A stretch of 64,000 nt of DNA. Origin: a candidate division Kazan bacterium GW2011_GWA1_50_15. Lineage in GTDB: Bacteria > Patescibacteriota > Kazan-3B-28. Each line of letters starts with the position of its first letter. The first letter of the stretch is position 1. Both the position numbers and the translations under genes were made by a program. The stretch lies in contig CP011216.1 of NCBI GenBank assembly GCA_001029795.1, positions 418,577 to 482,576 of the forward strand, written 5' to 3'. The notes under the pieces are model-generated. The model saw nothing but the letters and a program-made list of their open reading frames with translations. It was not told the DNA's origin and made no database searches. Positions 1-64,000 of this stretch are shown here, one piece after another.

Positions 1-374
1 TCAGCTGATTTATTTAATTCCCGCCGGATATGGTGGAAATTGACCCGGCTGAGTTGGGTTATCAACTGCTGAGCTTGAGCGAACAGCGGTTTGAGGCCAG
101 CGTCCTTAACTCGGTATTCGCCTTTGAGCTGCTTAACGATTAGTTCACTATCCATCCGCACAACTAGTTCGGTGGGTTTCAGTTTAACAGCGATCTTAAG
201 TCCATCGACCAACGCGAGGTATTCAGCTTGGTTGTTGGTGGCCGTGCCAAGATAGCGGCTGGCGGTTTTGATGGGCTTACCACTCGCGTCAGTAACAACT
301 ATGCCGGTGGCTGCCGGACCGGGGTTGCCGCGGGCTCCCCCATCGGTATTGAGATAGAGTTTCACGGGGTTCAT
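1..374 (-). CDS. RNase H (type 1)-like protein, partial; C-terminal end lies beyond the window edge
   Basis: ATG at 372-374 (minus) overlaps the stop of the upstream gene (ATGA); frame stays open to position 1; hand translation MNPVKLYLNTDGGARGNPGPAATG...NNQAEYLAL carries the RNase HI DGG-RGNPGPA and TNN-AEY signatures; missing from ORF track because no stop is in window. Confidence 0.75.
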   Translation of the reverse strand, partial: MNPVKLYLNTDGGARGNPGPAATGIVVTDASGKPIKTASRYLGTATNNQAEYLALVDGLKIAVKLKPTELVVRMDSELIVKQLKGEYRVKDAGLKPLFAQAQQLITQLSRVNFHHIRRELNKSA

Positions 375-1000
375 TGTTCGGTTGGTTGAAAAACTTTCTT
401 TATTATAACGCGAGGGGATAGCTGGATCTCAAAGATGGACGCTTTAGTGATGCCCCAACCCGAACCGACTGACGGCATCAGGAGTTGATTTAATAGTCCC
501 TGAAAAAGAAATGCCATCGGATCGGCGTGAGAGACGAACAGTAGACTCTCGCCAGAATATCTCCGGCACATCTCTTCGAACACCGCCAGCATTCTAGCTT
601 GGGTGATCCGCGGTGCCTCCATCCCATCCACTTGTCGTTCTTGGCTCTCCCAATAGTATTGGCGGCGGCGATGGAAATCATCCATTGAGACAACGCCGGT
701 GGCGATACCCAGATCAACATCCCGCAGACGTTCGTCAGTAACAATGTCTGGATGACCGGGGTTCATATTTAATACAACATCGGCCGTTTGGTGGGTCCGC
801 TCGCGGGGTGAACTAATGATGTGTCGAAGTGAATAGCGGCTAAGCCACTGGCCCGCCTCGCTGGCCTGCTGCCGACCCAGATCGCTCAAGGGGAAACCGG
901 CTAAATTGCCGTACATCACCCTTCTAGGGTTGGTGGGGGTAGCATGCCGCATCACAAAAATCTTTCCTGCGGAACTGGCCATATTCCCAGTGTACCCCAT
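371..1000 (-). CDS. histidine phosphatase family protein (phosphoglycerate mutase-like / CobC-like)
   Basis: N-terminal catalytic motif FVMRHATPT (RHG-type) and C-terminal FVSHADP histidine; alternative ATG at 982. Confidence 0.75.
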   Translation of the reverse strand: MGYTGNMASSAGKIFVMRHATPTNPRRVMYGNLAGFPLSDLGRQQASEAGQWLSRYSLRHIISSPRERTHQTADVVLNMNPGHPDIVTDERLRDVDLGIATGVVSMDDFHRRRQYYWESQERQVDGMEAPRITQARMLAVFEEMCRRYSGESLLFVSHADPMAFLFQGLLNQLLMPSVGSGWGITKASIFEIQLSPRVIIKKVFQPTEQ

Positions 1001-1057
1001 CCGCCACCACGGTTGACTGGACTATACTGAAACTGTACCCTTACGGTTGATACAAAA

Positions 1058-1132
1058 GCCGGAGTAACTCAGTGGTAGAGTAGCTGTTTCGTAAACAGCA
1101 AGTCGCGGGTTCAAATCCCGCCTCCGGCTCCA
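1058..1132 (+). tRNA. tRNA-Thr (anticodon CGT)
   Basis: hand-folded cloverleaf: acceptor gccggag/ctccggc, anticodon loop ttCGTaa, T-arm gcgggttcaaatcccgc, CCA encoded. Confidence 0.85.
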
Positions 1133-1133
1133 T

Positions 1134-1208
1134 CGGGGCGTAGCGCAGTGGTAGCGCGCACCGTTCGGGTCGGTGAGGTCGCAGGTTCGACTCCTGTCGC
1201 CCCGACCA
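1134..1208 (+). tRNA. tRNA-Pro (anticodon CGG)
   Basis: acceptor cggggcg/cgccccg, anticodon stem caccg/cggtg with loop ttCGGgt, T-loop ggttcgactcc, CCA encoded; 1 nt after tRNA-Thr. Confidence 0.85.
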
Positions 1209-1241
1209 AAAAGTCCGAGGATGACCTCGGACTTTTTGGTA
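1209..1241. terminator. rho-independent terminator after tRNA-Thr/tRNA-Pro pair
   Basis: perfect hairpin aaaaagtccgagg-atgacc-tcggactttttggt flanked by A and T tracts. Confidence 0.8.
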
Positions 1242-1603
1242 AAAATAACTGCCCGTCTCCCGGGAGGGGGAGCAGTGAACTTGTCCCGTCTACTCTTAAT
1301 GGTGGAGGTGAGAGCAGGCGACTAGCCCGAGCTAAAAGTGAGGGTTGGCTTTTGCCAACCGCCGATGAGGGAGGAACACACCTCGTTCCTTCCTCATAAG
1401 TATTCAAAACACCACTAGTTTGCCGCTTTTATTTCTGGTTCTGTGGAGACCAGGTGGGTCCCCGCTTCATCTTCCCCCAGGAGGATGAAATAAGGGGTCC
1501 CATAAAATTGGGTGTTGAGCCAAATAACGGCGGCAAATTAATGGTGCTAATTTAATTTTAACACCAAAAAATTAGTGTCAATTAGCTAGTTTGGGGATAA
1601 ATA

Positions 1604-2263
1604 TCAGAGTGGGATAATGCTGGAGCCAACAAACCACTGCATTAAGGCGACCACCGGATCAAGCAGATGGAATAACAGGTTAACTCCCAGTAACCTGTCA
1701 GCAAAGATCAGGAGCAAAAGCAGCACTGGCCCCATCTGTTCCAGCCAGACAATGCGTGCATGACTCACCCCCAGACCGTCTAATATTAAGTAGAGGATCT
1801 TGGAGCCATCGAGGGGCGGGATAGGGATTAGATTGAAAGCGGCAAGAAAAATGTTCAACGTTACAACTACGGCCAGAAAAGTATAGATCTGCCCTTGGGG
1901 CAGAGCCTGATGCGTGATTAAGTAGATGCGTCCCGGGAGAGCCAACAAAAAGGCCAGCAGAAGATTGCTAATGGGTCCAGCAATGGCGACCAACATTTCT
2001 CCCCATCGTCCCCGCTTAACAAAACTAGGGTTATAGGGAACCGGCTTGCCCCACCCAAAACCGACCAGGAATATTAAAATAGTCCCCATCGGGTCGAGGT
2101 GAGCCAATGGGTTTAAGGTCAACCTCCCGGCAGCTCGGGCAGTTGGATCGCCTAGGTTAGTTGCCGCCAAGGCATGGGCGAACTCGTGGACAGTGATAGC
2201 TACCACCAGGGCGACCAAGAAGAAAACAAAGGTGTCGAGCTGCTGGAAAACGGTCAGTAGCAT
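1604..2263 (-). CDS. site-2 protease family (M50) zinc metalloprotease, membrane
   Basis: HEFAH (HExxH) zinc-binding motif in a TM helix, multiple hydrophobic segments, LDGS motif. Confidence 0.8.
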   Translation of the reverse strand: MLLTVFQQLDTFVFFLVALVVAITVHEFAHALAATNLGDPTARAAGRLTLNPLAHLDPMGTILIFLVGFGWGKPVPYNPSFVKRGRWGEMLVAIAGPISNLLLAFLLALPGRIYLITHQALPQGQIYTFLAVVVTLNIFLAAFNLIPIPPLDGSKILYLILDGLGVSHARIVWLEQMGPVLLLLLIFADRLLGVNLLFHLLDPVVALMQWFVGSSIIPL

Positions 2264-2325
2264 AAAAATCTTGTCCTAAACCCAATTTTTATATATCTTG
2301 GAGAGGTCCCCTAAGTAGTTCCATT

Positions 2326-2523
2326 ATGTCTAAAATCTGTTCCATCTGCAACAAAACGCTCTCGACCGGGCACAACGTAAGTCACTCTAAGCGGCGGACC
2401 AAGCGGACTTGGTCGCCGAACCTGACTACAACCACGATCACAGAGAATGGCCGGCGACGGAAGATCGTGGTCTGCACCCGTTGTTTAAAGACCCTATCTA
2501 AACCCCAGCGCGGCAAAAAATAG
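2326..2523 (+). CDS. rpmB: 50S ribosomal protein L28
   Basis: 65 aa, basic, CxxC...CxxC zinc-ribbon variant with GHNVSHS-RRTKRTWSPNL core typical of L28. Confidence 0.85.
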   Translation: MSKICSICNKTLSTGHNVSHSKRRTKRTWSPNLTTTTITENGRRRKIVVCTRCLKTLSKPQRGKK

Positions 2524-2549
2524 ACCCCATCCCCGCTAGTGGCTAGTGG

Positions 2550-3203
2550 CTAACTCACCGGCGTCCCCAGCGCAACTGGTTCTAAGATATCCACCACCGT
2601 CCCCTCCTCTGGCAGGGTGGCTTTGTTGATTGATAGAGTAGATAACCGGCGGGCGGTTGCGCCGAGTTGATGGATGAACTGTTCCGCACCGGCGATGTCA
2701 ATCTTTAGACCTGGAATGGCGAAATGCATCGGAACAACAATTTTTGGTTCCACCTGACGAACAAATTCCACGGCGGCCTCAACTGGCAAGGTGTACTTGC
2801 CCCCAACTGGCAGCAGTAATACATCAATATCCCCTAATGTATCGATTAGCGCGTCATCAGGCAGATGCCCCAAGTCCCCGCAGTGGAGTACGCTTAAGCC
2901 GTCAATAACAAACAGGAACATGATGTTGCCTCCCCGTTCAGCCCCGCCGGACTCATCGTGAAAGGTGCGGATGCCGCGGATGCGGGCTCCTTTAAATTCA
3001 AATTCGCCGGGAGTATCGAACGTAATGGCGGCCGTCACCCCGGCAGTATAGTTGTGGTCGAAGTGGTTGTGGCTGATCGTTAATACGTCAGCAGTGAGCA
3101 CCGGTAGATTCAAACCTGTCTCGGAGCTGAACGGGTCCGTTACTATCGAAACGTCACGACCACGAAGCTGGAAGCATGCATGACCGATCCATTTAATGTC
3201 CAC
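2550..3203 (-). CDS. MBL-fold metallo-hydrolase
   Basis: SHNHFDHN (HxHxDH) metal-binding motif, about 217 aa. Confidence 0.75.
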   Translation of the reverse strand: MDIKWIGHACFQLRGRDVSIVTDPFSSETGLNLPVLTADVLTISHNHFDHNYTAGVTAAITFDTPGEFEFKGARIRGIRTFHDESGGAERGGNIMFLFVIDGLSVLHCGDLGHLPDDALIDTLGDIDVLLLPVGGKYTLPVEAAVEFVRQVEPKIVVPMHFAIPGLKIDIAGAEQFIHQLGATARRLSTLSINKATLPEEGTVVDILEPVALGTPVS

Positions 3204-3278
3204 AGCGACCTCCTCTCCTTTATTCCCCCCACCCTGGTTTCAGTGTACCATAGGTCGTGTAAAGCCCTGGGGATAACT

Positions 3279-3352
3279 GCGGGTGTGGTTCAATGGCAGA
3301 ATGTGGCCTTCCCAAGGCTAAGACGGGAGTTCGATTCTCCTCACCCGCTCCA
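3279..3352 (+). tRNA. tRNA-Gly (anticodon CCC)
   Basis: acceptor gcgggtg/cacccgc, anticodon loop ttCCCaa, T-loop gagttcgattctc, CCA encoded. Confidence 0.85.
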
Positions 3353-3380
3353 ATCGGAAAATCTGGCTACCGGCTAGCAA

Positions 3381-3410
3381 TAAAAAAGCCGCACTCGAGG
3401 GTGCGGCTTA
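3381..3410. terminator. bidirectional intrinsic terminator (tRNA-Gly on plus, membrane-protein gene on minus)
   Basis: hairpin aagccgcac-tcgagg-gtgcggctt preceded by AATAAAAAA (U-tract on minus strand). Confidence 0.7.
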
Positions 3411-3420
3411 CAGTCCCTGG

Positions 3421-3885
3421 TCAGGGGTATGCCAGACTCGCTTTCTCCGTCATAGCTCTTCCGAACGTGACCCATTGGGCATGAATGCGTGACAGGGCTA
3501 GGCTATGGGGAACATCGCGAGGGCAACTCAAAGTCGCGCGCCGCAGGCTGTGGTTCATATGATCATAAATCCTGGCTGGAGTAAGATCTTCACGGTGCTT
3601 GAGCGTATTGACCATACAGGCGTTGATATCGGCAAATATCTGGTTGAGGGCCTCAGGTGCTTGCAGATTCTCTTCCTTGGCTACCCGACGAAAGATCTCG
3701 CCTAGTTCACCGATCAACCATGTTCTCACGCTAGCCGCCGCATGACGATCTAATACTGTGGTGAGAGAAAGCTGAAATTTGGTTGGTTGGTCCTCATGCC
3801 CACGCTGGTGGGCTCTAATAAGACGAACAACCAACAAAACCCCTAGACACAACAGGATGGCAAGGAACGCCAACATAGACATCAC
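3421..3885 (-). CDS. hypothetical membrane-anchored protein
   Basis: N-terminal hydrophobic helix (LAFLAILLCLGVLLVV), no recognisable catalytic motif. Confidence 0.5.
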   Translation of the reverse strand: MMSMLAFLAILLCLGVLLVVRLIRAHQRGHEDQPTKFQLSLTTVLDRHAAASVRTWLIGELGEIFRRVAKEENLQAPEALNQIFADINACMVNTLKHREDLTPARIYDHMNHSLRRATLSCPRDVPHSLALSRIHAQWVTFGRAMTEKASLAYP

Positions 3886-4032
3886 CTCCAGAAAAGTCGG
3901 TACCCGTGTACCTTAACATGGGGAGATTGATGCCGTCAACCCGCGAATTGATCGGAGTGATCCACCGGCCAACGGCCAACAGACTGCCTGTCCAACCGAA
4001 GCATCGGACCATACTCATCTTGTTTCCTCGGG

Positions 4033-4104
4033 TCGGGGTGACAGGACTCGAACCTGCGGCCTCACGCACCCCATGCGCGCGCGCTACCACTGCGCCACAC
4101 CCCG
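4033..4104 (-). tRNA. tRNA-Pro (anticodon GGG most likely)
   Basis: reverse complement folds as tRNA: acceptor cggggtg/caccccg, anticodon loop atGGGgt, T-loop ggttcgagtcc; CCA not encoded; D/anticodon stem register is ambiguous because of GCGC repeats. Confidence 0.7.
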
Positions 4105-4146
4105 ACCCCAAAAGACAAGATGTTGTTGCCGATCCACACCCCAGTC

Positions 4147-4221
4147 TGGTGCTCCTGGAAGGAATTGAACCCTCATCTCTCCCTTAGGACGGGATAGCTC
4201 TATCCGTTGAGCTACAGGAGC
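4147..4221 (-). tRNA. tRNA-Arg (anticodon CCT)
   Basis: reverse complement: acceptor gctcctg/caggagc, D-arm gctc-aacggata-gagc, anticodon loop gtCCTaa, T-loop ggttcaattcc, CCA encoded. Confidence 0.8.
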
Positions 4222-4364
4222 GTTTAATAGAACAAACTAATTGTATAGGGTAAAATCAAGCTGACGGCAAGCACTATTAGGATTATCATCCAAACGGTGC
4301 GTTCCCGATTTTTCTTTTTGCCGGTCATCGTTTCCATTATATATGAGTTGAACAGCTAAATATT

Positions 4365-4940
4365 TTGCAGAGTAGCCACGCCTTTACCCCAGAATTCCCC
4401 GGCCAGCGCGAAGACGAAGAGGTCGTGCTGGTTTTATTCAAACACTGGTACATGGTAGTTACACCAATGGTAAAGGCCATCGGGATCATTCTTCTGTCGT
4501 TCGCCATCCCGATCTGGCTCCATTTCGCCAACTTTATTTTTAGTTACGGTGTGACGACTTCTATCTACTATCTATGGATGGTGTTCTGGATTGGTTATAT
4601 GGTCTACCACTATATTAATTGGTATCGAGATCGATTTATTCTCACTACTCAAAGGCTGATCAACGTCGACCAGCGAGGGATGGTGAATCGCCGGGTGGCG
4701 GAGGTCGAACTAGATAAGATCCAGAACATTACCCACGTGATCGCGGGGGTGTTCCCGACCGTGCTCAATTTTGGTACGGTGATCGTGCAGTCGGCTGGCG
4801 CCAACGATCTTAACTTGGAACAGGTGGCCAACCCGGCGCTGCTCCAGGAAGATATCACCAGGCTGGTCAAAGAAGCTACTGCCGAGAAACCGGTCACTGC
4901 GACTGAACTAATAGAGTTTATTAAAGATCATCGGATATGA
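4365..4940 (+). CDS. membrane protein with bacterial PH-like domain (YdbS/YdbT-like)
   Basis: two N-terminal TM helices followed by a soluble domain; architecture recognised by eye only. Confidence 0.5.
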   Translation: MQSSHAFTPEFPGQREDEEVVLVLFKHWYMVVTPMVKAIGIILLSFAIPIWLHFANFIFSYGVTTSIYYLWMVFWIGYMVYHYINWYRDRFILTTQRLINVDQRGMVNRRVAEVELDKIQNITHVIAGVFPTVLNFGTVIVQSAGANDLNLEQVANPALLQEDITRLVKEATAEKPVTATELIEFIKDHRI

Positions 4941-5452
4941 AGTTGTTACTCAGACTATTGGGGATGATCGCCCTGATCTTGATATTTGTGGTAGCTTATC
5001 TACTGACCACGAATATCTCTAAACAGCCATCAGATTTCAACAATCAGCCCCAAACTATTGGGCAGCTTGGGGGTTTCCACCTGCTGGATGACATCAAAAT
5101 CGAGACCTCGTCTGACGCAAATTTCACCAGGATAGCCATTCTAACCCATCTGAACCGCAGCACAGCTATAGAGGGGCTCGACACCCCACGGACAGAAGCG
5201 GTCCTCGATGGGACCTCTCTCAGGCTCAAGTTTTTCGATACCGCCTTTTCGGACGAGAGTCAGAACGAATATCTACGGGGACATCAGACCATCTCGGTTA
5301 ATTACCCGAGCCGAGCGCAGGAAGTTGCTTTAACTCGGCCCGATGATCAAGACTCCCAGGAAGTTGTAGTTCGTCTGGACCGGCCAACCACGTATCGGCT
5401 GCAACCTGATCCAGAAAACGCTGGCGTTGTTTTCTTGGATATACTAGAATGA
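4937..5452 (+). CDS. hypothetical membrane-anchored protein
   Basis: ATGA overlap with upstream gene; N-terminal TM helix LLGMIALILIFVVAYLL. Confidence 0.5.
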   Translation: MKLLLRLLGMIALILIFVVAYLLTTNISKQPSDFNNQPQTIGQLGGFHLLDDIKIETSSDANFTRIAILTHLNRSTAIEGLDTPRTEAVLDGTSLRLKFFDTAFSDESQNEYLRGHQTISVNYPSRAQEVALTRPDDQDSQEVVVRLDRPTTYRLQPDPENAGVVFLDILE

Positions 5453-5473
5453 GCAGGCTTATTTTTCAGGCGT

Positions 5474-5550
5474 GGGGGCGTAGCTCAGCTGGTTAGAGCG
5501 CTTCCCTGTCACGGAAGAGGTCGCGGGTTCGAGTCCCGTCGCTCCCGCCA
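5474..5550 (+). tRNA. tRNA-Asp (anticodon GTC)
   Basis: acceptor gggggcg/cgctccc, anticodon stem cttcc/ggaag with loop ctGTCac, T-loop gggttcgagtccc, CCA encoded. Confidence 0.85.
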
Positions 5551-5565
5551 CGTCATCAAAACATT

Positions 5566-5600
5566 AAATAGCCCCGGCATGCGCCGGGGCTATTTAATTT
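5566..5600. terminator. bidirectional intrinsic terminator (tRNA-Asp and convergent RRM gene)
   Basis: hairpin atagccccggc-atgc-gccggggctat flanked by AAAT and TTTAATTT. Confidence 0.8.
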
Positions 5601-5610
5601 GAATTGTCGA

Positions 5611-5928
5611 TTACCGACGTCCGAATCCGCCACGACCACCGCGGTCGCCACCCCGGTCACCGCCCCGCTCGGGACGATCACCCATCGGGCGAGCCTCGTT
5701 GACCACGATAGCGCGACCGTCCATCTCGTGACCATTGAATTTCTCAATGGCTGCCATGGCCTCGTCATCGTTTGGCATCTCCACAAACCCAAAACCGCGA
5801 CTGCGACCGGTGAACTTGTCCATCAGGACGGAAGCGGAATCAACCGCTCCGGCGCCCGAGAACAAATCACGCAATTGGTCATCCGTGGTTGTGTACGGTA
5901 AGTTACCGACATAAAGCTTCTTAGCCAT
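5611..5928 (-). CDS. RRM-type glycine-rich RNA-binding protein
   Basis: RNP2 LYVGNL and RNP1 RGFGFVEM motifs, C-terminal RGG/GDRGG repeats. Confidence 0.85.
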   Translation of the reverse strand: MAKKLYVGNLPYTTTDDQLRDLFSGAGAVDSASVLMDKFTGRSRGFGFVEMPNDDEAMAAIEKFNGHEMDGRAIVVNEARPMGDRPERGGDRGGDRGGRGGFGRR

Positions 5929-6107
5929 AAAACCTTGGAATGCTTAACACTGCTATAACTCCCTGTTTTACGACCAAAGGAATGTAGTTGCTTTACGTTC
6001 GGCGCTTTTCACCTAACTTTTTGGAGGATACCCTCACCGCAAACATCCAAACAGGAAAACAATGCCATCATACACTGTTTGCCGTTGCTGTCAAGCAGAA
6101 ACTCGCT

Positions 6108-6758
6108 CTAGGCCTTATCGGGTGGGTTAACGTCCTCCTGTTGATGGAGTTCTATCTCCTGGCGGTATCTGTCGGCTGTTCGGGTATCGCTGGCGGCATC
6201 GTAGTAATCCACCATGGCTCTTAGGATCGAGATGTCTCGGTTGGTAGCCTTCAGGGCGACTAACAGTACCTGAATGATCTTGGGGTGCCTGTCCCCCCGC
6301 TCGTCGGTTGGCCAGCGGTTGTATAAATTAGCCAAGTTGAGATATGAGGTGGGGTTGTCTGGCTGAATAGTGATCGCTTTTTGGTAGGCCCCCTCGGCAT
6401 CTTCGAGCCGGAGCAGTTCGCGGTAAGTATTGCCCAGATTGTTCCAAGGCAAAGCTGCGGCCGGCCGAGTTTGGGCAGCTTTCAAATAGTACTGTTCGGC
6501 CTTATTCAGCTGGGATAAATTATAGTAACCCACTCCGGCCTGCATCATCGCCTCGAAATTATCCGGGTTGCGCCGAAGTTCGATCAGGGCCGCCAAAACG
6601 GTGTTGTAGGCCTTCAACGACCTGGCGCTAAACTCGCCTGGCCCCCAAAACCGATACCAAGTCCCCACCCCAGCCAAAAGCACCAGCGCCAATATCAGCG
6701 GGGCGAATTTACGCCAAAAAGTTTTGAGATGATACGGAAACGGCATATTGCAAATCAC
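6108..6758 (-). CDS. TPR-repeat membrane-anchored protein
   Basis: N-terminal TM helix then degenerate 34-aa TPR-like repeats (A..Y.KA....P....W.NLGN.Y). Confidence 0.6.
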   Translation of the reverse strand: MICNMPFPYHLKTFWRKFAPLILALVLLAGVGTWYRFWGPGEFSARSLKAYNTVLAALIELRRNPDNFEAMMQAGVGYYNLSQLNKAEQYYLKAAQTRPAAALPWNNLGNTYRELLRLEDAEGAYQKAITIQPDNPTSYLNLANLYNRWPTDERGDRHPKIIQVLLVALKATNRDISILRAMVDYYDAASDTRTADRYRQEIELHQQEDVNPPDKA

Positions 6759-6875
6759 CCTGATTTTACTACAACTGACGCACCATGACGATGGAACTAA
6801 CCGCTTTGAACGATGCCTAGAGAGCTAACCCCGGCTAGGTCGTTAAACTAATAAGATATAATGGGCGTAGCTTAG

Positions 6876-8315
6876 TTGTTGCCCTTGTATACTCGAATAT
6901 TCAAAAACGCTACGTTTCTTGCCATTGCCGAGGCTATCAACCGAGCTTCGTCTTTTGTTGTAGGAATATGGTTGGCGCGATATCTGGGAGCGGATGATTT
7001 TGGCCGCTGGACTTTTGTGCTTAGTACGCTGGCGCTGTTTTATATCATCGCTGATCTCGGATTAAGCACCTTGGCCACTCGTGATATCGCCCAACAACGC
7101 GAAAAGTCTTCGCACTACCTGGGTAATCTCTTAGTGATCAAGCTGGTGTTGTCGTTGGTGGCGTTCCTGCTGGTCATCCTGACCATTCCTTGGTTGCGAG
7201 ACGATGCGAGGATCCTAACCATCACCTACCCACTTGGCCTGGCGACATTGATCAATGCCCTCACTCAAACACTCTATGTTACATTCCGCGCGCATGAAAA
7301 AATGTATTGGGAGGCGATCAGTAAAAGCATATCTGGGATAACTACCATTGCGGTAGTCGGGGCCTTGATCGTGGCACGGCTGGGCATCTCACCGTTGGGC
7401 TGGGGGTACGCTTTGGCTAGCTTACTGGTACTCGGGGTCACTACTGTCATCACGTGGCGATTTATCACCACATTCACTCTTAGGTTCGATCGCGACTTCG
7501 TTAAGTACTTGGCTATTGAAACGTGGCCATTTGCCCTGGGGACAGCTTTCGCATCAGTCTACCGCTACATCGATTCGATCATGCTGGGTCGCTTGCGTGA
7601 ATTGGCAGAAGTTGGACAGTATAACGCCGCCTACCGCATTGTTGACGCTATGATCTTGGGTTCCACCTTGGCAGGGGTAGCCATCTACCCCCTCTTGTCA
7701 CGTCTAGCCCACCACCATCAGATAGACAAGCTGCGCCACATCTCCGCCCGTTTAACCAGTCTGTTCGCTACTGTTACTGTCCCAGTTGTGGTGTTAGTGA
7801 TATTGTGGAGCACCACGATCATGCGTTGGATATATGGTAATCAGTACACAGCCGGAACGGCTAGTCTAGCGATACTAGCCGGTACAGCGCTAATATCTTA
7901 TTTGAACGTGGTACCAGTCAAGTTGCTCCAATCTACCCGCCACCAGCGCATCCCAATGTATGCGGCTGGGCTCGGTACGGTTGTTAATATTACCCTGAAT
8001 ATCTTGCTCATTCCTGCCTACGGCATGTGGGGAGCGGCGATCAGCACCCTGTGTGCCTATTTAGCAGTCTTTGCCATCTTGGAAATCCTGTTCTTCCGTG
8101 TTATAAACAGAGGTCGGTTAGGGGTCATCTGGAGGCCCCTGCTGGCTGGCCTAGCCATGGCCACTGCCATCTATTGGATGGTCTTACGAGGACAGAATGG
8201 CCTACTGGCAAGCGGCCTGGGGCTGATGGTTTATATTTTAATCGGTTGGCCAGATATCCAGGCACTCTGGCAGAGTGTGCGGCGCATTAGCGCGTCACCG
8301 GAAAACGAAGATTAG
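6876..8315 (+). CDS. polysaccharide/oligosaccharide flippase (Wzx-like, MOP superfamily)
   Basis: 479 aa with about 12-14 hydrophobic helices; N-terminus resembles Wzx flippases; TTG start, TATAAT at 6857-6862. Confidence 0.7.
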   Translation: MLPLYTRIFKNATFLAIAEAINRASSFVVGIWLARYLGADDFGRWTFVLSTLALFYIIADLGLSTLATRDIAQQREKSSHYLGNLLVIKLVLSLVAFLLVILTIPWLRDDARILTITYPLGLATLINALTQTLYVTFRAHEKMYWEAISKSISGITTIAVVGALIVARLGISPLGWGYALASLLVLGVTTVITWRFITTFTLRFDRDFVKYLAIETWPFALGTAFASVYRYIDSIMLGRLRELAEVGQYNAAYRIVDAMILGSTLAGVAIYPLLSRLAHHHQIDKLRHISARLTSLFATVTVPVVVLVILWSTTIMRWIYGNQYTAGTASLAILAGTALISYLNVVPVKLLQSTRHQRIPMYAAGLGTVVNITLNILLIPAYGMWGAAISTLCAYLAVFAILEILFFRVINRGRLGVIWRPLLAGLAMATAIYWMVLRGQNGLLASGLGLMVYILIGWPDIQALWQSVRRISASPENED

Positions 8316-8317
8316 TT

Positions 8318-9472
8318 ATGTATAAAGATAAGCGATTTATAGCTTTTATTCCTGCCCGGGGCGGTAGCCAGGGTATCCGCTTAAAGAATATGGCACCAGT
8401 AGGGGGCAAGCCGTTGGTAGCTTGGTCAATCCAGGCGGCGCTCGGTAGCCGCCATCTGGACGGCGTATACGTTAGTACCGACCATGCCAAGATAGCCAAG
8501 ACGGCCAAGCGCTACAACGCTCTGGTTGTCAAAGAACCTCCCCGGCTGGCTCGCTCCACCAGCCCGATCGAACCAGCCATTCTGCATGCGCTGAAAGAGA
8601 TCACAGAACGAAGCGGTAGACCAGACTATATAGTGCTGCTGCAGCCCACCTCCCCTATCCGCGGCTCGCGAGACATCGATAAGGCGATAGAGCAGATCAT
8701 GAAAAATAAAGGGGATAGTCTTCTAAGCGTTGCTCCGCACCATCACTTCATTTGGAATAGCAAACATCAACCGATCAACTACGACGCCCGGCGACGCCCT
8801 CGCCGTCAGAACCGCGAACCAGAGTGGCGCGAGAATGGTTCTATTTATATCACCAAGATGTCTGCTTTGTTAAAAAATCGTAATCGTCTTGCTGGGAAGA
8901 TCGTTTATTATCCTATGTCGGAAGCATGCTCGATCGAGATCGACAACCCTTATGATTTGTGGTTAGCCGATATTACCATACGCAGAGAACAGCGTCTGAC
9001 CAATACCCCCTATATAGAACTGCTGGTCGTTGATGTAGACGGTGTGATGACAGATGGCTCGACCTATTATGGCAAAACTGGCGAAAAGTTGAAGCGGTTT
9101 AACAAACGGGACGGCAAGGGTATTGAGTTGTGGCACAGGGCCGATCGGTATTCGGCTATTATCACGGGTGAAACTAGCCCCGTGGTGCGTCAACGGGCAC
9201 GGGATTTGCACATCCCCACGGTGTTCGAGGGATACGCTGGCAATAAATCATCCGCCTATGTCGCTCTCAAGAAGCAAACTGGCCTCCCAGACAATAAAAT
9301 TGCCTTTATTGGTGATGATATAATAGACTTGCCTGTGTTGCGACAAGCCGGGTTCTCCGCCTGCCCCGCAGACGCCGAGGACAAGGTCAAAGCTGTTGTT
9401 GACTATGTCTGCAAGGCTACTGGCGGCCACGGCTGTGTCAGAGAAGTGATTAATCTACTCCTGAAACAATAA
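8318..9472 (+). CDS. neuA: bifunctional CMP-nonulosonic acid synthetase (NeuA-like cytidylyltransferase) fused to KdsC-like HAD phosphatase
   Basis: N-terminal IPARGGSQGIRLKN cytidylyltransferase P-loop; C-terminal HAD motifs VVDVDGVMTDG (DxDG) and GDDIIDLP. Confidence 0.75.
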   Translation: MYKDKRFIAFIPARGGSQGIRLKNMAPVGGKPLVAWSIQAALGSRHLDGVYVSTDHAKIAKTAKRYNALVVKEPPRLARSTSPIEPAILHALKEITERSGRPDYIVLLQPTSPIRGSRDIDKAIEQIMKNKGDSLLSVAPHHHFIWNSKHQPINYDARRRPRRQNREPEWRENGSIYITKMSALLKNRNRLAGKIVYYPMSEACSIEIDNPYDLWLADITIRREQRLTNTPYIELLVVDVDGVMTDGSTYYGKTGEKLKRFNKRDGKGIELWHRADRYSAIITGETSPVVRQRARDLHIPTVFEGYAGNKSSAYVALKKQTGLPDNKIAFIGDDIIDLPVLRQAGFSACPADAEDKVKAVVDYVCKATGGHGCVREVINLLLKQ

Positions 9473-9480
9473 ATGATCCA

Positions 9481-10533
9481 ATGAAAACCATTCACGTCGG
9501 GAATAAGGCCATCGGCCCTAATCAGCCAGCGTTCGTAATCGCCGAGATCGGGATTAATCACCAGGGCGACTTGGCTATCGCCAAACAAATGATATTAATA
9601 GCCCATCAAGCTGGGGCGGATGCGGTCAAGTTCCAGAAACGCACTACCCACAAAATCCTGACCCGGGCTGGGCTGGACCGAATATATGACAGCCCCAACG
9701 CCTTTGGGCGAACCTACGGGGAGCACCGCGAGGCCCTAGAGTTTAATGAGGAACAGTACCGCGAGCTTAAACAATATGCCGATAGGGTAGGGATTTTAAT
9801 GCTAGCATCGGTTTGGGATGAGGATAGCGCTGATTTTATCGACCAACTGGACCTACCGGCATTCAAGGTCGCCTCGGCCGATCTGATCAATCTGCCGTTG
9901 TTGAAACACATCGCCCAAAAAGGACGGCCAATTATTCTCTCGACCGGGATGGCGACCATGGAAGAGATCGAGCAGGCAATACGTTGGCTGGAGCAGTGGA
10001 ATCACGATCTAATCATTCTTTATTGCGTGTCGACCTATCCCGCTTCCTTTGACGAGATAAATCTTAATCTCATCGGCGAATATCAACAAAAGTTCCCCGA
10101 TTACCCTATAGGTTATTCGGGACATGAACTGGGCATCGCTATCTCTACTCTAGCAGTGGCCGCGGGGGCCAAGGTGATCGAGCGGCACTTTACCCTCGAC
10201 CGCGCGATGAAAGGGGGCGACCATGCGGCCTCACTTGAACCCGGGGGGCTGGCTAGACTGGTGCGTGATGTTCATTTAGCCGAAAAGGTGTTTGGCAGCA
10301 CTCAGCCCAAGTCCCTGCTTGATTCAGAGAAGCCCATCCGCGAGAAACTAGCTAAGAGCGTAGTAGCTCAGGTGGCTATCCCTCAGGGAGAAACTATTAC
10401 CGCTGAGATGCTCACTACTAAGGGGCCCGGTAGTGGCTTACCCCCTAAATACATATATGAGCTGCCCGGGAAACAGGCAGCGGTCGATATCCCCGAGGAT
10501 ACCGTGATAATGCGGGATATGGTCAAGTGGTAG
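9481..10533 (+). CDS. neuB: N-acylneuraminate (nonulosonic acid) synthase, NeuB family, with C-terminal SAF domain
   Basis: FVIAEIGINHQGDL signature of NeuB/sialic acid synthases; about 350 aa. Confidence 0.85.
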   Translation: MKTIHVGNKAIGPNQPAFVIAEIGINHQGDLAIAKQMILIAHQAGADAVKFQKRTTHKILTRAGLDRIYDSPNAFGRTYGEHREALEFNEEQYRELKQYADRVGILMLASVWDEDSADFIDQLDLPAFKVASADLINLPLLKHIAQKGRPIILSTGMATMEEIEQAIRWLEQWNHDLIILYCVSTYPASFDEINLNLIGEYQQKFPDYPIGYSGHELGIAISTLAVAAGAKVIERHFTLDRAMKGGDHAASLEPGGLARLVRDVHLAEKVFGSTQPKSLLDSEKPIREKLAKSVVAQVAIPQGETITAEMLTTKGPGSGLPPKYIYELPGKQAAVDIPEDTVIMRDMVKW

Positions 10534-10549
10534 AACATCGGACGCTTTT

Positions 10550-11773
10550 ATGATGGGCACTGTTAAACGGCAACTACGGACTCTGGCTAATAGCCTGGGG
10601 CTTCAACTAAGGCTGATACTGGCTAGGCGCTGGGATAACGCCATTAATATCTGCCACATGGGAGCTTGGAGCGGCAATATGGGCGACTCCGTGTTGCTAT
10701 TGGGTATCCAACAAGAACTCCGTCGCGCTGCCGGGGATAAGCCCATTAACTTCTTTCCTGTGAATGTCCAGTTGACTCGTGTTACCCCTTGGTTAGCTCG
10801 AGTGATCAACCATAAATTTGATTTGTTACTTATTGGTGGCGGTGGATTATTTTTACATAAACCCGAGAGCCCTAGTCGGTCGAGTTGGCAGTTAGATATC
10901 ACTGAACTCGAGCTAGACATTTTGACCATCCCCGTTGTTGTGTACGGGATCGGTTACAACCAATTTGAATTTACCGACAGACTAATGCCTGATTTAGCTA
11001 ATCGTGTTCTCCGGCACCTGCAGACTAAAGCGGCGCTGTTCTCAGTCCGCAACCGCGGTACTCGCGAGGAGTTTATTCGAAGGGGCCTGGACCCGAACAA
11101 GATCACGGTTATCCCCGATCCTGCTATGTTCGTTGGACCGAAACCCTGCCCGATTCCTGGGCTCGACCCAAATAAACTTAATATTGGAATTAACTTGGCA
11201 GCTGACCGACTTGCATGGCGATACCCGGCCCCGGCATTTGAGACGGCCAAGGCGTGGGTAATGGCGCTAGGAAACGCTCTCAAGGCCATCCTCGCTCACC
11301 ACCCCGGGCAAATCTACTACCTATCACACATGTTAAAAACTGATGCGTTTTATACACGCATATTGGGGCAGATACTGGGCGACAAACTAATCGTCCTGGA
11401 AGATGTTTTGCCTCAACTATTTCCGCCAACTCTTAAATTGGCGCCCTGCTTCGTAGATATATACCGCCAGATGTCCTTAGTAATCGGGATGAGGGGGCAC
11501 GCCAATATCATTCCGTTCGGGGTAGCTACTCCGGTAATAGCGATGTCCAGCCATCCCAAGAACAGATTCTTTTTGGAGGAGATCGGGACCCCTGAGCAGT
11601 TGATCGATACTCGTTATTTGCCCGATGACGCTACCACGCAGCACATCGTCCAGGCCATCGAATCGACATTGGCTCGAGCTGAGGACTTGAAGGCCCACTA
11701 TCTCAAACGCAAGCGGGAGTTACACCAAACGGCCCAGTTGTTTAACCGGCAGATAGTTGCCCTTCTCCAATGA
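10550..11773 (+). CDS. polysaccharide pyruvyl transferase family protein (putative)
   Basis: N-terminal GAWSGNMGDSVLLLG glycine-rich motif resembles the pyruvyl transferase family; about 400 aa. Confidence 0.45.
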   Translation: MMGTVKRQLRTLANSLGLQLRLILARRWDNAINICHMGAWSGNMGDSVLLLGIQQELRRAAGDKPINFFPVNVQLTRVTPWLARVINHKFDLLLIGGGGLFLHKPESPSRSSWQLDITELELDILTIPVVVYGIGYNQFEFTDRLMPDLANRVLRHLQTKAALFSVRNRGTREEFIRRGLDPNKITVIPDPAMFVGPKPCPIPGLDPNKLNIGINLAADRLAWRYPAPAFETAKAWVMALGNALKAILAHHPGQIYYLSHMLKTDAFYTRILGQILGDKLIVLEDVLPQLFPPTLKLAPCFVDIYRQMSLVIGMRGHANIIPFGVATPVIAMSSHPKNRFFLEEIGTPEQLIDTRYLPDDATTQHIVQAIESTLARAEDLKAHYLKRKRELHQTAQLFNRQIVALLQ

Positions 11774-12639
11774 CATGCCCCATATGCAAAGACGCCAGAC
11801 ATCAGACGATTTGGACAAAGGGACGGTTTAGTCAGCGCTTAACCAACGTAGTCTGCCTAAATTGTGGCTTGGTGTTTGTTGATCCACCCGTTTCTCTGCC
11901 AGCCGACTTTTATCACGAAGATTACCGCAGACAGTATGTGGGTCAAGCAGTTCTCTCGCCCGACATCGCCGTTCGACGGCAGCGGGATGCCGAGAGACGT
12001 TGGCGTTATCTGGCTGATCGTCTCCCCCATTTGCTCCCCTCGCGGGGACTTGAGATCGGCTGCTCATCGGGACATTTTTTAAGGGTCCTAACTGATCACG
12101 GCTGGCAGAGTTTTGGCATTGACCCCGATCGGTCGTATACCGAGTATGGCCGTTCCCACCTTGGTCTGACCAATTTAACCACCGGTCTGTTTACGGGGGC
12201 AGAGTTTGAAAATGAACAGTTCGGACTAGTAGCGATGTTCCATACCCTTGAACACATCCCCGACCCGGTACTTTTACTGAATCACGTCCACCGACGGCTT
12301 GTTAACGGAGGAATACTATTTTTAGAGGTACCTGATGTGGAGCGCCCATACTTCGGCGACTTTGACTTCTTCTTCCAGGCAGCTCATCCCTTTAGTTTTT
12401 CGCCGTCCAGTCTTGGCAATTTGCTCCTCATGACTGGATTTGAGCTTATCCGTATCGATCATCATCAAAACTTTATGCTAGCGCTGGCCCGCAAAGTGTC
12501 TGCCGGGCAAGCACCGGTTGCTGACCCAAAAATCGCTCGGGATTTGCTCCGGCGTCTAAAATGGTGGAGGATAGGATATTGGGTCCTGTTCAGATGGGCC
12601 AAAGCTATTAAGCGGCTAGGAGCCAGAAATAGGTTATGA
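11770..12639 (+). CDS. class I SAM-dependent methyltransferase with N-terminal CxxC zinc ribbon
   Basis: CPIC...CLNC zinc ribbon; motif I LEIGCSSGHFL; ATGA overlap with upstream gene. Confidence 0.7.
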   Translation: MTCPICKDARHQTIWTKGRFSQRLTNVVCLNCGLVFVDPPVSLPADFYHEDYRRQYVGQAVLSPDIAVRRQRDAERRWRYLADRLPHLLPSRGLEIGCSSGHFLRVLTDHGWQSFGIDPDRSYTEYGRSHLGLTNLTTGLFTGAEFENEQFGLVAMFHTLEHIPDPVLLLNHVHRRLVNGGILFLEVPDVERPYFGDFDFFFQAAHPFSFSPSSLGNLLLMTGFELIRIDHHQNFMLALARKVSAGQAPVADPKIARDLLRRLKWWRIGYWVLFRWAKAIKRLGARNRL

Positions 12640-14339
12640 CACAGATCTTTATTGGCCAGCATCCCCGCCGGGTTCCCAGATTGATTAGACGCTGGGGACT
12701 GGTTATGTTCCGCTGGGTGATCCTACCGTGGCTACAGCGCCACCCCAACGTCCAGGCTGTTCTGCTAGATCTAGAAGAAGCTGTTATCTCTAAGCGTTGT
12801 AATTATCACCGCTATAAAACTATCGTCGATGATGACTACTCGGCGGTAATCGCAGCCGCTGATGATCTGGCCTGGCAGACCGCCGGCCATTGGTACGGAC
12901 CCATGCCCGCTCCCGCGCAGTATTGGGGAGAGATCAGCAAACAGAGCTTTTATCCCAGCCTGAAATGTCTCTATGAAGAAGCTGGGATTATTGATGCCAT
13001 TATTGAGCGGGAACAGCCCAATGTCGTCTGGCGCTGGGCCGATATCCCCCGTTTGACCGGCAACTGCCGGATTCGCAGCCTCAACCCAGCTTGGGCGCTA
13101 CTCACTGTTCGGTGGTGCGTAATAATCGGTACCCGCCTGCTTAGCAGTATAAAGGATCTAACCACGTTGGTCGCACCCAGCCCGACTAACTTTACACCTA
13201 CCAGTGGATACGTAGCTATGATAGACACTCCCAACCACTACCGCACCCTATCGGCCGTTGCTCAGGCCATGCCCGCAATTTACTTTCTTCCCCTTAACCG
13301 GAGCACCCAAAAATTGTGTCAACACGATGGCGCCAACTACGTCACCCCTTCGGCATTAGTAACGCTGCGTGATCTATTGCCCTACTGGCGTGGACTGAGA
13401 GTGGTCTGGCAGGGATGGGACAAACACCAAGCCGATATACCCGAGACCATTGTCCATGAGCTAAAGGTACTGGCAGCGTTTTACTGGCCCCGGTTGATCC
13501 TGCTGCGTTTGACGTTAAGCCGTCTTTGGGCCCAGTTTCACCCTCGAATAGCGTTGACGGCTGTGGGGTTTTGGGCCCCCTATAGACTATTTCTAGACCA
13601 GGCTGATCGATATAACGCCAAGCGAGTGGTAGTAGCCCACGGCAATATCCCCCGTACGCCGGCTTTTTATGGCGAGGCCAACTATGACCAGATCTTGGTG
13701 CGAGGCGCGGTCGAAGAAGATAACTTGATACGCATGGGCATCCCCAGCAGTTTAATCACGGTTGTGGGACAGTTGACTGACGCCAGGGACGTTTCTAAAG
13801 ACCGCTACTTGCCCGTTCAACCACCCAGGACTATCTTGGTCGCCATGCAGGGATTTGGCGGGGAGATGAGCTACTGCGAATACGCCAAATTTATCACCGA
13901 ACTTGATGGGGCGATTACATCCGATATAAATCGGCGGTGGATCATCCGGTTACATTATCAACAACCCCAATATTGGGGATTGTGGCGCGCAATGTTCGGG
14001 AACCGACCAAACGTGATATTGGTAACCGATCAACCATTCGAGACTTTACTGAAGAACTCTAAGATAGAGGCCTTAGTAACCGTCTTTTCCAGTACTGCGT
14101 TGGAGGCGGCGGCTCACAACATCCCGGTTGTCACGGTCAACTTTTCCGGCATGGAGGAACTGTTACCATTTTCCGCCACTGGGTTATCCCATGAAGTCCG
14201 CATGCCTCACGCGCTGACCCAGGTATTGGCCCGCCCCCTCACCCCGCCCAGCCGAGATGCGTATACTAAATTTATTGCTCGGAGCGGCCAAGCCACTGTT
14301 CGGTCGGCCATCGACGCGATTAATCAGACACTTCCCTAA
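12636..14339 (+). CDS. GT-B-fold glycosyltransferase-like protein (capsule/teichoic-acid-type or nonulosonic acid transferase candidate)
   Basis: C-terminal Rossmann-like segment ILVTDQPFETLLKNSKIEALVTVFSSTALEAAAHNIPVV; weak, context-driven call. Confidence 0.35.
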   Translation: MTQIFIGQHPRRVPRLIRRWGLVMFRWVILPWLQRHPNVQAVLLDLEEAVISKRCNYHRYKTIVDDDYSAVIAAADDLAWQTAGHWYGPMPAPAQYWGEISKQSFYPSLKCLYEEAGIIDAIIEREQPNVVWRWADIPRLTGNCRIRSLNPAWALLTVRWCVIIGTRLLSSIKDLTTLVAPSPTNFTPTSGYVAMIDTPNHYRTLSAVAQAMPAIYFLPLNRSTQKLCQHDGANYVTPSALVTLRDLLPYWRGLRVVWQGWDKHQADIPETIVHELKVLAAFYWPRLILLRLTLSRLWAQFHPRIALTAVGFWAPYRLFLDQADRYNAKRVVVAHGNIPRTPAFYGEANYDQILVRGAVEEDNLIRMGIPSSLITVVGQLTDARDVSKDRYLPVQPPRTILVAMQGFGGEMSYCEYAKFITELDGAITSDINRRWIIRLHYQQPQYWGLWRAMFGNRPNVILVTDQPFETLLKNSKIEALVTVFSSTALEAAAHNIPVVTVNFSGMEELLPFSATGLSHEVRMPHALTQVLARPLTPPSRDAYTKFIARSGQATVRSAIDAINQTLP

Positions 14340-15269
14340 ATGGATCTCTCAGTCGTTATTTTAAATTGGAATACCCGCGAGCTGTTGAGGGATTGTTTGG
14401 CGTCGATATATCGCTATACTGCCGGCATTAATTTCGAGGTGATAGTAGTGGATAACTCTTCGACTGATGGCAGCCAAGCGATGGTTGTCTCTGCATTCCC
14501 ACGGGTCAAACTAATCCAAAACACCGACAATCTTGGATTTGCTGTCGGCAACAATCAAGGCATCCATGTTGCCGCTGGCCGTTATATACTTCTGCTCAAT
14601 AGCGACACAATCGTACTCGGCAACTTAGCCGAGGCTGTTAGCTTTCTCGATCGGCACCCGCAGGTTGGGATGTTAGGAGTTAGGGTGTTAAATAAGATCG
14701 GTACTATCCAAGAGACTTGCACTAGACGGTTCCCGAGTATCTTGAGTAAGCTAGTCAACTATTTCCGTATCTCGGCTCGGTTGATCGGCCGACTAGTCCC
14801 CCATCTAGAACAGGACCAACAATTTGACTACGATCGGGCCCAGCCGGTTGAGGTGGTGTCGGGTGCATTTATGATGCTTCCCCGCGGGACGATTGAACAA
14901 GTGGGGGGGCTAGATGAATCATTCTTCCTCTATGCCGAGGACATTGATTGGGCCAAACGGATCCATGCGGCTGGCTATGAAATTTGGTACGCGCCAGTCG
15001 TGACTATTACCCACTATGGCGGAGAGACCAGTTCGCAAATACCCGACCGAACCCATTATCTGCGTTTGCACAGTTTGGCCAAATATTTCGACAAACACTA
15101 TGGCCGCCCTTACGGGAATCTCTACCGTACAGTACTGTACATTACGGTTCTGCTAACCTATCTACCGGTGTTGGTAACTTGGTGGCTGTCCTACGGTAAA
15201 CGCCGCAGCCGCCTGGGCGAGTTGGTGAGACTTTTCCACAAGGTCTTATTTAACCCCGCCCTTCGATAG
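14340..15269 (+). CDS. glycosyltransferase family 2
   Basis: N-terminal SVVILNWN...VIVVDNSSTDGS and DxD-type GT-A motifs. Confidence 0.8.
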   Translation: MDLSVVILNWNTRELLRDCLASIYRYTAGINFEVIVVDNSSTDGSQAMVVSAFPRVKLIQNTDNLGFAVGNNQGIHVAAGRYILLLNSDTIVLGNLAEAVSFLDRHPQVGMLGVRVLNKIGTIQETCTRRFPSILSKLVNYFRISARLIGRLVPHLEQDQQFDYDRAQPVEVVSGAFMMLPRGTIEQVGGLDESFFLYAEDIDWAKRIHAAGYEIWYAPVVTITHYGGETSSQIPDRTHYLRLHSLAKYFDKHYGRPYGNLYRTVLYITVLLTYLPVLVTWWLSYGKRRSRLGELVRLFHKVLFNPALR

Positions 15270-15273
15270 CACT

Positions 15274-15969
15274 CTACTTGGTTACCTCGACATACATTGA
15301 CCTATAATCCTCGTTGGCTTCGGCTGGATAAGTCCCTTCAAAATCAAAATCGCGGCAGCTGGTTTCTTGAAACTGCTTACGCGTAATTCCCTCTCGCCGG
15401 AAACCGGCCCTAGCCAAATCGTTGCAGAGCGATTCAAAATCCCATGCGTTCTGGTGAGCCAGAGTATTATCCCCTAGCGCTCGCTGGCCGCTAGGAGATA
15501 AAAAGTCCTCCTTTAGCGCCTCGAACAAAGAGTAGTCTTTGTTGTATTTGGTTTTGGCTCGCTCCATCCGCCTGCGGAAGAGTTGGAAGTCTCGGTTACC
15601 GCTGACGTACTCTCTAATACTGCGTTCTGCGTCTGGCAGAACCAAACGGAAACTTCCTCCCATTTTCAATACCCGATAACGCTCGCTAAAGATTCGCGGA
15701 GCAGCAAAAATACTCATATGTTCAAACACATGGGAACCATAGATGGAACTGACCGATCCGCTCGGGAGGGGTAGAGATTGATCTTTATTAAAATCCAGAC
15801 GAATATCGCTGGTATGTTCTACATCGATGGCGAGCCAATGGGTTGACGGTTTAACCCACTCGGGACCGGGGCCAAAGTGAAGTTTATACGGCAGTTGGTA
15901 ATGGTGCAAATCTAGCGGCTGTCGCTTTGTCACCAACCGATACCGGCGCATGAGTTTCTCGACTATCAT
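15274..15969 (-). CDS. SAM-dependent methyltransferase-like protein
   Basis: methyltransferase post-motif-II segment SVSSIYGSHVFEHM; no clear motif I, so tentative. Confidence 0.4.
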   Translation of the reverse strand: MIVEKLMRRYRLVTKRQPLDLHHYQLPYKLHFGPGPEWVKPSTHWLAIDVEHTSDIRLDFNKDQSLPLPSGSVSSIYGSHVFEHMSIFAAPRIFSERYRVLKMGGSFRLVLPDAERSIREYVSGNRDFQLFRRRMERAKTKYNKDYSLFEALKEDFLSPSGQRALGDNTLAHQNAWDFESLCNDLARAGFRREGITRKQFQETSCRDFDFEGTYPAEANEDYRSMYVEVTK

Positions 15970-18215
15970 CGCAGAGAATCAATGAATTTTTGTGCGGCTG
16001 TGGCCTTGGCAGGGTCTAGCTTAGCGACCATTTTCGCCTCGTTCACAGCATCATCTAACCGGCCTAGGGCTTGATAGATAAGGGCTGAGTTCATGTGGTA
16101 CTCTACCTTCTTGGGGTCCATCTCAAGGAGCGCCTGCTGATATACCAGCGCAGCATTATACTTTTGGCTTTGGAAGAGAAGATCCGTGATCGCCGAAAGC
16201 AACACTGGTTCGACGTCGACGAAATTGATCTTTATTTGACTAGCTTTATCAAAGTAATTAATCGCTATATCGTTGTGTTTCTCTAAGTACTCTAGTACGC
16301 CGAACCAAAAGTTTATCTCTCGAGGCGCCCGGCTAAGGGAGTTGGCCTGGTCGAGAGCGGCTCGGGCAGCCTTAAAATCCTCAATTAACATCAGACCTTT
16401 AGCCCAGTTCAGATAAAAGTATTCTCGGTTGCTATTATCGGCTATCAGGGCGTTGAACTCCACCTCGGCGGTGGCTTTAGCTTCTGGCATAACTAGCGCT
16501 GTTAGTAAATGGAACAGCGGACGGCTCACTTGGAGCTGAACATTGTTGGGCTCTGCCGCTGCCAGCTGCGCCTGTCTTGCGAGACCTTTCTCCCAAGCGG
16601 CTAAAGCCTCTTGCGGCTTGTTCTGTTTATAGAGAGCCACCCCACCACGGCGATACCATCCCAGATCAGAATAGTGAAAAAATTGGTTCCAAGGTGACCA
16701 GCGCTGATCGAGAGATTCTTGGATAGTAAGAGCGGTTTGGTAGTCCTCCCGCTGCGCCAACGCCTCAGCCCGGTAAGTTGAACGGCTGTTCGCCAGAGTT
16801 GGGATTAGGACAACGATAACCGTGTAGCCGGCAACTCCGGCGAACAACGACCCAGTAATCCAGCGCGAGAGCCGACCAACTGGACGCTGGAGCGGGACCG
16901 ACTCTGTTGATAACCCACTGGACACACGCGATGCGATAAGGGCGACTAATACCCCGCAATAAATTAGACTCAACGGGGTTTCAAAGGCGGTCATGTCATA
17001 CACCAGATAGGCCACCATTGTGGCGATAAGTGATACCCAGAGTGTGTTTTCTGGCCCAATATAGTTTTGGGTTAACAGCCGTCGCAGATAGACCCCAACC
17101 GCAACCAGCACGGCCAGCAGCCACAGCAGCCCACCTAGGCCGTTAGTAGTAAGTTGGTCGATGACTAAGTTGTGGGCTCGATCGGTAAATGTTTCACCAT
17201 ATCCCAGATCACCCAGCTCGGCCGAGTAGCTCTGATTCCAAGCGACATTAACATTCTCGTTGCCGAATCCAAAAATCGGTCTGGTGCGCCAACTATCCAG
17301 CAGGGTCGAATATGTGACTAGACGAGAGCGAATAGAGTTACTAGCCAGCGTATAAGAAAATATGCGCTCCAGCCCCAAGGGGGTCTTAAACCAGAACAAT
17401 CCAAAACTGATCACTAATAATATCCCTAACACTAGCCAAACGATTTTAGAGTGGCTTCTCTGGGTTTGGCCACTTTGACGACGGTTGACCAGCCAGAGCA
17501 GTATCAACCAGACGATCAACCCGGATACCAAGCCCAACAGCGGGCCACGGGACAACGACAGCACGATCGCGGCAACCTGGAGTATCGCGCCTAGACCGTA
17601 CCACAACCGGCTGGCTAACCGCTTGGATTTCCAACCCAGATATAGAGTAATAAAAATGGTTAATAGTAAAAGTCCGCCCATAAAAATTGGGTTACCAGTC
17701 AGGGCGTGGATGCGCCCGCTGGATAGGCCGATCAGCCCTGGCAGATGGAGCGCCTGACCCAAGCCATACAGACCAGTTAGAATGCCTACATTGGCCACCC
17801 ATACTAGCAGCCTATCCCACCCAGATTTTGGTATCCAAATGGCCGCCAAAAACCAGACCCACCACCACAGACTAGTAAAAAGCAGTAGGCCGGTGGCTCG
17901 ACTGGTAGTCCCCCAAAAACTGCGGAAGAAGTCTACCCCAAAATAGGCACTCGCAAATGACCAGAGCAGCCAACCGAGCGTTACCCAAAATAATCGATTT
18001 CGCCAAATTGGAGCAATTCGCGACCAACTAAAAGCTGGCGACCAAACTACCGCCAGCGTGAAAATTAGTGTTAGCGACAGAAATAGCAGTTCGCGACCGA
18101 AACCAAACCGGTGATGGAGACCCGAGGGCAGCATCAGCGGGAGTAGAATTGTAGCAATTAAAAGTAGGTCTGCCAACCACCCGTAACCCGTGATCCGCCA
18201 ATTAGCCTTGGTCAT
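15966..18215 (-). CDS. O-antigen ligase/Wzy_C-family polytopic membrane protein fused to C-terminal TPR repeats (possible O-oligosaccharyltransferase)
   Basis: about 450 aa with at least 10 TM helices including a SRGPLLGL loop, then TPR repeats. Confidence 0.6.
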   Translation of the reverse strand: MTKANWRITGYGWLADLLLIATILLPLMLPSGLHHRFGFGRELLFLSLTLIFTLAVVWSPAFSWSRIAPIWRNRLFWVTLGWLLWSFASAYFGVDFFRSFWGTTSRATGLLLFTSLWWWVWFLAAIWIPKSGWDRLLVWVANVGILTGLYGLGQALHLPGLIGLSSGRIHALTGNPIFMGGLLLLTIFITLYLGWKSKRLASRLWYGLGAILQVAAIVLSLSRGPLLGLVSGLIVWLILLWLVNRRQSGQTQRSHSKIVWLVLGILLVISFGLFWFKTPLGLERIFSYTLASNSIRSRLVTYSTLLDSWRTRPIFGFGNENVNVAWNQSYSAELGDLGYGETFTDRAHNLVIDQLTTNGLGGLLWLLAVLVAVGVYLRRLLTQNYIGPENTLWVSLIATMVAYLVYDMTAFETPLSLIYCGVLVALIASRVSSGLSTESVPLQRPVGRLSRWITGSLFAGVAGYTVIVVLIPTLANSRSTYRAEALAQREDYQTALTIQESLDQRWSPWNQFFHYSDLGWYRRGGVALYKQNKPQEALAAWEKGLARQAQLAAAEPNNVQLQVSRPLFHLLTALVMPEAKATAEVEFNALIADNSNREYFYLNWAKGLMLIEDFKAARAALDQANSLSRAPREINFWFGVLEYLEKHNDIAINYFDKASQIKINFVDVEPVLLSAITDLLFQSQKYNAALVYQQALLEMDPKKVEYHMNSALIYQALGRLDDAVNEAKMVAKLDPAKATAAQKFIDSLR

Positions 18216-18822
18216 TTTGTGACATCAGATAATCTAAGAACGACTGTAGTAGTTCAGAATCTTTGATCCGGCCTAGACCCTGACGAGTGATATCAATGGC
18301 TAGCTGGCGGCCGTAGGCTCGGTCCATATCGGGCCGCAATAGATACAGATCGCCTAAGTTCCGGTAGACGGTTTCTTGGCGCGGGTTCAATTTTAATGAA
18401 CGTGTGTAGGCCGCTTCTGCTCCGATAAAGTCCCCTCTATCCCTTAGGACATTGGCTAGATTATTCCAAGCGAACCAAGCTCTAGGTTCAACTTCTACGG
18501 CCAGTTGATAGGCCGCCCCCGACATCTCTAGCTGATTTAACGTGTACAAAGACACTGCCCGCTGATACAGAGCGTTAAAGTTACGGGGATGGGTCTCAAG
18601 GATCTTGTTAGCTTCCTCTAGTCCGGCGCTAACGTCTGAGTTAAGTTGGGGTGGCTGACGCAGCCCCACTGTGTTGGCTACCCCTAGCCCCAGCCAAACT
18701 AACAACCCGAGGCCGATCAGCCCCATCCCCCACTTAAGCCAACTGGGATGCCGAGAATTAGTGATTAGCCTCCAAATAGTTGTCCCTGCGCGACGCAATT
18801 TTACAATTAATGATCTAACCAT
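18202..18822 (-). CDS. TPR-repeat membrane-anchored protein
   Basis: N-terminal TM helix plus TPR repeats; overlaps neighbours. Confidence 0.6.
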   Translation of the reverse strand: MVRSLIVKLRRAGTTIWRLITNSRHPSWLKWGMGLIGLGLLVWLGLGVANTVGLRQPPQLNSDVSAGLEEANKILETHPRNFNALYQRAVSLYTLNQLEMSGAAYQLAVEVEPRAWFAWNNLANVLRDRGDFIGAEAAYTRSLKLNPRQETVYRNLGDLYLLRPDMDRAYGRQLAIDITRQGLGRIKDSELLQSFLDYLMSQNDQG

Positions 18823-19390
18823 TTTTTAAACGAGTTAATTCATCCTTAGCCGCTTGATTATTGGGATTAAGCGCGACCACCTTTTCAAAGTATTCGATAG
18901 CCTTGTCGGTGTTGCCGATCGCCTCATAGAAATTACCCAGAACTAGAGGATAGTGAATGTTTTTAGGATCCTTAGTGGCCAAATCGGTCATATATTTTTC
19001 GAATTTATCCCGACCGGGCGTCTCTGGATGCGCACCGTAGAGATCTCCCAATTCATAGTACACATTCGTATAATCCTCGTGGCCATTGTTGATGGCTATC
19101 CACCACTCCTCCGCTGCCGCGTCGTAGAGCCCTAGGTCGTTGTAGACGTGCCCGGCTTCGTAGTGGCCGACATAGCCCTTTGGCAGACGGATATTGAGTT
19201 GACGGTAAGTAGCGGCGGCCTGATTCAGATCGCCGGCGGTTACTTGAACCCGAGCTTTAGCTAAGAGTTGACCGATGGGCATCGTCGCACGCAGAACCAG
19301 CCAGACGGCAACCCCGGCCACCAGCACTATGCCTCCGGCTAGCCACCATACCCTGTGGTCCCACAAGAATTTTTTATCAAAAATATTCAT
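18815..19390 (-). CDS. TPR-repeat membrane-anchored protein
   Basis: N-terminal TM helix (WWLAGGIVLVAGVAVWLVL) plus TPR repeats. Confidence 0.6.
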   Translation of the reverse strand: MNIFDKKFLWDHRVWWLAGGIVLVAGVAVWLVLRATMPIGQLLAKARVQVTAGDLNQAAATYRQLNIRLPKGYVGHYEAGHVYNDLGLYDAAAEEWWIAINNGHEDYTNVYYELGDLYGAHPETPGRDKFEKYMTDLATKDPKNIHYPLVLGNFYEAIGNTDKAIEYFEKVVALNPNNQAAKDELTRLKNG

Positions 19391-19424
19391 CTAATTATCA
19401 TTTTACAACAGTCTGCTCTAGGCA

Positions 19425-19470
19425 AAGCTCCCCCAATGGATTGGGGGAGCTTCAAAAAAGCTCCCCCAAT
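19425..19470. repeat. tripartite inverted-repeat element A-A'-A (aagctcccccaat / attgggggagctt / aagctcccccaat)
   Basis: 13-nt arm at 19425-19437, its reverse complement at 19440-19452, and a second direct copy at 19458-19470; can form two mutually exclusive hairpins. Confidence 0.6.
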
Positions 19471-19516
19471 CGCCAGGTTGTGCGCTACCTGTAAACCCGT
19501 GTCTAGAACTTGAACA

Positions 19517-22500
19517 TTAGGCTGTCAACTGCGAGTAAGCAGTCGGCAGGTTCTTGATCAAGTAACCGCTGGTCCAGTCAGCTGACGAGGCCGGGACATC
19601 CGTACCACCATTGGTGTCGTCTGCTAGTGTGTACAGATGGTTGATGGCCGAGACATCCGACCAGACAAAGGCAGCTGCCTCCTCAGTGGCATCCTCACCA
19701 GTACTCACGTTCAGACCCACATCAAGACCGGCACTGTCGTCAATATCAGTCATATAGACGTAAGTGGCGGTTGGAGCTGCTGCTTCACCGTCAACCCGGA
19801 CACGGATGTAGTCATCGTCGGCTGGAGTTGAGAACCCAGCCAAGGTGGCTTTCACCGTGTAGGTCTTGGTGGCGCCTAGCCCAATGGACTCTTCACTGTC
19901 GGTACCGGCCTGATCCCACACAACGTGGAATGTGCCGCTACCTTCAGCCAGGGTTGAACCGCCGGTCTCGATGGAAGTCCCGCCTGAGTTCAACACGCTC
20001 ACCGTGCCAGTGATGTCAGTGGAACCCCTCCAGAAGGTGAAGGTGCCAGCATAAGGAGTGTTGTTGGTGCCGACATTATCAATAATGTCGTAACCAAATG
20101 TAATTTCCTTAAGGGCAATTTCACCAGCGGCGTCCGCCGTCACGCTGAACGAGAAGATTGCGTTGTCGGAACCATTGGCGATCGTACTGGTGCCGACTGG
20201 TACATAGGTCACTGTCGGCTTGGATTTGTAGAGGTATTGGTCGTTAGCCGAGATGCCGGTAACGGTCAAGTTATCGTCATCTAGGGTACTCAAGCCAATC
20301 GCCTCGAACTCATCGTCGTTACTGGTGTCCACCGACAAGCTGACATCTAGGATGTCCCGGAAGTCGGCAGGATAACCACCACCGATCGGATAGGTGTCGG
20401 CGTAGACATCCATGAAGGCGTAGCTGTTCTTCGGGATCCAGAAGCCCTTGCGCCCGCCAGCATTTAACTGGAAGACATGGTCGTTCTGGGAACCGATAGC
20501 CAGCGTAACCGATTCTTCTACACCGTCAACATTCTTGTACTTGACGATAAGATTCTTGACCGAGTCGTAACCGGCTGACAGGTCGAAGGCGACCTTGTTC
20601 ACCGTGTAGGCGTCGTCAGTAGCCGACCAACGCATTTGCAGCATACGGTTCATGTTCGAGTTGGCGATGACCACACCTATTTCAGGCGTGTCAGCGCCAA
20701 CCGCCACCGCGATGCTACCATTGGCCTGAACTGTTATTGTACCAGCCCCAGTAACATCGGTTTCGGCGATAGCAGTACCCGTGTCGGCACCCGTGGCTGT
20801 GACATCTGCACCAGTTACTACATCGTCAAACAGCCCAATGGCATGTTGGCCGCCAGTAGTTGCGCTAGCGCTCAAATCAGCCACAAAGATGATTTTAACA
20901 GAACCACCCTTAGGTACCCGAATGGTCTGCGTCAGAGTGAATGCTTGGGTGTCATCGGTACCAGCTGCGCCGTCAGGCTGTTCGGTACTACTGATCTTGG
21001 TTTCGTAGCTACCGTTGTTGTCCAGATCGGCCCACAACTCAGCATTGTAGAGATCGCCCATATCACCAGTGGTGGCATCAACATTGTCGCCAACCGTGAT
21101 AGCAGAGATCAAGACATCCTCACCCGAGGCGGTCGCATCAAGCGACATTGTTGCCCAAGTGAAGTCCTGTACTCCGGCGACCACGTTGCCAGTGGTCGGC
21201 ACACCTAGGTCACGCAGGACTAATGCCCCTGCTTTAACCGTCTGGGTGTTGCCCGTCACACCGTAGGTGCCGCCCGGAACAATGGAGTTGTTGGTAATGA
21301 TACCCTTGGCAGTTACCTGCGCGGCCGCGTCAATAGCAGCGACCAAAGTATCACTAGCCTCAAAGTCGGTACCGAGTCTGACCTTGAACCCAACCTTGCT
21401 AATGCCAACTGGCAATACGAAGGTGTTGGTAAAGTCAAACTCTTCATCTGGATCGGTCCCATCCGCTGAACCATCAACGGGGCCAGAGAGGATATTGCCA
21501 GTGGCCATATCCACTAATCGGCCGTTAGTCAGGTCCGCATAGGTGACCACCGTGCTACCGTTAAAGTCAGTGACAGTAACGTCCACATGCACGGCGCTGA
21601 TTCTAACCGACTCACCACGCACATCAAAGTCGAAGACAGTCAGAAGCTGATTGTCAGCGACCGTAATGTTGCTGGTTGGCGGAGTGGAAGCGCTCTTACT
21701 GATAGTCAAACTACCAGAGTTAATAGTTTGGGTACCACCCAAACCGTTCCAGCTGCCGGTAGCGGTCGGGGTAATGTAGAAGCCGTAGCTAGTACCCTTC
21801 CCTGTAACTAATACGTCGGAGCCGTCCACGGCATCGGTGGTGATGGTCAAACCAACACCATCAACGATATCAAGCTGGGTTCTCAACCGAATGGAGTCGC
21901 CTTTGCCTAGGGTCAGGTTAACTGCCCAGGAAGCTTTACCGTCAGCACTCCATGAGGTAGCCGTACCAAGCGACACGTTGTGGGTCACATCCCACAGCTC
22001 AATGTTGTTGGTATCGGCAGTTTCGGTCGTACCCGACTTTAATACCGTAATGCGCTCGATCAAGACTGGCTCAGTCGAACCAGCAGTGAGCTTGAACGCA
22101 TTAGTAATAACGTTCGTGTCGCCCACGTCTGGAGTGGAATCAGAAATAGTTCCATCCTGGGCCATTGCCAGAGAACCGATCGTAACAGCGACCGTAGTCA
22201 TGTAGTTACCGTAGACCGGGGCGCCGTTGACCGAGGTAGCGTTAGAGACAATATCGGCATTGCTGGCAATACCTAACCGGGCGGTTAGACCCGATGTGGT
22301 GCCAGTGCTGATGAATCCAGCTCGCAGATAGAAATCTTGCGAACCAGTGATCTCTAGCGCTGGGGTGATGAAGATCTGGGCCTGATGGTTGGCGTTGAAG
22401 CCACCAGCAGTGTTCCCTACCTGTACCCCATCGGCCTTGACCAACTTGACATTCTCGATGTCAGAGTCGGCGCTCAGACCGTCACGAGTAACGTAGAGCT

Positions 22501-23236
22501 GAGAAACCTTTACTGTCGCCCCAGCGGCGGCGGTCAGAGTGATCTTGGTGAAGTTGGCATTACCGCCGTAGGCAACCGTGGAAGCTGCCGGGGTACCGGA
22601 AGAGATACCAACCGACAAGCCGCCGGTCGCCGGCTCGGCTGAGCCGCCGCCGATAATGAACCGCCAGAAGATGTCGCCAGAGGCGATAGCCCGGCCGCCA
22701 GCAGTTACCTGCTGAGCCCAGCCGTCGAACTCACGAACAACTTCGGTGTAAAGATCGTAGGTGCCATTGGCGGCAGAGCTGGCGATCTTCGCTGTCCAAG
22801 TCAGGGTCAGATCTTGACCCGGGTTAACTGCCGCGCCGTCATAGTAGGCAAACCGGTTGCCATTGATGGCGAAGCTTGATGCATCAAGCCAAGCGGGAAC
22901 ATTGTCCCGAGGATGCGAGGTACCAATACCCACCGCGTGGGCGTTGGGGTAGCTGGGACCTTCGCTCAAGAGAGCACTCTTACCATACATGGTCAGAGCT
23001 TGCGGATTGGTCGAACGGTTGCGAATGGTCAGGGACATATTCACTGTGTCGCCCGCGTTAGCGCGCACCACGTGAGCCGGCCCTTCCACTGTACCGCTCT
23101 GCGCAATCCACTGGTACCGGAAGGTACCGAGGTTCTCAAAAGCCAGCGCTTGCGGCGCGGCGAAAGCCACAGCCATTGATGTCGCCATCAACCAAGCCAG
23201 AGCTTTTGAGGTGTTGCGTAAAACTGTATTGCTCAT
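19517..23236 (-). CDS. large secreted Thr/Gly/Ala/Asp-rich cell-surface protein (S-layer-like or adhesin-like)
   Basis: 1239 aa; N-terminal signal peptide ending AFAAPQALA; long low-complexity T/S/G/A-rich repeats; no catalytic motifs. Confidence 0.6.
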   Translation of the reverse strand: MSNTVLRNTSKALAWLMATSMAVAFAAPQALAFENLGTFRYQWIAQSGTVEGPAHVVRANAGDTVNMSLTIRNRSTNPQALTMYGKSALLSEGPSYPNAHAVGIGTSHPRDNVPAWLDASSFAINGNRFAYYDGAAVNPGQDLTLTWTAKIASSAANGTYDLYTEVVREFDGWAQQVTAGGRAIASGDIFWRFIIGGGSAEPATGGLSVGISSGTPAASTVAYGGNANFTKITLTAAAGATVKVSQLYVTRDGLSADSDIENVKLVKADGVQVGNTAGGFNANHQAQIFITPALEITGSQDFYLRAGFISTGTTSGLTARLGIASNADIVSNATSVNGAPVYGNYMTTVAVTIGSLAMAQDGTISDSTPDVGDTNVITNAFKLTAGSTEPVLIERITVLKSGTTETADTNNIELWDVTHNVSLGTATSWSADGKASWAVNLTLGKGDSIRLRTQLDIVDGVGLTITTDAVDGSDVLVTGKGTSYGFYITPTATGSWNGLGGTQTINSGSLTISKSASTPPTSNITVADNQLLTVFDFDVRGESVRISAVHVDVTVTDFNGSTVVTYADLTNGRLVDMATGNILSGPVDGSADGTDPDEEFDFTNTFVLPVGISKVGFKVRLGTDFEASDTLVAAIDAAAQVTAKGIITNNSIVPGGTYGVTGNTQTVKAGALVLRDLGVPTTGNVVAGVQDFTWATMSLDATASGEDVLISAITVGDNVDATTGDMGDLYNAELWADLDNNGSYETKISSTEQPDGAAGTDDTQAFTLTQTIRVPKGGSVKIIFVADLSASATTGGQHAIGLFDDVVTGADVTATGADTGTAIAETDVTGAGTITVQANGSIAVAVGADTPEIGVVIANSNMNRMLQMRWSATDDAYTVNKVAFDLSAGYDSVKNLIVKYKNVDGVEESVTLAIGSQNDHVFQLNAGGRKGFWIPKNSYAFMDVYADTYPIGGGYPADFRDILDVSLSVDTSNDDEFEAIGLSTLDDDNLTVTGISANDQYLYKSKPTVTYVPVGTSTIANGSDNAIFSFSVTADAAGEIALKEITFGYDIIDNVGTNNTPYAGTFTFWRGSTDITGTVSVLNSGGTSIETGGSTLAEGSGTFHVVWDQAGTDSEESIGLGATKTYTVKATLAGFSTPADDDYIRVRVDGEAAAPTATYVYMTDIDDSAGLDVGLNVSTGEDATEEAAAFVWSDVSAINHLYTLADDTNGGTDVPASSADWTSGYLIKNLPTAYSQLTA

Positions 23237-23279
23237 TAAATTGTTAGATTGCTATTAGTTCTATGCATATTTGTTTTGT

Positions 23280-24263
23280 TTATTCGGAAACTTGCCCAAG
23301 CGAATTGTTTTGTTCGCCTTCGACCCGAGGCAAAGCGTTATTATCCTTACTGGGATACCACCCAATAAGCTTGCTATCGATGGTAATCTTCTGAACGACG
23401 ATGCCTTCCTCGCCCAGTTCTCCGATAACGTTAGCGTTGACTAGCCCGACATAAGCGGAGATGTCAACATCAACGCCCAACAGTCTATAGACCGTACCGT
23501 TAGTGTTGATAGCTGGTTGGCCATAAGCGGTAGTTAGGACACCGCTAAATGAATTATTTGGTCCCGCCGCCTCGTCGCTAGGCAAGAGGTCATCCAGCTC
23601 CTGACGAATAGCCGCTACGCTCTTTCTGACGTCTTCTTTCCCGATATTTTCTTTGACAATGGTGCTGAGAATGGTTTTCTGAGCATCCACTAGCGACTTC
23701 AGTTTAGCCACCAAATCCACCGATGAGGTGCTGGCAGTATCTGTCTTCTGGAGCGCCGAGACAGCGTTCTTGGCACTTTCTAGCGCCTTCTGAGACTCTT
23801 TGACTACTGCATCCAATTTGGTCTGGTCGGCCCCGCTGATGGCTTGCAAACGCTCGTCGGCGATAGTTAGTTGAACCTCCGCCCGTCTGGCAGGATCGCG
23901 AGTCAGAGCTAGCTCGATAGTCTCAAATGCCTTACGGACTACGAATAGCGGTTGGCCCGGGTCGGCGTCACGGGCGATGGCCCCGGTGGTAAAAGTAGCG
24001 ACGAACACTGTGGCGATCAGGCCGACTGTGGCGGGTAGCCCCAACATGATCTTCTGGGGACGAAAGATACTAGCTAATTTATTGACTGGCATAACTAAGC
24101 CGACGGCCTCAGTTTTGGTCTGCATCGCGTCAATGAGGTCTAACTGACCGATCTGTTTGAATAAGCGGTCACGGATCTTCTGGCGTTGGGTCAACGACAA
24201 AACCGCATCCTTCCCAAGGATAGTCAGATCTTGTTCAAGTTGTGAGAACTGCGATCTTGCCAT
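23280..24263 (-). CDS. single-pass membrane protein, anti-sigma-factor-like (DUF5667-like architecture)
   Basis: cytoplasmic N-terminus, one TM helix, periplasmic helical domain with PGQPLFVVRKAFETIELALT block shared with the paralogue at 25948-26919. Confidence 0.45.
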   Translation of the reverse strand: MARSQFSQLEQDLTILGKDAVLSLTQRQKIRDRLFKQIGQLDLIDAMQTKTEAVGLVMPVNKLASIFRPQKIMLGLPATVGLIATVFVATFTTGAIARDADPGQPLFVVRKAFETIELALTRDPARRAEVQLTIADERLQAISGADQTKLDAVVKESQKALESAKNAVSALQKTDTASTSSVDLVAKLKSLVDAQKTILSTIVKENIGKEDVRKSVAAIRQELDDLLPSDEAAGPNNSFSGVLTTAYGQPAINTNGTVYRLLGVDVDISAYVGLVNANVIGELGEEGIVVQKITIDSKLIGWYPSKDNNALPRVEGEQNNSLGQVSE

Positions 24264-24286
24264 TTAGTTTGGTAGAGTACGATAGT

Positions 24287-24913
24287 TTATTTTAATTGGT
24301 TCCCCTCAGCCCATAGGTGATCTACTTGGAGAGTCAGACCATCCAACCGACCTTCGACTGCGGCGTGACGGCCAGTCAGACTGCCCATCAATGTATTACT
24401 GATATCTTCGACACCGATCAGCTGTACCTCGCTGTAAGCTCCATAGAGAAGGGCTGGAGAGATATCCAGCGCTGGTTGATTCGTACGGATGATTAACCAT
24501 CCCTCAAGCCGATCTACTGCCATTGGGGGGGTAACTAATACTGGCGGAGTCGTTGGCCCGCCGACATTATCGGACAGAACTCGCTGCCCGATCAGACCGG
24601 TCCCATCGTCTAATGAAACTAGATAAAATACATTGCTAATGGTTGAGTCTTGGACATCGCCTTGGATCTCAACTGCCTGTCCGACATGAGCCCATAGGGC
24701 GTCAGGCGCAACCACGCGGTCAGTGATAGTCAGGATCGAGGCGTCGTTCACCCGCACTGCCGGATAGCCATAGCTAGTGATCAGCGTACCAGTCATGGTC
24801 GTGGCAGCTTCGGCTTTCGGCGCAAACAGAACTAACGCTACCAGGGCCAGAGTGGCCAGCAGCAGCGTCTTGATTATAAAAATGGTTCCGGAATAGATGT
24901 TTTGGAAAGTCAT
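24287..24913 (-). CDS. secreted hypothetical protein
   Basis: signal peptide LLATLALVALVLFAPKAEA. Confidence 0.5.
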   Translation of the reverse strand: MTFQNIYSGTIFIIKTLLLATLALVALVLFAPKAEAATTMTGTLITSYGYPAVRVNDASILTITDRVVAPDALWAHVGQAVEIQGDVQDSTISNVFYLVSLDDGTGLIGQRVLSDNVGGPTTPPVLVTPPMAVDRLEGWLIIRTNQPALDISPALLYGAYSEVQLIGVEDISNTLMGSLTGRHAAVEGRLDGLTLQVDHLWAEGNQLK

Positions 24914-25036
24914 AAAAGTGGAGTTAGAGGAATGTGGCTTGTGTGTTGTCCGCCAACTGGCGGATTCGCCCCATCTTGCGCTCCCCTAGCGCTTCTGACT
25001 TCCCCAAAAATTCTTTTCTAGAACCCTTAGGAAAAA

Positions 25037-25606
25037 CTAATTTTTTTCTAATTCCTGTCTGAGCCTGGCCAGCGCCCTCACTGTGATCGCTCGGACATTG
25101 GCCTCTTTCTTTTTGATGGCCTGAGCCACCCGGGCGATTGGCATCTCGTCTACGAACCGCAGCCGCAACACTTTCTGATACTCTTCCGGCAGCCGCTGCA
25201 GAGCTGACTCAATGTGTGATGCCTCGCGGTATGGTTCTTCCCCTTCGAGATCGGCTATCTCCGGCAGATTTTCGAAAGAGAGTTCCTCGCGACTACTAAC
25301 GCGATAGTAGTCGATCACCACATTACGCGCCACCGCGTAGAGCCAGGCAGAGAACTTGGCCCCAGCTTGCGGTTTGTACTGATGAATTTTTTGCCAGACT
25401 TTCAGGAATACCTCCGAGGTCATATCTTCGGCCATCGGTACGCTCCTGATCTTGAAGTAGATAAAGCGATAAACCCGCCTGGCCCAGATCTCGTAAAGCT
25501 CACCGAACGCTTGTTCGTCTCCCTCCTGAGAACGGTGGATCAGAGCGGTTTGTCTCTGGTCTGACTTGTCGGCTTTAAGCTGCAAAATGGCCATGCGGCT
25601 CTTCAT
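25037..25606 (-). CDS. RNA polymerase sigma factor, ECF (sigma-70 group 4) family
   Basis: region 2 (YRFIYFKIRS...EDMTSEVFLKVW) and region 4 HTH (IARVAQAIKKKEANVRAITVRALARLRQ). Confidence 0.85.
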   Translation of the reverse strand: MKSRMAILQLKADKSDQRQTALIHRSQEGDEQAFGELYEIWARRVYRFIYFKIRSVPMAEDMTSEVFLKVWQKIHQYKPQAGAKFSAWLYAVARNVVIDYYRVSSREELSFENLPEIADLEGEEPYREASHIESALQRLPEEYQKVLRLRFVDEMPIARVAQAIKKKEANVRAITVRALARLRQELEKN

Positions 25607-25733
25607 TAGTTATAACGGAAACTCCCCCTATGTTGTGACAGATAGTGGTAAAAATACAGTCCCACAGCGGACAATTGGTCATACACTTATTTGACAAGAT
25701 CGCTAATATTTAGGACCCTGATTAACGAGAGAA

Positions 25734-25762
25734 ATTATACCCATCTACCCCTGAAAAAGCAA
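25734..25762 (-). promoter_or_regulatory. sigma70-type promoter for the ECF sigma gene at 25037-25606
   Basis: minus-strand TTGCTT-17-TATAAT (rc of aagcaa 25757-25762 and attata 25734-25739). Confidence 0.5.
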
Positions 25763-25947
25763 GCCCTCCCGGAGTAGGAAGAACACGCCAGCCATCTGGC
25801 GTGTTCTTAAAGAGTAGACCCTCGATCTTGCTGTTCGGTAGGGCTCAGATAATAGTTCAGAGTGATGGACTAGAAGATATCAGAAGTTAGAATCTGGGGG
25901 TATATTTTACCCATAATTCATACTTCATTATTCACACTTCATTTACC

Positions 25948-26919
25948 TTACATCAAGTGCGGTGGCCAGTTCGGTTCCGGCTCTGGAGTCGTTGGCTTGG
26001 GCGGATACCAGGGAGACACTTGCTCGTACCAGTCCTGGGCCGCTTGGGCAACTAGAGCCATCTTGGCCTTTAGATCAGCGGCTTGGGCTGTGGCATCAGC
26101 CACATCTTGGTCTGTCCCAAGCAAACCTTCCGGCAACGGTAGTTTAGCGTCTTCTGTGTCCGTCGTATCTTCGTTATCGTCTTCGTCAAGTTGCTTTAGT
26201 ACCTCCCTATGGAGCTCCAGCATCTCTTTGGCTGACTCCCCTCTCCACTCCCGCAGTTTGGCGCGGATCGGGATCTGGTTGATATCGCTAGCTTCAATCG
26301 CATTCATCCGCTCCTCACGCTTGGCCATCACCTCGTCGAGATGCTCGACTATCTTTTGGAAGGCCTCCCGTTCAGCTTCGGTCTTAGCGGCGGCTAACTT
26401 CTCTTCGAATTTGGTCTGCACCGTATTGACCCGCTCGATACTCTTGGCCACCCGCGCAACAGCGTCCTGTTTGTGCTCCTCGAACTTGGCCTTCATCGCT
26501 TCTGGCCACTCACTCGGGTCGAGCTCCTGCAGAGCTTTCAGCTCGGCTAATCTCTCCTCACTGAACTTGGCGAATAAACCAGCTTTGGCTTCTGGGGCCT
26601 GAGTGATACGCTCCTGTATCCGTTCGATCCATTGATCGATAGGGTAAAGCGCGTCGCCGGGCTTGGCCGAATCGGCCAGTGCGGCGGTACCGCCGCCTAG
26701 GGCGATAACTAGGGCTATAACTAATGGAATAAGTGGCATAGCAAATCTCCTTTGATTAAATAGATTATTAGTCTGATAGGTGTTAGTCCGCTCTGGCAGT
26801 GTATTTATTACACCCATTAGCTTATTTTTGAGCTGGCTTTTGTCGCTAACCGATAACTGAACCCGGCGGCCTGCCTGGCGGATCAGCTGTTCTATCTGTT
26901 TGTCGGTGTAGTTGGTCAT
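25948..26919 (-). CDS. single-pass membrane protein, anti-sigma-factor-like (DUF5667-like), coiled-coil and Pro-rich C-terminus
   Basis: N-terminal cytoplasmic segment, TM helix PLIPLVIALVIALGG, block PGDALYPIDQWIERIQERIT, E/K-rich helices, PEPEP tail. Confidence 0.45.
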   Translation of the reverse strand: MTNYTDKQIEQLIRQAGRRVQLSVSDKSQLKNKLMGVINTLPERTNTYQTNNLFNQRRFAMPLIPLVIALVIALGGGTAALADSAKPGDALYPIDQWIERIQERITQAPEAKAGLFAKFSEERLAELKALQELDPSEWPEAMKAKFEEHKQDAVARVAKSIERVNTVQTKFEEKLAAAKTEAEREAFQKIVEHLDEVMAKREERMNAIEASDINQIPIRAKLREWRGESAKEMLELHREVLKQLDEDDNEDTTDTEDAKLPLPEGLLGTDQDVADATAQAADLKAKMALVAQAAQDWYEQVSPWYPPKPTTPEPEPNWPPHLM

Positions 26920-26988
26920 AGAAAATGAATAGTGAATCAGGAATTATGAATTATGGACAGAAAGACGCCTCTTACCATGATTCGTTAT

Positions 26989-27519
26989 TCATGCTTCATA
27001 ATTCGCTCTTAGTTTATCTAGCCCCCGTTTGACTATAACGCGGAGGTGATTCTCGGTTTTGCCAGTAATTTCGGCTATCTCCGGATACTCCAGCTCCTCC
27101 ACAAATTTTAGCTTGAGAACGGTCTGATAGAGCTCCGGCAATTGGTCGATATTATCAACGACTCTAGCCATCTCGTCAGCCAACTCAACTTCCGCCTCTA
27201 TATCCGTGCTACCAGAGCGATTTATTACGGCGTCCAGGGAAACTGTCGGCCGGTAGCGGCGGTAGTGATCAATTAGGTTATATCTGGCGATAGCGAACAG
27301 CCAGGTCCTGAAGGACCTGTCAGGGTTATATCGGCGCAGGCTCTGCCAGGCTTCCAGCCAGATCTGGCTCAGAAGATCTTTCGCCTGCTCGTCGTCGCGC
27401 AGACGAAAGGTCAGAAAGCGGTAGACACTATCTGATAGTTCGTCAAATAACTGGCCGAATGCGCCGCTATCGCCCTCCTTGGCCGCCCTAGCCAACTGAT
27501 TGATTTCTTGATTATTCAT
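26989..27519 (-). CDS. RNA polymerase sigma factor, ECF family (paralogue)
   Basis: region 2 YRFLTFRLRD...LLSQIWLEAW and region 4 HTH YPEIAEITGKTENHLRVIVKRGL. Confidence 0.85.
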   Translation of the reverse strand: MNNQEINQLARAAKEGDSGAFGQLFDELSDSVYRFLTFRLRDDEQAKDLLSQIWLEAWQSLRRYNPDRSFRTWLFAIARYNLIDHYRRYRPTVSLDAVINRSGSTDIEAEVELADEMARVVDNIDQLPELYQTVLKLKFVEELEYPEIAEITGKTENHLRVIVKRGLDKLRANYEA

Positions 27520-27569
27520 TTTAGTTACGCCCCGAGTGGAAGCGAGGGACTACCATAACTTGTCACTTA

Positions 27570-28823
27570 TCACTTTCGACTTTTTGCTACCTTTCTGATT
27601 ATCCCCCCACCGATACAGATAGAACCATCATACAGTACCAAGGATTGGCCCGGAGTGAGCGCCCTGACTGGGTTGTGAAATACAAAGTGCCATTCTTTGC
27701 CTTTTTTGTCAAGAGTACCGGCATAAATATCGGGGCCATAGCGGGGTTTGGCAGATAACCCGCCCACTCCGTCATTCCGAACTTGTTTCGGAATCTTCCC
27801 TATCAGATGAGATCCTGAAATAAATTCAGGATGACGAACAAAGTATTTCGGGTCTATCAGGTGGAGATCTTCCAAAATCACTCCCCGACCATAGGTGGCG
27901 CTATCCGGGCCGACTACCACTAGATTTTTCTTGATATCAGTTGAAACAACATATAGCGGGTCTTTTTGACCTGATAAGCCAGCCACCCGCCGCTGGCCGA
28001 CAGTGTAGAACCAAGCCCCCTCATGTTCCCCTACCACCTTGCCATCCAGGTTGACAATTTTGCCATTTTTAGAGGTAATGGCAGTTTTGAGGAACTGTTT
28101 GACATCCACCGGGCCGATAAAGCAGATGCCCTGACTATCTGGTTTGTCAGCCGTGGGGAGTTTAAACTGGCGGGCCAGGGCTCGGACCCGCTTTTTGGGA
28201 TATTGACCGATAGGAAAGAGCGTCTTGGCTAGCTGAGCTTGGGTCAGATTATAGAGAAAATAGGTCTGGTCTTTCACTCCATCAACTCCTTTGAGGAGTT
28301 GATGGACCAAGGTATCTCCTCGGTATCTCGAAGAATCAGATTTTTTGATTCCCCCTCGGTTCCTTGGGGATTCACCATTTGGAATTTGGCATTTGGAATT
28401 TGTCATTGCGCGCTTACGCGCGTAGTGTCCGGTAGCGATAAAGTCGGCGCCCAGAGCAAGAGATTTTTTCAAGAACAGGCCAAACTTTATCTCTTTATTG
28501 CACATCACGTCCGGATTGGGCGTCCGGCCAGTTTTATATTCGGCAAAAAAGTAGTCTAGAACTTGTTTTTTGTACTCGGCTTCAAAATTGAAGGTGTAGT
28601 AGGGGATGCCGAGATGCTGGCAGACGGCGCGCATATCGGCAAAGTCCTGCTCGGCGCTACAAAAAGATCCTGAAACAAGTTCAGGATGACTGGAGTGAGA
28701 GTTTTTTTCGCTCCAGTTCTTCATAAACACTCCGACCACCTTAAAACCCTGCCTCTGAAGCAGCGCGGCGGACACAGATGAGTCCACTCCCCCGCTCATC
28801 GCTACAAACACGGTCTGGGACAT
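27570..28823 (-). CDS. mnmA: tRNA 2-thiouridine(34) synthase MnmA, carrying three in-frame insertions
   Basis: PP-loop AMSGGVDSSV, conserved TPNPDVMCNKEIKF and ICIGGGII blocks; 417 aa versus about 365 typical; extra segments coincide with palindromic repeat elements. Confidence 0.85.
   Translation of the reverse strand: MSQTVFVAMSGGVDSSVSAALLQRQGFKVVGVFMKNWSEKNSHSSHPELVSGSFCSAEQDFADMRAVCQHLGIPYYTFNFEAEYKKQVLDYFFAEYKTGRTPNPDVMCNKEIKFGLFLKKSLALGADFIATGHYARKRAMTNSKCQIPNGESPRNRGGIKKSDSSRYRGDTLVHQLLKGVDGVKDQTYFLYNLTQAQLAKTLFPIGQYPKKRVRALARQFKLPTADKPDSQGICFIGPVDVKQFLKTAITSKNGKIVNLDGKVVGEHEGAWFYTVGQRRVAGLSGQKDPLYVVSTDIKKNLVVVGPDSATYGRGVILEDLHLIDPKYFVRHPEFISGSHLIGKIPKQVRNDGVGGLSAKPRYGPDIYAGTLDKKGKEWHFVFHNPVRALTPGQSLVLYDGSICIGGGIIRKVAKSRK
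27770..27836. repeat. MITE-like palindromic element, copy inside mnmA coding sequence
   Basis: cgtcattccgaacttgtttcggaa...atcctgaaataaattcaggatgacg: terminal inverted repeats cgtcat/atgacg enclosing two short hairpins. Confidence 0.7.
28666..28692. repeat. partial copy of the same palindromic element inside mnmA
   Basis: gatcctgaaacaagttcaggatgac; encodes the HPELVSGS insertion. Confidence 0.65.
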
Positions 28824-28868
28824 AAAAATTACAAGTTAAAAATTAAAAAAATACCGATATTTCTATCC

Positions 28869-28917
28869 CGTCATTCCGGATCCGCCAGCTGGCGGAAATC
28901 CGGAATCCAGAAAATGT
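28869..28917. repeat. intergenic copy/variant of the palindromic element family
   Basis: cgtcattccggatccgccagctggcggaaatccggaatcc: same cgtcattcc terminus, long near-perfect palindrome; further hairpins at 28931-28954 and 28963-28987. Confidence 0.6.
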
Positions 28918-29193
28918 TCTTGTTCTTGTTTGGATCCCCGCTTTCGCGGGGATGAAAGAAAAAGGACGGCCGGGAAATCCGGCCGCCCTGCGTTTGACCT
29001 TAGTTACCGCTCGTTCCTGACATACGGCCCTCCTTTGGCATCTTAAAGATACAAAAATGTGCAACCGTCATGAGAAGACGGCTAGATACTGGATCACCTC
29101 CTCTGGGCCGGGTTGGCCCAAGAATATAAGAGTAAGTGATCTGGCACCGCGCCACCTCCTTTGTAAGAAACATTACGAATTAATTATAGCAGG

Positions 29194-29228
29194 ACAAATA
29201 AAAAGGACGGCTCCAACCCAAGCCGTCC
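29194..29228 (-). terminator. intrinsic terminator downstream of the 96-aa zinc-finger protein gene
   Basis: hairpin ggacggct-ccaaccca-agccgtcc with A-tract on plus strand (U-tract on minus transcript). Confidence 0.7.
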
Positions 29229-29229
29229 A

Positions 29230-29520
29230 TTAGACATTGCACCGCACCACACCCCTAGTGCCGTTGACCAGCCAGTTGCCTGGCTCGTCCAGCATTATTC
29301 GCCCTACGGCGATGTCGGCGGCAAACTCGTGCCAATGGTCAGCACAGAGATAGATATCCTCCTTGAGACCGGTGGACATATTGCCGGACAGCGTCATATA
29401 GGAGTACCGGGCCGCAACGGCTCGAGACGTATCAGTCGCCAGGCCACAGACCTTGCACCTGTGCGTCTCTAGGACAACATTTGTTGCCAGCTTTGGCCTA
29501 GCTAACGTTGTCTCTCTCAT
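29230..29520 (-). CDS. small hypothetical protein with Cys/His zinc-finger-like motifs
   Basis: CKVCG...LCADHWHEF...VRCNV; immediately downstream of the MerR-like gene. Confidence 0.5.
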   Translation of the reverse strand: MRETTLARPKLATNVVLETHRCKVCGLATDTSRAVAARYSYMTLSGNMSTGLKEDIYLCADHWHEFAADIAVGRIMLDEPGNWLVNGTRGVVRCNV

Positions 29521-29545
29521 CTACTCACCACCTCCTTCTGAAGGT

Positions 29546-30061
29546 TCAAAATAGCTTCCACCAGGACCAGGACTTCTTGGGTTGGCTAGGTGGGAAAAGC
29601 AGTAAGGTTAAGTGATCGATCTCACGTTTGAGAGTTCCTTTCAGGTCTTCTCTCATCTCCCGTCTTAAGGAGTGAAGTTCAGAGCCTAAGGAGTTGAGAG
29701 CGATTAGCAGTTTCTCCTTGTACTCCTCATCGAAAGCCGCAGTTGCCTGCTGAACCGGGGCAGTTATCCCCTGCTCAGCGGTTGGGTTTGAAGCGGTAAA
29801 CCCCCGGTTGCTTAGCATGTGTTTGATGCCAGCTTGGGTAAAGAGGCGAGACTCCATCAACCCCTTGATCCGCTCCATCACCTGGACATCCTCAACAGTA
29901 AATGTCCGGTGATTGTACCGGTTGCGATAGTTGGACAAAAACTCCGAGAATCCCCTCTCCCAGTTTCGGACAGTCCCCTCGCTCACATTCAAATACTTGG
30001 CTACCTCCGAAAGTGAGTAGGTCTGCTGGGTATCAACTTGTGGGTTATCCACAATCTCCAT
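29546..30061 (-). CDS. MerR/excisionase-family helix-turn-helix DNA-binding protein
   Basis: N-terminal HTH YSLSEVAKYLNVSEGTVRNWER; ORF-track start 30064 is a TTG, first ATG at 30059-30061; TATAAT about 10 nt upstream suggests a leaderless transcript. Confidence 0.7.
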   Translation of the reverse strand: MEIVDNPQVDTQQTYSLSEVAKYLNVSEGTVRNWERGFSEFLSNYRNRYNHRTFTVEDVQVMERIKGLMESRLFTQAGIKHMLSNRGFTASNPTAEQGITAPVQQATAAFDEEYKEKLLIALNSLGSELHSLRREMREDLKGTLKREIDHLTLLLFPPSQPKKSWSWWKLF

Positions 30062-30111
30062 CAACTTTTGATTATATTTTTATGGTGTAATGATAAATGG
30101 GGATAAATGCC

Positions 30112-30140
30112 TTGACCTACAATGGTGTTGTAGGTATAAA
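30112..30140 (+). promoter_or_regulatory. consensus sigma70 promoter whose 17-bp spacer is a palindromic operator
   Basis: TTGACC (30112-30117), 17-nt spacer tacaatggtgttgtagg, TATAAA (30135-30140); palindrome cctacaatggtgttgtagg 30116-30134; divergent from the MerR-like gene. Confidence 0.6.
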
Positions 30141-31315
30141 ATTATTTACTGCAGCGGATAATCCCTCCGCACCTACAACGGTCTTTCAACTGAGACATAG
30201 AAAAAGATCACGATGGCTAAAATTGTTGCGAGGGTTAACATAGTGTTGTAGGTTACCTACAACACTATTGTAGAAGACCTACAACATAGTTGCAACCCCC
30301 AACATTTTTGCTTACAACATAGTTGCGGGTCAGAAAGGCCTATATATAGTTATATAATATAGTAAAGCGTTTTTCCGAAACATAGGCCTACAACACCCTT
30401 GCAGGCATTTCCCCGTAGGCCTATAACACCCTTGTAGGTGGCCTACAACACTCTGCAAAGTTGTCTACAATTGACTTTCAACCCCGATTTATGTTGTAAT
30501 CACTCAACACCTATGAGGGCGCGTTGGGGATAACTGAAATTTTTAGCCACCTACAACACCGTTGTAGGCTAACAAATATTTATGGAAGCGGAAAAATCGT
30601 TCGCGTCTACAATACTGTTGTAGGTTGGGGCAACGTTGCAGTAGATGATTACACATATTTTGTAATTATTTGTCAATATTTAGTCAGAATTTGTCAAGGG
30701 GTCTTATTCTACCTGTACACAAAAAACACCCCTACTTGGTAGCAGGGGTGGGTGTGCGATGCTTTCCGTTCCAAAAGAAAGCCTATCATGTTCCAGCCCA
30801 ACGGCCGAGATGAACAAAAAAGGAGGGACCGGGCCGAGGCCTTAAGGACGCGAGGAGTTCGCATCCATTATCTCGGTATGGGGCAAAGGAGGAACTCACG
30901 GCCCGGGTCCCAGTGGAGGGGAGGGAATAGTTCCCATCCAAACGTTGAGAAGGTAATCTGTTGTTTACTTTCGCCTGAATGACGAAAACAACATTCGGTG
31001 GGGGAGTGGGACGGCTGGCGCCCCCCAAGAGTTCGCTGTCGTCCCTAAAACTTAATGATCGCCACCCTACAGGATAGTGGGGCGGCCATAATGGCAAGTT
31101 GTTAAGGGACGGGAGGGTTCCATTGTCTCCACAACTGCTAGTGTACGGAATACTTTGTGGGTTGGTCAATGAATTAACTAAAAACGTTAGTTTTGCCGTC
31201 TACACCAATCTGCGACGGCGGGGGAGAGTAGATTGGCATGCCTACAAGGGTGTTGTAGGGATTAAAGTAGCTCTGCGACATCAAAAATCATCCGCGCCTA
31301 CAAGGGTGTTGTAGG
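30116..31315. repeat. cluster of about 14 copies (full and half) of a 19-bp palindrome CCTACAA-N5-TTGTAGG in a non-coding locus
   Basis: near-perfect copies at 30116-30134, 30420-30438, 30550-30568, 30606-30624, 31241-31259, 31297-31315; variants at 30256-30274, 30279-30296, 30311-30329, 30387-30405, 30442-30460; half sites elsewhere; AT-rich tract 30338-30362. Confidence 0.8.
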
Positions 31316-31365
31316 TCTGCGGGGGAACGGTTCAAGGTTAAAAATGATAAGTTGCAGAATTAAGC

Positions 31366-31408
31366 AGGGGGATAAAAAATAAAAAAATCCCGCCCAGGGG
31401 GCGGGACG
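31366..31408 (-). terminator. intrinsic terminator of ndk
   Basis: hairpin tcccgccc-aggg-ggcggga with AAAAAATAAAAAAA on plus strand (long U-tract on minus transcript). Confidence 0.8.
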
Positions 31409-31421
31409 CCTGATGTGAAGT

Positions 31422-31961
31422 TTAGGCTAGTTCCGGGAACCAGAGTTTGATCTCGCGTGCGGCTTCCGGAACTGACTCGGAGGCATGAACAAGATTCTCC
31501 AGCGCCCGACCCTCACCGTTGGCCTTAGCGTAGGAATCAATCCCATAGTCGCCACGGATGGTGCCCTTGTCAGCGTATTCAGGACTGGTAGCGCCTACTA
31601 GATCCCGGATCTTTTGGATGGTGCCCTCCGGGCCCTCGACGATCATAGCCACTACTGGCCCCGAGCCGAGAAAGGTGGCCATCCACTGTCTAATCTGTTT
31701 GCCAACCGCTACCGGATTATCAGAGCCGAAAATCTTGTTGATATCCAGACCCTGCTTCTGATAGCTGGCGACTGTCTTGCTGCCAACACTGGCGTACCAT
31801 GTGTCGGAGTCAGTGTAGTGTCTGAGCGCTAGGTCGCTATCTACCGCCGTCTCCTTTCTAGTGGTAACATTCAACCCAACATCGGTGAATCGCTGGATGA
31901 TCTGATCGACCAACTCCCTTTTGACCCCATCCGGCTTGATCATGACAAAGCTACGTTCCAT
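31422..31961 (-). CDS. ndk: nucleoside diphosphate kinase (with internal insertion)
   Basis: N-terminal ERSFVMIKPDGV, GPVVAMIVEG and active-site NLVHASES (NxxHGSD-type) motifs; 179 aa. Confidence 0.8.
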   Translation of the reverse strand: MERSFVMIKPDGVKRELVDQIIQRFTDVGLNVTTRKETAVDSDLALRHYTDSDTWYASVGSKTVASYQKQGLDINKIFGSDNPVAVGKQIRQWMATFLGSGPVVAMIVEGPEGTIQKIRDLVGATSPEYADKGTIRGDYGIDSYAKANGEGRALENLVHASESVPEAAREIKLWFPELA

Positions 31962-31983
31962 AGCACTCCTCCTAAGGTACAGA

Positions 31984-33255
31984 TTAAAGTCTATAAAATC
32001 TCTTCACCTTGCTTGCGTCTTTGTAAGGGCCGATAACGGTCAAGACTAGCTTGTTATCAGTAAACAGCTTGCGGGCCAATCTTTGGACCTGATCGGTGGT
32101 AACGGCGTGAATCTTGCGTTTCATAGTCTCCACGCTTTCGATCTTGTCGTGGAGCAGGTCCTGCAACCCAAAAGTATACGCCACCTCGTCGGAATGCTCC
32201 AAACCTCGCACCATCCCACCCACCAAGAACTCCTTGGCTTTGGCCAGTTCTTCAATCGGCACTTTACTGCGGGTAATATCCCGAAACTCGTCGAGAATAG
32301 TTTTGATGGCCAGATCGACTCGATTAACGTCCACCCCAGCGCTAGCCACTAAATAACCTGCGTCAGTGTAGTGCTGGGCGGCTGCCCTCACGTAGTAGGC
32401 AAGCCCTAGACGCTCTCTAACGCTCATAAACAGCCGCGAACTCATTCCGCCGCCCAAGATAGCGGCCAGGACCGTAGCGACGTACTTATCGGGATGTGAC
32501 GAGCCGAAGGATGGTACTCCTAAGACTAAATGAGCTTGTTCGGTTTTTTTATAGAGAATTTCGCTCCGCTTAGTTCGCTTGGTCTCACGGTAGAGAGTTG
32601 GTTGGTTCTTCTTGACGGTCTTCTTGTATGGCAAATACTCCTCCACCAATCGCTTAGCTTGAGTGGGAGTAATGTTACCGGCCACCGCCACCACGATATT
32701 GGGAGCCGAGTACAGCCGAGTCCGATAGGCGATAAAGTCCTCTTGTTTAACCGACTTGATCAAGGTCTTAGTCCCGATCGTCGACCAGCCCAGAGGATGA
32801 TCACCAAAAATCAGCCTTTCAAAGTCGTCCCAGATCTTCCGGACCGGGGTATCTTCGTACATGTTGTATTCCTCCAAGATAACACCTCGTTCACGCTCCA
32901 GACCATCGGGGTCGAACTTAGCGTTGAACATCATATCCGAGAGGACATCGAAGGCCACTTCAGTGTGTTCGCGAGCCACTTTGACGTAGTAACCGACGTA
33001 TTCATCGCTGGTAAAGGCGTTGAACTCGCCCCCTATCCTGTCGATAGCTTCGGAGACCTGCCGAGGAGTGGGGTAGCGCTCGCCGCCCTTGAAGAACATA
33101 TGCTCCAGAAAGTGAGCGATACCGTTGATCTCTTTGGTTTCGTATCTGGAACCAGCCCGGACCAAGATCATCACTGTAACCGCTTCGGTGGAGCGCATTG
33201 GTGCTACCACCACACGCATCTTGTTGGGTAGAGTGATTTTTTCTAGCTTAATCAT
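31984..33255 (-). CDS. M16-family zinc peptidase (insulinase-like)
   Basis: inverted zinc motif HFLEHM (HxxEH) near N-terminus; 423 aa. Confidence 0.8.
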   Translation of the reverse strand: MIKLEKITLPNKMRVVVAPMRSTEAVTVMILVRAGSRYETKEINGIAHFLEHMFFKGGERYPTPRQVSEAIDRIGGEFNAFTSDEYVGYYVKVAREHTEVAFDVLSDMMFNAKFDPDGLERERGVILEEYNMYEDTPVRKIWDDFERLIFGDHPLGWSTIGTKTLIKSVKQEDFIAYRTRLYSAPNIVVAVAGNITPTQAKRLVEEYLPYKKTVKKNQPTLYRETKRTKRSEILYKKTEQAHLVLGVPSFGSSHPDKYVATVLAAILGGGMSSRLFMSVRERLGLAYYVRAAAQHYTDAGYLVASAGVDVNRVDLAIKTILDEFRDITRSKVPIEELAKAKEFLVGGMVRGLEHSDEVAYTFGLQDLLHDKIESVETMKRKIHAVTTDQVQRLARKLFTDNKLVLTVIGPYKDASKVKRFYRL

Positions 33256-33265
33256 AGACGTGAAG

Positions 33266-34810
33266 TTATTTAGCTAGTCCTTCGGCGCGAGTTTCCCTGA
33301 TAACCAATACCTTGACCTGACCCGGGTAGGTCATCTCTTTTTCGATCTGGCTAGCTACATTGCGGGCTAGTTTGGCCGCCTCCAGATCGTCTACTTTAGT
33401 TGGTTCTACCATGATCCGTACCTCGCGACCAGCTTGGATGGCGTAGGCTTTGCCAACACCTTCATAGCTTTTTGCGATACGCTCCAGATCTTCTAGGCGT
33501 TTAACAAAGTTCTCCGCCGACTCTCGTCTGGCCCCAGGGCGAGCCGCAGAGATAGCATCAGCCGCCATAGTGATAAAGTCTAGGGGTGATTTGGGCCCGC
33601 CAAAACCTTCATGTGAGGTTTCAAGCGCTTGGATGATCTCTTTTGGCAAACCGTATTTAACGGCGATGTCTCGAGAGAGTTCGGTGTGAGAGCCTTCGTA
33701 CTCGTGATCGAGTGCTTTACCGATGTCGTGCATCAGAGCGGAGAGTTTGGCTATGCGCGTATCTAGACCGATCTGGCTAGCCATCAGCGAGGCCAGATGC
33801 GCCGCTTCGATTGAGTGGCGCAGAACGTTCTGCCCGTAACTGGTGCGGAAGTTCAACCGGCCGATAATCTTGATCAAGTCCGGGTTAAGACCGGTCAGAC
33901 CTAGTTCCAACACAGCATCTTCACCGGCTTTCTTCATCTCCTGCTGGATCTCTTTGTCGGCACGCTCTACCAGCTCTTCGATCCGAGCCGGCTGAATGCG
34001 GCCGTCTTTTAATAGCCGCTCCAATGCTCGTTTGGCGATATGCCGGCGGATGGGGTCAAAACCAGAAATCACTACCGTGTCCGGGGTGTCATCGATGATC
34101 AGGTCAACCCCAGTTGCCTTTTCAAACGCCTGGATGTTGCGGCCTTCCCGCCCGATAATCCGGCCCTTGAGGTCGTCACTGGGCAGCGGCACCGAAAAGG
34201 TCGTCCCCTCGGTGGCAGTGTCGGCAGCGTAGCGCTGAATGGCCTCTGAAACTATCTCCCGAGCCTTATCGTCAGCGTTGTCGCGCGCTTCGCGCTCGAC
34301 CTGCTTGATCAGATTCAAGGCTTCGTCTTTATACTCTTTTTCCAGACGAGCGAAGAGCTGTTCTTTGGCTTCTTCGTGCGGAAGCTTAGCGACTTCTTCT
34401 AATTTTTTCAGCTGATTGTCCCTGATCCGCAGGATCTCTTCTTTAACCTCCTGCACCTCTTTATCTTTGGCGATGATGGCCTCTTTCTGCCTATCGAGGT
34501 CGTCGAGCTTCTTGTCCAGATTCTCATCTTTGGCGATCAACCGCTTCTCTAGATCAGAGAGTTCTGTCCGACGCTCCTTCTCCTCCTTATCGATCCGTTC
34601 GCGAATTTTACTAGCCTCATCGCGGGCGGCCAGCACGAGTTCTTTTTCTTTCTGTTCAGCTTGGGCCAGCTTTTCTTTGGCCTTAGCTAAGATCTTGTCC
34701 GCCTCCTGCTCGGCGTTGTCTACCTTCTGCTTGGTCGAGGTAGTTTTCCACCAGTACCCCAAACCAGCGCCGACAATTGCCGCTAGGACACCGATTAACA
34801 CATTGGTCAT
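33266..34810 (-). CDS. rny: ribonuclease Y
   Basis: N-terminal TM helix, long E/K-rich coiled coil, KH domain GRIIGREGRNIQAFEKATGVDLIIDD, HD domain with MHDIGK. Confidence 0.9.
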   Translation of the reverse strand: MTNVLIGVLAAIVGAGLGYWWKTTSTKQKVDNAEQEADKILAKAKEKLAQAEQKEKELVLAARDEASKIRERIDKEEKERRTELSDLEKRLIAKDENLDKKLDDLDRQKEAIIAKDKEVQEVKEEILRIRDNQLKKLEEVAKLPHEEAKEQLFARLEKEYKDEALNLIKQVEREARDNADDKAREIVSEAIQRYAADTATEGTTFSVPLPSDDLKGRIIGREGRNIQAFEKATGVDLIIDDTPDTVVISGFDPIRRHIAKRALERLLKDGRIQPARIEELVERADKEIQQEMKKAGEDAVLELGLTGLNPDLIKIIGRLNFRTSYGQNVLRHSIEAAHLASLMASQIGLDTRIAKLSALMHDIGKALDHEYEGSHTELSRDIAVKYGLPKEIIQALETSHEGFGGPKSPLDFITMAADAISAARPGARRESAENFVKRLEDLERIAKSYEGVGKAYAIQAGREVRIMVEPTKVDDLEAAKLARNVASQIEKEMTYPGQVKVLVIRETRAEGLAK

Positions 34811-35123
34811 AATCTAACCTCCGCAGTACCAGGAACAAACCACTACGCCCCGAGGGAGCATACTGTTTTTGCTACCTTAAGCCGTCCTTTAAAAGAGAAA
34901 GCTGAATCCGGCCACTTCGAGTACGGGCCGGAAGACGTCGATAAAGGTGACCATCGGATGGGCCAGCAAGGGGATGAGTAGGGCCATTAACCTGGTAATT
35001 TTAAGTGATATGGGGGCTGGAAACTTACCCAAAACTGCCGCCAGCCACCTTCAATTTACGCTTTAATTTGGAGGAGGTCAAACTTGGGTTGGCGAGGCGC
35101 CAAGTTGAGGGCATACTGGACTT

Positions 35124-37058
35124 ATGTGGGGGAAAATTCTGTGTTTGGGAGTCGGCGTTGGACTCGGGGTGGGTCTGGCTCAATTTGTGTTGGCAGACGA
35201 TACGATGCCGGATGTGGTCATCAGCGAAGTGGCTTGGGCCGGCAGCACTAAATCAGCATCCGACGAGTGGATTGAATTGGAGAATATGACCGGACAAGCG
35301 ATTGACCTAAGTGGTTGGCAACTGCTTATCGATAATCCTGGCACGGATTACGCCATTAGCTTAACTGGCATGATCCCTAGCTGGGGATTTTTTCTTGTCG
35401 CCAAATATTCCGAAACAAATCCCAATTCAGCATTAGAGGTGACCGTCAACCTTAACCGAGAAGAAGAAGGATTTGGGATTACGAATAGCGGTTTCTCTAT
35501 CGAGCTTACAAACCCCGAGGAGATACTAGTGGATACAGTATGGGATATTGATACCCCTCCAGACTTTGCCTATCGACACGGGGCAACTGACGCCTCTTCA
35601 ATGGAACGTCTGACACCAATCACCGATGGGGTGTTAACCAGTAGCTGGCAAGCTCCTAGCGATTCAGTCAATTTCAAAATTATAGAGGGTTCAACGAATT
35701 GGGGCACACCCGGTGCTGAAAATTCGATCATCACCGACCCACCCACGCTTACTACCATCACCCCGGCCACAGTGACGCAAGGCGAAACTCTGGGAGTAGA
35801 AAGTATCACCGGCACAGGATTTAGCTTAGAACCGCCTCCCGCGGTCCAGTTAATCCATGGGGGATTCGCGCTGGATGCCACAACCTTACATGTGGCTAAT
35901 CCTGAATTGATCGATCAAGCACGGTTTACCACTGTCTCAAACACGGAACTGGGGTGGTGGGACCTCACCCTGGTAAATCCCGACGGCAAGATAGCCACCT
36001 TACCCGATGCGGTAGAAGTGGTGGCCCCCGAACCCGAATACGATCTCAGCTCGACTGTTCGAATTAACGAAATTTATCCTCACCCGAACACCACCAGCAA
36101 CGATGAGTTTATCGAGCTTTATAATTTGGGGGATAAGGCAGTTAATCTAACTGGCTGGATATTGGATGATGTAACAACCGGCGGCTCGTCGCCATATACG
36201 CTTGATAATATAAATATTGGCGCCAAAAGTTTTTTGGTACTGTATAAACCGCAAAGTAAACTCACGTTGAATGACAATGGCGACTCTGTCTATCTAATTA
36301 GGCCGGATAACTTTGTGTTGGATCAAGTGGACTACACCAGCGCGGAGCAGGGTCAAACTTTGTCACGATTCGCGATCGGTTGGAAGTGGACTGCGACGCC
36401 GACGCCGAACGGCGCCAATGTCTTAACTGGGCCGGAGGACGACACGCCGCCAAGCGAACCGCCGTTGGAGCCAGACGACGAACCGTCGGCCCCGCAGCAT
36501 CAACCGGGCGAGCTGCTCATCACTGAATTGCTGCCCAACCCAAGCGGCGGGGAAGAATTTATCGAACTACACAATCCCGGGAAAACCGCAGTCGATTTGA
36601 CCGACTGGGAACTCAAGGACGCGGCTGGTAAAAAATATACCATCGGCGATTTCGATGTGACGATCCAAGCCGTTTCGCTCGCCGTCCAGCCGGGGCAGTA
36701 TATCGTCGTCACTCAGGGTATGTCCGGGTTGGCTTTGAACAATAGCGGCGGGGAAACGGTCAACTTGCTTGACCCCAATGGAGTAATTATTGCGAGCGTG
36801 TCATATCCAGACAAAGCGCCGGCCGGTGCGGCCTATGCGCTAGTGGACGATAGTTTGTGGACTTGGGTATCTAGCCCCACGCCGGGGCAGCCGAATGTGG
36901 TAATACTGTCCGAAGATATGACCGAACCGTTGCCAGAAATCATTGTACCCGAGACCTTGCCCGTGACCGGTAGCCCGATGCGACGTTGGCTGGGAATTTT
37001 GCTGACCAGTTTTGCCCTAGCAGGCGTGGTATTCTGGAAACGCAGAGAGAACTCTTAA
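35124..37058 (+). CDS. cell-wall-anchored surface protein with three lamin-tail domains and C-terminal LPXTG sorting signal
   Basis: signal peptide; three LTD-like units (ISEV...DEWIELEN...IDLSGWQL; RINEIYP...EFIELYN...NLTGWIL; LLITELLPNP...EFIELHN...DLTDWEL); C-terminus LPVTG, hydrophobic helix, KRREN tail. Confidence 0.75.
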   Translation: MWGKILCLGVGVGLGVGLAQFVLADDTMPDVVISEVAWAGSTKSASDEWIELENMTGQAIDLSGWQLLIDNPGTDYAISLTGMIPSWGFFLVAKYSETNPNSALEVTVNLNREEEGFGITNSGFSIELTNPEEILVDTVWDIDTPPDFAYRHGATDASSMERLTPITDGVLTSSWQAPSDSVNFKIIEGSTNWGTPGAENSIITDPPTLTTITPATVTQGETLGVESITGTGFSLEPPPAVQLIHGGFALDATTLHVANPELIDQARFTTVSNTELGWWDLTLVNPDGKIATLPDAVEVVAPEPEYDLSSTVRINEIYPHPNTTSNDEFIELYNLGDKAVNLTGWILDDVTTGGSSPYTLDNINIGAKSFLVLYKPQSKLTLNDNGDSVYLIRPDNFVLDQVDYTSAEQGQTLSRFAIGWKWTATPTPNGANVLTGPEDDTPPSEPPLEPDDEPSAPQHQPGELLITELLPNPSGGEEFIELHNPGKTAVDLTDWELKDAAGKKYTIGDFDVTIQAVSLAVQPGQYIVVTQGMSGLALNNSGGETVNLLDPNGVIIASVSYPDKAPAGAAYALVDDSLWTWVSSPTPGQPNVVILSEDMTEPLPEIIVPETLPVTGSPMRRWLGILLTSFALAGVVFWKRRENS

Positions 37059-37069
37059 CTCTAATCTAG

Positions 37070-37130
37070 CGTCATGCTGAACTTGTTTCAGCGTCTCGAA
37101 TGAGACCCTGAAATAAAATTCAGGGTGACG
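37070..37130. repeat. intergenic copy of the MITE-like palindromic element family
   Basis: cgtcatgctgaacttgtttcagcg...accctgaaataaaattcagggtgacg: same termini and internal hairpins as the copy at 27770-27836. Confidence 0.7.
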
Positions 37131-37141
37131 GCACAAAATAT

Positions 37142-37585
37142 ATGTTACGCATTGTTACTAACAACTTGGCCGCTACTCATAAGCTAGGTGAGGCTATTGG
37201 GAAGAACTTAAAAGGCGACGAGACATTGGCTTTGGTGGCACCACTCGGCGGAGGCAAGACCTCGTTCACGCAAGAGTTGGCCAAGGGTCTTGGCATAAAA
37301 AAATTAGTCATCAGCCCGACCTTCGTGTTGGAGCGGACATATAAAGGCCGGCACCCTCTGCATCATTTTGATATGTACCGCATCGAGGTGGAGGACGCCG
37401 ACTCGACCGGGCTGTCGGATATTTTGGGCGAGGCGGTCGTGGTGGTGGAGTGGGCGGAAAAGTTAAAGTCAGTGTTGCCGGAAGATACCATTTGGGCGAC
37501 CATCAAAATAGTAGGGGAGAATACCAGAGAGTTCATATTCGAGTACCCCGAAAGTCGTAGTTATGTCTTCCAAAATGTTAAATAA
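37142..37585 (+). CDS. tsaE: tRNA threonylcarbamoyladenosine biosynthesis protein TsaE
   Basis: Walker A APLGGGKTSF, about 147 aa, followed by tsaB. Confidence 0.8.
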   Translation: MLRIVTNNLAATHKLGEAIGKNLKGDETLALVAPLGGGKTSFTQELAKGLGIKKLVISPTFVLERTYKGRHPLHHFDMYRIEVEDADSTGLSDILGEAVVVVEWAEKLKSVLPEDTIWATIKIVGENTREFIFEYPESRSYVFQNVK

Positions 37586-38192
37586 TATTCTCGGTATCGA
37601 CACCTCCCACGAGGAAACTGTCATTGGTTTGAACGGGAAGCTCGTGGTGTGGAAGTCAGTCAGAAATCAATCAAAAGAGCTGCTGCCCAAGATAGATAAA
37701 CTGCTCCAAGAGCAGAAAATTAAGCCAGCCAAATTAAAAGGGGTGGCAGTGAATATTGGCCCGGGTTCATTCACCGGTCTGCGCGTCGGTGTCACCGTCG
37801 CCAATGGTTTTGGCTACGGCCTGAAACTGCCGGTGGCCGGCATCAGCGAGTTTGATGTCGTCAAAATGCTCTACCCAAAAGTGGATATTATCGTACTGGA
37901 CGCCAAGCGGGGAGAGCTGTTCATCCAGGCCAGTAAGACCGCACCAAAATTAATTCCGGCCGGAAAACTTGGTGGTCTCATCAAGACCGGCACCCGAGTT
38001 TATCTCGACGATTATCGTCTCGTGCCTGCCACCCATGAGCAACTAAAAAAAGCGGGAACGATCTACATTCCCAACCTTACCCGCAGTCAAAAAATGACGG
38101 CAATGCTGACCGCTAAGCTTCCTAAAAAATTCGCCCAAGTCCTGCCGGTCTATCTGCGCGGAGCAAACATCACCAAATCCAAAAAGAAATAG
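37563..38192 (+). CDS. tsaB: tRNA threonylcarbamoyladenosine biosynthesis protein TsaB (YeaZ-like)
   Basis: LGIDTS N-terminus and GPGSFTGLRVG motif; alternative ATG at 37575. Confidence 0.75.
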   Translation: MSSKMLNNILGIDTSHEETVIGLNGKLVVWKSVRNQSKELLPKIDKLLQEQKIKPAKLKGVAVNIGPGSFTGLRVGVTVANGFGYGLKLPVAGISEFDVVKMLYPKVDIIVLDAKRGELFIQASKTAPKLIPAGKLGGLIKTGTRVYLDDYRLVPATHEQLKKAGTIYIPNLTRSQKMTAMLTAKLPKKFAQVLPVYLRGANITKSKKK

Positions 38193-38300
38193 CCCCAGAC
38201 ATAAGTGCCCGGGGCCATTGGCTTGGGTCACATTCTTCTGCGCAGGCACTGCCTTCACTTGAGGATTGCGCCTCGTCCGTCCATCAGGCCACCGCCGTGT

Positions 38301-38336
38301 AAAAAAGTTCACCGGCACACCCGGTGCTTTTATTTT
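38301..38336. terminator. bidirectional intrinsic terminator
   Basis: hairpin caccgg-cacac-ccggtg preceded by AAAAAAG and followed by CTTTTATTTTA. Confidence 0.7.
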
Positions 38337-38337
38337 A

Positions 38338-38640
38338 TCAAAATCCCATCAAAAATATCTGCTCGCCGCTGGCGCGCCGAAGAGCGGGTGAGGTTTCAAT
38401 GGTAGAATTGCGAAAGTTCTCGGGATTATTTAGTATAGTCTGGACATAATCGGTGGGGGAGATGGTCGAAGCCGTAACCGTCGGCGCTTCGGCCACTGTC
38501 GCGGCTTGCGTGGGTTGCAGAATCAAGTTAATCTCTTCGCTAAGCCAGACCACGCCGGCCAGTAAAATGTAACCCACCACCAGTACACTAAACATGCCGA
38601 GAGTTAAAAACCCAAAATGTCGGCGCTGGTGCTTAATCAT
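38338..38640 (-). CDS. small membrane-anchored hypothetical protein
   Basis: 100 aa, one TM helix; last gene of the giant-protein operon. Confidence 0.5.
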   Translation of the reverse strand: MIKHQRRHFGFLTLGMFSVLVVGYILLAGVVWLSEEINLILQPTQAATVAEAPTVTASTISPTDYVQTILNNPENFRNSTIETSPALRRASGEQIFLMGF

Positions 38641-41600
38641 ATTTTGCCTTCTTCCAACATCTTCCTCTCTATGTCTGGCAGGGTGCTGATAAAGTAATCC
38701 TGGTCATCGAAGTAGAGAGACTTAGTCATCCGGATGAGAGTCCCTTGACCGATCACCCCACCAGAGAGCGAAGAATAAGTGGCGTTGATACTGATCGAAA
38801 TAAAGCGGTCAACCCGGCCGCCAAGATAGGTGATGTCAAATTCGATGGATGGGTCATCAGCGGTGCCTGACCAAACCAGACTAAAATAAGCCCGGTTGTA
38901 AAGGTTATCGCTTCCGCCCCGCACAGGCGACACCGTCTGGCCATTTTGGGTTACACGGACACTCTTGGGGTTCATATTTAGGCCCAGTTCGGCTACGGGC
39001 AGATGGCCCCAATTGTTCTTGGCAGCATTCTTAGCCGCAGTAGTTACTGGTCGGACGGTAACGTGTACTGACTGGCTAACGGCACTGGGCATCCGGTCAC
39101 GACTGATTACGAGCATACCGTTGCCGTACTGGTTACTCGCTGCCGGCGCCGCGCTTCGAGATAAAGTCTCTACGTCCTTGGGTCGGGCGTCAGCTGACAT
39201 TTGGTCGGCATAGTAGACCGCAGTCTGGGACCAGGGCACAACATCACCACCGAGAACGCTGACCGACTCATAGCGGTTCGCGCGACCACCTAAGTAGACT
39301 ATAGCGTATTTGGCCGAGCCATCGGTTAGGGGCTGGTTAAGAATTGCATCATAGCTTCCGTCTGGTTTCATTTGGAAAAACATCAGCCCCTGGATTGCAT
39401 AAGTGCCCTCTTGTTGGTGAACGGGGCTGCCCTGGGTAACCAAGGGGGTGGGGTCATCGCCCACATCTAGTTTTAGCGTGCTGATAATTCTATCAATGAT
39501 CGGTTTATAGTTGGTTTCATATTCATCCTTTGTGGCATAGATGTAGTTGAGGCTTGGATCATTACCACTGCGCGATGCGCCAGAAACAGAGATAGATAGT
39601 GGCTTGGCGTCAGCCAACGGCTGGCCATCCTTATCCACCAATTTTGCCTCAATGTAGAGAGGGCTCCCATCGGTCGGTAGCATATTAGCACTCTTAGTGA
39701 TAACAACTCGGTTGCCATAGAGATCGGGGTTAACAAAGTCCAAGGGAGCGACTTTGTCGGATAGGATCTCCTGGTTCGTGCCGGGCTGTTGGTTGCTGGG
39801 GATGGCTGGCTGACCGAGCGGGGTTGACCCAGAGCTAGAGGCTCCGCTGCTACAATAGAGTTTGTCTCCGCGTTTGACGTCGGTAACCGCGGTTAGTTTC
39901 CAAGCGCTGTAGAGCGCATCATAGTACGGCATTAGAATATTGCGGGTGTTGCCAAAGAAACTATCGATATAGGCGCGCACCTCGCTCTGCATCTTGGTTG
40001 ATTCGGCTAGCTGTTTGGTAAAGTCCCCGGAGACTAGCGAAAGCCCAAAGGCCACTCCGATCAGTCCGAGCCGCGGGAAGAGTTGGGAGTCGGGGGTATT
40101 GCGTATTTGATCGATAATGTCCAGCAGGGCGAAGTAAGCATAGGTGCCAATATCTTGCCGGTAGTTAGGCATGTCGACAGGATTACCGTTTTCATCCACG
40201 GCTTGCCCTACCCAAAAGATTGGGTTGTTAGTACCGTAGAGTGCACCGCGCCCACCCACAAATAGTATCCCGTCATCGAGCTTAGTAGCCGTAGTGTATG
40301 GCGACATCGACTGCAGGCTCAAGGCGGGTACCTCGCAGTAGTCGGTTGATTCGCCGGGGGCTTTCGAGAGCGGCTGGCCGCTGCCGTCCACTTGAATGGT
40401 CGACACGATCATTCCAGCCTTTTCATCACCGGGGCCCCGGGGATCCCTAGTGGTAGCGGTCCACTTAAAGGTTAGAAGCGGTTCCCAAGTATTTTCATCT
40501 AGGTCATAGATAAAAGTGCCGTTGTCGGCGCTGGTCAGGATATACTGGTTTTTATCCCAGCGGGTAGCAGTGACCAGGTTCTCCTGGAATGGCGAAGCGC
40601 TGGCTGAGTAAGTATCCAATGTCACGCCGGCTCGACTGTATAGACCAATCTTGGTCAACCGATCAACCAGCGCCAACCCCTGGCTTTTGAGCACCATGTT
40701 CTGCACCTGCTCGTTAGATAGCCCAGTCCCGAGCCCCGCTTTCTCTAGAGCCTGCCGGGTGTCCTCGTATATCGGCCCAGTAACTGTTGGGACACTCACT
40801 GTTTCGACTTGACCAGTGACAATATTATAGACATCAAAGGGCGCGATATTTTTAGTGTAAAAATCCTTGATCGTGTCACTGTACTGTTTACGAGGGAAAA
40901 GCCACCAGTCCAATTTGTGCCCCAAGATAGCAACAATGTCGCTAGTGGAAAGAGATTTTTCTTTGTTGAGATAGTGGTTAAAGAAATACCAGTCGAGCAT
41001 GTCACTGATATTCAGACTGGTGGCTGTACGAGGGTCTCCGTCCCCGCCGACCAGGTAGACTTTTTGAGGACGACCGCCAGTGTCGTACTGGACCAGGGGC
41101 ATGATGCCGGCCCGCGGGTAGCGCAGTTCGCCGGCAAAGTTAAATTCATCTTTAAAACCGTCATAAATAACAACATTAGTCAGCACCCCGCCAGTTAGAA
41201 GTACTTGACCATCGGTTAGCGGTACCATCACTAGATCAGAATCTGTGGCGATCGGTTCGGGCAGCGGTTCGAACCGCCCCGTGTCGAGATCCAATATTTC
41301 ACCTTCTTGTAAATAGTAGCTGGTTGACAGGTAACCAGAGCTGCCCTGCCAATTGCCAATAAACTTCATGATAACTTCTTTGATAGTCCCTAAGAATTTG
41401 GTTGGGCCGATCGAGCCCCGGAGGGCATGCTTAGGCGATTCTTTGATTATCAAATCTTTGTCGCTGTTGATACTAGGCAGATAGAGCCGTTCTTTGTCAT
41501 AAGTAACGCTAAATAGCCAACCACCCTGCCCATCATCGTAGGCTCCCGGCAGCCGCAGCCTGGAAAAGCGCGCGTACTGGTAGAGTTTTTGCAAACCCTT

Positions 41601-43052
41601 CAGCGTATCCGGCGAAGCGCTAGCATTAGTATTGGTATCTGGCTCGGGCAGCTTGGGGGCGGTATAGTCTTGGTCGCGAGATCCACCAGCAGACGACGAG
41701 GAGGACCCAGAGGACGAAGTCCCGCGCCGCTTAACAAAGGCCATAGTTTGAGCTTGCTGGTCTTGCCAGCGGACTTTAACATCGATGCCGATGGCGTCAT
41801 GAAATTCAAAGTCTTCGTCCCCAGCTACCCCAATGTTGTATGTATAACTATTGAGTCCGAAGAGGGGGGCGCTGGGGTAGAGAGTGGCCGTCACTTGGCG
41901 AGTCCGCCCGGTGAGATCTCGTTCCTCCACATTGGACAGGTCGGATCTGACTGCGGTGCCATTAGTTAACCGCAAAAATCGGCCGCCGCCCTGGATGGTG
42001 AGTGTCAGGTAGGCACGTGGGATGACCAACTGGCCAGCGCCGGTTGGTTCCGGAACCGACACTTTCACTGCAAGTGTGGACTGCTCGCCGGCGCTGATAG
42101 TCCCCGGGTCGGCTTCAGCCGTGACCTTAACTTCTTTAGTCTCGGGCTCCTCAATATCTTGGCCAGCCCGTTCTTGTTTAAGCCAATCATACGAGGGGAC
42201 TCCCCCCTTCAAGTGTTCTTCCATATCGCGGCTTGAGTCGTTGGGGTCGCTGCTCCAAAACGCTTCCGCCCGTCCGCCCAGGATCAAAACCTTGCTGGTC
42301 CCGGGGATTAGTACCGCCTGCTGCCCCTGACGCCCAACGAACATATTAGCCAGATAGCCGGATCGGATATCGGCGCTGTCATAGACCCCGGTTTCTTTAA
42401 AGTAGTCTTTGAGCCAAATAAACTCGTGCCGCTTAGTCATAAACACCTCGCCGGTGTAGGTTGATTCGTGCACCAGACCAATCCCCCAGACCCATTTAAA
42501 AGGGATGGGGCTGCCGGTGGCTATCTCGCCGCCTAGGAGCAATACATTGCCATCAGGCAGAAGGGTAGCGGAATGAAAGGCGCGGGGTAGGCGCATATTG
42601 TCGACGGCCTGGAAGGTTTCAGAATAAGCCGGTTCCTTGGTGTCCTTGGGAATATAGAGAAAGGCTTGGTGGGTTACTCTGCCGTTGTCGCCCACACCCC
42701 CAGCGATCAGTACGGTGCCGTCACCCAGAGCAGTGGCGGTGTGGCCGTAGCGCTTGTGTGCGCCAAGATAAAGTTGGAGCTCGCCCTCGGCGTGGATGGT
42801 GGAGACGGCTTGCTTCCCCTGCAGCGTGGCTTTGCCTCTCTCCCAGAAACCCGGCGGAGTTGTGTCACCCTGGCTATAAACCAAATATCGCCCAGGATAG
42901 TCGTCGCCTCGTTTGCCAGCCCCCACCCGCTTGAGAGCGTATTGGCTGCTAAAGTCCTGCACGGTTTCGGCCAAAGCCGGCAACGGCGAACTACCGCCCA
43001 GAATGGCGGCGGCGACTAGCCAGAGGATGATCTTTTGTGTTTGTTTTGGCAT
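38637..43052 (-). CDS. giant secreted Kelch-repeat (beta-propeller) surface protein
   Basis: start moved to ATG at 43050-43052 (MPKQTQK plus signal peptide IILWLVAAAILGGSSPLPALA); the ORF-track start 43163 would overlap the upstream gene by 95 nt; Kelch-like GHTATALGDGTVLIAGG and RAFHSATLLPDGNVLLLGG. Confidence 0.7.
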   Translation of the reverse strand: MPKQTQKIILWLVAAAILGGSSPLPALAETVQDFSSQYALKRVGAGKRGDDYPGRYLVYSQGDTTPPGFWERGKATLQGKQAVSTIHAEGELQLYLGAHKRYGHTATALGDGTVLIAGGVGDNGRVTHQAFLYIPKDTKEPAYSETFQAVDNMRLPRAFHSATLLPDGNVLLLGGEIATGSPIPFKWVWGIGLVHESTYTGEVFMTKRHEFIWLKDYFKETGVYDSADIRSGYLANMFVGRQGQQAVLIPGTSKVLILGGRAEAFWSSDPNDSSRDMEEHLKGGVPSYDWLKQERAGQDIEEPETKEVKVTAEADPGTISAGEQSTLAVKVSVPEPTGAGQLVIPRAYLTLTIQGGGRFLRLTNGTAVRSDLSNVEERDLTGRTRQVTATLYPSAPLFGLNSYTYNIGVAGDEDFEFHDAIGIDVKVRWQDQQAQTMAFVKRRGTSSSGSSSSSAGGSRDQDYTAPKLPEPDTNTNASASPDTLKGLQKLYQYARFSRLRLPGAYDDGQGGWLFSVTYDKERLYLPSINSDKDLIIKESPKHALRGSIGPTKFLGTIKEVIMKFIGNWQGSSGYLSTSYYLQEGEILDLDTGRFEPLPEPIATDSDLVMVPLTDGQVLLTGGVLTNVVIYDGFKDEFNFAGELRYPRAGIMPLVQYDTGGRPQKVYLVGGDGDPRTATSLNISDMLDWYFFNHYLNKEKSLSTSDIVAILGHKLDWWLFPRKQYSDTIKDFYTKNIAPFDVYNIVTGQVETVSVPTVTGPIYEDTRQALEKAGLGTGLSNEQVQNMVLKSQGLALVDRLTKIGLYSRAGVTLDTYSASASPFQENLVTATRWDKNQYILTSADNGTFIYDLDENTWEPLLTFKWTATTRDPRGPGDEKAGMIVSTIQVDGSGQPLSKAPGESTDYCEVPALSLQSMSPYTTATKLDDGILFVGGRGALYGTNNPIFWVGQAVDENGNPVDMPNYRQDIGTYAYFALLDIIDQIRNTPDSQLFPRLGLIGVAFGLSLVSGDFTKQLAESTKMQSEVRAYIDSFFGNTRNILMPYYDALYSAWKLTAVTDVKRGDKLYCSSGASSSGSTPLGQPAIPSNQQPGTNQEILSDKVAPLDFVNPDLYGNRVVITKSANMLPTDGSPLYIEAKLVDKDGQPLADAKPLSISVSGASRSGNDPSLNYIYATKDEYETNYKPIIDRIISTLKLDVGDDPTPLVTQGSPVHQQEGTYAIQGLMFFQMKPDGSYDAILNQPLTDGSAKYAIVYLGGRANRYESVSVLGGDVVPWSQTAVYYADQMSADARPKDVETLSRSAAPAASNQYGNGMLVISRDRMPSAVSQSVHVTVRPVTTAAKNAAKNNWGHLPVAELGLNMNPKSVRVTQNGQTVSPVRGGSDNLYNRAYFSLVWSGTADDPSIEFDITYLGGRVDRFISISINATYSSLSGGVIGQGTLIRMTKSLYFDDQDYFISTLPDIERKMLEEGKI

Positions 43053-43068
43053 ATTGTGATGCGAAACC

Positions 43069-46000
43069 TTACGTGCCTGGACGTCTCTGTCCTGACTCGA
43101 AGAAGTTATTGAACAAAAAGACGAAGTCGAGCGCGTCAACGAAGGTGTTGTGATTAAAGTCACCGAACACTGGAGTGCGGGCGTACTCTTGCTGGAAGAC
43201 CGCGAAATCTAGAGCATTGATGGTATTGTCGCGGATAAAGTCAATGTCGCCGATCAGAGCGGTTGGCTGGGTAGTAACGTTCACTGCGCTAGTGCCGCCG
43301 ATGAAGGAAGCGACCACCGCCAAATGCTGTGCCGGTTTGACCCAGACGTCATAGACTCGGCCGGCCAGGACGGCAATCTGCGGCAAGCCAACCACTTGCC
43401 GGGTAGCGCTGAGTTTATAGACTCCGTCGATCACCGGCGACTGACCTCCAGCGACTAGCACGAACACATAGACCGAATCGGCAGTGGTGTAATCGTAGGC
43501 GCTGCCCTCCAGCGGCACGGTAACGGTGAGGCTTATCCGAGGACCGGTGGTGCGGGTTTTGGTAATACTAGTGCCGTTGGCGGTGCCCTCGGTCGTGATC
43601 GGGCCGACATTCGGGACTACTGCACGAGCATCGATCCGGGCTATCCCTTCGGTATCGTCCGCCAGATAGGTGGTAGTGGCTACTCCGTTAACAATTGGGA
43701 GTTTGGTCTGGTTATTGGCAAAACTGCCGCCGCCGGTTAGCACCAAGTCTACTTTCTGGTCTGCCGGGACTGTATCCGAACCACCTTGCGACTGGCGCAG
43801 TGTCACAGTGATCGTAGAAGAGAGTTGATTACCGGCCAGATCGATAGCCGTGGGGTTAGCCACGACCGTAAAGTCTAGATCGTGGGTGGCTACGGTCTTG
43901 TAGATCTGCACGCTGGCGGTTAGCAAGGGACCACCATTGACTGCGCTGGCGCGGGCGGTAATGGTCGCTACCCCCGGCGTGGTATTCACCGTGTAGGTCG
44001 AAGTGGCCTTACCTTGAGTGTTAGTGTCAGCTTGGATGGGCTGCACGGCACCTCCGTCGGTACCTTTATCAAAGGCTACCGTCCGTCCGCCTATCCGAGT
44101 AAAACTGCCGGACGCGTTATCGAGCCGGCCGACCGTTGCCGTCAGCGCCGAGGTCTCCCGGCCATCAGGGACTAGTTGGGTGGGATTGGCCCGCAGATCG
44201 ATGAGATATCCGCCTGGGACGGTAACTAAAAAGTCCTGTTCGCCGCCGCCGCCAGAGATGAGCATAGCGGCTCGTTCAACTTTAGTTCCGATCTCAGTTA
44301 CCACCTCAACGTTCCACCAACCCGGCGTAGCGTTAGGTGAGATTTCAAGCGTAGCTTGCAAAGCGTCTAGATCATCAACTATTACATTGGTCGCCTTGAC
44401 CCCGGTTGGATCGCCGATATCGGTGGGCGCATAGATGTCACTAGGGGTGAACGTAACCGTCGTATAGCCGGAATTGGTAACATCAAAATTGGTATCATCG
44501 GTACCTGTGATCGAAACCGTTAGAGTTCTCCCGCGGTCACTCTTGTTGGGAGTAATAGCGGTGACCTGAGGTACGTTGGGTTGACCAGCCGGCAATACCT
44601 CAAAGTACTGGGGCTGATAACTGGGATTAGGACCTAACCAAGTGAAGATCCAAGCCCCGTACTGAGGAACACTTTGCAGGACTAAGACTTGCCAGGGACC
44701 AGTTGGGGCGGCCGCTCCGATATCGATACCGAACCGTACCGTATGCGGGTCCACAAGAGTTTTGCTTTTATCCCAAACTATTTGAGCGCTGCCGCCAACT
44801 AATTTATTAATGCTCAGCCCAGGGGCAGCGAGAAACTTTTTATTCGTACCGGAGCCTATCTCGGTCCATGCGGTTAACTCGGACGAGTTGGGCTGGGTTC
44901 CGTTAGTGGGATTGAACAGGCTGGCTGAGGCACCATTGACCGTCCCTTGAGTATCGGGTGTAAACGAGGCACCCTGGTCATTGCTAACAAAATGGATAAG
45001 CGAACCGTCCGGGGCGGGGGACCCGTCGGAGAGCCGCAAGTAGGCGGTAACGTTAGCGGTTTTGCCCGGTTCCAACACCGCGTCACTGCTGATAATTTCT
45101 AGTTGATAGAACATGAGCGACGGGTCGGCTTCAACGACCAGAAAACGGACCGGGGGTACTCCGAGGGCGGTGGCCTCGATATAAGTTAACCCCGCTAACG
45201 TCCCGGCACGATAAGTTACCCGCGCCATCCCTTGAAGATCGGTCTTGACCGTACTATCCCCCACAAACTGACCGTTAGTTGGATGGCCGGAGACAATACT
45301 CGACATCCGGTTGAAGGTTACATTAACGTTGGATAAGGGGCCTCGGTTATCCATCAGCTTGACGCTCAGCTCGGGTGCATCTGTCCCGTTGGCAGTCAGG
45401 TAGATCGTAGAGGGTGACTTAGAAACAAAGCCACCGGGTTTCACAAAATAGATAGCGGCACCTTGGTTAAACTCCACTCCCTTCCCTACGACCTCAACTG
45501 TGCTATGAGTCCCTTGCACCCCACTAGCAGGCGAGACCGCGGTAACTAGCGGCCGGAAGCTGACCACCGTCTCGCTCATGGCCGCATAGTTCCAGGCTCC
45601 CTCGGTCAGTTCAAATGTGACAAATAGCCGGGCATCTCCAGCTTCGGCCGAAGTGAGATTGAGTTTTATCTGTCCATCGGCATCCGAAATAACTGCGGCC
45701 GCTAACCCGAACGATTCGGGCGGACCGAATGAGTCGACGATCGGGTAGGCTGGACTAAATTCGCTAAAGGTATCTTGGCGGAAGGCGCCGCCAGGGGTCT
45801 TAGCATACTCGGCGATCCAAGTCTTTACCCCTTCGACCGGCTTATTATTCTCATCAAACAGAGTGGCGGTTAACTCGACCTTGTCTATGTCGTCGGCATA
45901 GAGACCGGCCGTGCGATCCGCCTCCAGCGTGGCCGATTGCGGTTGGCCGAATGATCCGCTATACAACGGCCCGATATACTCTACTAAACTTGAATTGCTG

Positions 46001-48366
46001 GGTAACCCGCCAGTAGACGCCGAGCCGCCGGTCAGATACATCGCCAAAACAGTCCCGACCTTTCGGCCGCTGGAATTAAACCGGTCGATAGTAACCGGTG
46101 CGGCGGCCGGGAAGATGAGATTAGTATGGGCCATCGGCTCGAACCGGCGGGCTTCCGGAGGCGCATTGGTTAAGAACGGCCACATCCACTGAGCGGCGCG
46201 TTTGAGCGTGCCATTTTCTACGCTGTAACCGAACACGCGGGTGTAACCGCTGCCGGCGACCTGGTTATAAGCCGGGTAGAAGAAATTAAACGGGACCGAT
46301 TGTAGCCCCCCCGCAACTATAGCGCGGTCGTTGATGCTGACCGACATGGCGGCAAAGCGCTGATTATCGTCGGCGATACCTTCAAATGCGTCATTGGTAG
46401 CCGCCAACCCGCCCCAATCATCCACTACCCAATCGCTGCCGTTAAAAGATTGAGAGATCTGCCGCACTATCGGCCGGCCAGCAAGTAGGGACGACTCATT
46501 ACTCAATCCACCTGCCAGTTGGGTTTTGTTACTTAGACTGGTTAGGGCCGGCATAAACAGTCCGCCGCGTTTGTCTACGTCAATGAACGGCACATACGTC
46601 GATGGCAGCAGCCAACCGGTCTGGGCGCCGTTGTGGAAGCTGGTGGCGTACCAACCGTTGCCGTTTAACTGCAGCGCAGCGTGTCCAGCTAGGCGATACG
46701 GTTTGGCTAGTTGACCACCGCTAGGCTGAGATGTCCGCGGATGCATACCATCGTCCAGCACCCAAAAAGGCGAGTCGCTGTCTGCGCTCCCTCGCCCAAT
46801 ACTGGCACCGCCAAAAATGGTTAACTTGCCGTCAACCACGGTCAGCTGATGACCGTACCGTCCCTGAGGAACCGGCATCATGTTGCGATCGATCACGTTG
46901 GGATCGCCCGGTAAGATTAATTCTTCTTGCACGAATACGCGCAGAAGACCGATCTTCACCACTCGGGTCGCCACACCGGAGACATCAGGATCCCACTTAG
47001 TGGTCGCATACGGATAGTCATAGTTAATGGGGGTTCCACTGGTGGTAGTTTGAGCGGCATCGATAGTCAGCTCGCGCGCTAGCCAATTAGTGTCGCTACC
47101 GGCGCTAAAACTAATGTGCGCCTCGACGGTGGTAAAGAATCGCCCGCCAGTAATGGCCTGAGCGTAGATCTTGCCGTAGTCGGGAGCGGTAGGAGGAACT
47201 ATAATCTGAGCTTGGGCTCGGGTGATCAATTTTTGCCATCTTTTACCGAGCGCTTGAGTCAAATCTTTGATCACCCCAACATCTGGCGTAGCCGTAGTGT
47301 CTGGAGTAGTGATCGCCTCGGGGGTGCTCACCGCTAGCAGGGGATCACTGCCAGCCGATGTTTCTTGCCCATCCGTGAATCCATCCCCATCAGTATCAGC
47401 CCTGGTCGGATCGGTCCCTAGCAGGATCTCTAGCCAGTCAGGGAGACCGTCGCCGTCGGTATCGAGTAGGCCAGTTGTTGGCCAAGTTGATGCCCCGGCA
47501 GGGAGTTGTGTGATGAGGTTACCCTGATGGATATAGAGCGGATGCCGACCTACAGTAGGCTTACTGGATAAATTCTGGTTATCCCAAATAACCTTATCCA
47601 TCAACGGATTATCGAGGTTGGTGGTTAGGGGTCCGTAACCAGACGCACCGGCCCAAATGTTGCCAAAGATACCCCCGGTAATGTGAACAGTCCCAACTGA
47701 ATCCACCGCCACTTCCGGCAAATAATGGACATCCGTTACTTTACTAACGATCTGCCAGCCCGCACTAACATTATGAAGATCTAGTTTTTCAATTGTGGCG
47801 TAGACCCCTTGATAGAGCTGAATCAGTGGTTGACCGTTAGCGGGATTGAGCAACTGGGGCGCTACATGCATATCGCCCACGATCTGGTAGAGCCAGTCGG
47901 AGAATCCGTCTTGGTTGGTATCAACCGCGATCGCCCGTCCAGCGGCATGGCCAAAAACCATCTGCGGTCCCACCTGCCAGCTACCGATCGGTTTACCGTC
48001 CTGGTCTAGCGACAACTTTTCCGTTGACTGCAATGCTTCGACTAAGTTGCCGGAAGTCTGCAAACCCCCCAGGGCCCACAGCTGATACTGTACGCTGCCA
48101 TCACTTTGTTTGACTGCCGTATAGACCAGAGCGTGGTTACTGCGCTTTGCACCCATGGCCGGCGCAGAACTCCAATTCAGCTGGTCGCTTAAATTACTGC
48201 TGATCTCGGCTTTGATGCCGAATAGCCTTAAGAGAAAATCGAGCTGCGAAAAGAATAGTACTGCGGCAACTACGGCAACAATACTAATAACGCCGATGCT
48301 AAATCGGCGGCTGTTCCCGGGGACGCTCAACCAGGTTGTGAACTGTTGCCACGGGTTCAAAGTCAT
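43069..48366 (-). CDS. giant membrane-anchored surface protein with Kelch-like, Ig-like, calcium-binding Asp-rich repeats and a dockerin-like C-terminus
   Basis: 1765 aa; N-terminal TM anchor; DTDGDGLPDW and DTDGDGFTDG repeats; Kelch-like GHQLTVVDGKLTIFGG; C-terminal GDIDFIRDNTINALDF...GDFNHNTFVDALDF. Confidence 0.7.
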   Translation of the reverse strand: MTLNPWQQFTTWLSVPGNSRRFSIGVISIVAVVAAVLFFSQLDFLLRLFGIKAEISSNLSDQLNWSSAPAMGAKRSNHALVYTAVKQSDGSVQYQLWALGGLQTSGNLVEALQSTEKLSLDQDGKPIGSWQVGPQMVFGHAAGRAIAVDTNQDGFSDWLYQIVGDMHVAPQLLNPANGQPLIQLYQGVYATIEKLDLHNVSAGWQIVSKVTDVHYLPEVAVDSVGTVHITGGIFGNIWAGASGYGPLTTNLDNPLMDKVIWDNQNLSSKPTVGRHPLYIHQGNLITQLPAGASTWPTTGLLDTDGDGLPDWLEILLGTDPTRADTDGDGFTDGQETSAGSDPLLAVSTPEAITTPDTTATPDVGVIKDLTQALGKRWQKLITRAQAQIIVPPTAPDYGKIYAQAITGGRFFTTVEAHISFSAGSDTNWLARELTIDAAQTTTSGTPINYDYPYATTKWDPDVSGVATRVVKIGLLRVFVQEELILPGDPNVIDRNMMPVPQGRYGHQLTVVDGKLTIFGGASIGRGSADSDSPFWVLDDGMHPRTSQPSGGQLAKPYRLAGHAALQLNGNGWYATSFHNGAQTGWLLPSTYVPFIDVDKRGGLFMPALTSLSNKTQLAGGLSNESSLLAGRPIVRQISQSFNGSDWVVDDWGGLAATNDAFEGIADDNQRFAAMSVSINDRAIVAGGLQSVPFNFFYPAYNQVAGSGYTRVFGYSVENGTLKRAAQWMWPFLTNAPPEARRFEPMAHTNLIFPAAAPVTIDRFNSSGRKVGTVLAMYLTGGSASTGGLPSNSSLVEYIGPLYSGSFGQPQSATLEADRTAGLYADDIDKVELTATLFDENNKPVEGVKTWIAEYAKTPGGAFRQDTFSEFSPAYPIVDSFGPPESFGLAAAVISDADGQIKLNLTSAEAGDARLFVTFELTEGAWNYAAMSETVVSFRPLVTAVSPASGVQGTHSTVEVVGKGVEFNQGAAIYFVKPGGFVSKSPSTIYLTANGTDAPELSVKLMDNRGPLSNVNVTFNRMSSIVSGHPTNGQFVGDSTVKTDLQGMARVTYRAGTLAGLTYIEATALGVPPVRFLVVEADPSLMFYQLEIISSDAVLEPGKTANVTAYLRLSDGSPAPDGSLIHFVSNDQGASFTPDTQGTVNGASASLFNPTNGTQPNSSELTAWTEIGSGTNKKFLAAPGLSINKLVGGSAQIVWDKSKTLVDPHTVRFGIDIGAAAPTGPWQVLVLQSVPQYGAWIFTWLGPNPSYQPQYFEVLPAGQPNVPQVTAITPNKSDRGRTLTVSITGTDDTNFDVTNSGYTTVTFTPSDIYAPTDIGDPTGVKATNVIVDDLDALQATLEISPNATPGWWNVEVVTEIGTKVERAAMLISGGGGEQDFLVTVPGGYLIDLRANPTQLVPDGRETSALTATVGRLDNASGSFTRIGGRTVAFDKGTDGGAVQPIQADTNTQGKATSTYTVNTTPGVATITARASAVNGGPLLTASVQIYKTVATHDLDFTVVANPTAIDLAGNQLSSTITVTLRQSQGGSDTVPADQKVDLVLTGGGSFANNQTKLPIVNGVATTTYLADDTEGIARIDARAVVPNVGPITTEGTANGTSITKTRTTGPRISLTVTVPLEGSAYDYTTADSVYVFVLVAGGQSPVIDGVYKLSATRQVVGLPQIAVLAGRVYDVWVKPAQHLAVVASFIGGTSAVNVTTQPTALIGDIDFIRDNTINALDFAVFQQEYARTPVFGDFNHNTFVDALDFVFLFNNFFESGQRRPGT

Positions 48367-48411
48367 TTTATTTTTATTTACTCCTATGGAAATCCTCCAA
48401 TGTATTAGCTC

Positions 48412-48440
48412 ATTATACTATAATTCCCCCAAAAAGTCAA
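48412..48440 (-). promoter_or_regulatory. consensus sigma70 promoter of the giant-protein operon
   Basis: minus-strand TTGACT-17-TATAAT (rc of agtcaa 48435-48440 and attata 48412-48417), then AGGAG about 14 nt upstream of the ATG at 48366. Confidence 0.7.
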
Positions 48441-48457
48441 GTGCTAAGCTGCCGGGT

Positions 48458-49495
48458 TCACTCGATCCCTAGATCCTCCAGAGACGAGCCACCCGAGGCG
48501 TCGTCGCCGCCTGGCTCTTCATCGCGTCCAGCCAAGTAAAAACCGGTAATGGCCTCGCGGATATAGTCCTCGTCAGCCACAGTAAAGGCCAATGGAGTGT
48601 CGAACTGGGCAGAGAGTTCGCCAGTAGCCTCGGGTGAGGGATCGGCGATGGCGACCGTGATAGCTTCTGGCGATCTAGCGATAGGGATAGCTGAATACTT
48701 AGTAGCCAAGTCGTAGGGCATCACTCTGACTACGGCAGGATCAATTTCATAACGCGATAGGTCGAGCGATGGGATGTGATATTGACTGCCAAGCGCTTGG
48801 ACGAGATCATCGCGGCTGATAATCTTTTTATCTAACAAAATGCGGCCCAAACGTTTGCCGGTGCCTTGTTGTTCCTGCAGTGCCATAGTCAGGTCGCTAG
48901 GGGAGACCATCTGACGGCTGATCAGGATCTCTCCCAGCCGATGGATAGGCCGAGTAACCCGCGCCGCTATTTCATTGACCCCTTCTGACCGACTCCGCTC
49001 ACTGTAACTTGTGATCAAGTCAGCCACATCGCGGGCGTTCGGGATCGAACGCAGCTCAAAAAATCCTTCCTTGCCAGCGGACTGAACGGTGATGTTGCCG
49101 AAGCGAATCAACGAGGCTAATACCCCCTGCATGCTGACCCGAACGTCTTGGACTTGGTTAAGATTCATCTGCGAGACTCGGCGATTGAACAAACTAATTA
49201 ATTGGATATCGATCAGACGTTCGGGCAGCAGCACCCAGACGTCCATGTACCAAAAGATCCACTGCATCATAAAAAAGTTAACTACGAACACTAAGTAGAG
49301 GCCGCCGAACAGCCACATGCCAGTCTCAACGGCGGGTTCGTCCGCTAGCCCCAGGGTTTGGAGGGCTACAAGTAAAATCACTAGCGGCACCAGCATGACT
49401 ATTGACCACCACAGGGGCGACAATAGATCCAGAACGTGACGCCGCAGATAGAGTGGGGCGACTGACGATGGATTAGTAAATGTTACTTCTGTCAT
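48458..49495 (-). CDS. membrane protein with N-terminal PH-like domain and C-terminal GspE-N (MshEN-type) domain
   Basis: two TM helices plus PH-like segment; C-terminal repeats LGEILISRQMVSPSDLTMALQEQ and GKRLGRILLDKKIISRDDLVQALGSQ typical of T2SS-E N-terminal domains; no ATPase domain. Confidence 0.55.
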   Translation of the reverse strand: MTEVTFTNPSSVAPLYLRRHVLDLLSPLWWSIVMLVPLVILLVALQTLGLADEPAVETGMWLFGGLYLVFVVNFFMMQWIFWYMDVWVLLPERLIDIQLISLFNRRVSQMNLNQVQDVRVSMQGVLASLIRFGNITVQSAGKEGFFELRSIPNARDVADLITSYSERSRSEGVNEIAARVTRPIHRLGEILISRQMVSPSDLTMALQEQQGTGKRLGRILLDKKIISRDDLVQALGSQYHIPSLDLSRYEIDPAVVRVMPYDLATKYSAIPIARSPEAITVAIADPSPEATGELSAQFDTPLAFTVADEDYIREAITGFYLAGRDEEPGGDDASGGSSLEDLGIE

Positions 49496-49497
49496 GG

Positions 49498-49692
49498 TTA
49501 GAACTGAGAAGCGATGATCGCCAGCGAGACCGAACTGATGATCACGCCGGCTAGGATGACCCCGTAGATAGAGATAGCTAAGTAGGAGTTGTCGCCAGGC
49601 AACCGGAATCGAATAACGTGAAAGATGTTGATCCCGGCATAGGCCAGGCCAAGCAGTAATAGCAATACGTAGATGGGGATCATGATACTCAT
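49498..49692 (-). CDS. small two-TM membrane protein
   Basis: 64 aa, two hydrophobic helices; ATGA overlap with ruvB stop. Confidence 0.5.
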
Positions 49693-50708
49693 GGGACGAA
49701 CAATTCCGGTTTCTGACTAGTTAGCCCTAAATGCTGATAAGCCCTGACGGTGGCTACTCGGCCCTGGGCGGTGCGCTGCAGAAACCCTTCTTGCAGCAAG
49801 TACGGTTCATAAACGTCCTCAATGGTCTGCCGCTCCTCAGAGATGGCAGCTGCCAAGGAGCTGAGGCCCGCGGGACCACCCTTGAACTGAGTTATCAAAG
49901 TATACAAGATCTTCCGGTCGACCTCGTCCAGACCGATCTCGTCGATAGTAAGCAGTTTAAGAGTAGCTCGAACCACCGCTTCGGTGATCCGCCCGCTATT
50001 TTTAACTAGGGCATAGTCGCGAACTCGCTTCAAGATCCGGTTGGCCGTTCGCGGCGTGCGCCGAGACGATCTAGCTATCAGCTGAGCAGCCTCGGAGGGC
50101 AGATCTACCTGCAGGATCCGAGCCGACCGTTGAAGAATCTTTTCAATATGATCAACTTCATAAAAATCTAGCCGATAGGTAGATCCGAACCGGTCGCGCA
50201 TGGGAGATGAGATCAGACCGATCCGAGTGGTCGCCCCGATCAAGGTAAACTTGGGCAAATCGAGTTTTAACGAACGGGCCGATGGACCCTTGCCGACGAT
50301 AATATCCAAACAGTAGTCCTCCATAGCTGAATACAACACCTCCTCCACCGGCCGGCTTAATCTATGGATCTCGTCAATGAACAGGATGTCGTTATCTTGG
50401 AGATTGGTGAGAATGGCGGCGATATCGCCGGCTCGCTCAACTGCTGGGCCAGAAGTAGTCCGCAACCCCACCCCCATCTCGTGCGCGATAATGTGCGCCA
50501 GGGTGGTTTTCCCGAGACCCGGCGGACCGAACAGCAAAATGTGGTCCATGGGTTCACGCCGCTTGCGAGCCGCCTCAATCGCGATAGCCAAGCCGGCCTT
50601 GGCTTTGTCCTGACCAACATAGCCGGCAAAGTCATGCGGCCGCAAACTGACATCAAGTTCTTCCTCTCCTTGGAGGGAGATGGGGTCGATCACGCGCGGG
50701 GTTGTCAT
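49689..50708 (-). CDS. ruvB: Holliday junction branch migration DNA helicase RuvB
   Basis: Walker [12 protein letters not shown], Walker [10 protein letters not shown], sensor and winged-helix regions. Confidence 0.9.
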
Positions 50709-50715
50709 GACCCTA

Positions 50716-51201
50716 TTATATCGTCAGTAGCGCGGTCCCGCCTAAACTGGCCAGCAGCACGATTATCCCGGCGATCAGCACGCCGGTCGAGATAAAGACC
50801 AAGGCGTGATGGAACTTGATACCGAAGAGGTAGGCCAATAGGGTGCCGGTCCAAGCCCCAGTCATGGGTAGGGGTACCGCCACAAATAGCATTAATGCCA
50901 AACTGCCCCAGCGTTCGAACTTGGCCGAGTGGCGCCGATGAGTGTGAGCGAAAAACCACGCAAACCATTTATCAACGCTGGGATGAAGCGCCCGCAGCCA
51001 TTTGGTAACGCGCTCCAGCAGAAGCAATAGAACCACGATCGGGATGAGATTGCCAACCACTGCCAACCCCAACGCCAGCAAGGGGGACAGATGATACGCC
51101 CCAATAGCAATCGGGATAGCGCCGCGCAGTTCTACCAATGGCAACATCGCCGTGACAATAACGGCTAGATAGGGATTCAGCTGTGAGAGGTACTCTAACA
51201 A
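50716..51201 (-). CDS. small multidrug-export-like membrane protein
   Basis: LVELRGAIP motif near N-terminus, four hydrophobic helices. Confidence 0.5.
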
Positions 51202-51202
51202 A

Positions 51203-52012
51203 TTATTTTAGCCAGCTAAAGATCAGCAGTCCCGCACCCACCACTATCCGATACCAGGCGAATATATTAAGCGGATGCTTGTTCAAAAACTTCAATAGCC
51301 AATGGATCGCCAACAGACCAGAACTGAACGATACCACAAATCCGATAGCCAGTTCCAAACCAAGACCATCAGATATCCCGCCGCGGAATAACTGCCAGAG
51401 CGAGTAGAAGCCGGCTAACGCAATGATCGGCCCAGCCGCCAGGAATGAGTACCGAGCGGCGGATTCGCGGCTCAACCCATGATACATGCCCGTAATGATA
51501 GTTGCGCCCGAACGCGAGATGCCCGGGACGATAGCCACGGCTTGGGCCAGACCAATACTGAGACCATCAAAAAAATTAAGCTTACTAACATCGCGCCGAG
51601 GATGCGTGTAGCGTTCAGCGACAAAGAACAGCAGACCCACCCCGACCATTAAGATAGCTATATCGTGCAGATGTCTGACTGTGCTTTCGATCGTACCAGC
51701 GAATAGGAGACCGGCCCCGATCGCCGGGATAGTAGTGACCGCGATCAGCCCCGCTAGTTTCCGAGCTTGGCGAAGCTCATAGGTTTGTTTTTTTGTAACT
51801 ACCGCCTCGACCATCTTGAGCCAATCGTGTCGAAAGTAGAATAACACGGCTGCGAGGGTGGCGAGATGTAGAACAGCGTCAAAGGCTAATCCCTGGTCGG
51901 CCCAGTTGAATACTTGTCTAACTACCACCAGATGGCCTGACGAACTAATAGGCACGAACTCGGTTATGCCCTGCACTAAGCCCAAAATGGCGGCTTGGAG
52001 ATATTGGCTCAT
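51203..52012 (-). CDS. uppP: undecaprenyl-diphosphatase
   Basis: start moved to ATG at 52010-52012 (MSQYLQAAILGLVQGITEFVPISSSGH, the UppP/BacA signature). Confidence 0.85.
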   Translation of the reverse strand: MSQYLQAAILGLVQGITEFVPISSSGHLVVVRQVFNWADQGLAFDAVLHLATLAAVLFYFRHDWLKMVEAVVTKKQTYELRQARKLAGLIAVTTIPAIGAGLLFAGTIESTVRHLHDIAILMVGVGLLFFVAERYTHPRRDVSKLNFFDGLSIGLAQAVAIVPGISRSGATIITGMYHGLSRESAARYSFLAAGPIIALAGFYSLWQLFRGGISDGLGLELAIGFVVSFSSGLLAIHWLLKFLNKHPLNIFAWYRIVVGAGLLIFSWLK

Positions 52013-52017
52013 CGGCC

Positions 52018-54222
52018 CTATTGTACCGTAATCGTCCAGCCGAACACTGGTCCGAACCAAGTAATGTACTCTGCCACCAACTGGAAATTCTCTTTATACA
52101 CTCCTGGCCGACTGGGCGCTTTAATCGGAAAACTAACTTCCAAATTCGCATTGGGCGGCACATCGAGAGCAGTGTTGAGCGCTCGATTAGGGCTAAGCCA
52201 GCTGGGAGTGAAGAAGACGCTGCTGCGGTCGCGGGGATTAGCGGTACCCACTCGCACCGCAGCAGTGCCTTGGGTACCAAGCCCCTGACCTAACCATAGA
52301 GCTGAACCAATATTGCGGAATGAAAATTCGAGCGTCCCGATCTCTCCGGGGTGCAGAGTGGGGTTCTGACTCTTTGACTGCATCAGGGCCACATAAGCGG
52401 CTGGGTCGGTAGCGGCCTGGGTCGGAGATGATTCGCCGGAGGGCGTAACGGCTCCGGAAGCGGTCACATTGAACTCCCAGTAAATACCTAGATCATTGAG
52501 CCAGGTCACGTATTCGATCACTGGTCGGAAGTATTCTTTAAATGAACCTGTTTGTGATGCTTTGGCTGTAAAACTGAATCGAGCGATACCCTCTGGGTAA
52601 ACGATATTGGGAGACATCCTGGCTGCTCGATTATTATTGACCCAGCTAGGGTGAGAGAACGCGCTGCTCCGGTCCATCGACCTATCGGTGCCGAGCCGGA
52701 TCTGACCTTGGGGTGTTGCGCTGTCGCCGTCACTGACCCAAGTTATATTGCCAGTATTTTTTACTTCCACCCACACCGTGGCTGTTTCGTTCAACCCCAG
52801 GGTCAGATACGGGCTCTGCTTAACCCACGCCATACTATAGCGGGGTGAGCCAAGGGGAACAAAAATCGCCTGTGTCGTCACCAGCGGGGCGCCGGTGGTG
52901 GTATTTAAGAGAGTGATCTGCTTGGTGGCGGCGGCGGTAGAGGACAGCGTGAAACTAATCCGGCCAGAGCTATCGGCCGCCCCGATCGAAACTGGCTGGC
53001 CAAATGCAATTAATTGACCGTTGACTATATTGTTGGTCCCGTTGATAGTAGCCTGGACTGGCATGCTGCCACCGTCGGTGATCGTAGCCGAGATAGTTAC
53101 GGTCTGGACTCCATCGGCGGCGGCCGGGCTGCCCGAAACAAGAGCGCTGCTGCGTACCGCGGGTGGTTGATACGCCACCGCTCTGGAGGCGTTAACCCGA
53201 CCAGCACCAAACCGAGCTGGGTCATTAAGATTGTCAGCCGTCAATTTTAAAATGGTCTCGATCTGTGCTGGGGAGAGTGATGGGTTTCTCGCCAACATGA
53301 GAGATACCGTACCGGTAACAATGGCAGCTGCGAACGACGAGCCCGATCCTTCGGCGTAGATGGATGGGGCGGAGGAGGACAGATCAGCCATGGCAATGCG
53401 TTCGCCCGGGGCGGCAACATCGACCCCTGGACCATAGTTAGAAAAAGTGGATAGCTGATCAGCGCTGTTAAGAGACGAGACGGCGATGACCTGTGGATAG
53501 GCAGCCGGGTAGTAGATCGTACCGGCCGAGTTGTTCCCAACCGCTGCGACGATCACTACACTATGAGAGATGGCATAGTTGATGGCTGAGGCCAACACCG
53601 ACATATCAGTGAACGAACCAAAGCTCATATTGATAACTCTTGCCCCATTATCGGTAGCGTAGCGGATAGCGGTGGCCACCGTCTCGAAGTCGCCACCACC
53701 GATACTATTAAGGGCTCTCAGAGCCATAATCCGTGCTTGCCAGTTAATCCCCGTGATACCAATGCCGTTATTGGACCGAGCGGCAATAATGCTGGCGATA
53801 CCCGTCCCGTGACCGTGGAGATCTTGGGGGGTGGCGTCGCGATCGACAAAATCATAGCCTAAATAGTCATCAACGTAACCGTTATGGTCATCATCAATAC
53901 TGTTATTGGGGATCTCGTCTGAGTTGGTCCAGAATTTTCCAGCGAGATCAGCGTGGTTTAAGTCCACCCCCGTGTCGACGACGGCGATCACCAAATCCGA
54001 ACCAGTGGTGGTGTCCCATGCTCGATCAATGCCGATCTTGCTCAAATACCATTGCTGAGCGAAGAAGATGTCGTTAGCTGCTGCCTGAATAGTCAAATTG
54101 CTACTGACCGTGTCGACGCGCCAGCCCGTAACCTGCAGAGGAAGAGATGCCACCGCTGGCGAAGTGATCCAACCCGCGACTAAGGCTGACAAAACACTTG
54201 CGACTAATTTACGCATAGACAT
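52018..54222 (-). CDS. secreted S8-family (subtilisin-like) serine peptidase with C-terminal accessory domains
   Basis: signal peptide; catalytic Asp (AVVDTGVD), His (HGHGTGIASI) and Ser (GSGSSFAAAIVTG) blocks. Confidence 0.85.
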   Translation of the reverse strand: MSMRKLVASVLSALVAGWITSPAVASLPLQVTGWRVDTVSSNLTIQAAANDIFFAQQWYLSKIGIDRAWDTTTGSDLVIAVVDTGVDLNHADLAGKFWTNSDEIPNNSIDDDHNGYVDDYLGYDFVDRDATPQDLHGHGTGIASIIAARSNNGIGITGINWQARIMALRALNSIGGGDFETVATAIRYATDNGARVINMSFGSFTDMSVLASAINYAISHSVVIVAAVGNNSAGTIYYPAAYPQVIAVSSLNSADQLSTFSNYGPGVDVAAPGERIAMADLSSSAPSIYAEGSGSSFAAAIVTGTVSLMLARNPSLSPAQIETILKLTADNLNDPARFGAGRVNASRAVAYQPPAVRSSALVSGSPAAADGVQTVTISATITDGGSMPVQATINGTNNIVNGQLIAFGQPVSIGAADSSGRISFTLSSTAAATKQITLLNTTTGAPLVTTQAIFVPLGSPRYSMAWVKQSPYLTLGLNETATVWVEVKNTGNITWVSDGDSATPQGQIRLGTDRSMDRSSAFSHPSWVNNNRAARMSPNIVYPEGIARFSFTAKASQTGSFKEYFRPVIEYVTWLNDLGIYWEFNVTASGAVTPSGESSPTQAATDPAAYVALMQSKSQNPTLHPGEIGTLEFSFRNIGSALWLGQGLGTQGTAAVRVGTANPRDRSSVFFTPSWLSPNRALNTALDVPPNANLEVSFPIKAPSRPGVYKENFQLVAEYITWFGPVFGWTITVQ

Positions 54223-54380
54223 ATTTTATCATAGACTACTCCGCCTGGTTTGACAGAACGTTACCGGTTAAACTAGAATCAAGTGCGTATCTGGGGTTGA
54301 CAAATACAAAACCACGAGCCAAGGGGCAGAGCGACTGTTCGTGATTTTGAGAGGAGCCCCGCTGGACAGCGGGACAACGA

Positions 54381-54454
54381 GGGTCCGTAGCTTAGTGGTA
54401 AAGCAGTTGCCTTTTAAGCAATTGATGCAGGTCCGATTCCTGCCGGACCCACCA
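54381..54454 (+). tRNA. tRNA-Lys (anticodon TTT)
   Basis: acceptor gggtccg/cggaccc, D-arm gctt-agtggta-aagc, anticodon loop ctTTTaa, T-loop aggtccgattcct, CCA encoded. Confidence 0.85.
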
Positions 54455-54457
54455 AAC

Positions 54458-54488
54458 AAAAATCCACCGTCTGGTGGATTTTGTGTTT
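54458..54488 (+). terminator. intrinsic terminator after tRNA-Lys
   Basis: hairpin aatccacc-gtct-ggtggatt followed by TTTGTGTTTG. Confidence 0.8.
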
Positions 54489-54626
54489 GAATGTGGTTCG
54501 GTACGGAATTGAACCTTTGCCGTAGGCATAGGTTCGCCCATGAGGCCGCCTTATAAGATGTTGAGTTTACCATAAAGCGGCGAATGGCGGGGCCCCACAG
54601 CAAAAGGGGGCACTCCTCGCCAGACC

Positions 54627-55544
54627 TTACATCGCTGGCTGCCAATGGCCGAGCTGGTCTAGGAGGTTCTGGCTATCTAACTCTTCAGCAACGTTGGGAG
54701 CGGCGATAGAGATTTTTTCGTTTTGCCGACTGAGCCCTAAATCAAGACTAAATGAGACTGGCACACTATTAGCTAAATAGATGTCCTCGATCTTGATCCG
54801 AGCTAACTGAAAGTTACGTTTATTGATCCAGATGTCGGCAGTGTAGTTATTGAGCTGGTCTAATAATGACAGGTCGCCAGTAGAGGTACCGGTGATAGCA
54901 CTCACCTGAGCGGCTAGATAGCGCATATTATCCGGACGCAGTTTGGCTTGGTAGCGATAAGCGCGTTGACCGTAAACGGTCTCATCGGGAAATGTTTGGG
55001 ATACCTCAAAAATAGTTGTAGAGGCGATCATATTGTGGATAGCTAAGACTTGTTCGTCAGTGAGTTGTTGCCCCACAGATGCCCCCAGGCGATTACCGGA
55101 AGCATCTGGAGCTGGTCGCTTGACCCGATACCACCGGCTGTCAGCTCCCAACGATACTGGCAGCAGCGTAGGAAAGTTGAGATCAGTGAGTTTGAAATAG
55201 GTATAGTCCGGCAAACCGATCAGTTGCCCAGCGAGCGTTAGGTCACCTTGGCTGGCGGTACCTTGCATGCTGGCCTGAAGTGAGACGCGAGGATTAGTAA
55301 TATCCGGGCTCATCACATCTCCGGTCAGACGGAACTGGGCCGAGCTGAGCTTTTGACCTAAAACGGTAGATATTCCTCCGCTCAGACTGAGCGAGGCGTC
55401 ATAATGAAAACTATGCAGATCGGCTAGAGCAGTGCTGAATCGTTGAACTACCTCTCCGCTACTGAGCGACCGAGACGAACAGGCTGACAAGAAAATCATG
55501 GCTCCCAACAGCAGCCATCCGAGTTGTCTAATAGATTTTGGCAT
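54627..55544 (-). CDS. putative lipoprotein
   Basis: start moved to ATG at 55542-55544 (MPKSIRQLGWLLLGAMIFLSACSS: signal peptide with lipobox LSAC); upstream ORF-track extension has no convincing start. Confidence 0.55.
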   Translation of the reverse strand: MPKSIRQLGWLLLGAMIFLSACSSRSLSSGEVVQRFSTALADLHSFHYDASLSLSGGISTVLGQKLSSAQFRLTGDVMSPDITNPRVSLQASMQGTASQGDLTLAGQLIGLPDYTYFKLTDLNFPTLLPVSLGADSRWYRVKRPAPDASGNRLGASVGQQLTDEQVLAIHNMIASTTIFEVSQTFPDETVYGQRAYRYQAKLRPDNMRYLAAQVSAITGTSTGDLSLLDQLNNYTADIWINKRNFQLARIKIEDIYLANSVPVSFSLDLGLSRQNEKISIAAPNVAEELDSQNLLDQLGHWQPAM

Positions 55545-55614
55545 ACTCGTATTATATATTACTACTCCCCGGACTAGCCGGGGACGGTATAATAGTAACC
55601 GGGAGGTGGTGGGT

Positions 55615-56148
55615 ATGAATCTGCGGCAGGTTAGCAACGTGAGAGATATGCCGGTGTTGGATTTGGAAACTGGCGCCCCGCTAGGCCGGGTTGTAAATTG
55701 GGTGGTAAACCCGCGAGACCAGCGCATCGCTGCGTGGCTTTTGAATAAGAGTCGACTCCTGCAGGCCCAACCGGCGATTGTCCCAGCAGACATTGCTGAA
55801 TATGGTCCGCATATGCTCGTGGCCCGCGATCGTCAAACCGTCATCGCCCCCAGCGAGGTGGTAGGTTTGCCCGAGTTGATCACTAACCAAATGTCGGTCG
55901 TCGGGTTCAGGGCCACGACCGACCAGGGTCAGATATTGGGAACCGTTACCGATATCATATTCGATACGATATCGGCGCAGATCCAAACCTATTACATTCG
56001 GCCGCAGACATTAACCGGTTTGCTCCAAAATGATCTAGTCCTGCCAGCCAGCCGAGTGACCAAGATCGAACCCAAACGAGTGGTATTTGGCGCTGATGTC
56101 GTGAGCCCTCCGCCGGTTCAGACACAGGAACAGATCCAGGCGGTCTAG
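55615..56148 (+). CDS. PRC-barrel domain protein
   Basis: start at ATG 55615 preceded by GGGAGG and an upstream TATAAT (55589-55594); PRC-like segment MPVLDLETGAPLGRVVNWVVNP. Confidence 0.5.
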   Translation: MNLRQVSNVRDMPVLDLETGAPLGRVVNWVVNPRDQRIAAWLLNKSRLLQAQPAIVPADIAEYGPHMLVARDRQTVIAPSEVVGLPELITNQMSVVGFRATTDQGQILGTVTDIIFDTISAQIQTYYIRPQTLTGLLQNDLVLPASRVTKIEPKRVVFGADVVSPPPVQTQEQIQAV

Positions 56149-56846
56149 GTGATCTGGCTGAGACCCAACCGCTGCAGCTCCTGCTTAACCGCTGAGTAGT
56201 TGGGCAGGTCTTGGAGTTTACCAAACTCTTTTTTGACGATGGTGGGCGAGAGCTTGCGGATAAGACCGGCGGACAGTTTCATCGCTTTAAGTGTGGCTGG
56301 GTCGTATTTAAACTTGAGCAGGTGCCTAAACCTTACTACGCGCAGAAGCCTCAGCGGATCCTCTTGGAAACGAATCATCGGATCACCGATAACTCGAATG
56401 ATCTTGTTCTTGATGTCAGCCATCCCGCCGTGGTAGTCCAGATACTTCCCAGTTTTGGGATTCAAGTAGATCGCATTGATAGTTAAATCTCGGCGCGAGG
56501 AATCCTCGGCGGCTACTGGGACGAAGCGGATAGCATCGGGATAGCGTTTAACGCGTTCGAAGTCGCCTTTGTAGATATCTTGGCGGAAGGTCGTGATTTC
56601 GTAGATGACGCCATTGAACCGGAACGAGACCACTCCGAACTGTTCGTCGACAGCGGTAGGGATAAGGTTATTTTTTTTCAAAACTGTTACTACTTGTTTG
56701 GGCTTAGCGCTAGTGGCAATATCAACATCGAATCGATCGAAGTCCATCTTCAAAAGCCGGTCACGAACTTGGTTGCCGACCAAGTAGGCCGAGAAACCGG
56801 CATCCTGTAACCAGAAGAGGGGAGTATTGATCTCCTGTTTGCGCAT
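56145..56846 (-). CDS. class II nucleotidyltransferase (CCA-adding enzyme / poly(A) polymerase family), minimal 233-aa form
   Basis: head-domain motifs YLVGNQVRDRLL, DFDRFDVDIAT, RRDLTINAIY and neck motif EDPLRLLRVVRF; no body/tail domains. Confidence 0.7.
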   Translation of the reverse strand: MRKQEINTPLFWLQDAGFSAYLVGNQVRDRLLKMDFDRFDVDIATSAKPKQVVTVLKKNNLIPTAVDEQFGVVSFRFNGVIYEITTFRQDIYKGDFERVKRYPDAIRFVPVAAEDSSRRDLTINAIYLNPKTGKYLDYHGGMADIKNKIIRVIGDPMIRFQEDPLRLLRVVRFRHLLKFKYDPATLKAMKLSAGLIRKLSPTIVKKEFGKLQDLPNYSAVKQELQRLGLSQIT

Positions 56847-56850
56847 TAGA

Positions 56851-57633
56851 CTAGGACAGTTTAAATATATGCCGAGTATTGGCGACAGTGGCCTCAGCTA
56901 CTTGTTTCAGGGGAAGTTGTTTTAGTTCTGCTATCATCTTAGCTACTTCGATTACGTGGAGCGGCTCGCTCCGCGTCCCGCGCAGATGCTGGGGAGGGAG
57001 ATAGGGACAATCCGTCTCAATTATAATCCGCTCAAGGGGGATCAGCTTAACTGCTTCTCGGAGCGAGTCGTTTTTTGGGTAGGTGATCAGATTATTCAGC
57101 CCAATATAAAATCCCAGCTTTAAAAATCGCTGGGCATGGGCTGACCCGGCCGCGAACGAGTGGATCACCCCCGGGAGCCGGCCATCTAGCCGCGGCAAGT
57201 AGTCTCGTTCCAAAACTCCGAGTATCTCGGTGTAGGCGTCTCGACAATGCAACACGATCGGTTTTTCTAGGACGACTGCCAGCTCCAGTTGAGCGCGAAA
57301 GGCGTCCAACTGTTTGTCGTGAGCCGATAGGTTACGAAAGTAGTCCAGCCCGATCTCACCGATCGCCACCACTTTTGGCTGATGGGCTAAATATTTAATG
57401 GTGTCGGCTGCTTCAGTGTACCCATCGGCGGAATGAGGATGTACCCCGACAGTTGCGTAAATCTCGCGGTAGCGATGCGCTAGGTTAACAGATTCTTGAG
57501 AGGTACTGGCATCAGTGCCTACATTCACCATCGCCGTCAAACCTCCAGCGAGGGACCGTTCGATCACTGCCTCCATATCTTCACGGAAGTCGGGAAAATT
57601 CAGATGCACGTGGCTGTCGATCAGTTCCATCAC
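56851..57633 (-). CDS. tatD: TatD-family metal-dependent hydrolase (DNase)
   Basis: N-terminal IDSHVHLN, internal GEIGLD and C-terminal ETDCPYL motifs. Confidence 0.85.
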   Translation of the reverse strand: MMELIDSHVHLNFPDFREDMEAVIERSLAGGLTAMVNVGTDASTSQESVNLAHRYREIYATVGVHPHSADGYTEAADTIKYLAHQPKVVAIGEIGLDYFRNLSAHDKQLDAFRAQLELAVVLEKPIVLHCRDAYTEILGVLERDYLPRLDGRLPGVIHSFAAGSAHAQRFLKLGFYIGLNNLITYPKNDSLREAVKLIPLERIIIETDCPYLPPQHLRGTRSEPLHVIEVAKMIAELKQLPLKQVAEATVANTRHIFKLS

Positions 57634-58478
57634 TTCATTAAACTAACCCAGACCACTAACCCGGTGATAATCAGACTGGCGATAATATTTTTTGTTCGCC
57701 ACCGTTCTCGCAAGAAAATGACCGACAGAACGTATATCAACACGGGGGAGAGAGTAAAGACAAAGATGGTTTCGCTCAAACCCCTAAGTTGAAAGGCGGT
57801 GTAGGCGGCCACCACTGAGATGACGGCCAACGCCCCTAACACGCCAAAGATAGCCAAATGATGCCGTTTAATAATTTTGAAATTGGGCCAGGCCACCAAC
57901 GACAATGCTAATAGGACAAATACTGAGCGAATTAAATAGAGCGCGATCGGGTCATAGACCGTCAGCAAGGTTTTAATGGCCGAGGCCTCCAAACCGTAGA
58001 TCAACGAGAAGCCGACGATAGCTGTCAGCCCACGGGTGAGTACGAGTTTGTGTTTCCGCCAATGACTCCAGACTAGCACCAGACTGGCCACCCCAGCCGC
58101 TAGATAGACTGGCCAGATGCGTTCGTTGGAATAAAATACCCCAGCGATCAAAATCGCCACCAGCGGATTAAATAGCAGGAACGGCTCAACCTCAGAAATT
58201 TTTTCCCGTTCGATCGCCCAGTAGAACAGCAAGTTAGCCGCCGTGGCGAGGATGACTACACCAGCCAACAGTTGCCAAACCGACTGCATCTGTACTATGG
58301 CTGGCCAGCGGACAAAGAATGGTGTGGTCAACAGCAACACGAACACGATCCCCACGAACTGCAGCCAGTTGAACTCTCGGCTGGTCAGCCGACCGTACTG
58401 GCGAAAGAAGTGTTTGACGATGGTCATGTATGACGCATCGGCCACCACCGCGATAATGGGAAGTAAGATAACCGGCAT
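57630..58478 (-). CDS. DMT-superfamily (EamA-like) membrane transporter
   Basis: 282 aa, about 10 TM helices in two repeated halves. Confidence 0.55.
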   Translation of the reverse strand: MPVILLPIIAVVADASYMTIVKHFFRQYGRLTSREFNWLQFVGIVFVLLLTTPFFVRWPAIVQMQSVWQLLAGVVILATAANLLFYWAIEREKISEVEPFLLFNPLVAILIAGVFYSNERIWPVYLAAGVASLVLVWSHWRKHKLVLTRGLTAIVGFSLIYGLEASAIKTLLTVYDPIALYLIRSVFVLLALSLVAWPNFKIIKRHHLAIFGVLGALAVISVVAAYTAFQLRGLSETIFVFTLSPVLIYVLSVIFLRERWRTKNIIASLIITGLVVWVSLMK

Positions 58479-60002
58479 TTAATTTGGTTTAGGGAATAAT
58501 ATCTCAGACTGTCCCAATTTATGCCCCTCTGGCAGACCGTCCCATTTTGTTTCTTGTTCAAAATTGAAAGTGTCGGGATTAATCGGTTCAAGCCCGAGCT
58601 GTTGGCGCATACGATCAGCAGTGGCCGGCGTAAAGGGGTAAAGCGCAATGCTGATATGGCAGAGCTCCTGCAGTGAGCCGTAAATGCCGGAGTACGCAAC
58701 CTCGGGGTCGTTTTTGATCGCTGACCATGGCTGTACCGCATCGATAAAGCGGTTCATGTCCGATATCCGCTTATGAAGAGAGAGCAGGGCCGCATTAAGC
58801 TGCAACTTACTTATCTGATCGCCAAATTCTTGCCACCACTTCTGGCTGCGCTTGGGCCCTACCTCGTGGACCGCCAGCTCCTTGGACGCGTTAGGAACCA
58901 GATTGCCGCAGTGGTTCTTAGCTAGAGTTAACACGCGGCTCAGAAGATTCCCTAAGTCGTTCGCGAGGTCGGCGATATAGATATCCCTAAACCGAGTGGG
59001 AGAGTAGTCGCCATCATCCATAGTTGGGATCTCTTTTAAGAGATAGTAGCGAACAGCGTCGGCGCCCCACTTGTCGATCAGTTCGATCGGGTCGACCACA
59101 TTGCCGATAGATTTGCTCATCTTGCGACCCTCGACCAAGATGTGGCCGTGCACCAACATCTGTTTTGGCCAAGGCAGACCGATAACCTTGAGCATCGCTG
59201 GCCAAATGATGGAGTGGAACCGTAGGATATCTTTGCCGATCACCTGGACATCGGCTGGCCAGTATTTCATATTCTTATCATCTCCAGCATAGCCGAGGGC
59301 GCTAATGTAGTTAGTCAGCGCGTCGCACCAGACATACATTACTTGGTCGTCATCACCTGGGACCGGCACCCCCCAAGGTAACTTATCCTTGGGACGAGAG
59401 AAGCTAACATCGGTTAGCCCGCTAGCAACAAAGTTCAACATCTCCTTCGCCCGATGTTTCGGCTGGATATCAATAGCGGTTAACGCTGTTTCAACTTCGG
59501 CGCGGTAATTGGTCAACCGGAACAGATAGTTGTCTTCCGATAGTTCAACCACTTTCTTATCGGCGTACTCTGGAGACCCGGCTTCACTTTTGGTGATGTA
59601 AGCTTCGTCGGTCAGCGAGTAAAGCCCCTGATAATGACCTTTATAAATAGCGTTTTTGGCCGCCAACTCCTGCCAGACCTTCTGAGCGGTCGGCCAGTGC
59701 CGCTTTTGATCAGTTGTGCGGATAAAGTCGGTATTAGAGATATTCAACCGCTCAATTAACATTTGGACCGCCGCCGCATTGGCGTCTACAAACTCTTCCG
59801 GGGTCTGACCAGCCGTTTTGGCTGTCTCATAGACCTTGGTCCCGTGTTCGTCGGTGCCGGTCAAGAAATAAACATCCTTGCCCAGCAACCGGTGCCAACG
59901 AGCCAGCACATCGGCCTGCAATAACTCCAACGCAAAGCCGATGTGCGGTTTGGCGTTGGCGTAGACTATCGAGGTGGTGATATAAAACTTTGGCTTATCC
60001 AT
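58479..60002 (-). CDS. metG: methionine--tRNA ligase (short form)
   Basis: class I HIGH-type motif PHIGFA, zinc-knuckle region, KMSKS motif KMSKSIGN. Confidence 0.9.
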   Translation of the reverse strand: MDKPKFYITTSIVYANAKPHIGFALELLQADVLARWHRLLGKDVYFLTGTDEHGTKVYETAKTAGQTPEEFVDANAAAVQMLIERLNISNTDFIRTTDQKRHWPTAQKVWQELAAKNAIYKGHYQGLYSLTDEAYITKSEAGSPEYADKKVVELSEDNYLFRLTNYRAEVETALTAIDIQPKHRAKEMLNFVASGLTDVSFSRPKDKLPWGVPVPGDDDQVMYVWCDALTNYISALGYAGDDKNMKYWPADVQVIGKDILRFHSIIWPAMLKVIGLPWPKQMLVHGHILVEGRKMSKSIGNVVDPIELIDKWGADAVRYYLLKEIPTMDDGDYSPTRFRDIYIADLANDLGNLLSRVLTLAKNHCGNLVPNASKELAVHEVGPKRSQKWWQEFGDQISKLQLNAALLSLHKRISDMNRFIDAVQPWSAIKNDPEVAYSGIYGSLQELCHISIALYPFTPATADRMRQQLGLEPINPDTFNFEQETKWDGLPEGHKLGQSEILFPKPN

Positions 60003-60079
60003 AAAATCTGCTTCTGAGGCTAGTTTTAACTCGCATCCATTATAACCGAAAGGCTACCTTTAGGTACAATAGATGTGCG

Positions 60080-60706
60080 ATGCAGATAACCAAGCTCACT
60101 ACCCAAGTAAAAAACCCGGAGAGAGTTAGCCTGTACGTGGACGGTAGGTTCTTCCGCGGGCTTGATAAACTTGTAGCTATGCGATTGGGTTTAAAGCCTG
60201 GCCTGACCCTAACCCCAACCCTCGTCCAGCGATTAGAGGAACACCAGACCCAGAGTAATGCATGGGAAACAGCGCTGCGCTCGGTGGCACACAGCCCCAA
60301 AAGCACAGCGGTCATGCGCCGTAAGCTACTCCAAAAGTTCCCGGCAGCCATTGTGACCGAGACCATCACCCGTTTGGTCGAGGGGCAAATCCTCAATGAT
60401 TCGGCTCTGGCTAGCCACTTAGCCAATCACTACAGCGCCGGGGGACACCGCAGTCGCAAGCAGATCTGGGCGCTGTTAAAGACCAAACAGTTGTCAGACC
60501 CCGATATCCGCAGTGCGCTAGACCAGCTTGACGGGACCCATGAACTGCAGGCCGCCCAGCGGTTAGCCGATAAGAAGAATCACCAATGGCGAGCGTTGGC
60601 TTGGGCAGATCGATATCAAAAAATCGCCGGGTATCTGGCCCAGCGGGGGTTCCCTTACGCAATTATCAAACAAGTTGTGACTAAAGACTCCCTAGAGACC
60701 CAATAA
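60080..60706 (+). CDS. recX: recombination regulator RecX
   Basis: about 200 aa helical-repeat protein with RecX-like N-terminus; divergent from metG. Confidence 0.6.
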   Translation: MQITKLTTQVKNPERVSLYVDGRFFRGLDKLVAMRLGLKPGLTLTPTLVQRLEEHQTQSNAWETALRSVAHSPKSTAVMRRKLLQKFPAAIVTETITRLVEGQILNDSALASHLANHYSAGGHRSRKQIWALLKTKQLSDPDIRSALDQLDGTHELQAAQRLADKKNHQWRALAWADRYQKIAGYLAQRGFPYAIIKQVVTKDSLETQ

Positions 60707-60946
60707 GCGGCTGAGCTGTAGTTGATCAAAACCTACTATCACCCGCTCGGTATTATCAGCGAACTGGACTACACTAACCGGCACACCTAGCTGCTGACTT
60801 TTTTGGACCATCTCTTGCCGGGCCGCGATGTCGGTAGCAACATCTTTGTTATCAAAAGCAATCCTGTTTTGGGAGAGCCAATCTTTTAATAAATGACAGT
60901 AATGGCAGGTGGGGGTGGAGTAGATGGTGTATTTTTTGACTGACAT
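60692..60946 (-). CDS. glutaredoxin-like protein (NrdH/Grx family)
   Basis: 84 aa; active site TCHYCH (CxxC) in a thioredoxin-fold context. Confidence 0.8.
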   Translation of the reverse strand: MSVKKYTIYSTPTCHYCHLLKDWLSQNRIAFDNKDVATDIAARQEMVQKSQQLGVPVSVVQFADNTERVIVGFDQLQLSRLLGL

Positions 60947-60973
60947 AGTCAGAGCGATTGAATAAATGCCTAC

Positions 60974-62236
60974 CTAGTGTATCACACCGCGCCAGCGCAG
61001 GGCGGTTAACATCCGCGAGAAACCTACTACGTACGCTCCGGCCCGCAGATCGACGTTGTGGGCTGACGCGGTCCGCACCACATCTGCGAAAGCGGTATGC
61101 ATAATTTGGTGAAGCCGCTGGTGTACCTCGGTCTCCGGCCAATAAAAGTTCTGTTGGTTTTGCACCCACTCAAAGTAGCTGACGACCACCCCGCCGGCAT
61201 TCGCCAAAATATCTGGCACTACTAGAACGTTCCGCTGGCTTAAGATATCATCAGCCTCTGAGGTTACAGGGTGATTTGCCAACTCTAAAACTATCTTAGC
61301 CTCCATCTCGGCGGCGTTAGTGGCGGTGACTTGATTCTCCAGGGCGGCTAGCACTAGCACATCAACTGGCAAGGTCAGTAGTTCTGAGTTAGTGATGTTG
61401 TGGCTGTACTCGGCATTTTCGACCGAGCCAGTTTTGGTTTTATGTTGAAGGACGTCTGGAACGTCCAGACCAGCTGAGCGATACACTCCGCTATGGGTAT
61501 CGCTTATGGCCACCACTTGGAAACGATCGTCCTCGGCCATCAGCCGGGCTAGCCCGCCGCCAACGTTGCCAGCTCCTTGAATAGCGACCGTCAACGGACG
61601 TTTTCTAATATTGAGGTGGTCCAAGAGTTCGTCCAAAACGTATTTACCCCCAAGTGAGGTAGCGGTCTCTCTACCCTGAGAGCCAAACATACCCAAGGGC
61701 TTGCCGGTGGTCACGCCAGGAGCGCTATGACCGATCAACCGTTCATACTCGTCCAACACCCAAGCCATGGTGGCACCGTCAGTGTTGACGTCGGGGGCCG
61801 GGATATCTTTGGTCGGCCCTAGATATTCGCCGAAAGCTCGGACGTAGGCCCGCGCCACCCGCTCTCGCTCAGCGGCAGAGAGATTGCGACCATCAACTCG
61901 CACCCCACCCTTGGCTCCGCCCAGCGGGATGCCGACCACGGCAGTCTTAACGCTCATCAAACTAGCGAGAGTAGTAACCTCGTCTAGGTCCACATCGGGG
62001 TGGAATCTGAGTCCACCTTTGTAGGGACCCCTGGCGTTGCTGTGCTGCACTCGCCACGCCGGCAGGCTAACCTCGCGTCCCGCATCGGTAGTGATGGCCA
62101 GCTGAGCAGAGTAAACATGATCAGGACGAAGGAGGAGTTGACGGGTGACTTCATCGACACCTAGCAAATCCAGGGCAGCCATGGCAGCGGCTGATGATAA
62201 AGCGCCCCCCATTGGCTCGGATAATGTTTGGGGCAT
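60974..62236 (-). CDS. gdhA: Glu/Leu/Phe/Val-family amino acid dehydrogenase (glutamate dehydrogenase)
   Basis: catalytic GGAKGG glycine-rich motif and Rossmann GxGxVG motif (IQGAGNVGG). Confidence 0.8.
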   Translation of the reverse strand: MPQTLSEPMGGALSSAAAMAALDLLGVDEVTRQLLLRPDHVYSAQLAITTDAGREVSLPAWRVQHSNARGPYKGGLRFHPDVDLDEVTTLASLMSVKTAVVGIPLGGAKGGVRVDGRNLSAAERERVARAYVRAFGEYLGPTKDIPAPDVNTDGATMAWVLDEYERLIGHSAPGVTTGKPLGMFGSQGRETATSLGGKYVLDELLDHLNIRKRPLTVAIQGAGNVGGGLARLMAEDDRFQVVAISDTHSGVYRSAGLDVPDVLQHKTKTGSVENAEYSHNITNSELLTLPVDVLVLAALENQVTATNAAEMEAKIVLELANHPVTSEADDILSQRNVLVVPDILANAGGVVVSYFEWVQNQQNFYWPETEVHQRLHQIMHTAFADVVRTASAHNVDLRAGAYVVGFSRMLTALRWRGVIH

Positions 62237-62245
62237 AGTCTTGAA

Positions 62246-63199
62246 TTATTTAATATAACCTTGGTCAGCGAACTTAGCGTCTGGTTCGCGACCTTGGAGG
62301 TAGTTATAAGCAGCTAGGGCCGCCTTGGCTCCCTCGCCAGCCGAGATAACGGTTTGTTTGAATGGCACAGTCGTCACATCGCCGGCCGCAAAAACCCCGG
62401 GCTGACTGGTTTGGTTAAAATTGTCTATAACGATCTCACCCGTCTCACTCAGTCGGACCAGCTCTTTGACGAAATCGGTAAACACCTCCTGACCCACCTC
62501 GACAAATACTCCTTCAGCGGCGATCTCGCGGTCGCCCCCCGGAGTAGTCACGGTGATAGCATTAACGAACTGGCCGCCCTTGATTGTCTTGACCGTACTA
62601 TTAAGTACCAACTCAATTTTAGGATTAGACCTAACTTTATCTACTAAAATGCCTTCCGCCCGAAAATCATCCCGCCGATGGACTAGATAGATCTTGCTTG
62701 CGATCTTGGTCAAAAGTAGCGCCGCATCCATGGCCGCGTTACCGCCGCCGATCACGGCAACAGTCTTCCCTTCGAACATAGGCGCATCGCAGGTGGCGCA
62801 ATAAACTACCCCTCTATTCAAGAACTCAGCTTCCCCGGGTACTCCCAGGTGACGATGGCTTTTACCAAAAGCTAAAATAACCGCTCGGGCATGGTAGTCT
62901 CCGCCCATATCGCCGCGGAGAATAAATCCGTTAGGATCTTTGCTAATCTCGGTCACACCCTCTAGTTGGATCGTGGCCCCGAACTTTTTCACCTGGTCAG
63001 CGAACCGGTCCATTAAATCCGGTCCAGTCGAAAAGTCTACGCCGGGGTAATTTTCAATATCCATTGTGGTCGAGGTCTGGCCGCCCAAATCGCGGCTTAA
63101 AACCAGAGTGGTAAGTTTCCGGCGGGTAGCGTACAGCGCGGCCGATAGCCCGGCCGCCCCCGCCCCCACGATAACAATGTCATAGTTTTGCATGGCCAC
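62246..63199 (-). CDS. trxB: thioredoxin-disulfide reductase
   Basis: FAD motif IVIVGAGAAG, redox-active CATCD, NADPH motif AVIGGGNAA. Confidence 0.9.
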   Translation of the reverse strand: MAMQNYDIVIVGAGAAGLSAALYATRRKLTTLVLSRDLGGQTSTTMDIENYPGVDFSTGPDLMDRFADQVKKFGATIQLEGVTEISKDPNGFILRGDMGGDYHARAVILAFGKSHRHLGVPGEAEFLNRGVVYCATCDAPMFEGKTVAVIGGGNAAMDAALLLTKIASKIYLVHRRDDFRAEGILVDKVRSNPKIELVLNSTVKTIKGGQFVNAITVTTPGGDREIAAEGVFVEVGQEVFTDFVKELVRLSETGEIVIDNFNQTSQPGVFAAGDVTTVPFKQTVISAGEGAKAALAAYNYLQGREPDAKFADQGYIK

Positions 63200-63275
63200 C
63201 CCATTATAACAATGGTGGCAAGAGAGGATATCAAAGCCCCCCGATGGCTATCGGGGGGCTGACATCTTAAACTAA

Positions 63276-63497
63276 TTAAAACTCGTCTTCGGTCTCGTCA
63301 CTGTCGCCATCAGTAGCCGCTTCCATCGAGGGTGCGACCACGGTCTCCGTTTCCTCGTCCTCGTCACTGTCGTCATCGTCGTCATCGTCCAGACCAGCGG
63401 CTGCACTAGGCGTGATCTCTTCGGTGTCTTCGGTCTCACTGTGGCCCATCACATCCATGTCGCCGTCGCCACCCATCGTATCCATATCATCGTTCAT
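63276..63497 (-). CDS. small highly acidic protein (73 aa)
   Basis: start moved to ATG at 63495-63497 (MNDDMDTMGGDGDMD...DDDDDDDSDEDEETE...); the ORF-track N-terminal extension overlaps tRNA-Glu. Confidence 0.5.
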   Translation of the reverse strand: MNDDMDTMGGDGDMDVMGHSETEDTEEITPSAAAGLDDDDDDDSDEDEETETVVAPSMEAATDGDSDETEDEF

Positions 63498-63600
63498 AAT
63501 ATTCCCATAAATTAATAATGACTTGAACCTGCTCGACCCTGGATGCGTCCACCGAAAAACCAACAGGCGGTACGCGTTGCGTGTTACATACATTGCCGAG

Positions 63601-63628
63601 TGTATAGATAGCCCCGGGGAGGTGTCAA
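63601..63628 (-). promoter_or_regulatory. putative sigma70 promoter for the acidic-protein gene
   Basis: minus-strand TTGACA-16-TATACA (rc of tgtcaa 63623-63628 and tgtata 63601-63606). Confidence 0.4.
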
Positions 63629-63643
63629 CAAGTTTTTTAGGCG

Positions 63644-63718
63644 TGGTAGCCCGTATGGGAGTCGAACCCATCTTTCCAGCTTGAAAAGCTAGCGTCCTAA
63701 CCGATAGACGAACGGGCC
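63644..63718 (-). tRNA. tRNA-Glu (anticodon TTC)
   Basis: reverse complement: acceptor ggcccgt/acgggct, anticodon stem ctagc/gctgg with loop ttTTCaa, T-loop gggttcgactccc, CCA encoded. Confidence 0.8.
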
Positions 63719-63842
63719 TGAAACTGCTGCGTAGTTAATATCCAATCACTAATATTCAATTTTCAATTCTTCAATCAGGTTTTTGAGTATTAGACATTGG
63801 ATATTACGGCGGAGCTGTTTTGGGACTGCTCCACTATCCGGG

Positions 63843-63914
63843 TGGGCGCAGAAGGATTCGGACCTTCGACCAATCGCTTAAGAGGCGACTGCTCTACCGC
63901 TGAGCTATGCGCCC
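63843..63914 (-). tRNA. tRNA-Lys (anticodon CTT)
   Basis: reverse complement: acceptor gggcgca/tgcgccc, D-arm gctc-agcggta-gagc, anticodon loop ctCTTaa, T-loop ggtccgaatcc; CCA not encoded. Confidence 0.8.
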
Positions 63915-63933
63915 ACCCGGATAGTGGAGGATT

Positions 63934-63955
63934 ACCGCTGAGCTATGCGCTCACC
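63934..63955 (-). repeat. duplicated tRNA 5'-fragment (22-nt near-identical direct repeat of the tRNA-Lys(CTT) 5' end)
   Basis: ccgctgagctatgcgcTcaccc (63934-63955) versus ccgctgagctatgcgcCcaccc in the tRNA (63897-63918); acceptor plus D-arm only, no anticodon or T arm follows. Confidence 0.6.
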
Positions 63956-64000
63956 CAAGTTGATAAACAAACCTCCGAGCTTTTACTATCTTATCTTATT

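Follow-up and report, generated by a model that had tools for sequence, protein, structure and literature searches.

The candidate division Kazan bacterium GW2011_GWA1_50_15 (CPR/Patescibacteria) is a groundwater organism with a tiny genome (about 0.6 Mb; ~602 kb). Within the 64-kb stretch of this genome analyzed here (hereafter the window, to which all coordinates refer), nine genes for surface glycan synthesis lie in two convergent operons separated by a 4-nt gap. All nine open reading frames are located exactly where the original prediction had placed them, and Pfam agrees with the domains that it assigned. The seven plus-strand genes, which it had described as translationally coupled, are tightly spaced, with intergenic distances of 2, 8, 16, −4, −4, and 0 nt (i.e., −4 to +16 nt). 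For the minus-strand operon, the genes listed earlier are present, but the operon runs further than had been claimed (18202–23236); it also contains two membrane-anchored TPR genes and is headed by a gene for a 1239-aa secreted protein. The cluster proteins recur at 100% identity in GCA_001004375.1 and three other public assemblies or metagenomes, so an assembly artifact can be dismissed.

The plus-strand operon begins with a gene for a Wzx-type MOP flippase (Polysacc_synt; 6876–8315) for lipid-linked oligosaccharide, which matches PF01943 at 126.9 bits, has further matches to PF13440, MatE, and MurJ, and contains about 12 hydrophobic segments. Its start is ambiguous: a TTG codon gives 479 aa and some public annotations give 447 aa. 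The homolog in L008, the closest relative of this cluster, is 45% identical. The polysaccharide pyruvyl-transferase-family protein (CsaB/WcaK family; 10550–11773, plus strand; 50% identical in L008) matches PF04230 at 66.3 bits (cut-off 25.3), and its best NCBIfam model is CsaB, although the score of 42 bits is far under the 213-bit cut-off. This protein is predicted to add a pyruvate ketal. The SAM-dependent methyltransferase (11770–12639, plus strand; Methyltransf_23 at 82 bits; 43% identical in L008) has an N-terminal Cys4 zinc ribbon (CxxC...CxxC) in its translation and is a probable sugar O-methyltransferase. The GT2 family glycosyltransferase (14340–15269, plus strand; PF00535 at 77 bits; 46% identical in L008) has a C-terminal membrane helix at residues 261–279. 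Upstream of and divergent from the operon is a gene for a 216-aa membrane-anchored TPR protein (6108–6758, minus strand; TPR_1, TPR_17, and TPR_11 matches; one N-terminal transmembrane helix), which has a 41% identical homolog at the same position in L008. The 64-kb window contains no LPS genes, unlike the LPS locus that had been considered as an alternative. Genes for a priming phosphoglycosyltransferase (Bac_transf or Glycos_transf_4) are likewise absent from the window, a point against the glycoconjugate model favored below.

The remaining plus-strand genes concern a nonulosonic acid (NulO). The bifunctional NeuA-HAD protein (8318–9472, plus strand; CTP_transf_3, PF02348, at 73.6 bits, plus a HAD domain) comprises a NeuA-like CMP-nonulosonate synthetase at residues about 1–220 and a C0-type HAD phosphatase at about 230–384, and is predicted to combine NulO-9-P phosphatase and CMP-NulO synthetase activities. 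In the PDB, the N-terminal half is closest to NeuA/CMAS and the C-terminal half to KdsC/BT1713. The HAD domain scores 149 bits against the YrbI subfamily model TIGR01670 (cut-off 107), and its motifs I–IV (DxDG, TG, K, and GDDxxD) are intact, such that this KdsC-family phosphatase is catalytically intact by motif. Moreover, it carries TGE...R, equivalent to TGE56...R64 in BT1713 (PDB 3e81), and thus shares the Glu56 marker with the Bacteroides KDN-9-P phosphatase, whereas all four of the solved KdsC enzymes aligned have Arg at this position, as (T/S)GR. The mutant structures deposited as 4hgq and 4hgr are changed at exactly E56 and K67. K67, the other marker of KDN-9-P phosphatases, is replaced by Asp in NeuA-HAD, with an Arg one position earlier. 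This absence, together with the slightly higher score for KdsC models (143 bits) than for the BT1713 model (125 bits), both under their own cut-offs, counts against a Kdn-9-P phosphatase assignment.

The adjacent gene encodes a NeuB-family nonulosonate synthase with a SAF domain (9481–10533, plus strand; PF03102, E = 9e-83). By family assignment it is a true NeuB-family synthase rather than KdsA, which agrees with the nonulosonic acid pathway originally proposed and not with its KDO alternative. Its scores against TIGR03569 (327 bits) and PseI (244 bits) are below the respective cut-offs of 399.65 and 340. The protein has D134 and G315, where the Neisseria meningitidis NeuB has E134 and R314. 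Compared with bacterial synthases, E134D occurs in both archaeal and eukaryotic synthases and the R314 change occurs in eukaryotes (PMC8208679). Among five sampled NeuB relatives, four (55–58% identity) belong to NeuA-NeuB-small-HAD trios without accompanying amino-sugar genes. The fifth (59% identity, from a Woesearchaeota genome) lies within a Leg/Pse-type amino-sugar cluster, indicating that the NeuB clade is not uniform, and the L008 cluster lacks a NeuA-HAD gene. Amino-sugar genes are absent, and NeuC, Pse, and Leg genes were found neither in the Kazan cluster nor elsewhere in the 64 kb. Taken together, the NeuB assignment, the Glu56-bearing HAD domain, the trios that include NeuB relatives, and the lack of amino-sugar genes suggest that a sialic-acid-like sugar is probably made through a phosphorylated, animal/Bacteroides-style route, with Kdn as the most likely product. 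Such a route, from Man-6-P through Kdn-9-P and Kdn to CMP-Kdn, is established in Bacteroides thetaiotaomicron and Prymnesium (PMC6200933). It differs from the Pse/Leg routes of Tannerella and Campylobacter, the organisms first cited as parallels, and those routes are not predicted here.

The gene at 12636–14339 (plus strand) encodes a 567-aa cytoplasmic protein of a rare family, for which Pfam provides only sub-threshold DUF6716 and GT1 matches. A confident structure model (pLDDT 86) has the GT-B fold, and the closest solved folds are 2-epimerases. One explanation, which we consider improbable, is that this protein is a divergent NeuC/GNE-like hydrolyzing 2-epimerase that yields ManNAc, or ManNAc-6-P with a kinase, such that the sugar would be Neu5Ac or another N-acylated nonulosonate and some other protein would be the NulO transferase. 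Epimerase_2 of Pfam is indeed matched by 27 of the 41 family members, and hhalign against true epimerases gives 95.5% probability; in addition, NeuB is nearest to the NCBIfam NeuB/LegI model and is publicly annotated as an N-acetylneuraminate synthase. However, the sequence similarity is confined to the C-terminal nucleotide-binding domain, and alignment to epimerases shows that all four of their catalytic residues (D95, E117, E131, and H213 in E. coli numbering) are missing from the 567-aa protein (replaced by Phe, Ala, a deleted loop, and a non-His residue, respectively). Furthermore, the cluster encodes no kinase, and under this explanation it would have no nonulosonate transferase. The BFO_1060 family model is matched by 34 of the 41 family members, far under the cut-off and in the C-terminal domain only, and NCBIfam models do not match the 567-aa protein itself. 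BFO_1060 family members are genetically proven Leg/Pse transferases for the Tannerella S-layer O-glycan (PMC5420450), to which the 567-aa protein is, judging by these matches, remotely related. In L026, from an unrelated organism with 66% GC, a homolog directly follows a NeuA-HAD fusion, a pairing that suits an enzyme using the CMP-sugar no less well than one supplying substrate. The absence of epimerase residues, the BFO_1060 kinship, and this pairing point to a probable CMP-nonulosonate:glycan transferase.

On the minus strand, the operon ends with a gene for a 231-aa methyltransferase-like protein (15274–15969; weak Methyltransf_11 match, 22 bits), which is absent from L008 and overlaps by 4 nt the gene for the Wzy_C-TPR protein. 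The latter (15966–18215, minus strand) is a WaaL/PglL-type GT-C enzyme with a Wzy_C match of 48.5 bits (cut-off 31.7), 13 transmembrane helices, and a C-terminal TPR domain predicted to be extracytoplasmic. Its fold and invariant Arg and His residues fit the ligase WaaL. The protein is a candidate O-oligosaccharyltransferase or ligase, and sequence and fold do not distinguish the former from a polymerase or from other ligase types. Two TPR genes precede it, each with TPR matches and one N-terminal transmembrane helix in its product. The 206-aa protein (18202–18822, minus strand; 14-nt overlap with the Wzy_C gene) is analogous to WsaA and has homologs between the surface-protein and Wzy_C genes in L005, L014, L015, L016, and L020, and the 191-aa protein (18815–19390, minus strand) has homologs in L015 and L020. 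Further upstream, a strong hairpin with a 15-bp stem (19441–19469, minus strand; read from sequence, with a fold z of −3.2 for the intergenic region) follows the surface-protein gene. Hairpins with 11–13-bp GC-rich stems occupy the same position in five orthologous loci; this element is probably a terminator or attenuator that limits transcription beyond it into the genes for the TPR proteins and the ligase.

The 1239-aa protein at the head of the operon (19517–23236, minus strand) is Thr/Ala/Gly/Asp/Ser-rich (20% Ser+Thr), acidic, and free of Cys. We consider it S-layer-like based on composition, signal peptide, and synteny. Its orthologs (45–57% identical) always precede TPR and Wzy_C-TPR genes, and the order ECF sigma, DUF5667, surface protein, TPR, and Wzy_C-TPR is kept in all eight loci that are long enough, with varying neighboring sugar genes. 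The O-glycosylation of surface or S-layer-like proteins postulated earlier, then as a general system, thus gains a genetic tie to one such protein. The 1239-aa protein, encoded in the ligase's own operon, is a likelier acceptor than the distant giant Thr/Ser-rich proteins pointed to at that time. Campylobacter flagellin is a poor analog, as its glycosylation, to our knowledge, uses no oligosaccharyltransferase. Better parallels are the Wzy_C oligosaccharyltransferases of S-layer systems, which have either a C-terminal TPR (WsfB, PglL) or a small TPR gene just upstream (WsaA/WsaB) (PMC2943079). The Kazan locus has both features and in this resembles the S-layer glycosylation genes of Geobacillus/Paenibacillus (WsaA/WsaB, WsfB).

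The main competing explanation, which we consider less likely but plausible, is that the locus makes a cell-wall glycopolymer instead of a glycoprotein. The product would be an acidic, pyruvylated, nonulosonate-containing secondary wall polymer, akin to actinobacterial Kdn teichulosonic acids or the pyruvylated wall polysaccharide of Bacillus. In that case, the Wzy_C-TPR protein would serve as its polymerase or wall ligase, and the S-layer-like protein would be bound to it non-covalently by a conserved N-terminal module. The Wzx and CsaB-like pyruvyl-transferase genes adjoin the surface-protein gene, resembling the Bacillus CsaA/CsaB S-layer anchoring system, and Wzx has no other polymerase candidate alongside. 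Counterparts of the first 165 aa of the 1239-aa protein occur in further secreted proteins from other Patescibacteria, one source being a Saccharibacteria contig, as is seen in wall-anchoring modules; however, the protein has no Pfam match and no SLH or other known wall-binding domain. Teichoic-acid-like cassettes lie beside Wzy_C-TPR orthologs in L005 (Epimerase_2, LicD, and CTP_transf_like) and L014 (Epimerase_2), yet orthologs of this protein keep 28–38% full-length identity even though the sugar cassettes beside them are unrelated, whereas Wzy polymerases usually vary with the repeat unit. TPR proteins also commonly serve as scaffolds in exopolysaccharide secretion and export, but a TPR fusion together with a small upstream TPR gene is the pattern documented for S-layer oligosaccharyltransferases. 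The WaaL-like fold with conserved Arg/His and the absence of both Wzz and LCP genes from the window also argue against a polymer.

A free capsule, exopolysaccharide, or glycolipid is very unlikely. Here, the product would be an ordinary acidic polysaccharide of the Wzx/Wzy-dependent type, either set free, held loosely at the cell, or joined to a membrane lipid, and the link to the surface-protein gene would reflect inherited gene order only. Wzx and a Wzy_C protein do form a minimal signature of a Wzy-dependent pathway, and the synteny loci represent one lineage because all were retrieved by homology to the 1239-aa protein. Nevertheless, the order of surface protein, TPR, and Wzy_C-TPR genes persists at 45–50% identity of the surface protein and ~30% of the ligase, with differing flanks on either side. 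The overlapping genes, with just a hairpin between the surface-protein gene and the TPR/ligase genes, argue for one functional unit, and Wzz, Wza, and Wzc genes are absent.

S-layer protein O-glycosylation is accordingly our best reading of this surface-glycoconjugate system, held with roughly even confidence. In this model, NeuB would join PEP to a sugar 6-phosphate; with mannose-6-P, the most likely substrate, the product would be Kdn-9-P. NeuA-HAD would then remove the 9-phosphate through its HAD domain and convert the sugar acid to a CMP-sugar through its NeuA domain. The 567-aa GT-B enzyme would move the nonulosonate to an oligosaccharide presumably carried on undecaprenyl-PP, which would be lengthened by GT2, modified by the pyruvyl transferase and the methyltransferase(s), and flipped as a finished unit to the membrane exterior by Wzx. 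The minus-strand operon would supply both the proposed acceptor, an abundant S-layer-like protein of 1239 aa, and the transfer machinery, including the two membrane-anchored TPR proteins. Finally, the Wzy_C enzyme, with its TPR domain facing outward, would transfer the glycan en bloc, most likely to Ser/Thr of the S-layer-like protein. This Kazan bacterium thus probably places a methylated and pyruvylated glycan with a sialic-acid-like sugar on its main surface-layer protein.

All nine genes of the predicted surface-glycan cluster were found, with the expected domains, in the ORF map and in Pfam and NCBIfam scans. On the plus strand, a Wzx/MOP flippase gene (6876–8315) is followed by genes for a CTP_transf_3 (NeuA) and HAD fusion (8318–9472), NeuB with a SAF domain (9481–10533), a PS_pyruv_trans pyruvyl transferase (10550–11773), a Methyltransf_23 methyltransferase (11770–12639), a 567-aa protein with DUF6716 and GT1 matches that are all sub-threshold (12636–14339), and a GT2 glycosyltransferase (14340–15269), separated by gaps of 2, 8, 16, -4, -4, and 0 nt. 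This operon converges, at a distance of 4 nt, with a minus-strand operon that encodes a 231-aa protein with a weak methyltransferase match (15274–15969) and a 749-aa Wzy_C-TPR protein (15966–18215). The original prediction ended the cluster at 18215; the listed genes stand, but the minus-strand unit runs on past that point. Two overlapping minus-strand genes for membrane-anchored TPR proteins (18202–18822 and 18815–19390) lie upstream of the Wzy_C gene, and upstream of both, across a 126-nt spacer with a strong hairpin, is the minus-strand gene for a 1239-aa S-layer-like surface protein (19517–23236). GC content is flat (0.50–0.53) throughout the region, so composition shows no sign of recent transfer. 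The start of the flippase gene is ambiguous (6876–6971); the longest ORF, from a TTG at 6876, encodes 479 aa, and several public annotations give 447 aa. Scans for consensus promoters and terminators produced matches not above the shuffled expectation.

The host is a member of CPR/Patescibacteria (Kazan-3B-28) with a very small genome (about 0.6 Mb). Proteins that are 100% identical occur in GCA_001004375.1 (LCQY01000001), GCA_003484385.1, a JGI metagenome, and a Logan assembly. Public labels for the locus include ‘sialic acid synthase’, ‘KDO 8-P phosphatase / N-acylneuraminate cytidylyltransferase’, and ‘O-antigen ligase’, with only the label ‘hypothetical’ for the 567-aa and 1239-aa proteins. 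A literature search, which included DUF6716 and the Kazan genome, returned no earlier account of this locus, nor of nonulosonic or sialic acids in CPR/Patescibacteria. Directly upstream of the locus are six clustered tRNA genes (1058–5550; Thr, Pro, Gly, Pro, Arg, and Asp, the last at 5474–5550), and a gene for a small RRM_1 RNA-binding protein (5611–5928, minus strand) adjoins the cluster. Two further assemblies of the species (L003 and L004) differ upstream of the gene for a membrane-anchored TPR protein (TPR216; 6108–6758), with an IMPDH gene in place of the bPH_2-like genes, indicating strain-level rearrangement at the left border of the cluster.

The synthase gene encodes a NeuB family protein (PF03102, 277.8 bits against a cut-off of 22.1, E = 9e-83; SAF, 39.1 bits against a cut-off of 21; Pfam). 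In an alignment with NeuB of N. meningitidis (PDB 1xuu), the AEIGINH, GYSGH, and IERHFT motifs are kept; the metal- and PEP-binding residues we take to be E25, H215, and E234/H236 in N. meningitidis numbering. The protein scores below both the NeuB/LegI equivalog TIGR03569 (326.9 bits, cut-off 399.65) and the PseI equivalog TIGR03586 (243.7 bits, cut-off 340.25). Its nearest homolog outside its own cluster (P0002, from the closest relative of the cluster) is only 65% identical, and the next homologs (55–60%) are from sequences named as Margulisbacteria, DPANN archaea, Cloacimonetes, and Marinimicrobia and from one eukaryotic transcript. The protein has Asp in place of N. meningitidis E134 and Gly in place of R314; among the best 120 homologs, these residues are present in 120 and 105, respectively. 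In one study (PMC8208679), E134D is described from archaeal and eukaryotic synthases and the loss of R314 from eukaryotic ones, with one of these changes speculated to reflect the use of phosphorylated substrates.

For the fusion protein, the NeuA half matches PF02348 (73.6 bits), and its closest PDB entries are the NeuA structure 9t4z (E = 2.5e-32), 6ifd, and 1qwj (mouse CMAS). The HAD half belongs to the YrbI subfamily of C0-type phosphatases (TIGR01670, 149.2 bits against a cut-off of 106.95), and alignments show HAD motifs I–IV all present (DVDG, TG, K, and GDDIID). The Bacteroides KDN-9-P phosphatase BT1713 (PDB 3e81) reads TGE56...R64..K67, and E56 and K67 are precisely the residues altered in the deposited mutant structures 4hgq and 4hgr. 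We take E56 and K67, plus R64, to be the published specificity markers of KDN-9-P phosphatase; Lu et al. in 2009 reportedly described the markers of BT1713. In a MAFFT alignment, four solved KdsC enzymes have (T/S)GR, and the Kazan HAD has TGE...R. Thus, the Glu56 and Arg64 positions are kept, but Arg-Asp replaces the Glu-Lys67 of BT1713, so the second marker is missing. All three residues (E, R, and K) are present in the small HADs encoded beside NeuB relatives in three loci (L011, L024, and L025). Against the KDN-9-P phosphatase model NF058599, the Kazan HAD scores 124.9 bits (cut-off 180). The HAD half also matches the HAD-like domain of mouse CMAS (PDB 3ewi, E = 6.9e-15), and vertebrate CMAS has the same domain order as the fusion (cytidylyltransferase, then KdsC-like HAD). 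In vertebrates, the HAD-like domain of CMAS is catalytically inactive, whereas the motifs in the Kazan fusion are all intact.

A KDO pathway, the first contrary case named in the original prediction, was rejected. The synthase is NeuB rather than a KdsA-type (DAHP_synth_1) enzyme, which is absent in the Pfam scan; the NeuA half is nearer to PseF (93.9 bits) than to KdsB models (49.9 bits or less; NCBIfam); and the phosphatase has TGE, not (T/S)GR. The predicted nonulosonate (NulO) pathway is borne out, with a NeuB family synthase and a NeuA/CMAS-like half. Regarding the sugar produced, no NeuC, Pse, or Leg genes were found in the cluster or anywhere in the 64 kb. Relatives of NeuB are encoded in NeuA–NeuB–small HAD trios in four contexts, accompanied by a Capsule_synth transferase (L011), a WaaA-like transferase (L024), or GT29-like and WaaA-like transferases (L025 and the P0016 contig), and amino-sugar genes were found in none of the four. 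Another NeuB relative, from Woesearchaeota (L010), is accompanied by dehydratase and aminotransferase genes of the kind seen in Leg/Pse routes and by no HAD gene. Judging from these sequences, the most likely route would lead from a sugar-6-phosphate and PEP through NulO-9-phosphate and NulO to CMP-NulO, and such a phospho-route is reasonably supported. Because no source of ManNAc-6-phosphate is in sight, conversion of Man-6-phosphate to Kdn is the most economical reading, and we infer Kdn as the probable product. The same succession of sugar-6-phosphate synthase, C0-type HAD phosphatase, and cytidylyltransferase is found in B. thetaiotaomicron (BT1712–BT1714), Prymnesium parvum, and vertebrates (NANS/NANP/CMAS), and the route, which yields Kdn in B. 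thetaiotaomicron and Prymnesium, is also that of animals (PMC6200933). The three activities are separate proteins in Bacteroides, unlike the fused NeuA-HAD of Kazan.

Some of these relatives are from other lineages. In the P0016 contig, L024, and L025, in all of which NeuB is at 7001–8050 (the L024 homolog is named as Marinimicrobia), the trio is followed at once by a Glycos_transf_N gene (WaaA/Kdo-transferase-like, GT30). A short Glyco_transf_29 gene, of the eukaryote-type sialyltransferase family, lies beside the trio in the P0016 contig and L025. These arrangements suggest incorporation of a Kdn-type sugar into LPS-like glycolipids in those lineages.

The 567-aa protein is outside every curated family. 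A k-mer search recovered only the protein itself, and a HMMER search of 1.84 billion representatives found 108 proteins at E ≤ 1e-3, with only two at E ≤ 1e-30. Comparison of this protein and the pyruvyl transferase with PDB sequences gave nothing at E ≤ 1. The AlphaFold2 model, built with 41 family sequences, is of high confidence (pLDDT 86, pTM 0.88) and has a GT-B core (approximately residues 190–567) behind an extra alpha/beta domain. Profile-profile alignment relates the protein to true epimerases (95.5% probability), and the likeness to solved epimerases by sequence is limited to the C-terminal domain. In a rival reading, it would be a divergent NeuC-like enzyme, with Neu5Ac as the sugar. 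However, at the positions of the catalytic Asp, Glu, Glu, and His of epimerases, it has Phe, Ala, a deleted loop, and a residue other than His, respectively. A canonical NeuC-type 2-epimerase (Epimerase_2) is ruled out by the absence of these residues, and the divergent NeuC-like enzyme appears improbable. The family has its own invariant residues (H335, G336, D351, H440, S485, and P497). Among 41 family members compared with NCBIfam, 34 are near the BFO_1060 model (NF046086) and 38 are near TIGR04396; the scores are far below the cut-off of either model (24–53 bits against 200 for the former) and cover only the C-terminal domain. The 567-aa protein itself matches neither model and is not a member by score. 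BFO_1060, TFUB4_00887, and Tanf_01245 are genetically proven Leg/Pse transferases for the S-layer O-glycan of Tannerella and have a sialyltransferase HP motif (PMC5420450). The BFO_1060 family is marked by HP and D/E-D/E-G motifs. The His of HP is invariant in the family of the 567-aa protein (H440), and the Pro is Tyr in the 567-aa protein itself. Homologs also occur in similar gene contexts. In a contig with 66% GC (L026), a 574-aa homolog is encoded 14 nt after a NeuA-HAD fusion, and in the closest relative of the cluster (L008), a 560-aa homolog is encoded between the pyruvyl transferase and the methyltransferase. Taken together, we regard the 567-aa protein as a candidate CMP-nonulosonate transferase, an assignment that is probable though far from firm.

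The closest relative, L008/L009, is a 31.8-kb contig of JGI 3300066487. Its genes are in the order Wzx, NeuB, pyruvyl transferase, 560-aa protein, methyltransferase, and GT2, converging on Wzy_C-TPR; NeuA-HAD and the 231-aa methyltransferase are missing from the cluster, and a LAGLIDADG endonuclease-like gene lies upstream.

The pyruvyl transferase of Kazan (PF04230, 66.3 bits against a cut-off of 25.3) raises a different possibility for the whole locus. Flippase-like and pyruvyl-transferase genes (CsaA/CsaB) lie beside the S-layer genes of Bacillus anthracis, and teichulosonic acids of Actinobacteria are acidic Kdn polymers in walls without an outer membrane. The Kazan locus could likewise produce a pyruvylated acidic wall polymer, with Wzy_C-TPR as its polymerase or ligase, and this polymer may hold the surface protein in place in the manner of CsaA/CsaB in Bacillus. 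The pairing of Wzx with a pyruvyl transferase favors this explanation, as do the teichoic-acid-like nature of some neighboring cassettes in related loci and the N-terminal module that the surface protein has in common with other secreted Patescibacteria proteins. Yet the Kazan pyruvyl transferase scores only 42 bits against the CsaB equivalog (cut-off 213), the surface protein has no SLH domain, and the window contains no SLH, Wzz, or LCP genes. Moreover, a WaaL-type enzyme with TPR is not part of the CsaA/CsaB or teichulosonic-acid systems. We consider a wall polymer the main rival, though less likely than O-glycosylation of the S-layer-like protein, and the features of the Wzy_C-TPR protein also bear on this choice.

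The Wzy_C-TPR protein has the attributes of WaaL and PglL/PilO (Wzy_C, GT-C fold), namely the Wzy_C domain, a WaaL-like polytopic fold, and a large external loop with conserved Arg residues and a D-R-x-H-N motif. A k-mer search found eight homologs only (30–33% identity at best), and the invariant residues are R223, R298, and D345-R346-x-H348, which presumably correspond to the Arg/Arg/His set of WaaL and PglL. Thirteen predicted helices and the positive-inside rule place the catalytic loop and a 260-aa TPR domain outside the membrane; the 13th helix and this extracytoplasmic domain are additions relative to WaaL and PglL. The three small TPR proteins are each predicted to be outward-facing with one N-terminal anchor. 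Comparison of Wzy_C-TPR with PDB sequences returned only TPR proteins, TPR matches dominate the Foldseek results of its model against PDB, and identity to any solved structure is about 13%.

The gene order around this protein is well conserved. In locus L005, genes for an ECF sigma factor, a DUF5667-like protein, a 1264-aa protein (51% identity with the 1239-aa protein), TPR, and Wzy_C-TPR (30% identical) are in succession, and the adjoining cassette is different (dTDP-sugar genes, TylF, Epimerase_2, and LicD). A metagenome scan with the surface-protein alignment found ten loci, of which five (L014, L015, L016, L020, and L021) are long enough for comparison. The order ECF sigma, DUF5667, surface protein, TPR, and Wzy_C-TPR is present in all eight loci (the window, L005, L008, and these five). 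The downstream genes vary; Epimerase_2, Polysacc_synt_2, and RmlD-like genes are found in L014, and GT9, GT4, and Capsule_synth genes in L021. Only the window and L008 among the syntenic loci have a NeuB set beside the ligase module. That the ligase stays orthologous (28–38% identity) across unrelated sugar cassettes argues against the wall polymer, as do its resemblance to WaaL and its WsfB-like architecture. A Wzy polymerase of O-antigen or EPS would be specific for one repeat unit, vary along with the glycan cassette, and usually have a Wzz co-polymerase; there is no solved Wzy structure for comparison. No Wzz gene was found in the window, and one TPR protein in L005 has a weak Wzz match. 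The external TPR domain, the operon shared with the surface protein in eight of eight loci, and the WsfB/WsaA–WsaB architecture lend indirect support to Wzy_C-TPR as a candidate protein O-oligosaccharyltransferase.

This architecture is known from the slg clusters of Geobacillus stearothermophilus NRS 2004/3a and Paenibacillus alvei, where Wzy_C is part of WsaB and WsfB, both predicted to be S-layer O-oligosaccharyltransferases (PMC2943079). WsfB has a C-terminal TPR, and a small TPR protein (WsaA; 168 aa) precedes WsaB; both arrangements are found in Kazan. In the slg clusters and in Kazan, the genes adjoin the gene for an S-layer protein (S-layer-like in Kazan), and the locus also includes genes for glycan-building glycosyltransferases and for a methyltransferase. 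However, the Kazan host is a CPR bacterium with a reduced genome, export would involve a Wzx flippase instead of the ABC transporter of Geobacillus, the glycan set includes nonulosonate genes and a pyruvyl transferase, the locus lacks a WsaP-like priming enzyme, and neither SgsE nor SpaA is related by sequence to the Kazan surface protein.

The 1239-aa protein has a signal peptide ending in AxA and is rich in Thr (12%), Ala (12%), Gly (11%), Asp (8%), and Ser (8%), with no Cys and few basic residues. No Pfam domain, internal repeats, or paralog within the window was found. This composition is as expected of an S-layer protein, as far as sequence can indicate. The Bacteroidota sequon D(S/T)(A/I/L/V/M/T) occurs at six sites, and there is no reason to expect that it applies here. 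In the spacer after the stop of the gene (19391–19516), a minus-strand hairpin with a 15-bp GC-rich stem is located at 19441–19469; immediately downstream, the TTGGGGGAGC arm occurs a third time, and an alternative hairpin could form there. Strong GC-rich hairpins are found at the same place after the surface-protein stop in L005, L014, L015, L016, and L020. These differ in sequence and are equal in strength, indicating that the structure rather than the sequence is conserved. The hairpin resembles a terminator or attenuator that separates the structural gene from the TPR/ligase genes, consistent with high expression of the former and restricted read-through into the latter.

Residues 33–197 of the 1239-aa protein (about 165) recur at 44–48% identity in a 515-aa protein from another Patescibacteria genome (L012; 9998–11545) and in a Saccharibacteria contig (L013; 3290–3793). 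These were the only two loci found by a genome-collection scan with the surface-protein alignment, and both share only the N-terminal module in an unrelated housekeeping context. CPR surface proteins may have this module in common for anchorage to the cell wall. Two tandem ECF sigma/DUF5667 pairs on the minus strand (23280–27519) are located immediately upstream of the surface-protein gene. The first consists of an ECF gene at 25037–25606 and a DUF5667 gene at 23280–24263, the second of an ECF gene at 26989–27519 and a DUF5667 gene at 25948–26919, and a gene for a 208-aa membrane protein (24287–24913) lies among them. The ECF/DUF5667 order is kept in all related loci, and these genes may regulate surface-layer expression. 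The large Thr/Ser-rich secreted proteins mentioned in the original prediction are present at 38637–48366 on the minus strand and are not linked to the ligase operon. They are two giant membrane-anchored or secreted proteins with 16–17% Ser+Thr, one of 1508 or 1471 aa with weak beta-propeller (Kelch-type) matches and one of 1765 aa with weak TSP3_bac, Big_1, and Invasin_D3 matches. The window also encodes a 644-aa secreted lamin-tail-domain (LTD) protein (35124–37058, plus strand) and a 734-aa secreted S8 peptidase (52018–54222, minus strand).

An LPS O-antigen locus, the other contrary case of the original prediction, is ruled out by the host and by the gene content of the 64 kb. This stretch has 50 ORFs of 150 aa or more, with no Lpx, Kds, or Waa gene among them, and to our knowledge CPR bacteria have no LPS. 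Unlike in WaaL systems, a lipid A-core acceptor is not expected in a CPR cell. The best reading of the locus is O-glycosylation of the S-layer-like protein, to which we give an even chance; the original prediction plausibly stands in this respect, as judged from sequence comparisons. In this system, a methylated and pyruvylated, undecaprenyl-PP-linked oligosaccharide with a Kdn-type sugar would be assembled and then flipped by Wzx, and Wzy_C-TPR, aided by the small TPR proteins, would transfer the glycan to the S-layer-like protein. No Bac_transf or Glycos_transf_4 protein that could represent an initiating phosphoglycosyltransferase (WbaP/PglC or WecA type) was found within the 64-kb window, and the only lipid-carrier-related gene there encodes BacA (undecaprenyl-diphosphatase; 51203–52060, minus strand).

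The general protein O-glycosylation cluster of Tannerella forsythia (PMC6120980, PMC5420450) provides another comparison. Both loci have Wzx, a CMP-NulO pathway, a GT-B NulO transferase (a candidate in Kazan), methyltransferases, and glycosyltransferases, and the Tannerella glycan decorates S-layer proteins, the same role as proposed here. The original prediction is retained in part, with the sugar route and the acceptor refined. The NulO pathway is present, whereas the six-enzyme UDP- or GDP-amino-sugar routes by which Tannerella produces Pse/Leg are not; Kazan has only the synthase and the fused phosphatase/cytidylyltransferase. In addition, the oligosaccharyltransferase of Bacteroidota is still unidentified (PMC12871550), whereas a candidate adjoins the Kazan cluster.

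S-layer and general O-glycosylation clusters are known from Geobacillus, Paenibacillus, and Tannerella, and the Kdn phospho-pathway is known from Bacteroides, Prymnesium, and animals. What is new is their combination in a CPR host of about 0.6 Mb, together with a fused phosphatase-cytidylyltransferase that has the vertebrate CMAS domain order and is apparently active, a candidate NulO transferase from a rare epimerase-derived family, and a conserved surface-protein/TPR/Wzy_C-TPR module with swappable glycan cassettes. That an ultra-small CPR episymbiont coats its S-layer with a eukaryote-like sialic acid is a tentative reading, and a doubtful one as a whole. If true, it would be novel in four respects. 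Kdn or a methylated/pyruvylated derivative would be produced by three activities from two genes, with the fusion being an active version of the CMAS architecture, and the 567-aa protein would found a new NulO transferase family from a 2-epimerase fold. Wzy_C-TPR and its satellite TPR proteins would be the first identifiable protein O-oligosaccharyltransferase of CPR, and Kazan lineages would swap cassettes at a fixed acceptor-ligase module, varying their surface identity toward hosts or phages.

CPR/Patescibacteria are thought to be host-attached, and their surface chemistry is almost entirely unknown. This locus provides concrete candidates for a CPR S-layer protein, its glycosyltransferase machinery, and the sugar. 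The oligosaccharyltransferase candidate is explicit for an enzyme that is unknown in the best-studied NulO O-glycosylation system, that of Bacteroidota, and the rare family to which the 567-aa protein belongs may plausibly constitute a new class of NulO transferase. A phosphorylated Kdn-type route also appears beside GT29-like/WaaA-like transferases in a few sampled relatives, some named as Marinimicrobia, FCB group, and Cloacimonetes. At about 17 kb, the locus takes up roughly 3% of a reduced genome for an acidic, sialic-acid-like decoration, which points to a central role of the cell surface, for instance in host attachment, protection, or phage evasion.

Follow-up and report, generated by a model that had tools for sequence, protein, structure and literature searches.

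Does the tandem arrangement of two sigma factor/membrane protein modules beside a very large secreted protein, found in the groundwater candidate division Kazan bacterium GW2011_GWA1_50_15 (CPR), represent a conserved regulatory unit, and is the large protein part of it? An earlier note on this DNA, a stretch of 64,000 nucleotides that we refer to as the window, described two paralogous ECF sigma/anti-sigma modules in series and suggested that the second is co-transcribed with the surface protein gene. All six minus-strand ORFs it listed are present, at 26989–27519, 25948–26919, 25037–25606, 24287–24913, 23280–24263 and 19517–23236; they encode proteins of 176, 323, 189, 208, 327 and 1239 amino acids and are referred to here as sigA, dufA, sigB, sec208, dufB and giant, respectively. 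The gaps between sec208 and dufB (23 nt) and between dufB and giant (43 nt) are as short as reported. Every feature described below likewise lies on the minus strand. With moderate confidence, we interpret the locus as a conserved envelope regulatory island made up of two ECF sigma/DUF5667 anti-sigma pairs, of which the second, sigB–dufB, is tied to giant.

The observation of tandem modules beside a surface protein is confirmed by comparison with related genomes. The order mnmA-sigA-dufA-sigB-[variable]-dufB-giant was found across nine Kazan genomes; locus L004 lacks sigA-dufA, and giant could be assessed in the six loci in which the contig continues. The arrangement, shared by nine independent genomes, is far beyond chance. 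Wzy_C/TPR and glycosyltransferase genes are neighbours of giant.

That the two sigma factors are paralogous ECF proteins is borne out by profile searches. SigA contains Sigma70_r2 and r4_2 domains and SigB contains Sigma70_r2 and r4; both pass the ECF superfamily model TIGR02937 (100.6 and 93 bits, respectively; cut-off 42.9) and they share 35% identity (E 3e-34). Orthologues of SigA are present in eight of the nine Kazan genomes (58–84% identity) and those of SigB in all nine (62–81%). The best named NCBIfam family for SigB is BldN (TIGR02952), with a score of 130 bits that lies below the cut-off of 206. Start codons compared between the Kazan loci point to the ATG at 25594 as the probable conserved start of sigB. 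The distance from mnmA to sigA is only 50 nt, and no conserved promoter specific to sigA was found in the Kazan loci compared.

The promoter previously proposed in the 341-nt gap before sigB resolves into two conserved promoters. P1 (25734–25762) is a sigma-70-type promoter, TTGCTT-N17-TATAAT, in which TTG and TA.AAT are invariant in all nine Kazan genomes (alignment A3). It lies approximately 95 nt upstream of P2 (25612–25640), an ECF-type promoter (TGTCACA-N16-CGTTAT) presumed to serve sigB autoregulation. Within the window, TGTMACA-N16-CGTTR is matched exactly at P2 and nowhere else, and all 12 related loci have exactly one P2-type motif (TGTMACA-N16-CGTTRT), always just before sigB. The search for an ECF-type promoter ahead of the surface protein gene, which the earlier note had proposed, returned only this site: upstream of sec208, dufB or giant no ECF motif was found in the window or in the 12 related loci. 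A hairpin of 13 bp follows dufA (25779–25808; AAGAACACGCCAG-AUGG-CUGGCGUGUUCUU) and forms a terminator-like boundary between the modules, the 71-nt segment folding with z = -3.2. Another, identified by folding, is a conserved 16-bp, G.U-rich RNA hairpin just after the sigB stop codon (24999–25035), followed by GGGGA repeats; it is found in nine of nine Kazan genomes (-11 to -20 kcal/mol), and in L001, L003 and L004 it is located 192–452 nt past the sigB stop codon, beyond inserted sequence and on the dufB side. This second hairpin could attenuate read-through.

Between sigB and dufB lies a variable insert, which in the window is sec208 (24287–24913). Its product is a secreted 208-aa protein with a hydrophobic N-terminus and an AEA site, without a match in Pfam or NCBIfam and with a possible, weak resemblance to the C-terminal beta domain of DufB. 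A counterpart was found in L002 only, and is weak (24% identity, E 2e-6), while the position is occupied in the other Kazan genomes by an Avd-like gene or by nothing. The sec208 gene is not a conserved component of the module.

The product of giant (19517–23236) is secreted and threonine-rich, as had been described, with an N-terminal signal-peptide-like segment ending in AxA and a threonine content of 12.3%. It has a pI of 4.19, contains no cysteine and is rich in T/A/G/V/D/S. The AF2 model (pLDDT 88.5) is all beta strand, a chain of roughly ten beta-sandwich domains, and its Foldseek matches are tandem Ig-like proteins. A Pfam search returned no match for the Kazan protein, wall-anchoring domains included. 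Homologues number 111 across the CPR; PG_binding_1 is present in many of them and SLH in one. Giant belongs to this CPR-wide family, whose members appear to be wall-associated, S-layer-like surface proteins, and is itself a candidate S-layer or cell-wall-associated protein. A 15-bp GC-rich hairpin after its stop codon (19440–19470; AUUGGGGGAGCUUUU-UUG-AAGCUCCCCCAAU; z = -4.1 for the segment) is likely the end of the transcription unit.

How closely is giant connected with module 2? Co-transcription with the module, as suggested earlier, remains hypothetical: the sole ECF promoter precedes sigB, a hairpin follows sigB, and giant has an upstream motif of its own. Giant might then be an independent transcription unit and a mere neighbour, its synteny reflecting membership, together with the TPR, Wzy_C and glycosyltransferase genes, of one envelope gene island, an explanation we consider unlikely but to be taken seriously. 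In keeping with it, the ECF motif is absent before giant, and a conserved -10-like motif, CAAATATGCATAGAACTAAT (23254–23273), is positioned 21 nt before the giant ATG; Kazan comparison shows it kept 20–23 nt from the ATG in the window and in L001, L003, L004 and L005, even though the dufB–giant gap in L003 is 427 nt. Also consistent with independence is a GGGTCGA element conserved at the DNA level upstream of giant in Kazan and distant lineages. Within the 3' end of dufB, the synonymous positions of CCTCGGGTCGAAGGCGAACAAAA (23308–23330) are invariant across the Kazan genomes, and in L003 and L005 this element lies in non-coding DNA; the giant homologues of L094–L097 are preceded, at a distance of 43–97 nt, by GGTCGA boxes. 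Moreover, two of the six distant giant homologues have no neighbouring sigma/DUF5667 pair. Against a mere neighbour stands the persistent linkage of the second module to giant: the order sigma-DUF5667-giant is kept in all six Kazan loci with a continuing contig and in four of six distant CPR lineages sampled (L094–L097; Wzy_C is beside giant in L094, L096 and L097), despite a giant identity of only 26–40%. In addition, variable genes intervene between sigB and dufB in the Kazan loci but never between dufB and giant, and the dufB–giant spacer is unstructured (-3.4 kcal/mol), with no hairpin found in it. Because of this recurrent order and the hairpin-free spacer, we favor a functional tie between giant and module 2. 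No giant-family gene was found near DUF5667 in any of 80 metagenomic loci, and the link to giant is therefore confined to one sub-branch.

The membrane proteins of the two modules both belong to Pfam DUF5667 (PF18915; cut-off 27 bits). DufA (25948–26919) scores 47 bits over residues 86–182 and DufB (23280–24263), which is 100% identical to VE98_C0001G0449, scores 36 bits; the two share 22% identity (E 5e-7) and neither contains a cysteine. Each has, as described before, a single membrane-spanning hydrophobic helix; it follows a K/R-rich N-terminus. In DufA the hydrophobic stretch falls within residues 56–85, with the transmembrane helix read at approximately 61–82. The AF2 model of DufB comprises three cytoplasmic helices, a transmembrane helix (80–97), a helical domain (107–226) and a beta domain (237–302); its N-terminus is of low confidence and gave no fold match. 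The block P-G-x-x-L-[FY]-x-[VI]-x4-E-x-I-x4-T, noted earlier in both proteins (PGDALYPIDQWIERIQERIT and PGQPLFVVRKAFETIELALT), is the conserved core of DUF5667: across 97 distant family members the P never varies, conservation of G, D, L and E is at least 90%, and the N-terminus/TM/PGDxLY architecture is common to them all. Among dufB orthologues the best-conserved part is the cytoplasmic N-terminus, above the external domains. DufA has a conserved PNWPPH[LT]M motif at its C-terminus, and dufA overlaps or abuts sigA in L002, L009 and L010.

Are these proteins anti-sigma factors, as the label anti-sigma-like implied? Context, architecture and N-terminal conservation uphold the label; profile searches do not. 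The test set beforehand was a sigma-binding domain, and none was detected in DufA or DufB with Pfam and NCBIfam; zf-HC2, RskA and other anti-sigma domains were absent from both proteins and from the 97 relatives, with still no match when the search of cytoplasmic segments was relaxed to E ≤ 10. Nor did a DufB profile match the sequence of RsbN, other solved anti-sigma factors or any PDB chain. Genomic context gives a different picture. In 80 distant metagenomic loci the DUF5667 gene lies directly behind an ECF-like sigma gene (same strand, within 100 nt or overlapping) in 65 of the 76 assessable cases, often overlapping it, and three further DUF5667 genes are within 800 nt of one. Most anti-sigma factors have one transmembrane helix, and sigma and anti-sigma genes are characteristically adjacent or overlapping (PMC7826278). 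Because of this adjacency, the membrane architecture and the conserved cytoplasmic N-terminus, each DUF5667 protein is most likely the cognate anti-sigma factor of its ECF sigma, which it would bind, and here the family seems to represent a novel type of anti-sigma factor. DUF5667 proteins could instead be ECF-dependent envelope targets or accessory factors, the sigma being controlled some other way. The absence of a known anti-sigma domain by profile and PDB sequence searches is compatible with this, and in the distant single-sigma loci L094–L096 a motif related to P2, TGTAA[CT]-N16/17-CGTCAT, precedes the DUF5667 gene and not the sigma gene, as expected of a target. Nevertheless, we judge it improbable: the adjacency is near-universal, with start and stop codons that often overlap in the manner of sigma/anti-sigma pairs (PMC7826278), the cytoplasmic segment is conserved above the external domains, and anti-sigma domains are known for their divergence, RsbN likewise having matched nothing until its structure was solved (PMC6101532).

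[quoted passage not shown] P1 would supply SigB constitutively and P2 would provide positive autoregulation, as is usual for ECFs, whose genes tend to sit with those of their regulators and targets (PMC7826278). Module 2 might then read through into giant and raise its expression, or might monitor the condition of a surface layer assembled by giant. A hierarchical cascade, in which released SigA activates P2 so that module 1 controls module 2, is very doubtful. In its favor, P2 always lies between the two serial modules, sigA lacks a conserved ECF-type promoter and could be transcribed from mnmA, and the paralogous sigmas could overlap in promoter specificity; against it, P2 is intact in L004, which lacks sigA-dufA, and the distant single-sigma loci carry the same kind of motif with a sigma nearer SigB than SigA.

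The proposed pairs resemble sigma-E/RseA, sigma-W/RsiW and sigma-V/RsiV in having sigmas with sigma2 and sigma4 only, a gene directly downstream for a single-pass membrane protein that combines a short N-terminus in the cytoplasm with a sensor domain outside, and an ECF-type AAC...CGT promoter ahead of the sigma gene (PMC7826278). They differ in that neither a zinc motif nor an anti-sigma domain of class I is detectable in DufA and DufB, which also lack cysteine, and in that their external domain is DUF5667. Giant, in turn, has the signal peptide, low pI, composition, large size and all-beta fold of S-layer and wall-anchored proteins, along with PG_binding_1- or SLH-bearing homologues and adjoining glycosyltransferase genes; in contrast to them, the Kazan protein has no detectable anchoring domain, and it resembles solved S-layer proteins only through generic Ig-like domains, a lattice being putative. 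DUF5667 itself is a very large uncharacterised family, of which we found no description in the literature searched. DufA and DufB pass its threshold and share its core; what is new here is the placement of the family directly behind ECF sigmas and the link of one sub-branch to giant. A precedent is Streptomyces sigma-BldN and its class III anti-sigma factor RsbN, which control the chaplin/rodlin surface sheath; RsbN has no known domains, its homologues are reported to be limited to Streptomyces, and layer assembly has been proposed as its signal (PMC6101532). The Kazan sigmas score 103 and 130 bits against BldN, well below the cut-off, and a profile of DufB finds no match in RsbN. Nonetheless, BldN is the best named family for SigB, DufB likewise combines approximately three cytoplasmic helices, one transmembrane helix and a large external part with no known anti-sigma domain, and the Kazan module, too, is associated with, and may regulate, a putative outermost-layer protein.

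All six ORFs that an earlier note on this DNA had described on the minus strand are present with the same boundaries: sigA (26989-27519) and sigB (25037-25606), encoding two ECF σ factors; dufA (25948-26919) and dufB (23280-24263), encoding their DUF5667 membrane partners; sec208 (24287-24913), encoding a 208-aa secreted protein between sigB and dufB; and the gene for a 1239-aa secreted surface protein (19517-23236), which follows dufB and to which we will refer as giant. The gaps separating the last three genes, reported to be short, measure 23 and 43 nt. DufB is 100% identical to VE98_C0001G0449 and Giant is 100% identical to VE98_C0001G0448, both encoded by the CPR (Patescibacteria) genome of candidate division Kazan bacterium GW2011_GWA1_50_15. 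The 64-kb window contains no σ factor, DUF5667 or giant-family genes beyond those of this locus, and TPR, Wzy_C and glycosyltransferase genes lie directly downstream of giant and beyond (14340-19390). Both σ factors carry Sigma70_r2 (PF04542) together with r4/r4_2 (PF08281/PF04545) and nothing else, which is the ECF (group 4) composition of σ2 plus σ4 without σ3 in about 170-200 aa. Their scores against the ECF superfamily model TIGR02937 (100.6 bits for SigA and 93.1 bits for SigB) exceed the cut-off of 42.9, and the best named family, BldN (TIGR02952), was matched with 103.2 and 130.2 bits, respectively, below its equivalog cut-off of 206.45. SigA and SigB share 35% identity (E 3e-34), and DufA and DufB share 22% (E 5e-7).

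Pfam DUF5667 (PF18915; gathering threshold 27) was passed by DufA with 47.0 bits and by DufB with 36.0 bits. The "periplasmic block" that the earlier note had seen in both proteins proved to be the conserved core of this domain, in which, across 97 distant members, P never varies and G, D, L and E hardly do. The single TM helix was likewise borne out, hydropathy placing one in each protein behind a K/R-rich N-terminus. The predicted topology is N-in and single-pass, with 8-11 K+R in the N-terminal 56-71 aa, and the AF2 secondary structure of DufB concurs with a single pass.

Searches for a recognizable anti-σ domain were negative throughout. Neither Pfam nor NCBIfam detected one (zf-HC2, RskA or others) in DufA or DufB; none was found in the 97 distant relatives, 96 of which carry DUF5667 alone; and Pfam at E ≤ 10 revealed none in nine cytoplasmic N-terminal segments or in the full-length relative P0159. 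An HxxxCxxC zinc motif is ruled out, both proteins having no Cys at all. A profile of DufB orthologues compared with all PDB chain sequences (E ≤ 10) returned coiled-coil noise alone, neither RsbN nor another anti-σ factor, and Foldseek with the low-confidence AF2 model of DufB (pLDDT 60, with a badly modelled N-terminus) gave zero matches at E ≤ 0.001. The earlier note had held that its pairing of σ and anti-σ factors would be undone if profile searches found no σ-binding domain in the membrane proteins, and formally this is the outcome. Anti-σ domains are notoriously divergent. RsbN, for one, went unmatched before its solved structure established class III (PMC6101532).

The genomic context of the family points the other way. 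DUF5667 is very large (with clustering at 50% identity, 14,775 representatives score at E ≤ 1e-3 and 2,287 at E ≤ 1e-10) and uniform in layout, a cytoplasmic segment of 50-100 aa leading into one TM helix and then PGDxLY. Because the broad alignment of 97 sequences was too diverse, we scanned metagenomes with an alignment of a distant DUF5667 sub-family, which returned 80 loci. By ORF and HMM analysis of these loci, an ECF-like σ ORF lies directly upstream and on the same strand of 65 of the 76 assessable DUF5667 genes, often overlapping them by 4-17 nt, and three further σ genes are found within 800 nt. A co-oriented DUF5667 gene adjacent to a σ gene is also conserved in every one of nine Kazan genomes, and the most conserved region across DufB orthologues is the cytoplasmic N-terminus. 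Among ECF/anti-σ pairs, a co-oriented neighbour coding for a single-pass partner is the rule (PMC7826278). From the σ adjacency, the uniform layout, the conserved N-terminus and this pairing rule, we infer that the DUF5667 proteins are probably anti-σ factors.

Comparison of the window locus with eight further independent Kazan-type loci revealed a common gene order of mnmA, sigA, dufA, sigB, a variable slot and dufB, with sigA-dufA absent in one locus only (L004). In all six loci whose contig continues, a giant gene (1214-1578 aa) follows dufB. Identity between Kazan genomes is 58-84% for the σ factors, 34-70% for the DUF5667 proteins and 29-40% for Giant, a gradient consistent with a regulator in the cytoplasm, a sensor that is half exposed and a surface protein that is exposed, respectively. 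Outside Kazan, we sampled the neighbours of six giant homologues from the 111-member family. Four of these, in distant CPR loci (L094-L097), lie in the same σ-DUF5667-giant order, one of them at just 26% identity, and the σ/DUF5667 pair is absent beside the other two. The four σ factors score closer to SigB than to SigA, and Wzy_C stands beside giant in three of the four loci. None of the 80 other metagenomic loci has a giant-family gene near DUF5667, which restricts the link to a single sub-branch. Module 2 (sigB-dufB) looks like the ancestral unit, to which module 1 (sigA-dufA) seems to have been added as a paralogous pair.

What stands between sigB and dufB varies: sec208 in the window, an Avd-like gene in L001 and nothing in L003-L005. 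We rejected sec208 as a conserved member of the module, as it is present only in the window and, as a weak counterpart, in L002. Sec208 seems to hold two copies of a small β domain that weakly resembles the C-terminal external domain of DufB (23280-23560; GxLxxxYGxPAx...), BLASTP giving E 5e-4 over 28 aa and hhalign E 0.002 with a probability of 14%. Locus spacers elsewhere contain small, mobile-looking genes (L001 9388-9774; L004 18855-19238; L005 7650-7997 and 18558-18857), which encode 23S_rRNA_IVP/bAvd-like four-helix proteins and GIY-YIG nucleases and leave the gene order unbroken; in L005 a GIY-YIG gene lies between sigA and dufA. A diversity-generating retroelement, suggested by the Avd-like genes of L001 and L004, was rejected, there being no reverse transcriptase among the called genes of the loci, and these Avd-like genes resemble small mobile insertions. 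In three of the four distant CPR loci an HTH_DeoR gene lies upstream, and arrays of TAGGACA/TGTCCTA boxes sit between the HTH_DeoR-like gene and the ECF σ gene (L094 4403-4429, L095 4291-4411, L096 2942-3026); these arrays are probably the operator of the HTH_DeoR-like regulator.

Comparison of nine Kazan genomes gave a promoter footprint with two elements on the minus strand before sigB. P1 (25734-25762) is a σ70-type promoter, TTGCTT-N17-TATAAT, in which TTG and TA.AAT are invariant in nine of nine genomes. P2 (25612-25640), about 95 nt downstream of P1, is ECF-type, TGTMACA-N16-CGTTRT, placing the AAC-type −35 and CGT-type −10 of a predicted autoregulatory ECF promoter before sigB. The exact P2 pattern has one match in the 64-kb window and one in each of 12 of 12 related loci, always before sigB; with an N15 spacer in place of N16 there were no matches. 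The leader between P1 and the ATG has no structure by consensus RNA folding, and we therefore read its conserved blocks as DNA promoter elements. Rfam found no intergenic matches at E ≤ 1 between 18 and 32 kb, the sigB leader included, and tRNAs alone in the whole window. The conserved start of sigB is probably the ATG at 25594.

P2 could in principle serve SigA, in a cascade from SigA to sigB, or SigB itself. Its retention in L004, which has no sigA, favours autoregulation of sigB over the cascade. The Kazan comparison revealed no conserved ECF-type promoter motif for sigA. Allowing up to two mismatches, we found 17 matches to P2 in the window against 11.6 in shuffled sequence, which is no enrichment, and a site with one mismatch at 63561-63588 is without CGT; no second target site in the window can therefore be claimed. 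At distant loci with a single σ gene, the related motif TGTAA[CT]-N16/17-CGTCAT precedes the DUF5667 gene. A P2-like motif lies upstream of 7 of 62 distant DUF5667-linked σ genes and is therefore sub-group-specific.

The earlier note had taken the short gaps to suggest that giant is co-transcribed with a regulatory module. RNA folding predicts a 13-bp hairpin after dufA (25779-25808) and a strong, GC-rich 15-bp hairpin after giant (19440-19470), both on the minus strand, and finds the dufB-giant spacer unstructured and without a hairpin. The search for ECF motifs before the surface-protein genes, which the note had suggested, came back empty for sec208, dufB and giant alike. In nine of nine Kazan genomes the sigB stop codon is followed by a G.U-rich 16-bp RNA hairpin and then GGGGA repeats (24999-25035, minus strand); in L001, L003 and L004 this hairpin lies 192-452 nt past the stop, beyond inserted sequence and on the dufB side. 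Its possible roles include those of attenuator, processing site and stabiliser. Giant in turn keeps a −10-like motif 20-23 nt before its ATG (CAAATAnnnATAGAAyTAAT), even across a 427-nt gap. Taken together, the absence of ECF motifs, the hairpin after sigB and the −10-like motif of giant argue against simple co-transcription, which the hairpin-free dufB-giant spacer and the strong hairpin after giant would allow.

A further element, CCTCGGGTCGARGRC-N-CAAAA (23308-23330, minus strand), lies in the 3' end of dufB, where even its synonymous codon positions are conserved; in L003 and L005 it persists in non-coding DNA. The giant homologues of the distant CPR lineages (L094-L097) are preceded, at 43-97 nt, by GGTCGA boxes. 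The conserved element and these boxes suggest a signal, in DNA or RNA, that serves the giant gene. In L003, tandem short repeats (AGAATGA...) and three copies of a unit of approximately 45 nt (AAATTATTCTCTGAGCGAAATCAGGAAATACATTGCTTCGGC) expand the dufB-giant spacer (10952-11378) to 427 nt.

By direct reading, Giant has a signal-peptide-like N-terminus. It is acidic (pI 4.19), rich in T/A/G/V/D/S and free of Cys; Pfam domains were not found in it, and at E ≤ 10 the Kazan protein has no wall-anchoring module such as SLH or PG_binding. Its AF2 model, built with 98 homologues, is entirely β (pLDDT 88.5), and reading of the strand pattern suggests about ten sandwich domains. Foldseek matched the model with generic tandem Ig-like proteins alone (PrgB, α2-macroglobulin, integrins and antigen I/II). 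Giant has the profile expected of an S-layer or wall-anchored surface protein, being large, acidic, Cys-free, β-rich and, by prediction, secreted. Family members span 700-1580 aa, mostly >1,000 aa, and occur across the CPR (Kazan, Nomurabacteria, Pacebacteria and Staskawiczbacteria). Many non-Kazan homologues carry PG_binding_1 (PF01471) and one carries SLH (PF00395), and homologues are labelled "peptidoglycan-binding protein" in their sources. Published predictions place S-layer proteins in Patescibacteria (bioRxiv 10.1101/2024.05.28.596244). A wall-associated, S-layer-like role for Giant is a reasonable reading of these features.

Two other parts of the window deserve mention. Minus-strand ORFs at 38637-43163 and 43069-48366 (1508 and 1765 aa, overlapping by about 95 nt) include one with Kelch repeats and one with Invasin_D3/Big_1, bacterial TSP3 repeats and a weak dockerin match; they are further candidates for surface proteins or adhesins, unrelated to the giant family. 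An ORF-poor stretch of 1.36 kb between a MerR-like gene and ndk (30065-31421) contains all eight window copies of a 15-bp palindrome, TACAA-N5-TTG[TC]A, whose arms co-vary between genomes. This stretch is 81% identical to the equivalent gap of L001 over 643 nt and 69-79% identical to four other Kazan genomes over 117-232 nt, and has no Rfam match. The palindromes look like a candidate operator or protein-binding array.

In the mechanism we propose, DufA and DufB would tether SigA and SigB at the membrane, and an envelope signal would free the σ factor, possibly by regulated proteolysis, as in other systems. Once released, SigB would drive its own expression from P2, above the baseline set by P1. 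Then either transcription of sigB would read through into dufB and giant, or the sigB module would react to the condition of the layer formed by Giant. Such feedback from a layer has been proposed in Streptomyces, between the sheath and RsbN (PMC6101532). A more ambitious reading, which we consider unlikely to hold in all its parts together, would make SigB-DUF5667 a dedicated feedback sensor of CPR surface-layer assembly: the unit of ECF σ factor, DUF5667 anti-σ factor and Giant, usually with Wzy_C near, would be kept across much of the radiation; the external DUF5667 or β domain would read the state of Giant or of the wall; and DUF5667, as a large class of structurally novel anti-σ factors, would dominate ECF signalling in these reduced genomes.

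The genomes of CPR bacteria are tiny and encode very few regulators, and the envelope of these bacteria is the interface with host cells; to our knowledge, almost nothing is known of how that envelope is controlled. If DUF5667 is an anti-σ domain, thousands of uncharacterised proteins gain a function and a new type of anti-σ domain is added. The linkage to giant offers a concrete, testable way into the biogenesis of surface layers in uncultivated bacteria, and the exact P2 motif makes regulon prediction feasible in complete Kazan genomes.

ECF/anti-σ modules are themselves a known kind of system. DUF5667 goes unmentioned in the literature we searched, which also yielded no relevant link of ECF σ factors to CPR lineages, and the text of the ECF re-classification paper contains neither CPR nor DUF5667. 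Relative to what could be found, two things appear to be new: DUF5667 as a putative family of ECF partners in CPR that is without a known anti-σ domain, and the conservation of one DUF5667 branch alongside a giant surface protein found, by homology, across the CPR.

Follow-up and report, generated by a model that had tools for sequence, protein, structure and literature searches.

Palindromic repeats of the CGTC-tagged type in frame within mnmA of a candidate division Kazan bacterium

Introduction

The CGTC-tagged REPs, and in particular family CGTC-2, are the closest described relatives of the elements considered here (Di Nocera, De Gregorio and Rocco 2013, BMC Genomics 14:522, PMC3733652). 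As published, a CGTC-2 unit consists of an unpaired CGTC tag, an 8-bp stem starting with AT, a 5-nt loop, and a 3-nt tail with the consensus CCA. CGTC REPs mostly form dimers with the tags outermost; the two stems of CGTC-2 dimers are often unlike, and stem variants are related by complementary changes. Occasionally, CGTC REPs lie in frame within genes, a single unit contributing 9 aa and a dimer 20–30 aa. For example, an in-frame CGTC-2 unit in Sulfurovum SUN_0512 encodes the peptide RHSELVSGS (PMC3733652 supplement). No dedicated transposase is known for the class.

In-frame insertion of palindromic repeats is best known from Rickettsia. As summarised in PMC10969869 and PMC3733652, where Ogata et al. 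2000 and 2002 are cited, Rickettsia palindromic elements (RPEs) are found in frame within intact housekeeping genes and encode peptides judged compatible with the protein fold. Two of the R. conorii families, RPE-4 (CGTC-4) and RPE-6 (CGTC-1), have been assigned to the CGTC-tagged REP superfamily (PMC3733652). Other small repeats that lengthen ORFs in frame, sometimes two per gene, include the intragenic GTAG REPs of Opitutus terrae and in-frame fusions of MITEs, e.g., Coxiella QMITE1 and Anabaena MITEs (PMC10969869).

In-frame CGTC REPs are already described, and mnmA in the tiny genome of the uncultured Kazan-division bacterium studied here adds a clear further case. With it, insertion of palindromic repeats in frame reaches the candidate phyla radiation; in the records that our literature search covered, no report of palindromic-element insertion in Patescibacteria or this radiation was found, and one paper that mentions both the radiation and extragenic palindromes concerns, by its title, compost mobile elements. 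In the MnmA family of the clade, the same permissive loops appear to have been filled independently many times. The family is a compact system for the filtering of selfish DNA in genes by selection (for frame, hydrophilicity, and loop position), and it bears also on the spread of CGTC REPs without a known transposase. Gene models and alignments also gain when such inserts are recognised, since in annotations of candidate phyla they add to protein lengths and give rise to spurious 'hypothetical' peptides.

The mnmA gene and its product

The features discussed below are collected in Table 1. Positions refer to the window, i.e., the whole 64,000-nucleotide (64-kb) stretch that was analysed.

Table 1. 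Features of mnmA and of the related repeats in the window.
Feature	Position	Strand	Evidence
mnmA, tRNA 2-thiouridine(34) synthase, intact 417-aa ORF	27570..28823	(-)	ORF list, Pfam, PDB matches, Foldseek
Insert 1, single CGTC-2-type REP unit, tag variant AGTC	28664..28691	(-)	hairpin scan, fold z, alignment gap
Insert 2, about 30–33 extra residues (aa ~138–170, MTNSKCQIPNGESPRNRGGIKKSDSSRYRGDT), unclassified, not palindromic	28314..28412 (about)	(-)	loop length, phmmer, fold z
7-nt tandem repeat ATTTGGA x3.7 (or 14 nt x2.3) inside insert 2	28377..28402		Tandem Repeats Finder, scores 45 and 57
Insert 3, CGTC-2-type REP dimer, tags outermost, unlike stems, 67 nt	27770..27836	(-)	hairpin scan, fold z, loop length
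Intergenic dimer of other CGTC-type units	28869..28957		sequence, fold z -4.9 with both hairpins predicted
Intergenic CGTC-2 dimer, tags outermost, homologous to the mnmA dimer	37070..37131		sequence, fold z, alignment with five other dimers

The mnmA ORF had been described as intact in the original prediction, and this is borne out by matches to all three MnmA Pfam domains (PF03054, 2e-76; PF20259; PF20258) and by the catalytic residues: S10-GGVDS15 (PP-loop), D105/C108, and C234 are invariant columns among 118 homologues. The product has the PP-loop SGGxDS, the catalytic D/C-x-x-C motif, the second catalytic Cys, and the three-domain architecture of MnmA. Its best PDB sequence matches are the MnmA/TrmU structures 9hlv, 2hma, and 2der (E ~1e-90). 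The AlphaFold model has a mean pLDDT of 88.3 and a pTM of 0.87, with a confident, MnmA-like core; Foldseek aligns it to 2hma and 2det_A with TM-scores of 0.88–0.90, normalised to these structures. Two substrate tRNAs of MnmA, tRNA Lys(UUU) and tRNA Glu(UUC), are encoded within the window.

Insert-free orthologues measure 345–357 aa. The Kazan protein is about 60 aa longer, rather than the 50 aa estimated earlier, and the excess resides in three loops. Among the 118 homologues, these loops normally comprise 9–10, 12, and 13–18 residues, and control stretches are invariant in length; here they reach 17, 42, and 36 residues (inserts 1, 2, and 3, respectively). Low confidence in the predicted model is confined to the inserts: pLDDT falls below 50 only at residues 149–160 and 163–167 (insert 2) and 340–348 (insert 3), and blocks at site 1 (residues 41–60) average 55–70, with a mean of 55 over residues 41–50. 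To judge by sequence and predicted structure, the product is most likely a working enzyme whose surface bears three floppy loops.

The inserts are real as far as sequence records can tell, and not an artefact, because an identical protein occurs on 12 contigs from four sources (NCBI, JGI, ENA, and Logan), labelled candidate division Kazan-3B-28, and because all nine members of the cluster at ≥90% identity cover the inserts identically. Examples of predicted peptides that would span the insert junctions are ...YFVRHPEFISGSHLIGK... and ...NSHSSHPELVSGSFCSAEQDFADMR.

Anatomy of the repeats in and around mnmA

Insert 3, which belongs to the loop joining the central domain to the C-terminal barrel and encodes R330–D351 (RHPEFISGSHLIGKIPKQVRND), occupies exactly the stretch at which a palindromic element had been proposed. 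It contains two perfect 8-bp hairpins in facing arrangement (cgtcat...atgacg): one unit reads CGTC-ATTCCGAA-cttgt-TTCGGAAT-ctt (27770–27797, plus strand), the other CGTC-ATCCTGAA-tttat-TTCAGGAT-ctc (27836–27809, minus strand), both with 0 mismatches. Insert 1 encodes S45–S53 (SHPELVSGS), part of the loop that runs from NWSE to the invariant C55, where phmmer alignments to 9hlv and 2hma show a 9-aa gap. Its sequence, AGTC-ATCCTGAA-cttgt-TTCAGGAT-ctt, again has 0 mismatches; the hairpin predicted at 28666–28692 (HPELVSGS) is present, with slightly different limits (Table 1).

There are five CGTC-2-like units and two units of another CGTC type in the window. A terminal CGTC at one end of the unit was taken as the tag, and the variants TGTC and CCTC were tolerated. 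Four of the five CGTC-2-like units carry CGTC (27770, 27836, 37070, and 37131), and the single unit has AGTC. Four units have stems of 8 bp that begin with AT, and 5-nt loops: ATTCCGAA/cttgt, ATCCTGAA/tttat, ATCCTGAA/cttgt, and, with 1 mismatch, ATGCTGAA/cttgt. The fifth begins with AC and has a 6-nt loop (ACCCTGAA/ttttat). The 3-nt tail of the CGTC-2-like units is CTT or CTC; CCA is found in the unit at 28869 and in most units of the related locus L126. Insert 3 and the dimer at 37070 both have outermost tags and unlike stems.

The dimer at 37070 lies between an LTD-domain ORF (35124–37058) and tsaE (37142–37585), as assigned from ORFs and Pfam. The proposal that it copies the first element holds, since it is a true homologue of insert 3 with identical two-unit layout and loops and with stems that differ by compensatory changes. 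The same proposal fails for 28869–28917. This stretch is part of a dimer of a different CGTC-type REP, which precedes the mnmA start codon by 45 nt. Unit 1 (CGTC-ATTCCGGAT-16-nt loop-ATCCGGAAT-CCA) has a 9-bp stem and a palindrome, CCGCCAGCTGGCGG, nested in the loop, whereas unit 2 reads TGG-ATCCCCGC-tttc-GCGGGGAT with the degenerate tag GAAA. A CCA tail and an 8-bp stem closing a 4-nt loop also figure in the published description of CGTC-1.

The repeats are not chance matches. The hairpin pattern was found three times against 0.00 expected from shuffles, and a scan for CGTC hairpins returned four units, where 20 Markov simulations averaged 0.25. RNA fold z is -3.9 for insert 3, -2.6 for insert 1, and -7.6 for the dimer at 37070; two control segments of mnmA gave -0.25 and +1.2. 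At the sequence level, the 25-nt hairpin is present at no fewer than 120 genome loci of many phyla and in 104 viral contigs, and related genomes contain 0 to 11 CGTC units per 7–21 kb. The anatomy of the repeats and the existence of copies in the window, in related genomes, and in many phyla are established.

Searches for other signatures were negative within their scope. An Rfam scan of 27000–38000 (E up to 1) gave two sub-threshold chance hits, neither on the elements. By inspection, no direct repeat that could be a target-site duplication flanks insert 1, insert 3, or the dimer at 37070, and no transposase was detected among 10 neighbouring ORFs. A text search of the literature for the peptides that the repeats encode and for the hairpin itself found no paper.

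Comparison with known repeat families

By their sequence anatomy, two of the mnmA inserts are CGTC-tagged REPs of family CGTC-2, because the CGTC tag, the 8-bp AT-starting stem, the 5-nt loop, and the tags-outermost dimers fit the published definition. The Kazan units also have a tail position of 3 nt, and in-frame copies occur in that family too. Even the reading frame is the same as in SUN_0512: compared as peptides, SHPELVSGS and RHSELVSGS are equal unit translations but for one stem position. The Kazan units differ in their tails (CTT/CTC instead of the CCA consensus) and in their spacers (5–11 nt, the usual range being 20–100 bp). Moreover, the Kazan division and the Patescibacteria are outside the five phyla listed in 2013, there are three inserts in one gene, and several families occur repeatedly at the same loops across a gene family.

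The likeness to RPEs that was noted at the outset holds in its main point: the inserts are in frame in a conserved, intact ORF and coincide with the sole low-pLDDT segments of the predicted model, and the hairpins fit the definition of a superfamily that includes RPE-4 and RPE-6. Going by published assignments alone, the Kazan units and these two RPEs probably belong to one superfamily and to different families; the units here are CGTC-2, which is not a Rickettsia family. In the accounts available to us, the classic RPE-1 is described as a longer insertion, whereas the Kazan units are 28 nt and the dimer 67 nt. The hosts also differ, i.e., free-living or episymbiotic groundwater bacteria of the candidate phyla versus an obligate intracellular alphaproteobacterium.

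REPINs, the REP doublets of Bertels and Rainey 2011, are reportedly mobilised by RAYT transposases. As in REPINs, paired inverted REP units here make up a larger hairpin, which acts as the family's unit; solitary units may plausibly be its remnants. REPINs differ in having the tag GTAG and an associated RAYT gene, the Kazan tag being CGTC. The Opitutus GTAG REPs and the MITEs are likewise other element families, and MITEs have terminal inverted repeats and target-site duplications, in contrast to the Kazan elements, at which no duplication was seen.

Insert 2

Insert 2 is positioned at the tip of the β-hairpin after TGHYAR, and residues 138–170 sit between two phmmer alignment stretches against 9hlv and 2hma. 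The original prediction for 28340–28430 holds in part: there is an extra segment with a tandem repeat (the unit being the 7-nt ATTTGGA), but it is neither palindromic (fold z +0.5) nor repeated elsewhere. No further copy of its DNA was found in the window, with up to 3 mismatches allowed, or in 127 fetched loci, and a palindromic-repeat reading was therefore dropped. A gcgcgc-tta-cgcgcg hairpin had also been proposed, and the sequence at the edge of the insert, gtcattgcgcgcttacgcgcg, was considered as a degenerate CGTC unit. This was rejected because merely 5 bp pair and the 3' arm codes for the conserved HYAR of HYARKRA. Insert 2 has probably grown in part by slippage on the 7-nt tandem repeat. 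Palindromic repeat elements are demonstrated for only two of the three MnmA inserts, and insert 2 is unclassified.

Probable insertion history in orthologues

The distribution of inserts among orthologues is sporadic. In the tree, the insert-free P0012, P0013, and P0015 are nested among insert-bearing orthologues. The syntenic locus of P0012 (L127) has 0 REP units in 6.9 kb, and the REP-rich L126 has 11 units in 21 kb, three of them within mnmA. The dimer is read in one and the same frame at different loops: the window and P0002 have it at site 3, P0045 and P0005 at site 2. The site-3 junction is occupied by CGTC-1 dimers (..DSRLRGND) in P0034 and P0006; one junction is filled by different REP families in sister lineages. 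Set against the refuting case named in the original prediction, extra segments shared with orthologues of unrelated bacteria, this pattern does not refute insertion. The insert-free and differently filled orthologous loci are established.

Reading frames are used selectively. All REP-derived inserts in the window and the orthologues are in frame and stop-free, even though only one to three of the six frames are open; for insert 3, the single open frame is the one in use. In the 118 homologues, all 12 CGTC-2 units are read as HPELVSGS-like or IPKQVRND-like peptides, and none uses the open hydrophobic frame VILNLFQD. Taken together, the sequences point to recurrent insertion into permissive loops, with selection filtering for frames that are open and hydrophilic. 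The window, P0002, and the distant P0030 share the codon of the left site-3 junction, which could alternatively reflect one old insertion followed by many later losses instead of recurrent gain.

All nine cluster members at ≥90% identity carry three inserts, so that none of them is an empty-site allele, and the nearest orthologues outside the cluster are 65–70% identical. The insertion events are accordingly deduced from the distribution. The close pair P0009 and P0010 was examined as a filled and an empty form of site 1 and rejected as a recombinant mosaic with a different, non-CGTC insert. Site 1 is polymorphic between these two, which is uninformative on CGTC insertion.

Origin and maintenance of the inserts

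It is quite probable that CGTC REPs entered mnmA in frame and are tolerated passengers in permissive loops of a likely functional MnmA. Small, non-autonomous CGTC-tagged REPs would have entered the gene in the ancestry of this Kazan-division genome, once as a tags-outermost dimer and once as a single unit. Both would have been retained because the frame was preserved, the encoded peptide was hydrophilic and free of in-frame stops, and the loops tolerate 9–22 extra residues. A third permissive loop, the β-hairpin tip after TGHYAR, would have received an unrelated insert of 30 residues, partly through slippage on the 7-nt repeat. The inserts would be passengers and not functional modules. We infer that they are translated and neutral and that they arrived by insertion via a trans-acting activity.

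A different view is that the hairpins are kept since the nucleic-acid structure is useful, either in the mRNA (through pauses in translation where domains meet, or through RNase processing or stability) or in DNA, the peptides being the price paid. We consider this distinctly unlikely. The stems are perfect in all three intragenic units of mnmA, and across six dimers from four genomes 94.8% of cells are paired, with compensatory changes at five of 16 pairs. Such a pattern fits a young passenger and equally selection on the hairpin itself; however, compensatory variation is general in REP families and may stem from the insertion of different subfamily copies. Between the window and P0002, the REP units show greater similarity than the coding DNA around them, as a useful hairpin would have it, yet unit 1 of P0002 is broken by a 26-nt nested insertion and the gene was not lost. 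The location of site 2 at a hairpin tip and of site 3 in an inter-domain linker would suit this view, as would the argument that many REPs act as RNA elements (Di Nocera et al., PMC3733652). Against it, many close orthologues have no insert at all, and the same loops are filled by different families and by non-palindromic inserts such as insert 2.

At least two CGTC families, and other palindromes besides, recur at one set of three or four codon junctions of mnmA in candidate-phyla genomes of ~0.6 Mb. This might, although it is rather unlikely, reflect active mobility of CGTC REPs by some unrecognised mechanism directed by structure or site, or else selection acting on the hairpins within the gene. 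In that case, the MnmA genes would offer a natural assay of how CGTC REPs move and of why near-identical 25-nt units range from Sphingomonadales to Patescibacteria, Nanoarchaeota, and viral contigs.

Bacteria of the candidate phyla radiation have unusual insertions in their rRNA genes. By analogy, the mnmA inserts, which are strongly structured as RNA, might be excised from the mRNA or skipped during translation and so be absent from the mature protein. This is very improbable: the frames in use are in register, stop-free, and hydrophilic only, and the hydrophilic constraint counts against untranslated inserts because it would be absent without translation. The elements are also merely 28–67 nt long, match no Rfam family, and have no intron-like features.

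It is highly improbable, too, that mnmA is decaying in a reduced genome and that the inserts mark a non-functional gene. The density of inserts is what such decay might produce, with three in one 1.25-kb gene and three of the seven CGTC units of the 64 kb, but the ORF is intact, all catalytic and structural invariants are kept, and the fold is confidently predicted. The core is 65–74% identical across clade orthologues with or without inserts, and the substrate tRNAs are present. Finally, lineage-specific loops evolved in place with a coincidental likeness to repeats are an extremely improbable account, refuted by sequence comparison for inserts 1 and 3, since the hairpin recurs across phyla and viral contigs and intergenically in the window against a chance expectation of 0.00 and orthologues have this dimer at other loops, even though insert 2 lacks a copy elsewhere (window and 127 loci) and the site-3 junction is common to three lineages.

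Neighbouring gene

A neighbouring 179-aa NDK matches Pfam in two stretches and was considered as a further repeat-derived protein. This was rejected: it is a known long form of NDK, which PDB 1xqi matches over the entire length.

The mnmA gene and its length-variable loops

The mnmA gene of the window is intact, as the original prediction held. Its product matches three Pfam domains (PF03054, 2e-76; PF20259, 3e-23; PF20258, 4e-11), its top solved-structure matches in a PDB sequence search are MnmA/TrmU proteins (9hlv, 2hma, and 2der; E ~1e-90), and the PP-loop, D105/C108, and C234 are invariant among 118 homologues. The window also encodes the MnmA substrates tRNA-Lys(UUU) and tRNA-Glu(UUC), at 54381-54454 and 63644-63718, among nine tRNA genes in total. 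An identical protein is recorded in NCBI, JGI, ENA, and Logan on 12 contigs of up to 602,646 bp, under the name of candidate division Kazan-3B-28, a candidate-phylum lineage; the nearest named homologues are from Patescibacteria. The gene order is MerR, two small ORFs, mnmA, sigma-70, and DUF5667, with NDK, peptidase M16, RNase Y, an LTD protein, TsaE, and TsaB also nearby. This order is the same in all orthologous contigs fetched, and comparisons of mnmA are therefore between true orthologues.

In the alignment of the 118 homologues, protein length ranges from 333 to 526 aa and the variation clusters at four sites, while control stretches are essentially invariant in length. The window MnmA is indeed longer than usual, by ~60 residues rather than the predicted 50 or so when compared with insert-free orthologues, for example P0012 (357 aa), P0015 (352 aa), and P0027 (345 aa). 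In the phmmer alignment to the pneumococcal structure there is a 9-residue gap at site 1, and at site 2 query residues 138-170 remain unaligned between two matching stretches.

Features of the window and length-variable sites of MnmA
Feature	Position	Strand or location	Basis or length
mnmA ORF, 417 aa	27570-28823	minus	ORF list and Pfam
Insert 1 (site 1), single unit AGTC-ATCCTGAA-cttgt-TTCAGGAT-ctt	28664-28691	minus (mnmA)	sequence
Insert 2 (site 2), ~30-33 residues	28314-28412	minus (mnmA)	alignment
Insert 3 (site 3), dimer, 67 nt	27770-27836	minus (mnmA)	sequence and hairpin scan
Second dimer, layout and loops as insert 3	37070-37131	intergenic, LTD gene/tsaE	sequence, ORFs
Dimer of other CGTC-type units, tags outermost	28869-28957	intergenic	sequence, folding
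NDK, long form, 179 aa	31422-31961	minus	alignment to 1xqi
MnmA site 1	W37 to C55		17 residues; mode 9-10
MnmA site 2	H133 to L176		42 residues; mode 12
MnmA site 3	H321 to A358		36 residues; mode 13-18
MnmA site 4	G369 to F380		fourth length-variable place in the family

Inserts 1 and 3 as CGTC-tagged REPs

Insert 3 is an inverted pair of hairpins, each with a perfect 8-bp stem, and has its CGTC tags on the outside. On the coding strand it reads CGTC-ATCCTGAA-tttat-TTCAGGAT-ctc, followed after an 11-nt spacer by aag-ATTCCGAA-acaag-TTCGGAAT-GACG. These hairpins are not explained by chance: the mnmA-type pattern is found three times in the window and 0.00 times in shuffles, and CGTC-tagged hairpins number four against a mean of 0.25 in Markov simulations. 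Folding z-scores are -3.9 for insert 3, -2.6 for insert 1, and -7.6 for the dimer at 37070-37131, compared with -0.25 and +1.2 for control pieces of mnmA. Of the two intergenic copies of insert 3 that had been proposed, the one near tsaE stands, whereas the one beginning at 28869 is related but built of different units. Its first unit has a 9-bp stem, a palindrome nested within the loop, and a consensus CCA tail; its second, ATCCCCGC-tttc-GCGGGGAT, has a degenerate tag. Inspection of the flanks of inserts 1 and 3 and of the dimer near tsaE revealed no target-site duplication, and no transposase was found among 10 neighbouring ORFs scanned in the window.

CGTC-tagged REPs are defined by an unpaired CGTC tag, an 8-9 bp stem beginning with A-T pairs, a 4-5 nt loop, and a 3-nt tail; most form 'HH' dimers with tags outside and often unlike stems, intragenic copies occur, and a dedicated transposase is not known (Di Nocera et al. 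2013, PMC3733652). The mnmA hairpins match this definition, with 3-nt tails of CTT or CTC where the consensus is CCA, and their 8-bp stem and 5-nt loop, which are those of family CGTC-2 (PMC3733652), argue for assignment to that family. In the supplement of the same paper, the RHSELVSGS insert of Sulfurovum SUN_0512 is listed as an in-frame CGTC-2 unit; SHPELVSGS in the window is that unit, read in the same frame. The supplement also lists CGTC-1 dimers ending LDSRLRGND. Rickettsia palindromic elements had been suggested as an analogy; since RPE-6 of R. conorii has been assigned to CGTC-1 and RPE-4 to CGTC-4 (PMC3733652), the relationship is one of superfamily, beyond resemblance.

Insertion versus native loop

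Orthologues variously share the insert 3 dimer, are empty, are differently filled, or carry the dimer elsewhere. P0002 has the insert 3 dimer at the identical site 3 junction, its first hairpin interrupted by a 26-nt nested insertion, and a related dimer is found there in P0030 and P0025, members of a distant branch. P0034 and P0006 carry CGTC-1 dimers (..DSRLRGND) at this junction, which is empty in P0035 and P0036, the sisters of P0034. In P0045 and P0005 an insert 3-type dimer lies at site 2 instead, with the frame unchanged. All sites are empty in P0012, whose 6.9-kb contig has no CGTC unit, compared with 11 units, three within mnmA, on the 21-kb locus of P0006 (L126). As judged from sequence, the DNA of the syntenic orthologues settles the question in favour of insertion for the CGTC inserts. 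No near-identical empty-site allele was present among nine cluster members of at least 90% identity.

On a neighbour-joining tree of core columns, genes with and without inserts are intermixed. The CGTC-2 dimer must have filled loops on at least four separate occasions, or else entered once long ago and then been cleanly lost many times. That different lineages share the site 3 junction may be due to target preference, limits of tolerance, or common ancestry. A second gene is decorated in a related candidate-phyla genome: at L123:12422-12483, the last 17 codons (...SASRHPELGSGSPTQDSETRSE) and the stop of the sigma-70 gene adjoining mnmA come from a tags-outermost CGTC-2 dimer.

Insert 2 and the variability of site 2

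All three inserts had been described as palindromic; this is true of inserts 1 and 3 but not of insert 2, which folds no better than shuffles (z +0.5) and has no other copy in the window or fetched loci. It holds a 7-nt tandem repeat, ATTTGGA x3.7. The proposed GC hairpin is a 5-bp stem overlapping codons of the conserved HYARKRA. No loop of the family varies more than site 2 (8-84 residues among 118 homologues), and in other orthologues this site holds CGTC dimers, long palindromes with tandem GTCGCGA-type arms, or NSK-rich low-complexity runs. Within this permissive loop, insert 2 counts as an insertion or expansion of unclassified type.

The genome of P0006 is REP-rich at mnmA (L126:10001-11425) and its flanks, the CGTC units mostly having CCA tails. 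Within this gene, single CGTC-1 units are centred in longer palindromes whose arms, tandem GTCGCGA-type repeats, encode VASRESRV...SLATRDSSLATHH, a putative composite element type. P0009 and P0010 (L232:3001-4206 and L233:3001-4245) are 100% identical over the 3' ~640 nt and ~90% identical in their 5' halves. An in-frame indel of 42 nt separates them at site 1 (SPSAVRPRAHGREEVEGS); P0002 has this non-CGTC element too. Their site 2 palindrome has diverged, and the pair is a recombinant mosaic between strains.

Reading frame, predicted structure, and persistence

Only one of six frames of the site 3 dimer is open, and it is the frame used. All 12 CGTC-2 units recognisable in the 118 homologues read HPELVSGS-like or IPKQVRND-like; the hydrophobic frame VILNLFQD is open, yet none of the 12 uses it. 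From these frame constraints only, we infer that the inserts are translated. An AlphaFold2 model based on the 118-sequence alignment has a mean pLDDT of 88.3 and a pTM of 0.87, with pLDDT <50 solely at 149-160, 163-167, and 340-348 and site 1 blocks averaging 55-70; its target-normalised TM-score to solved MnmA structures is 0.88-0.90. The simplest reading is that the window MnmA would be a functional enzyme whose three floppy loops are tolerated.

In six dimers drawn from four candidate-phyla genomes, 94.8% of pairing is retained, and 5 of the 16 stem pairs show compensatory changes. Recent insertion of subfamily variants would account for the perfect stems of the mnmA units and for this compensatory variation, though selection on the hairpin itself would fit them too.

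Distribution of the repeat

The 25-nt pattern GTCATNCYGAACTTGTTTCRGNRTC is matched exactly at no fewer than 120 genome loci. Hosts among the matches listed include Sphingomonadales, Bacteroidia, Treponema, Melainabacteria, Nitrospirota, Ignavibacteria, Gracilibacteria, Kerfeldbacteria, other Patescibacteria, and a Nanoarchaeota genome; these matches are mostly outside long ORFs, with some deep within ORFs of 485 to >1200 codons. Single CGTC-2 units lie within long open stretches in other phyla (L042:2393-2417, L051:5125-5149, L068:5054-5078, and L016:2672-2696). For example, a membrane-like ORF of Patescibacteria has WILKQVQDD in frame at codon 345 of 485, a Treponema ORF of >1255 codons has CHPELVSGS, and a further in-frame unit lies in a gammaproteobacterial ORF of 934 codons. 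The Nanoarchaeota copy lies right at the beginning of a 584-codon stretch and is likely to be upstream of the gene.

In exact form, the CGTC-2 hairpin pattern is also found in 104 IMG/VR viral or proviral contigs (L128-L207 and further loci), and phages might carry these repeats between hosts. The viral-contig hairpins are sometimes inverted pairs 40-60 nt apart; these contigs may include contaminating host DNA.

A literature search located no report of intragenic CGTC REPs for the Kazan lineage; the phenomenon is already known, and the lineage is a new example. The original finding is real, and well described for two of the three inserts; the chief value of the mnmA inserts is as a clean comparative system.

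Other features of the window

The long NDK was considered as repeat-derived and rejected: its alignment with the 195-aa Pyrobaculum-type NDK 1xqi covers the whole length, and only in two pieces does it match ordinary NDKs of 140-150 aa. Between the MerR-like gene and NDK, ~1.35 kb (30065-31420) is without long ORFs, and Rfam gave nothing credible there. It contains at least eight copies of the palindrome CCTACAAC-N3/4-GTTGTAGG around a GC-rich core (~30700-31180); an operator array, an unannotated RNA, and an origin-like region are candidate explanations.
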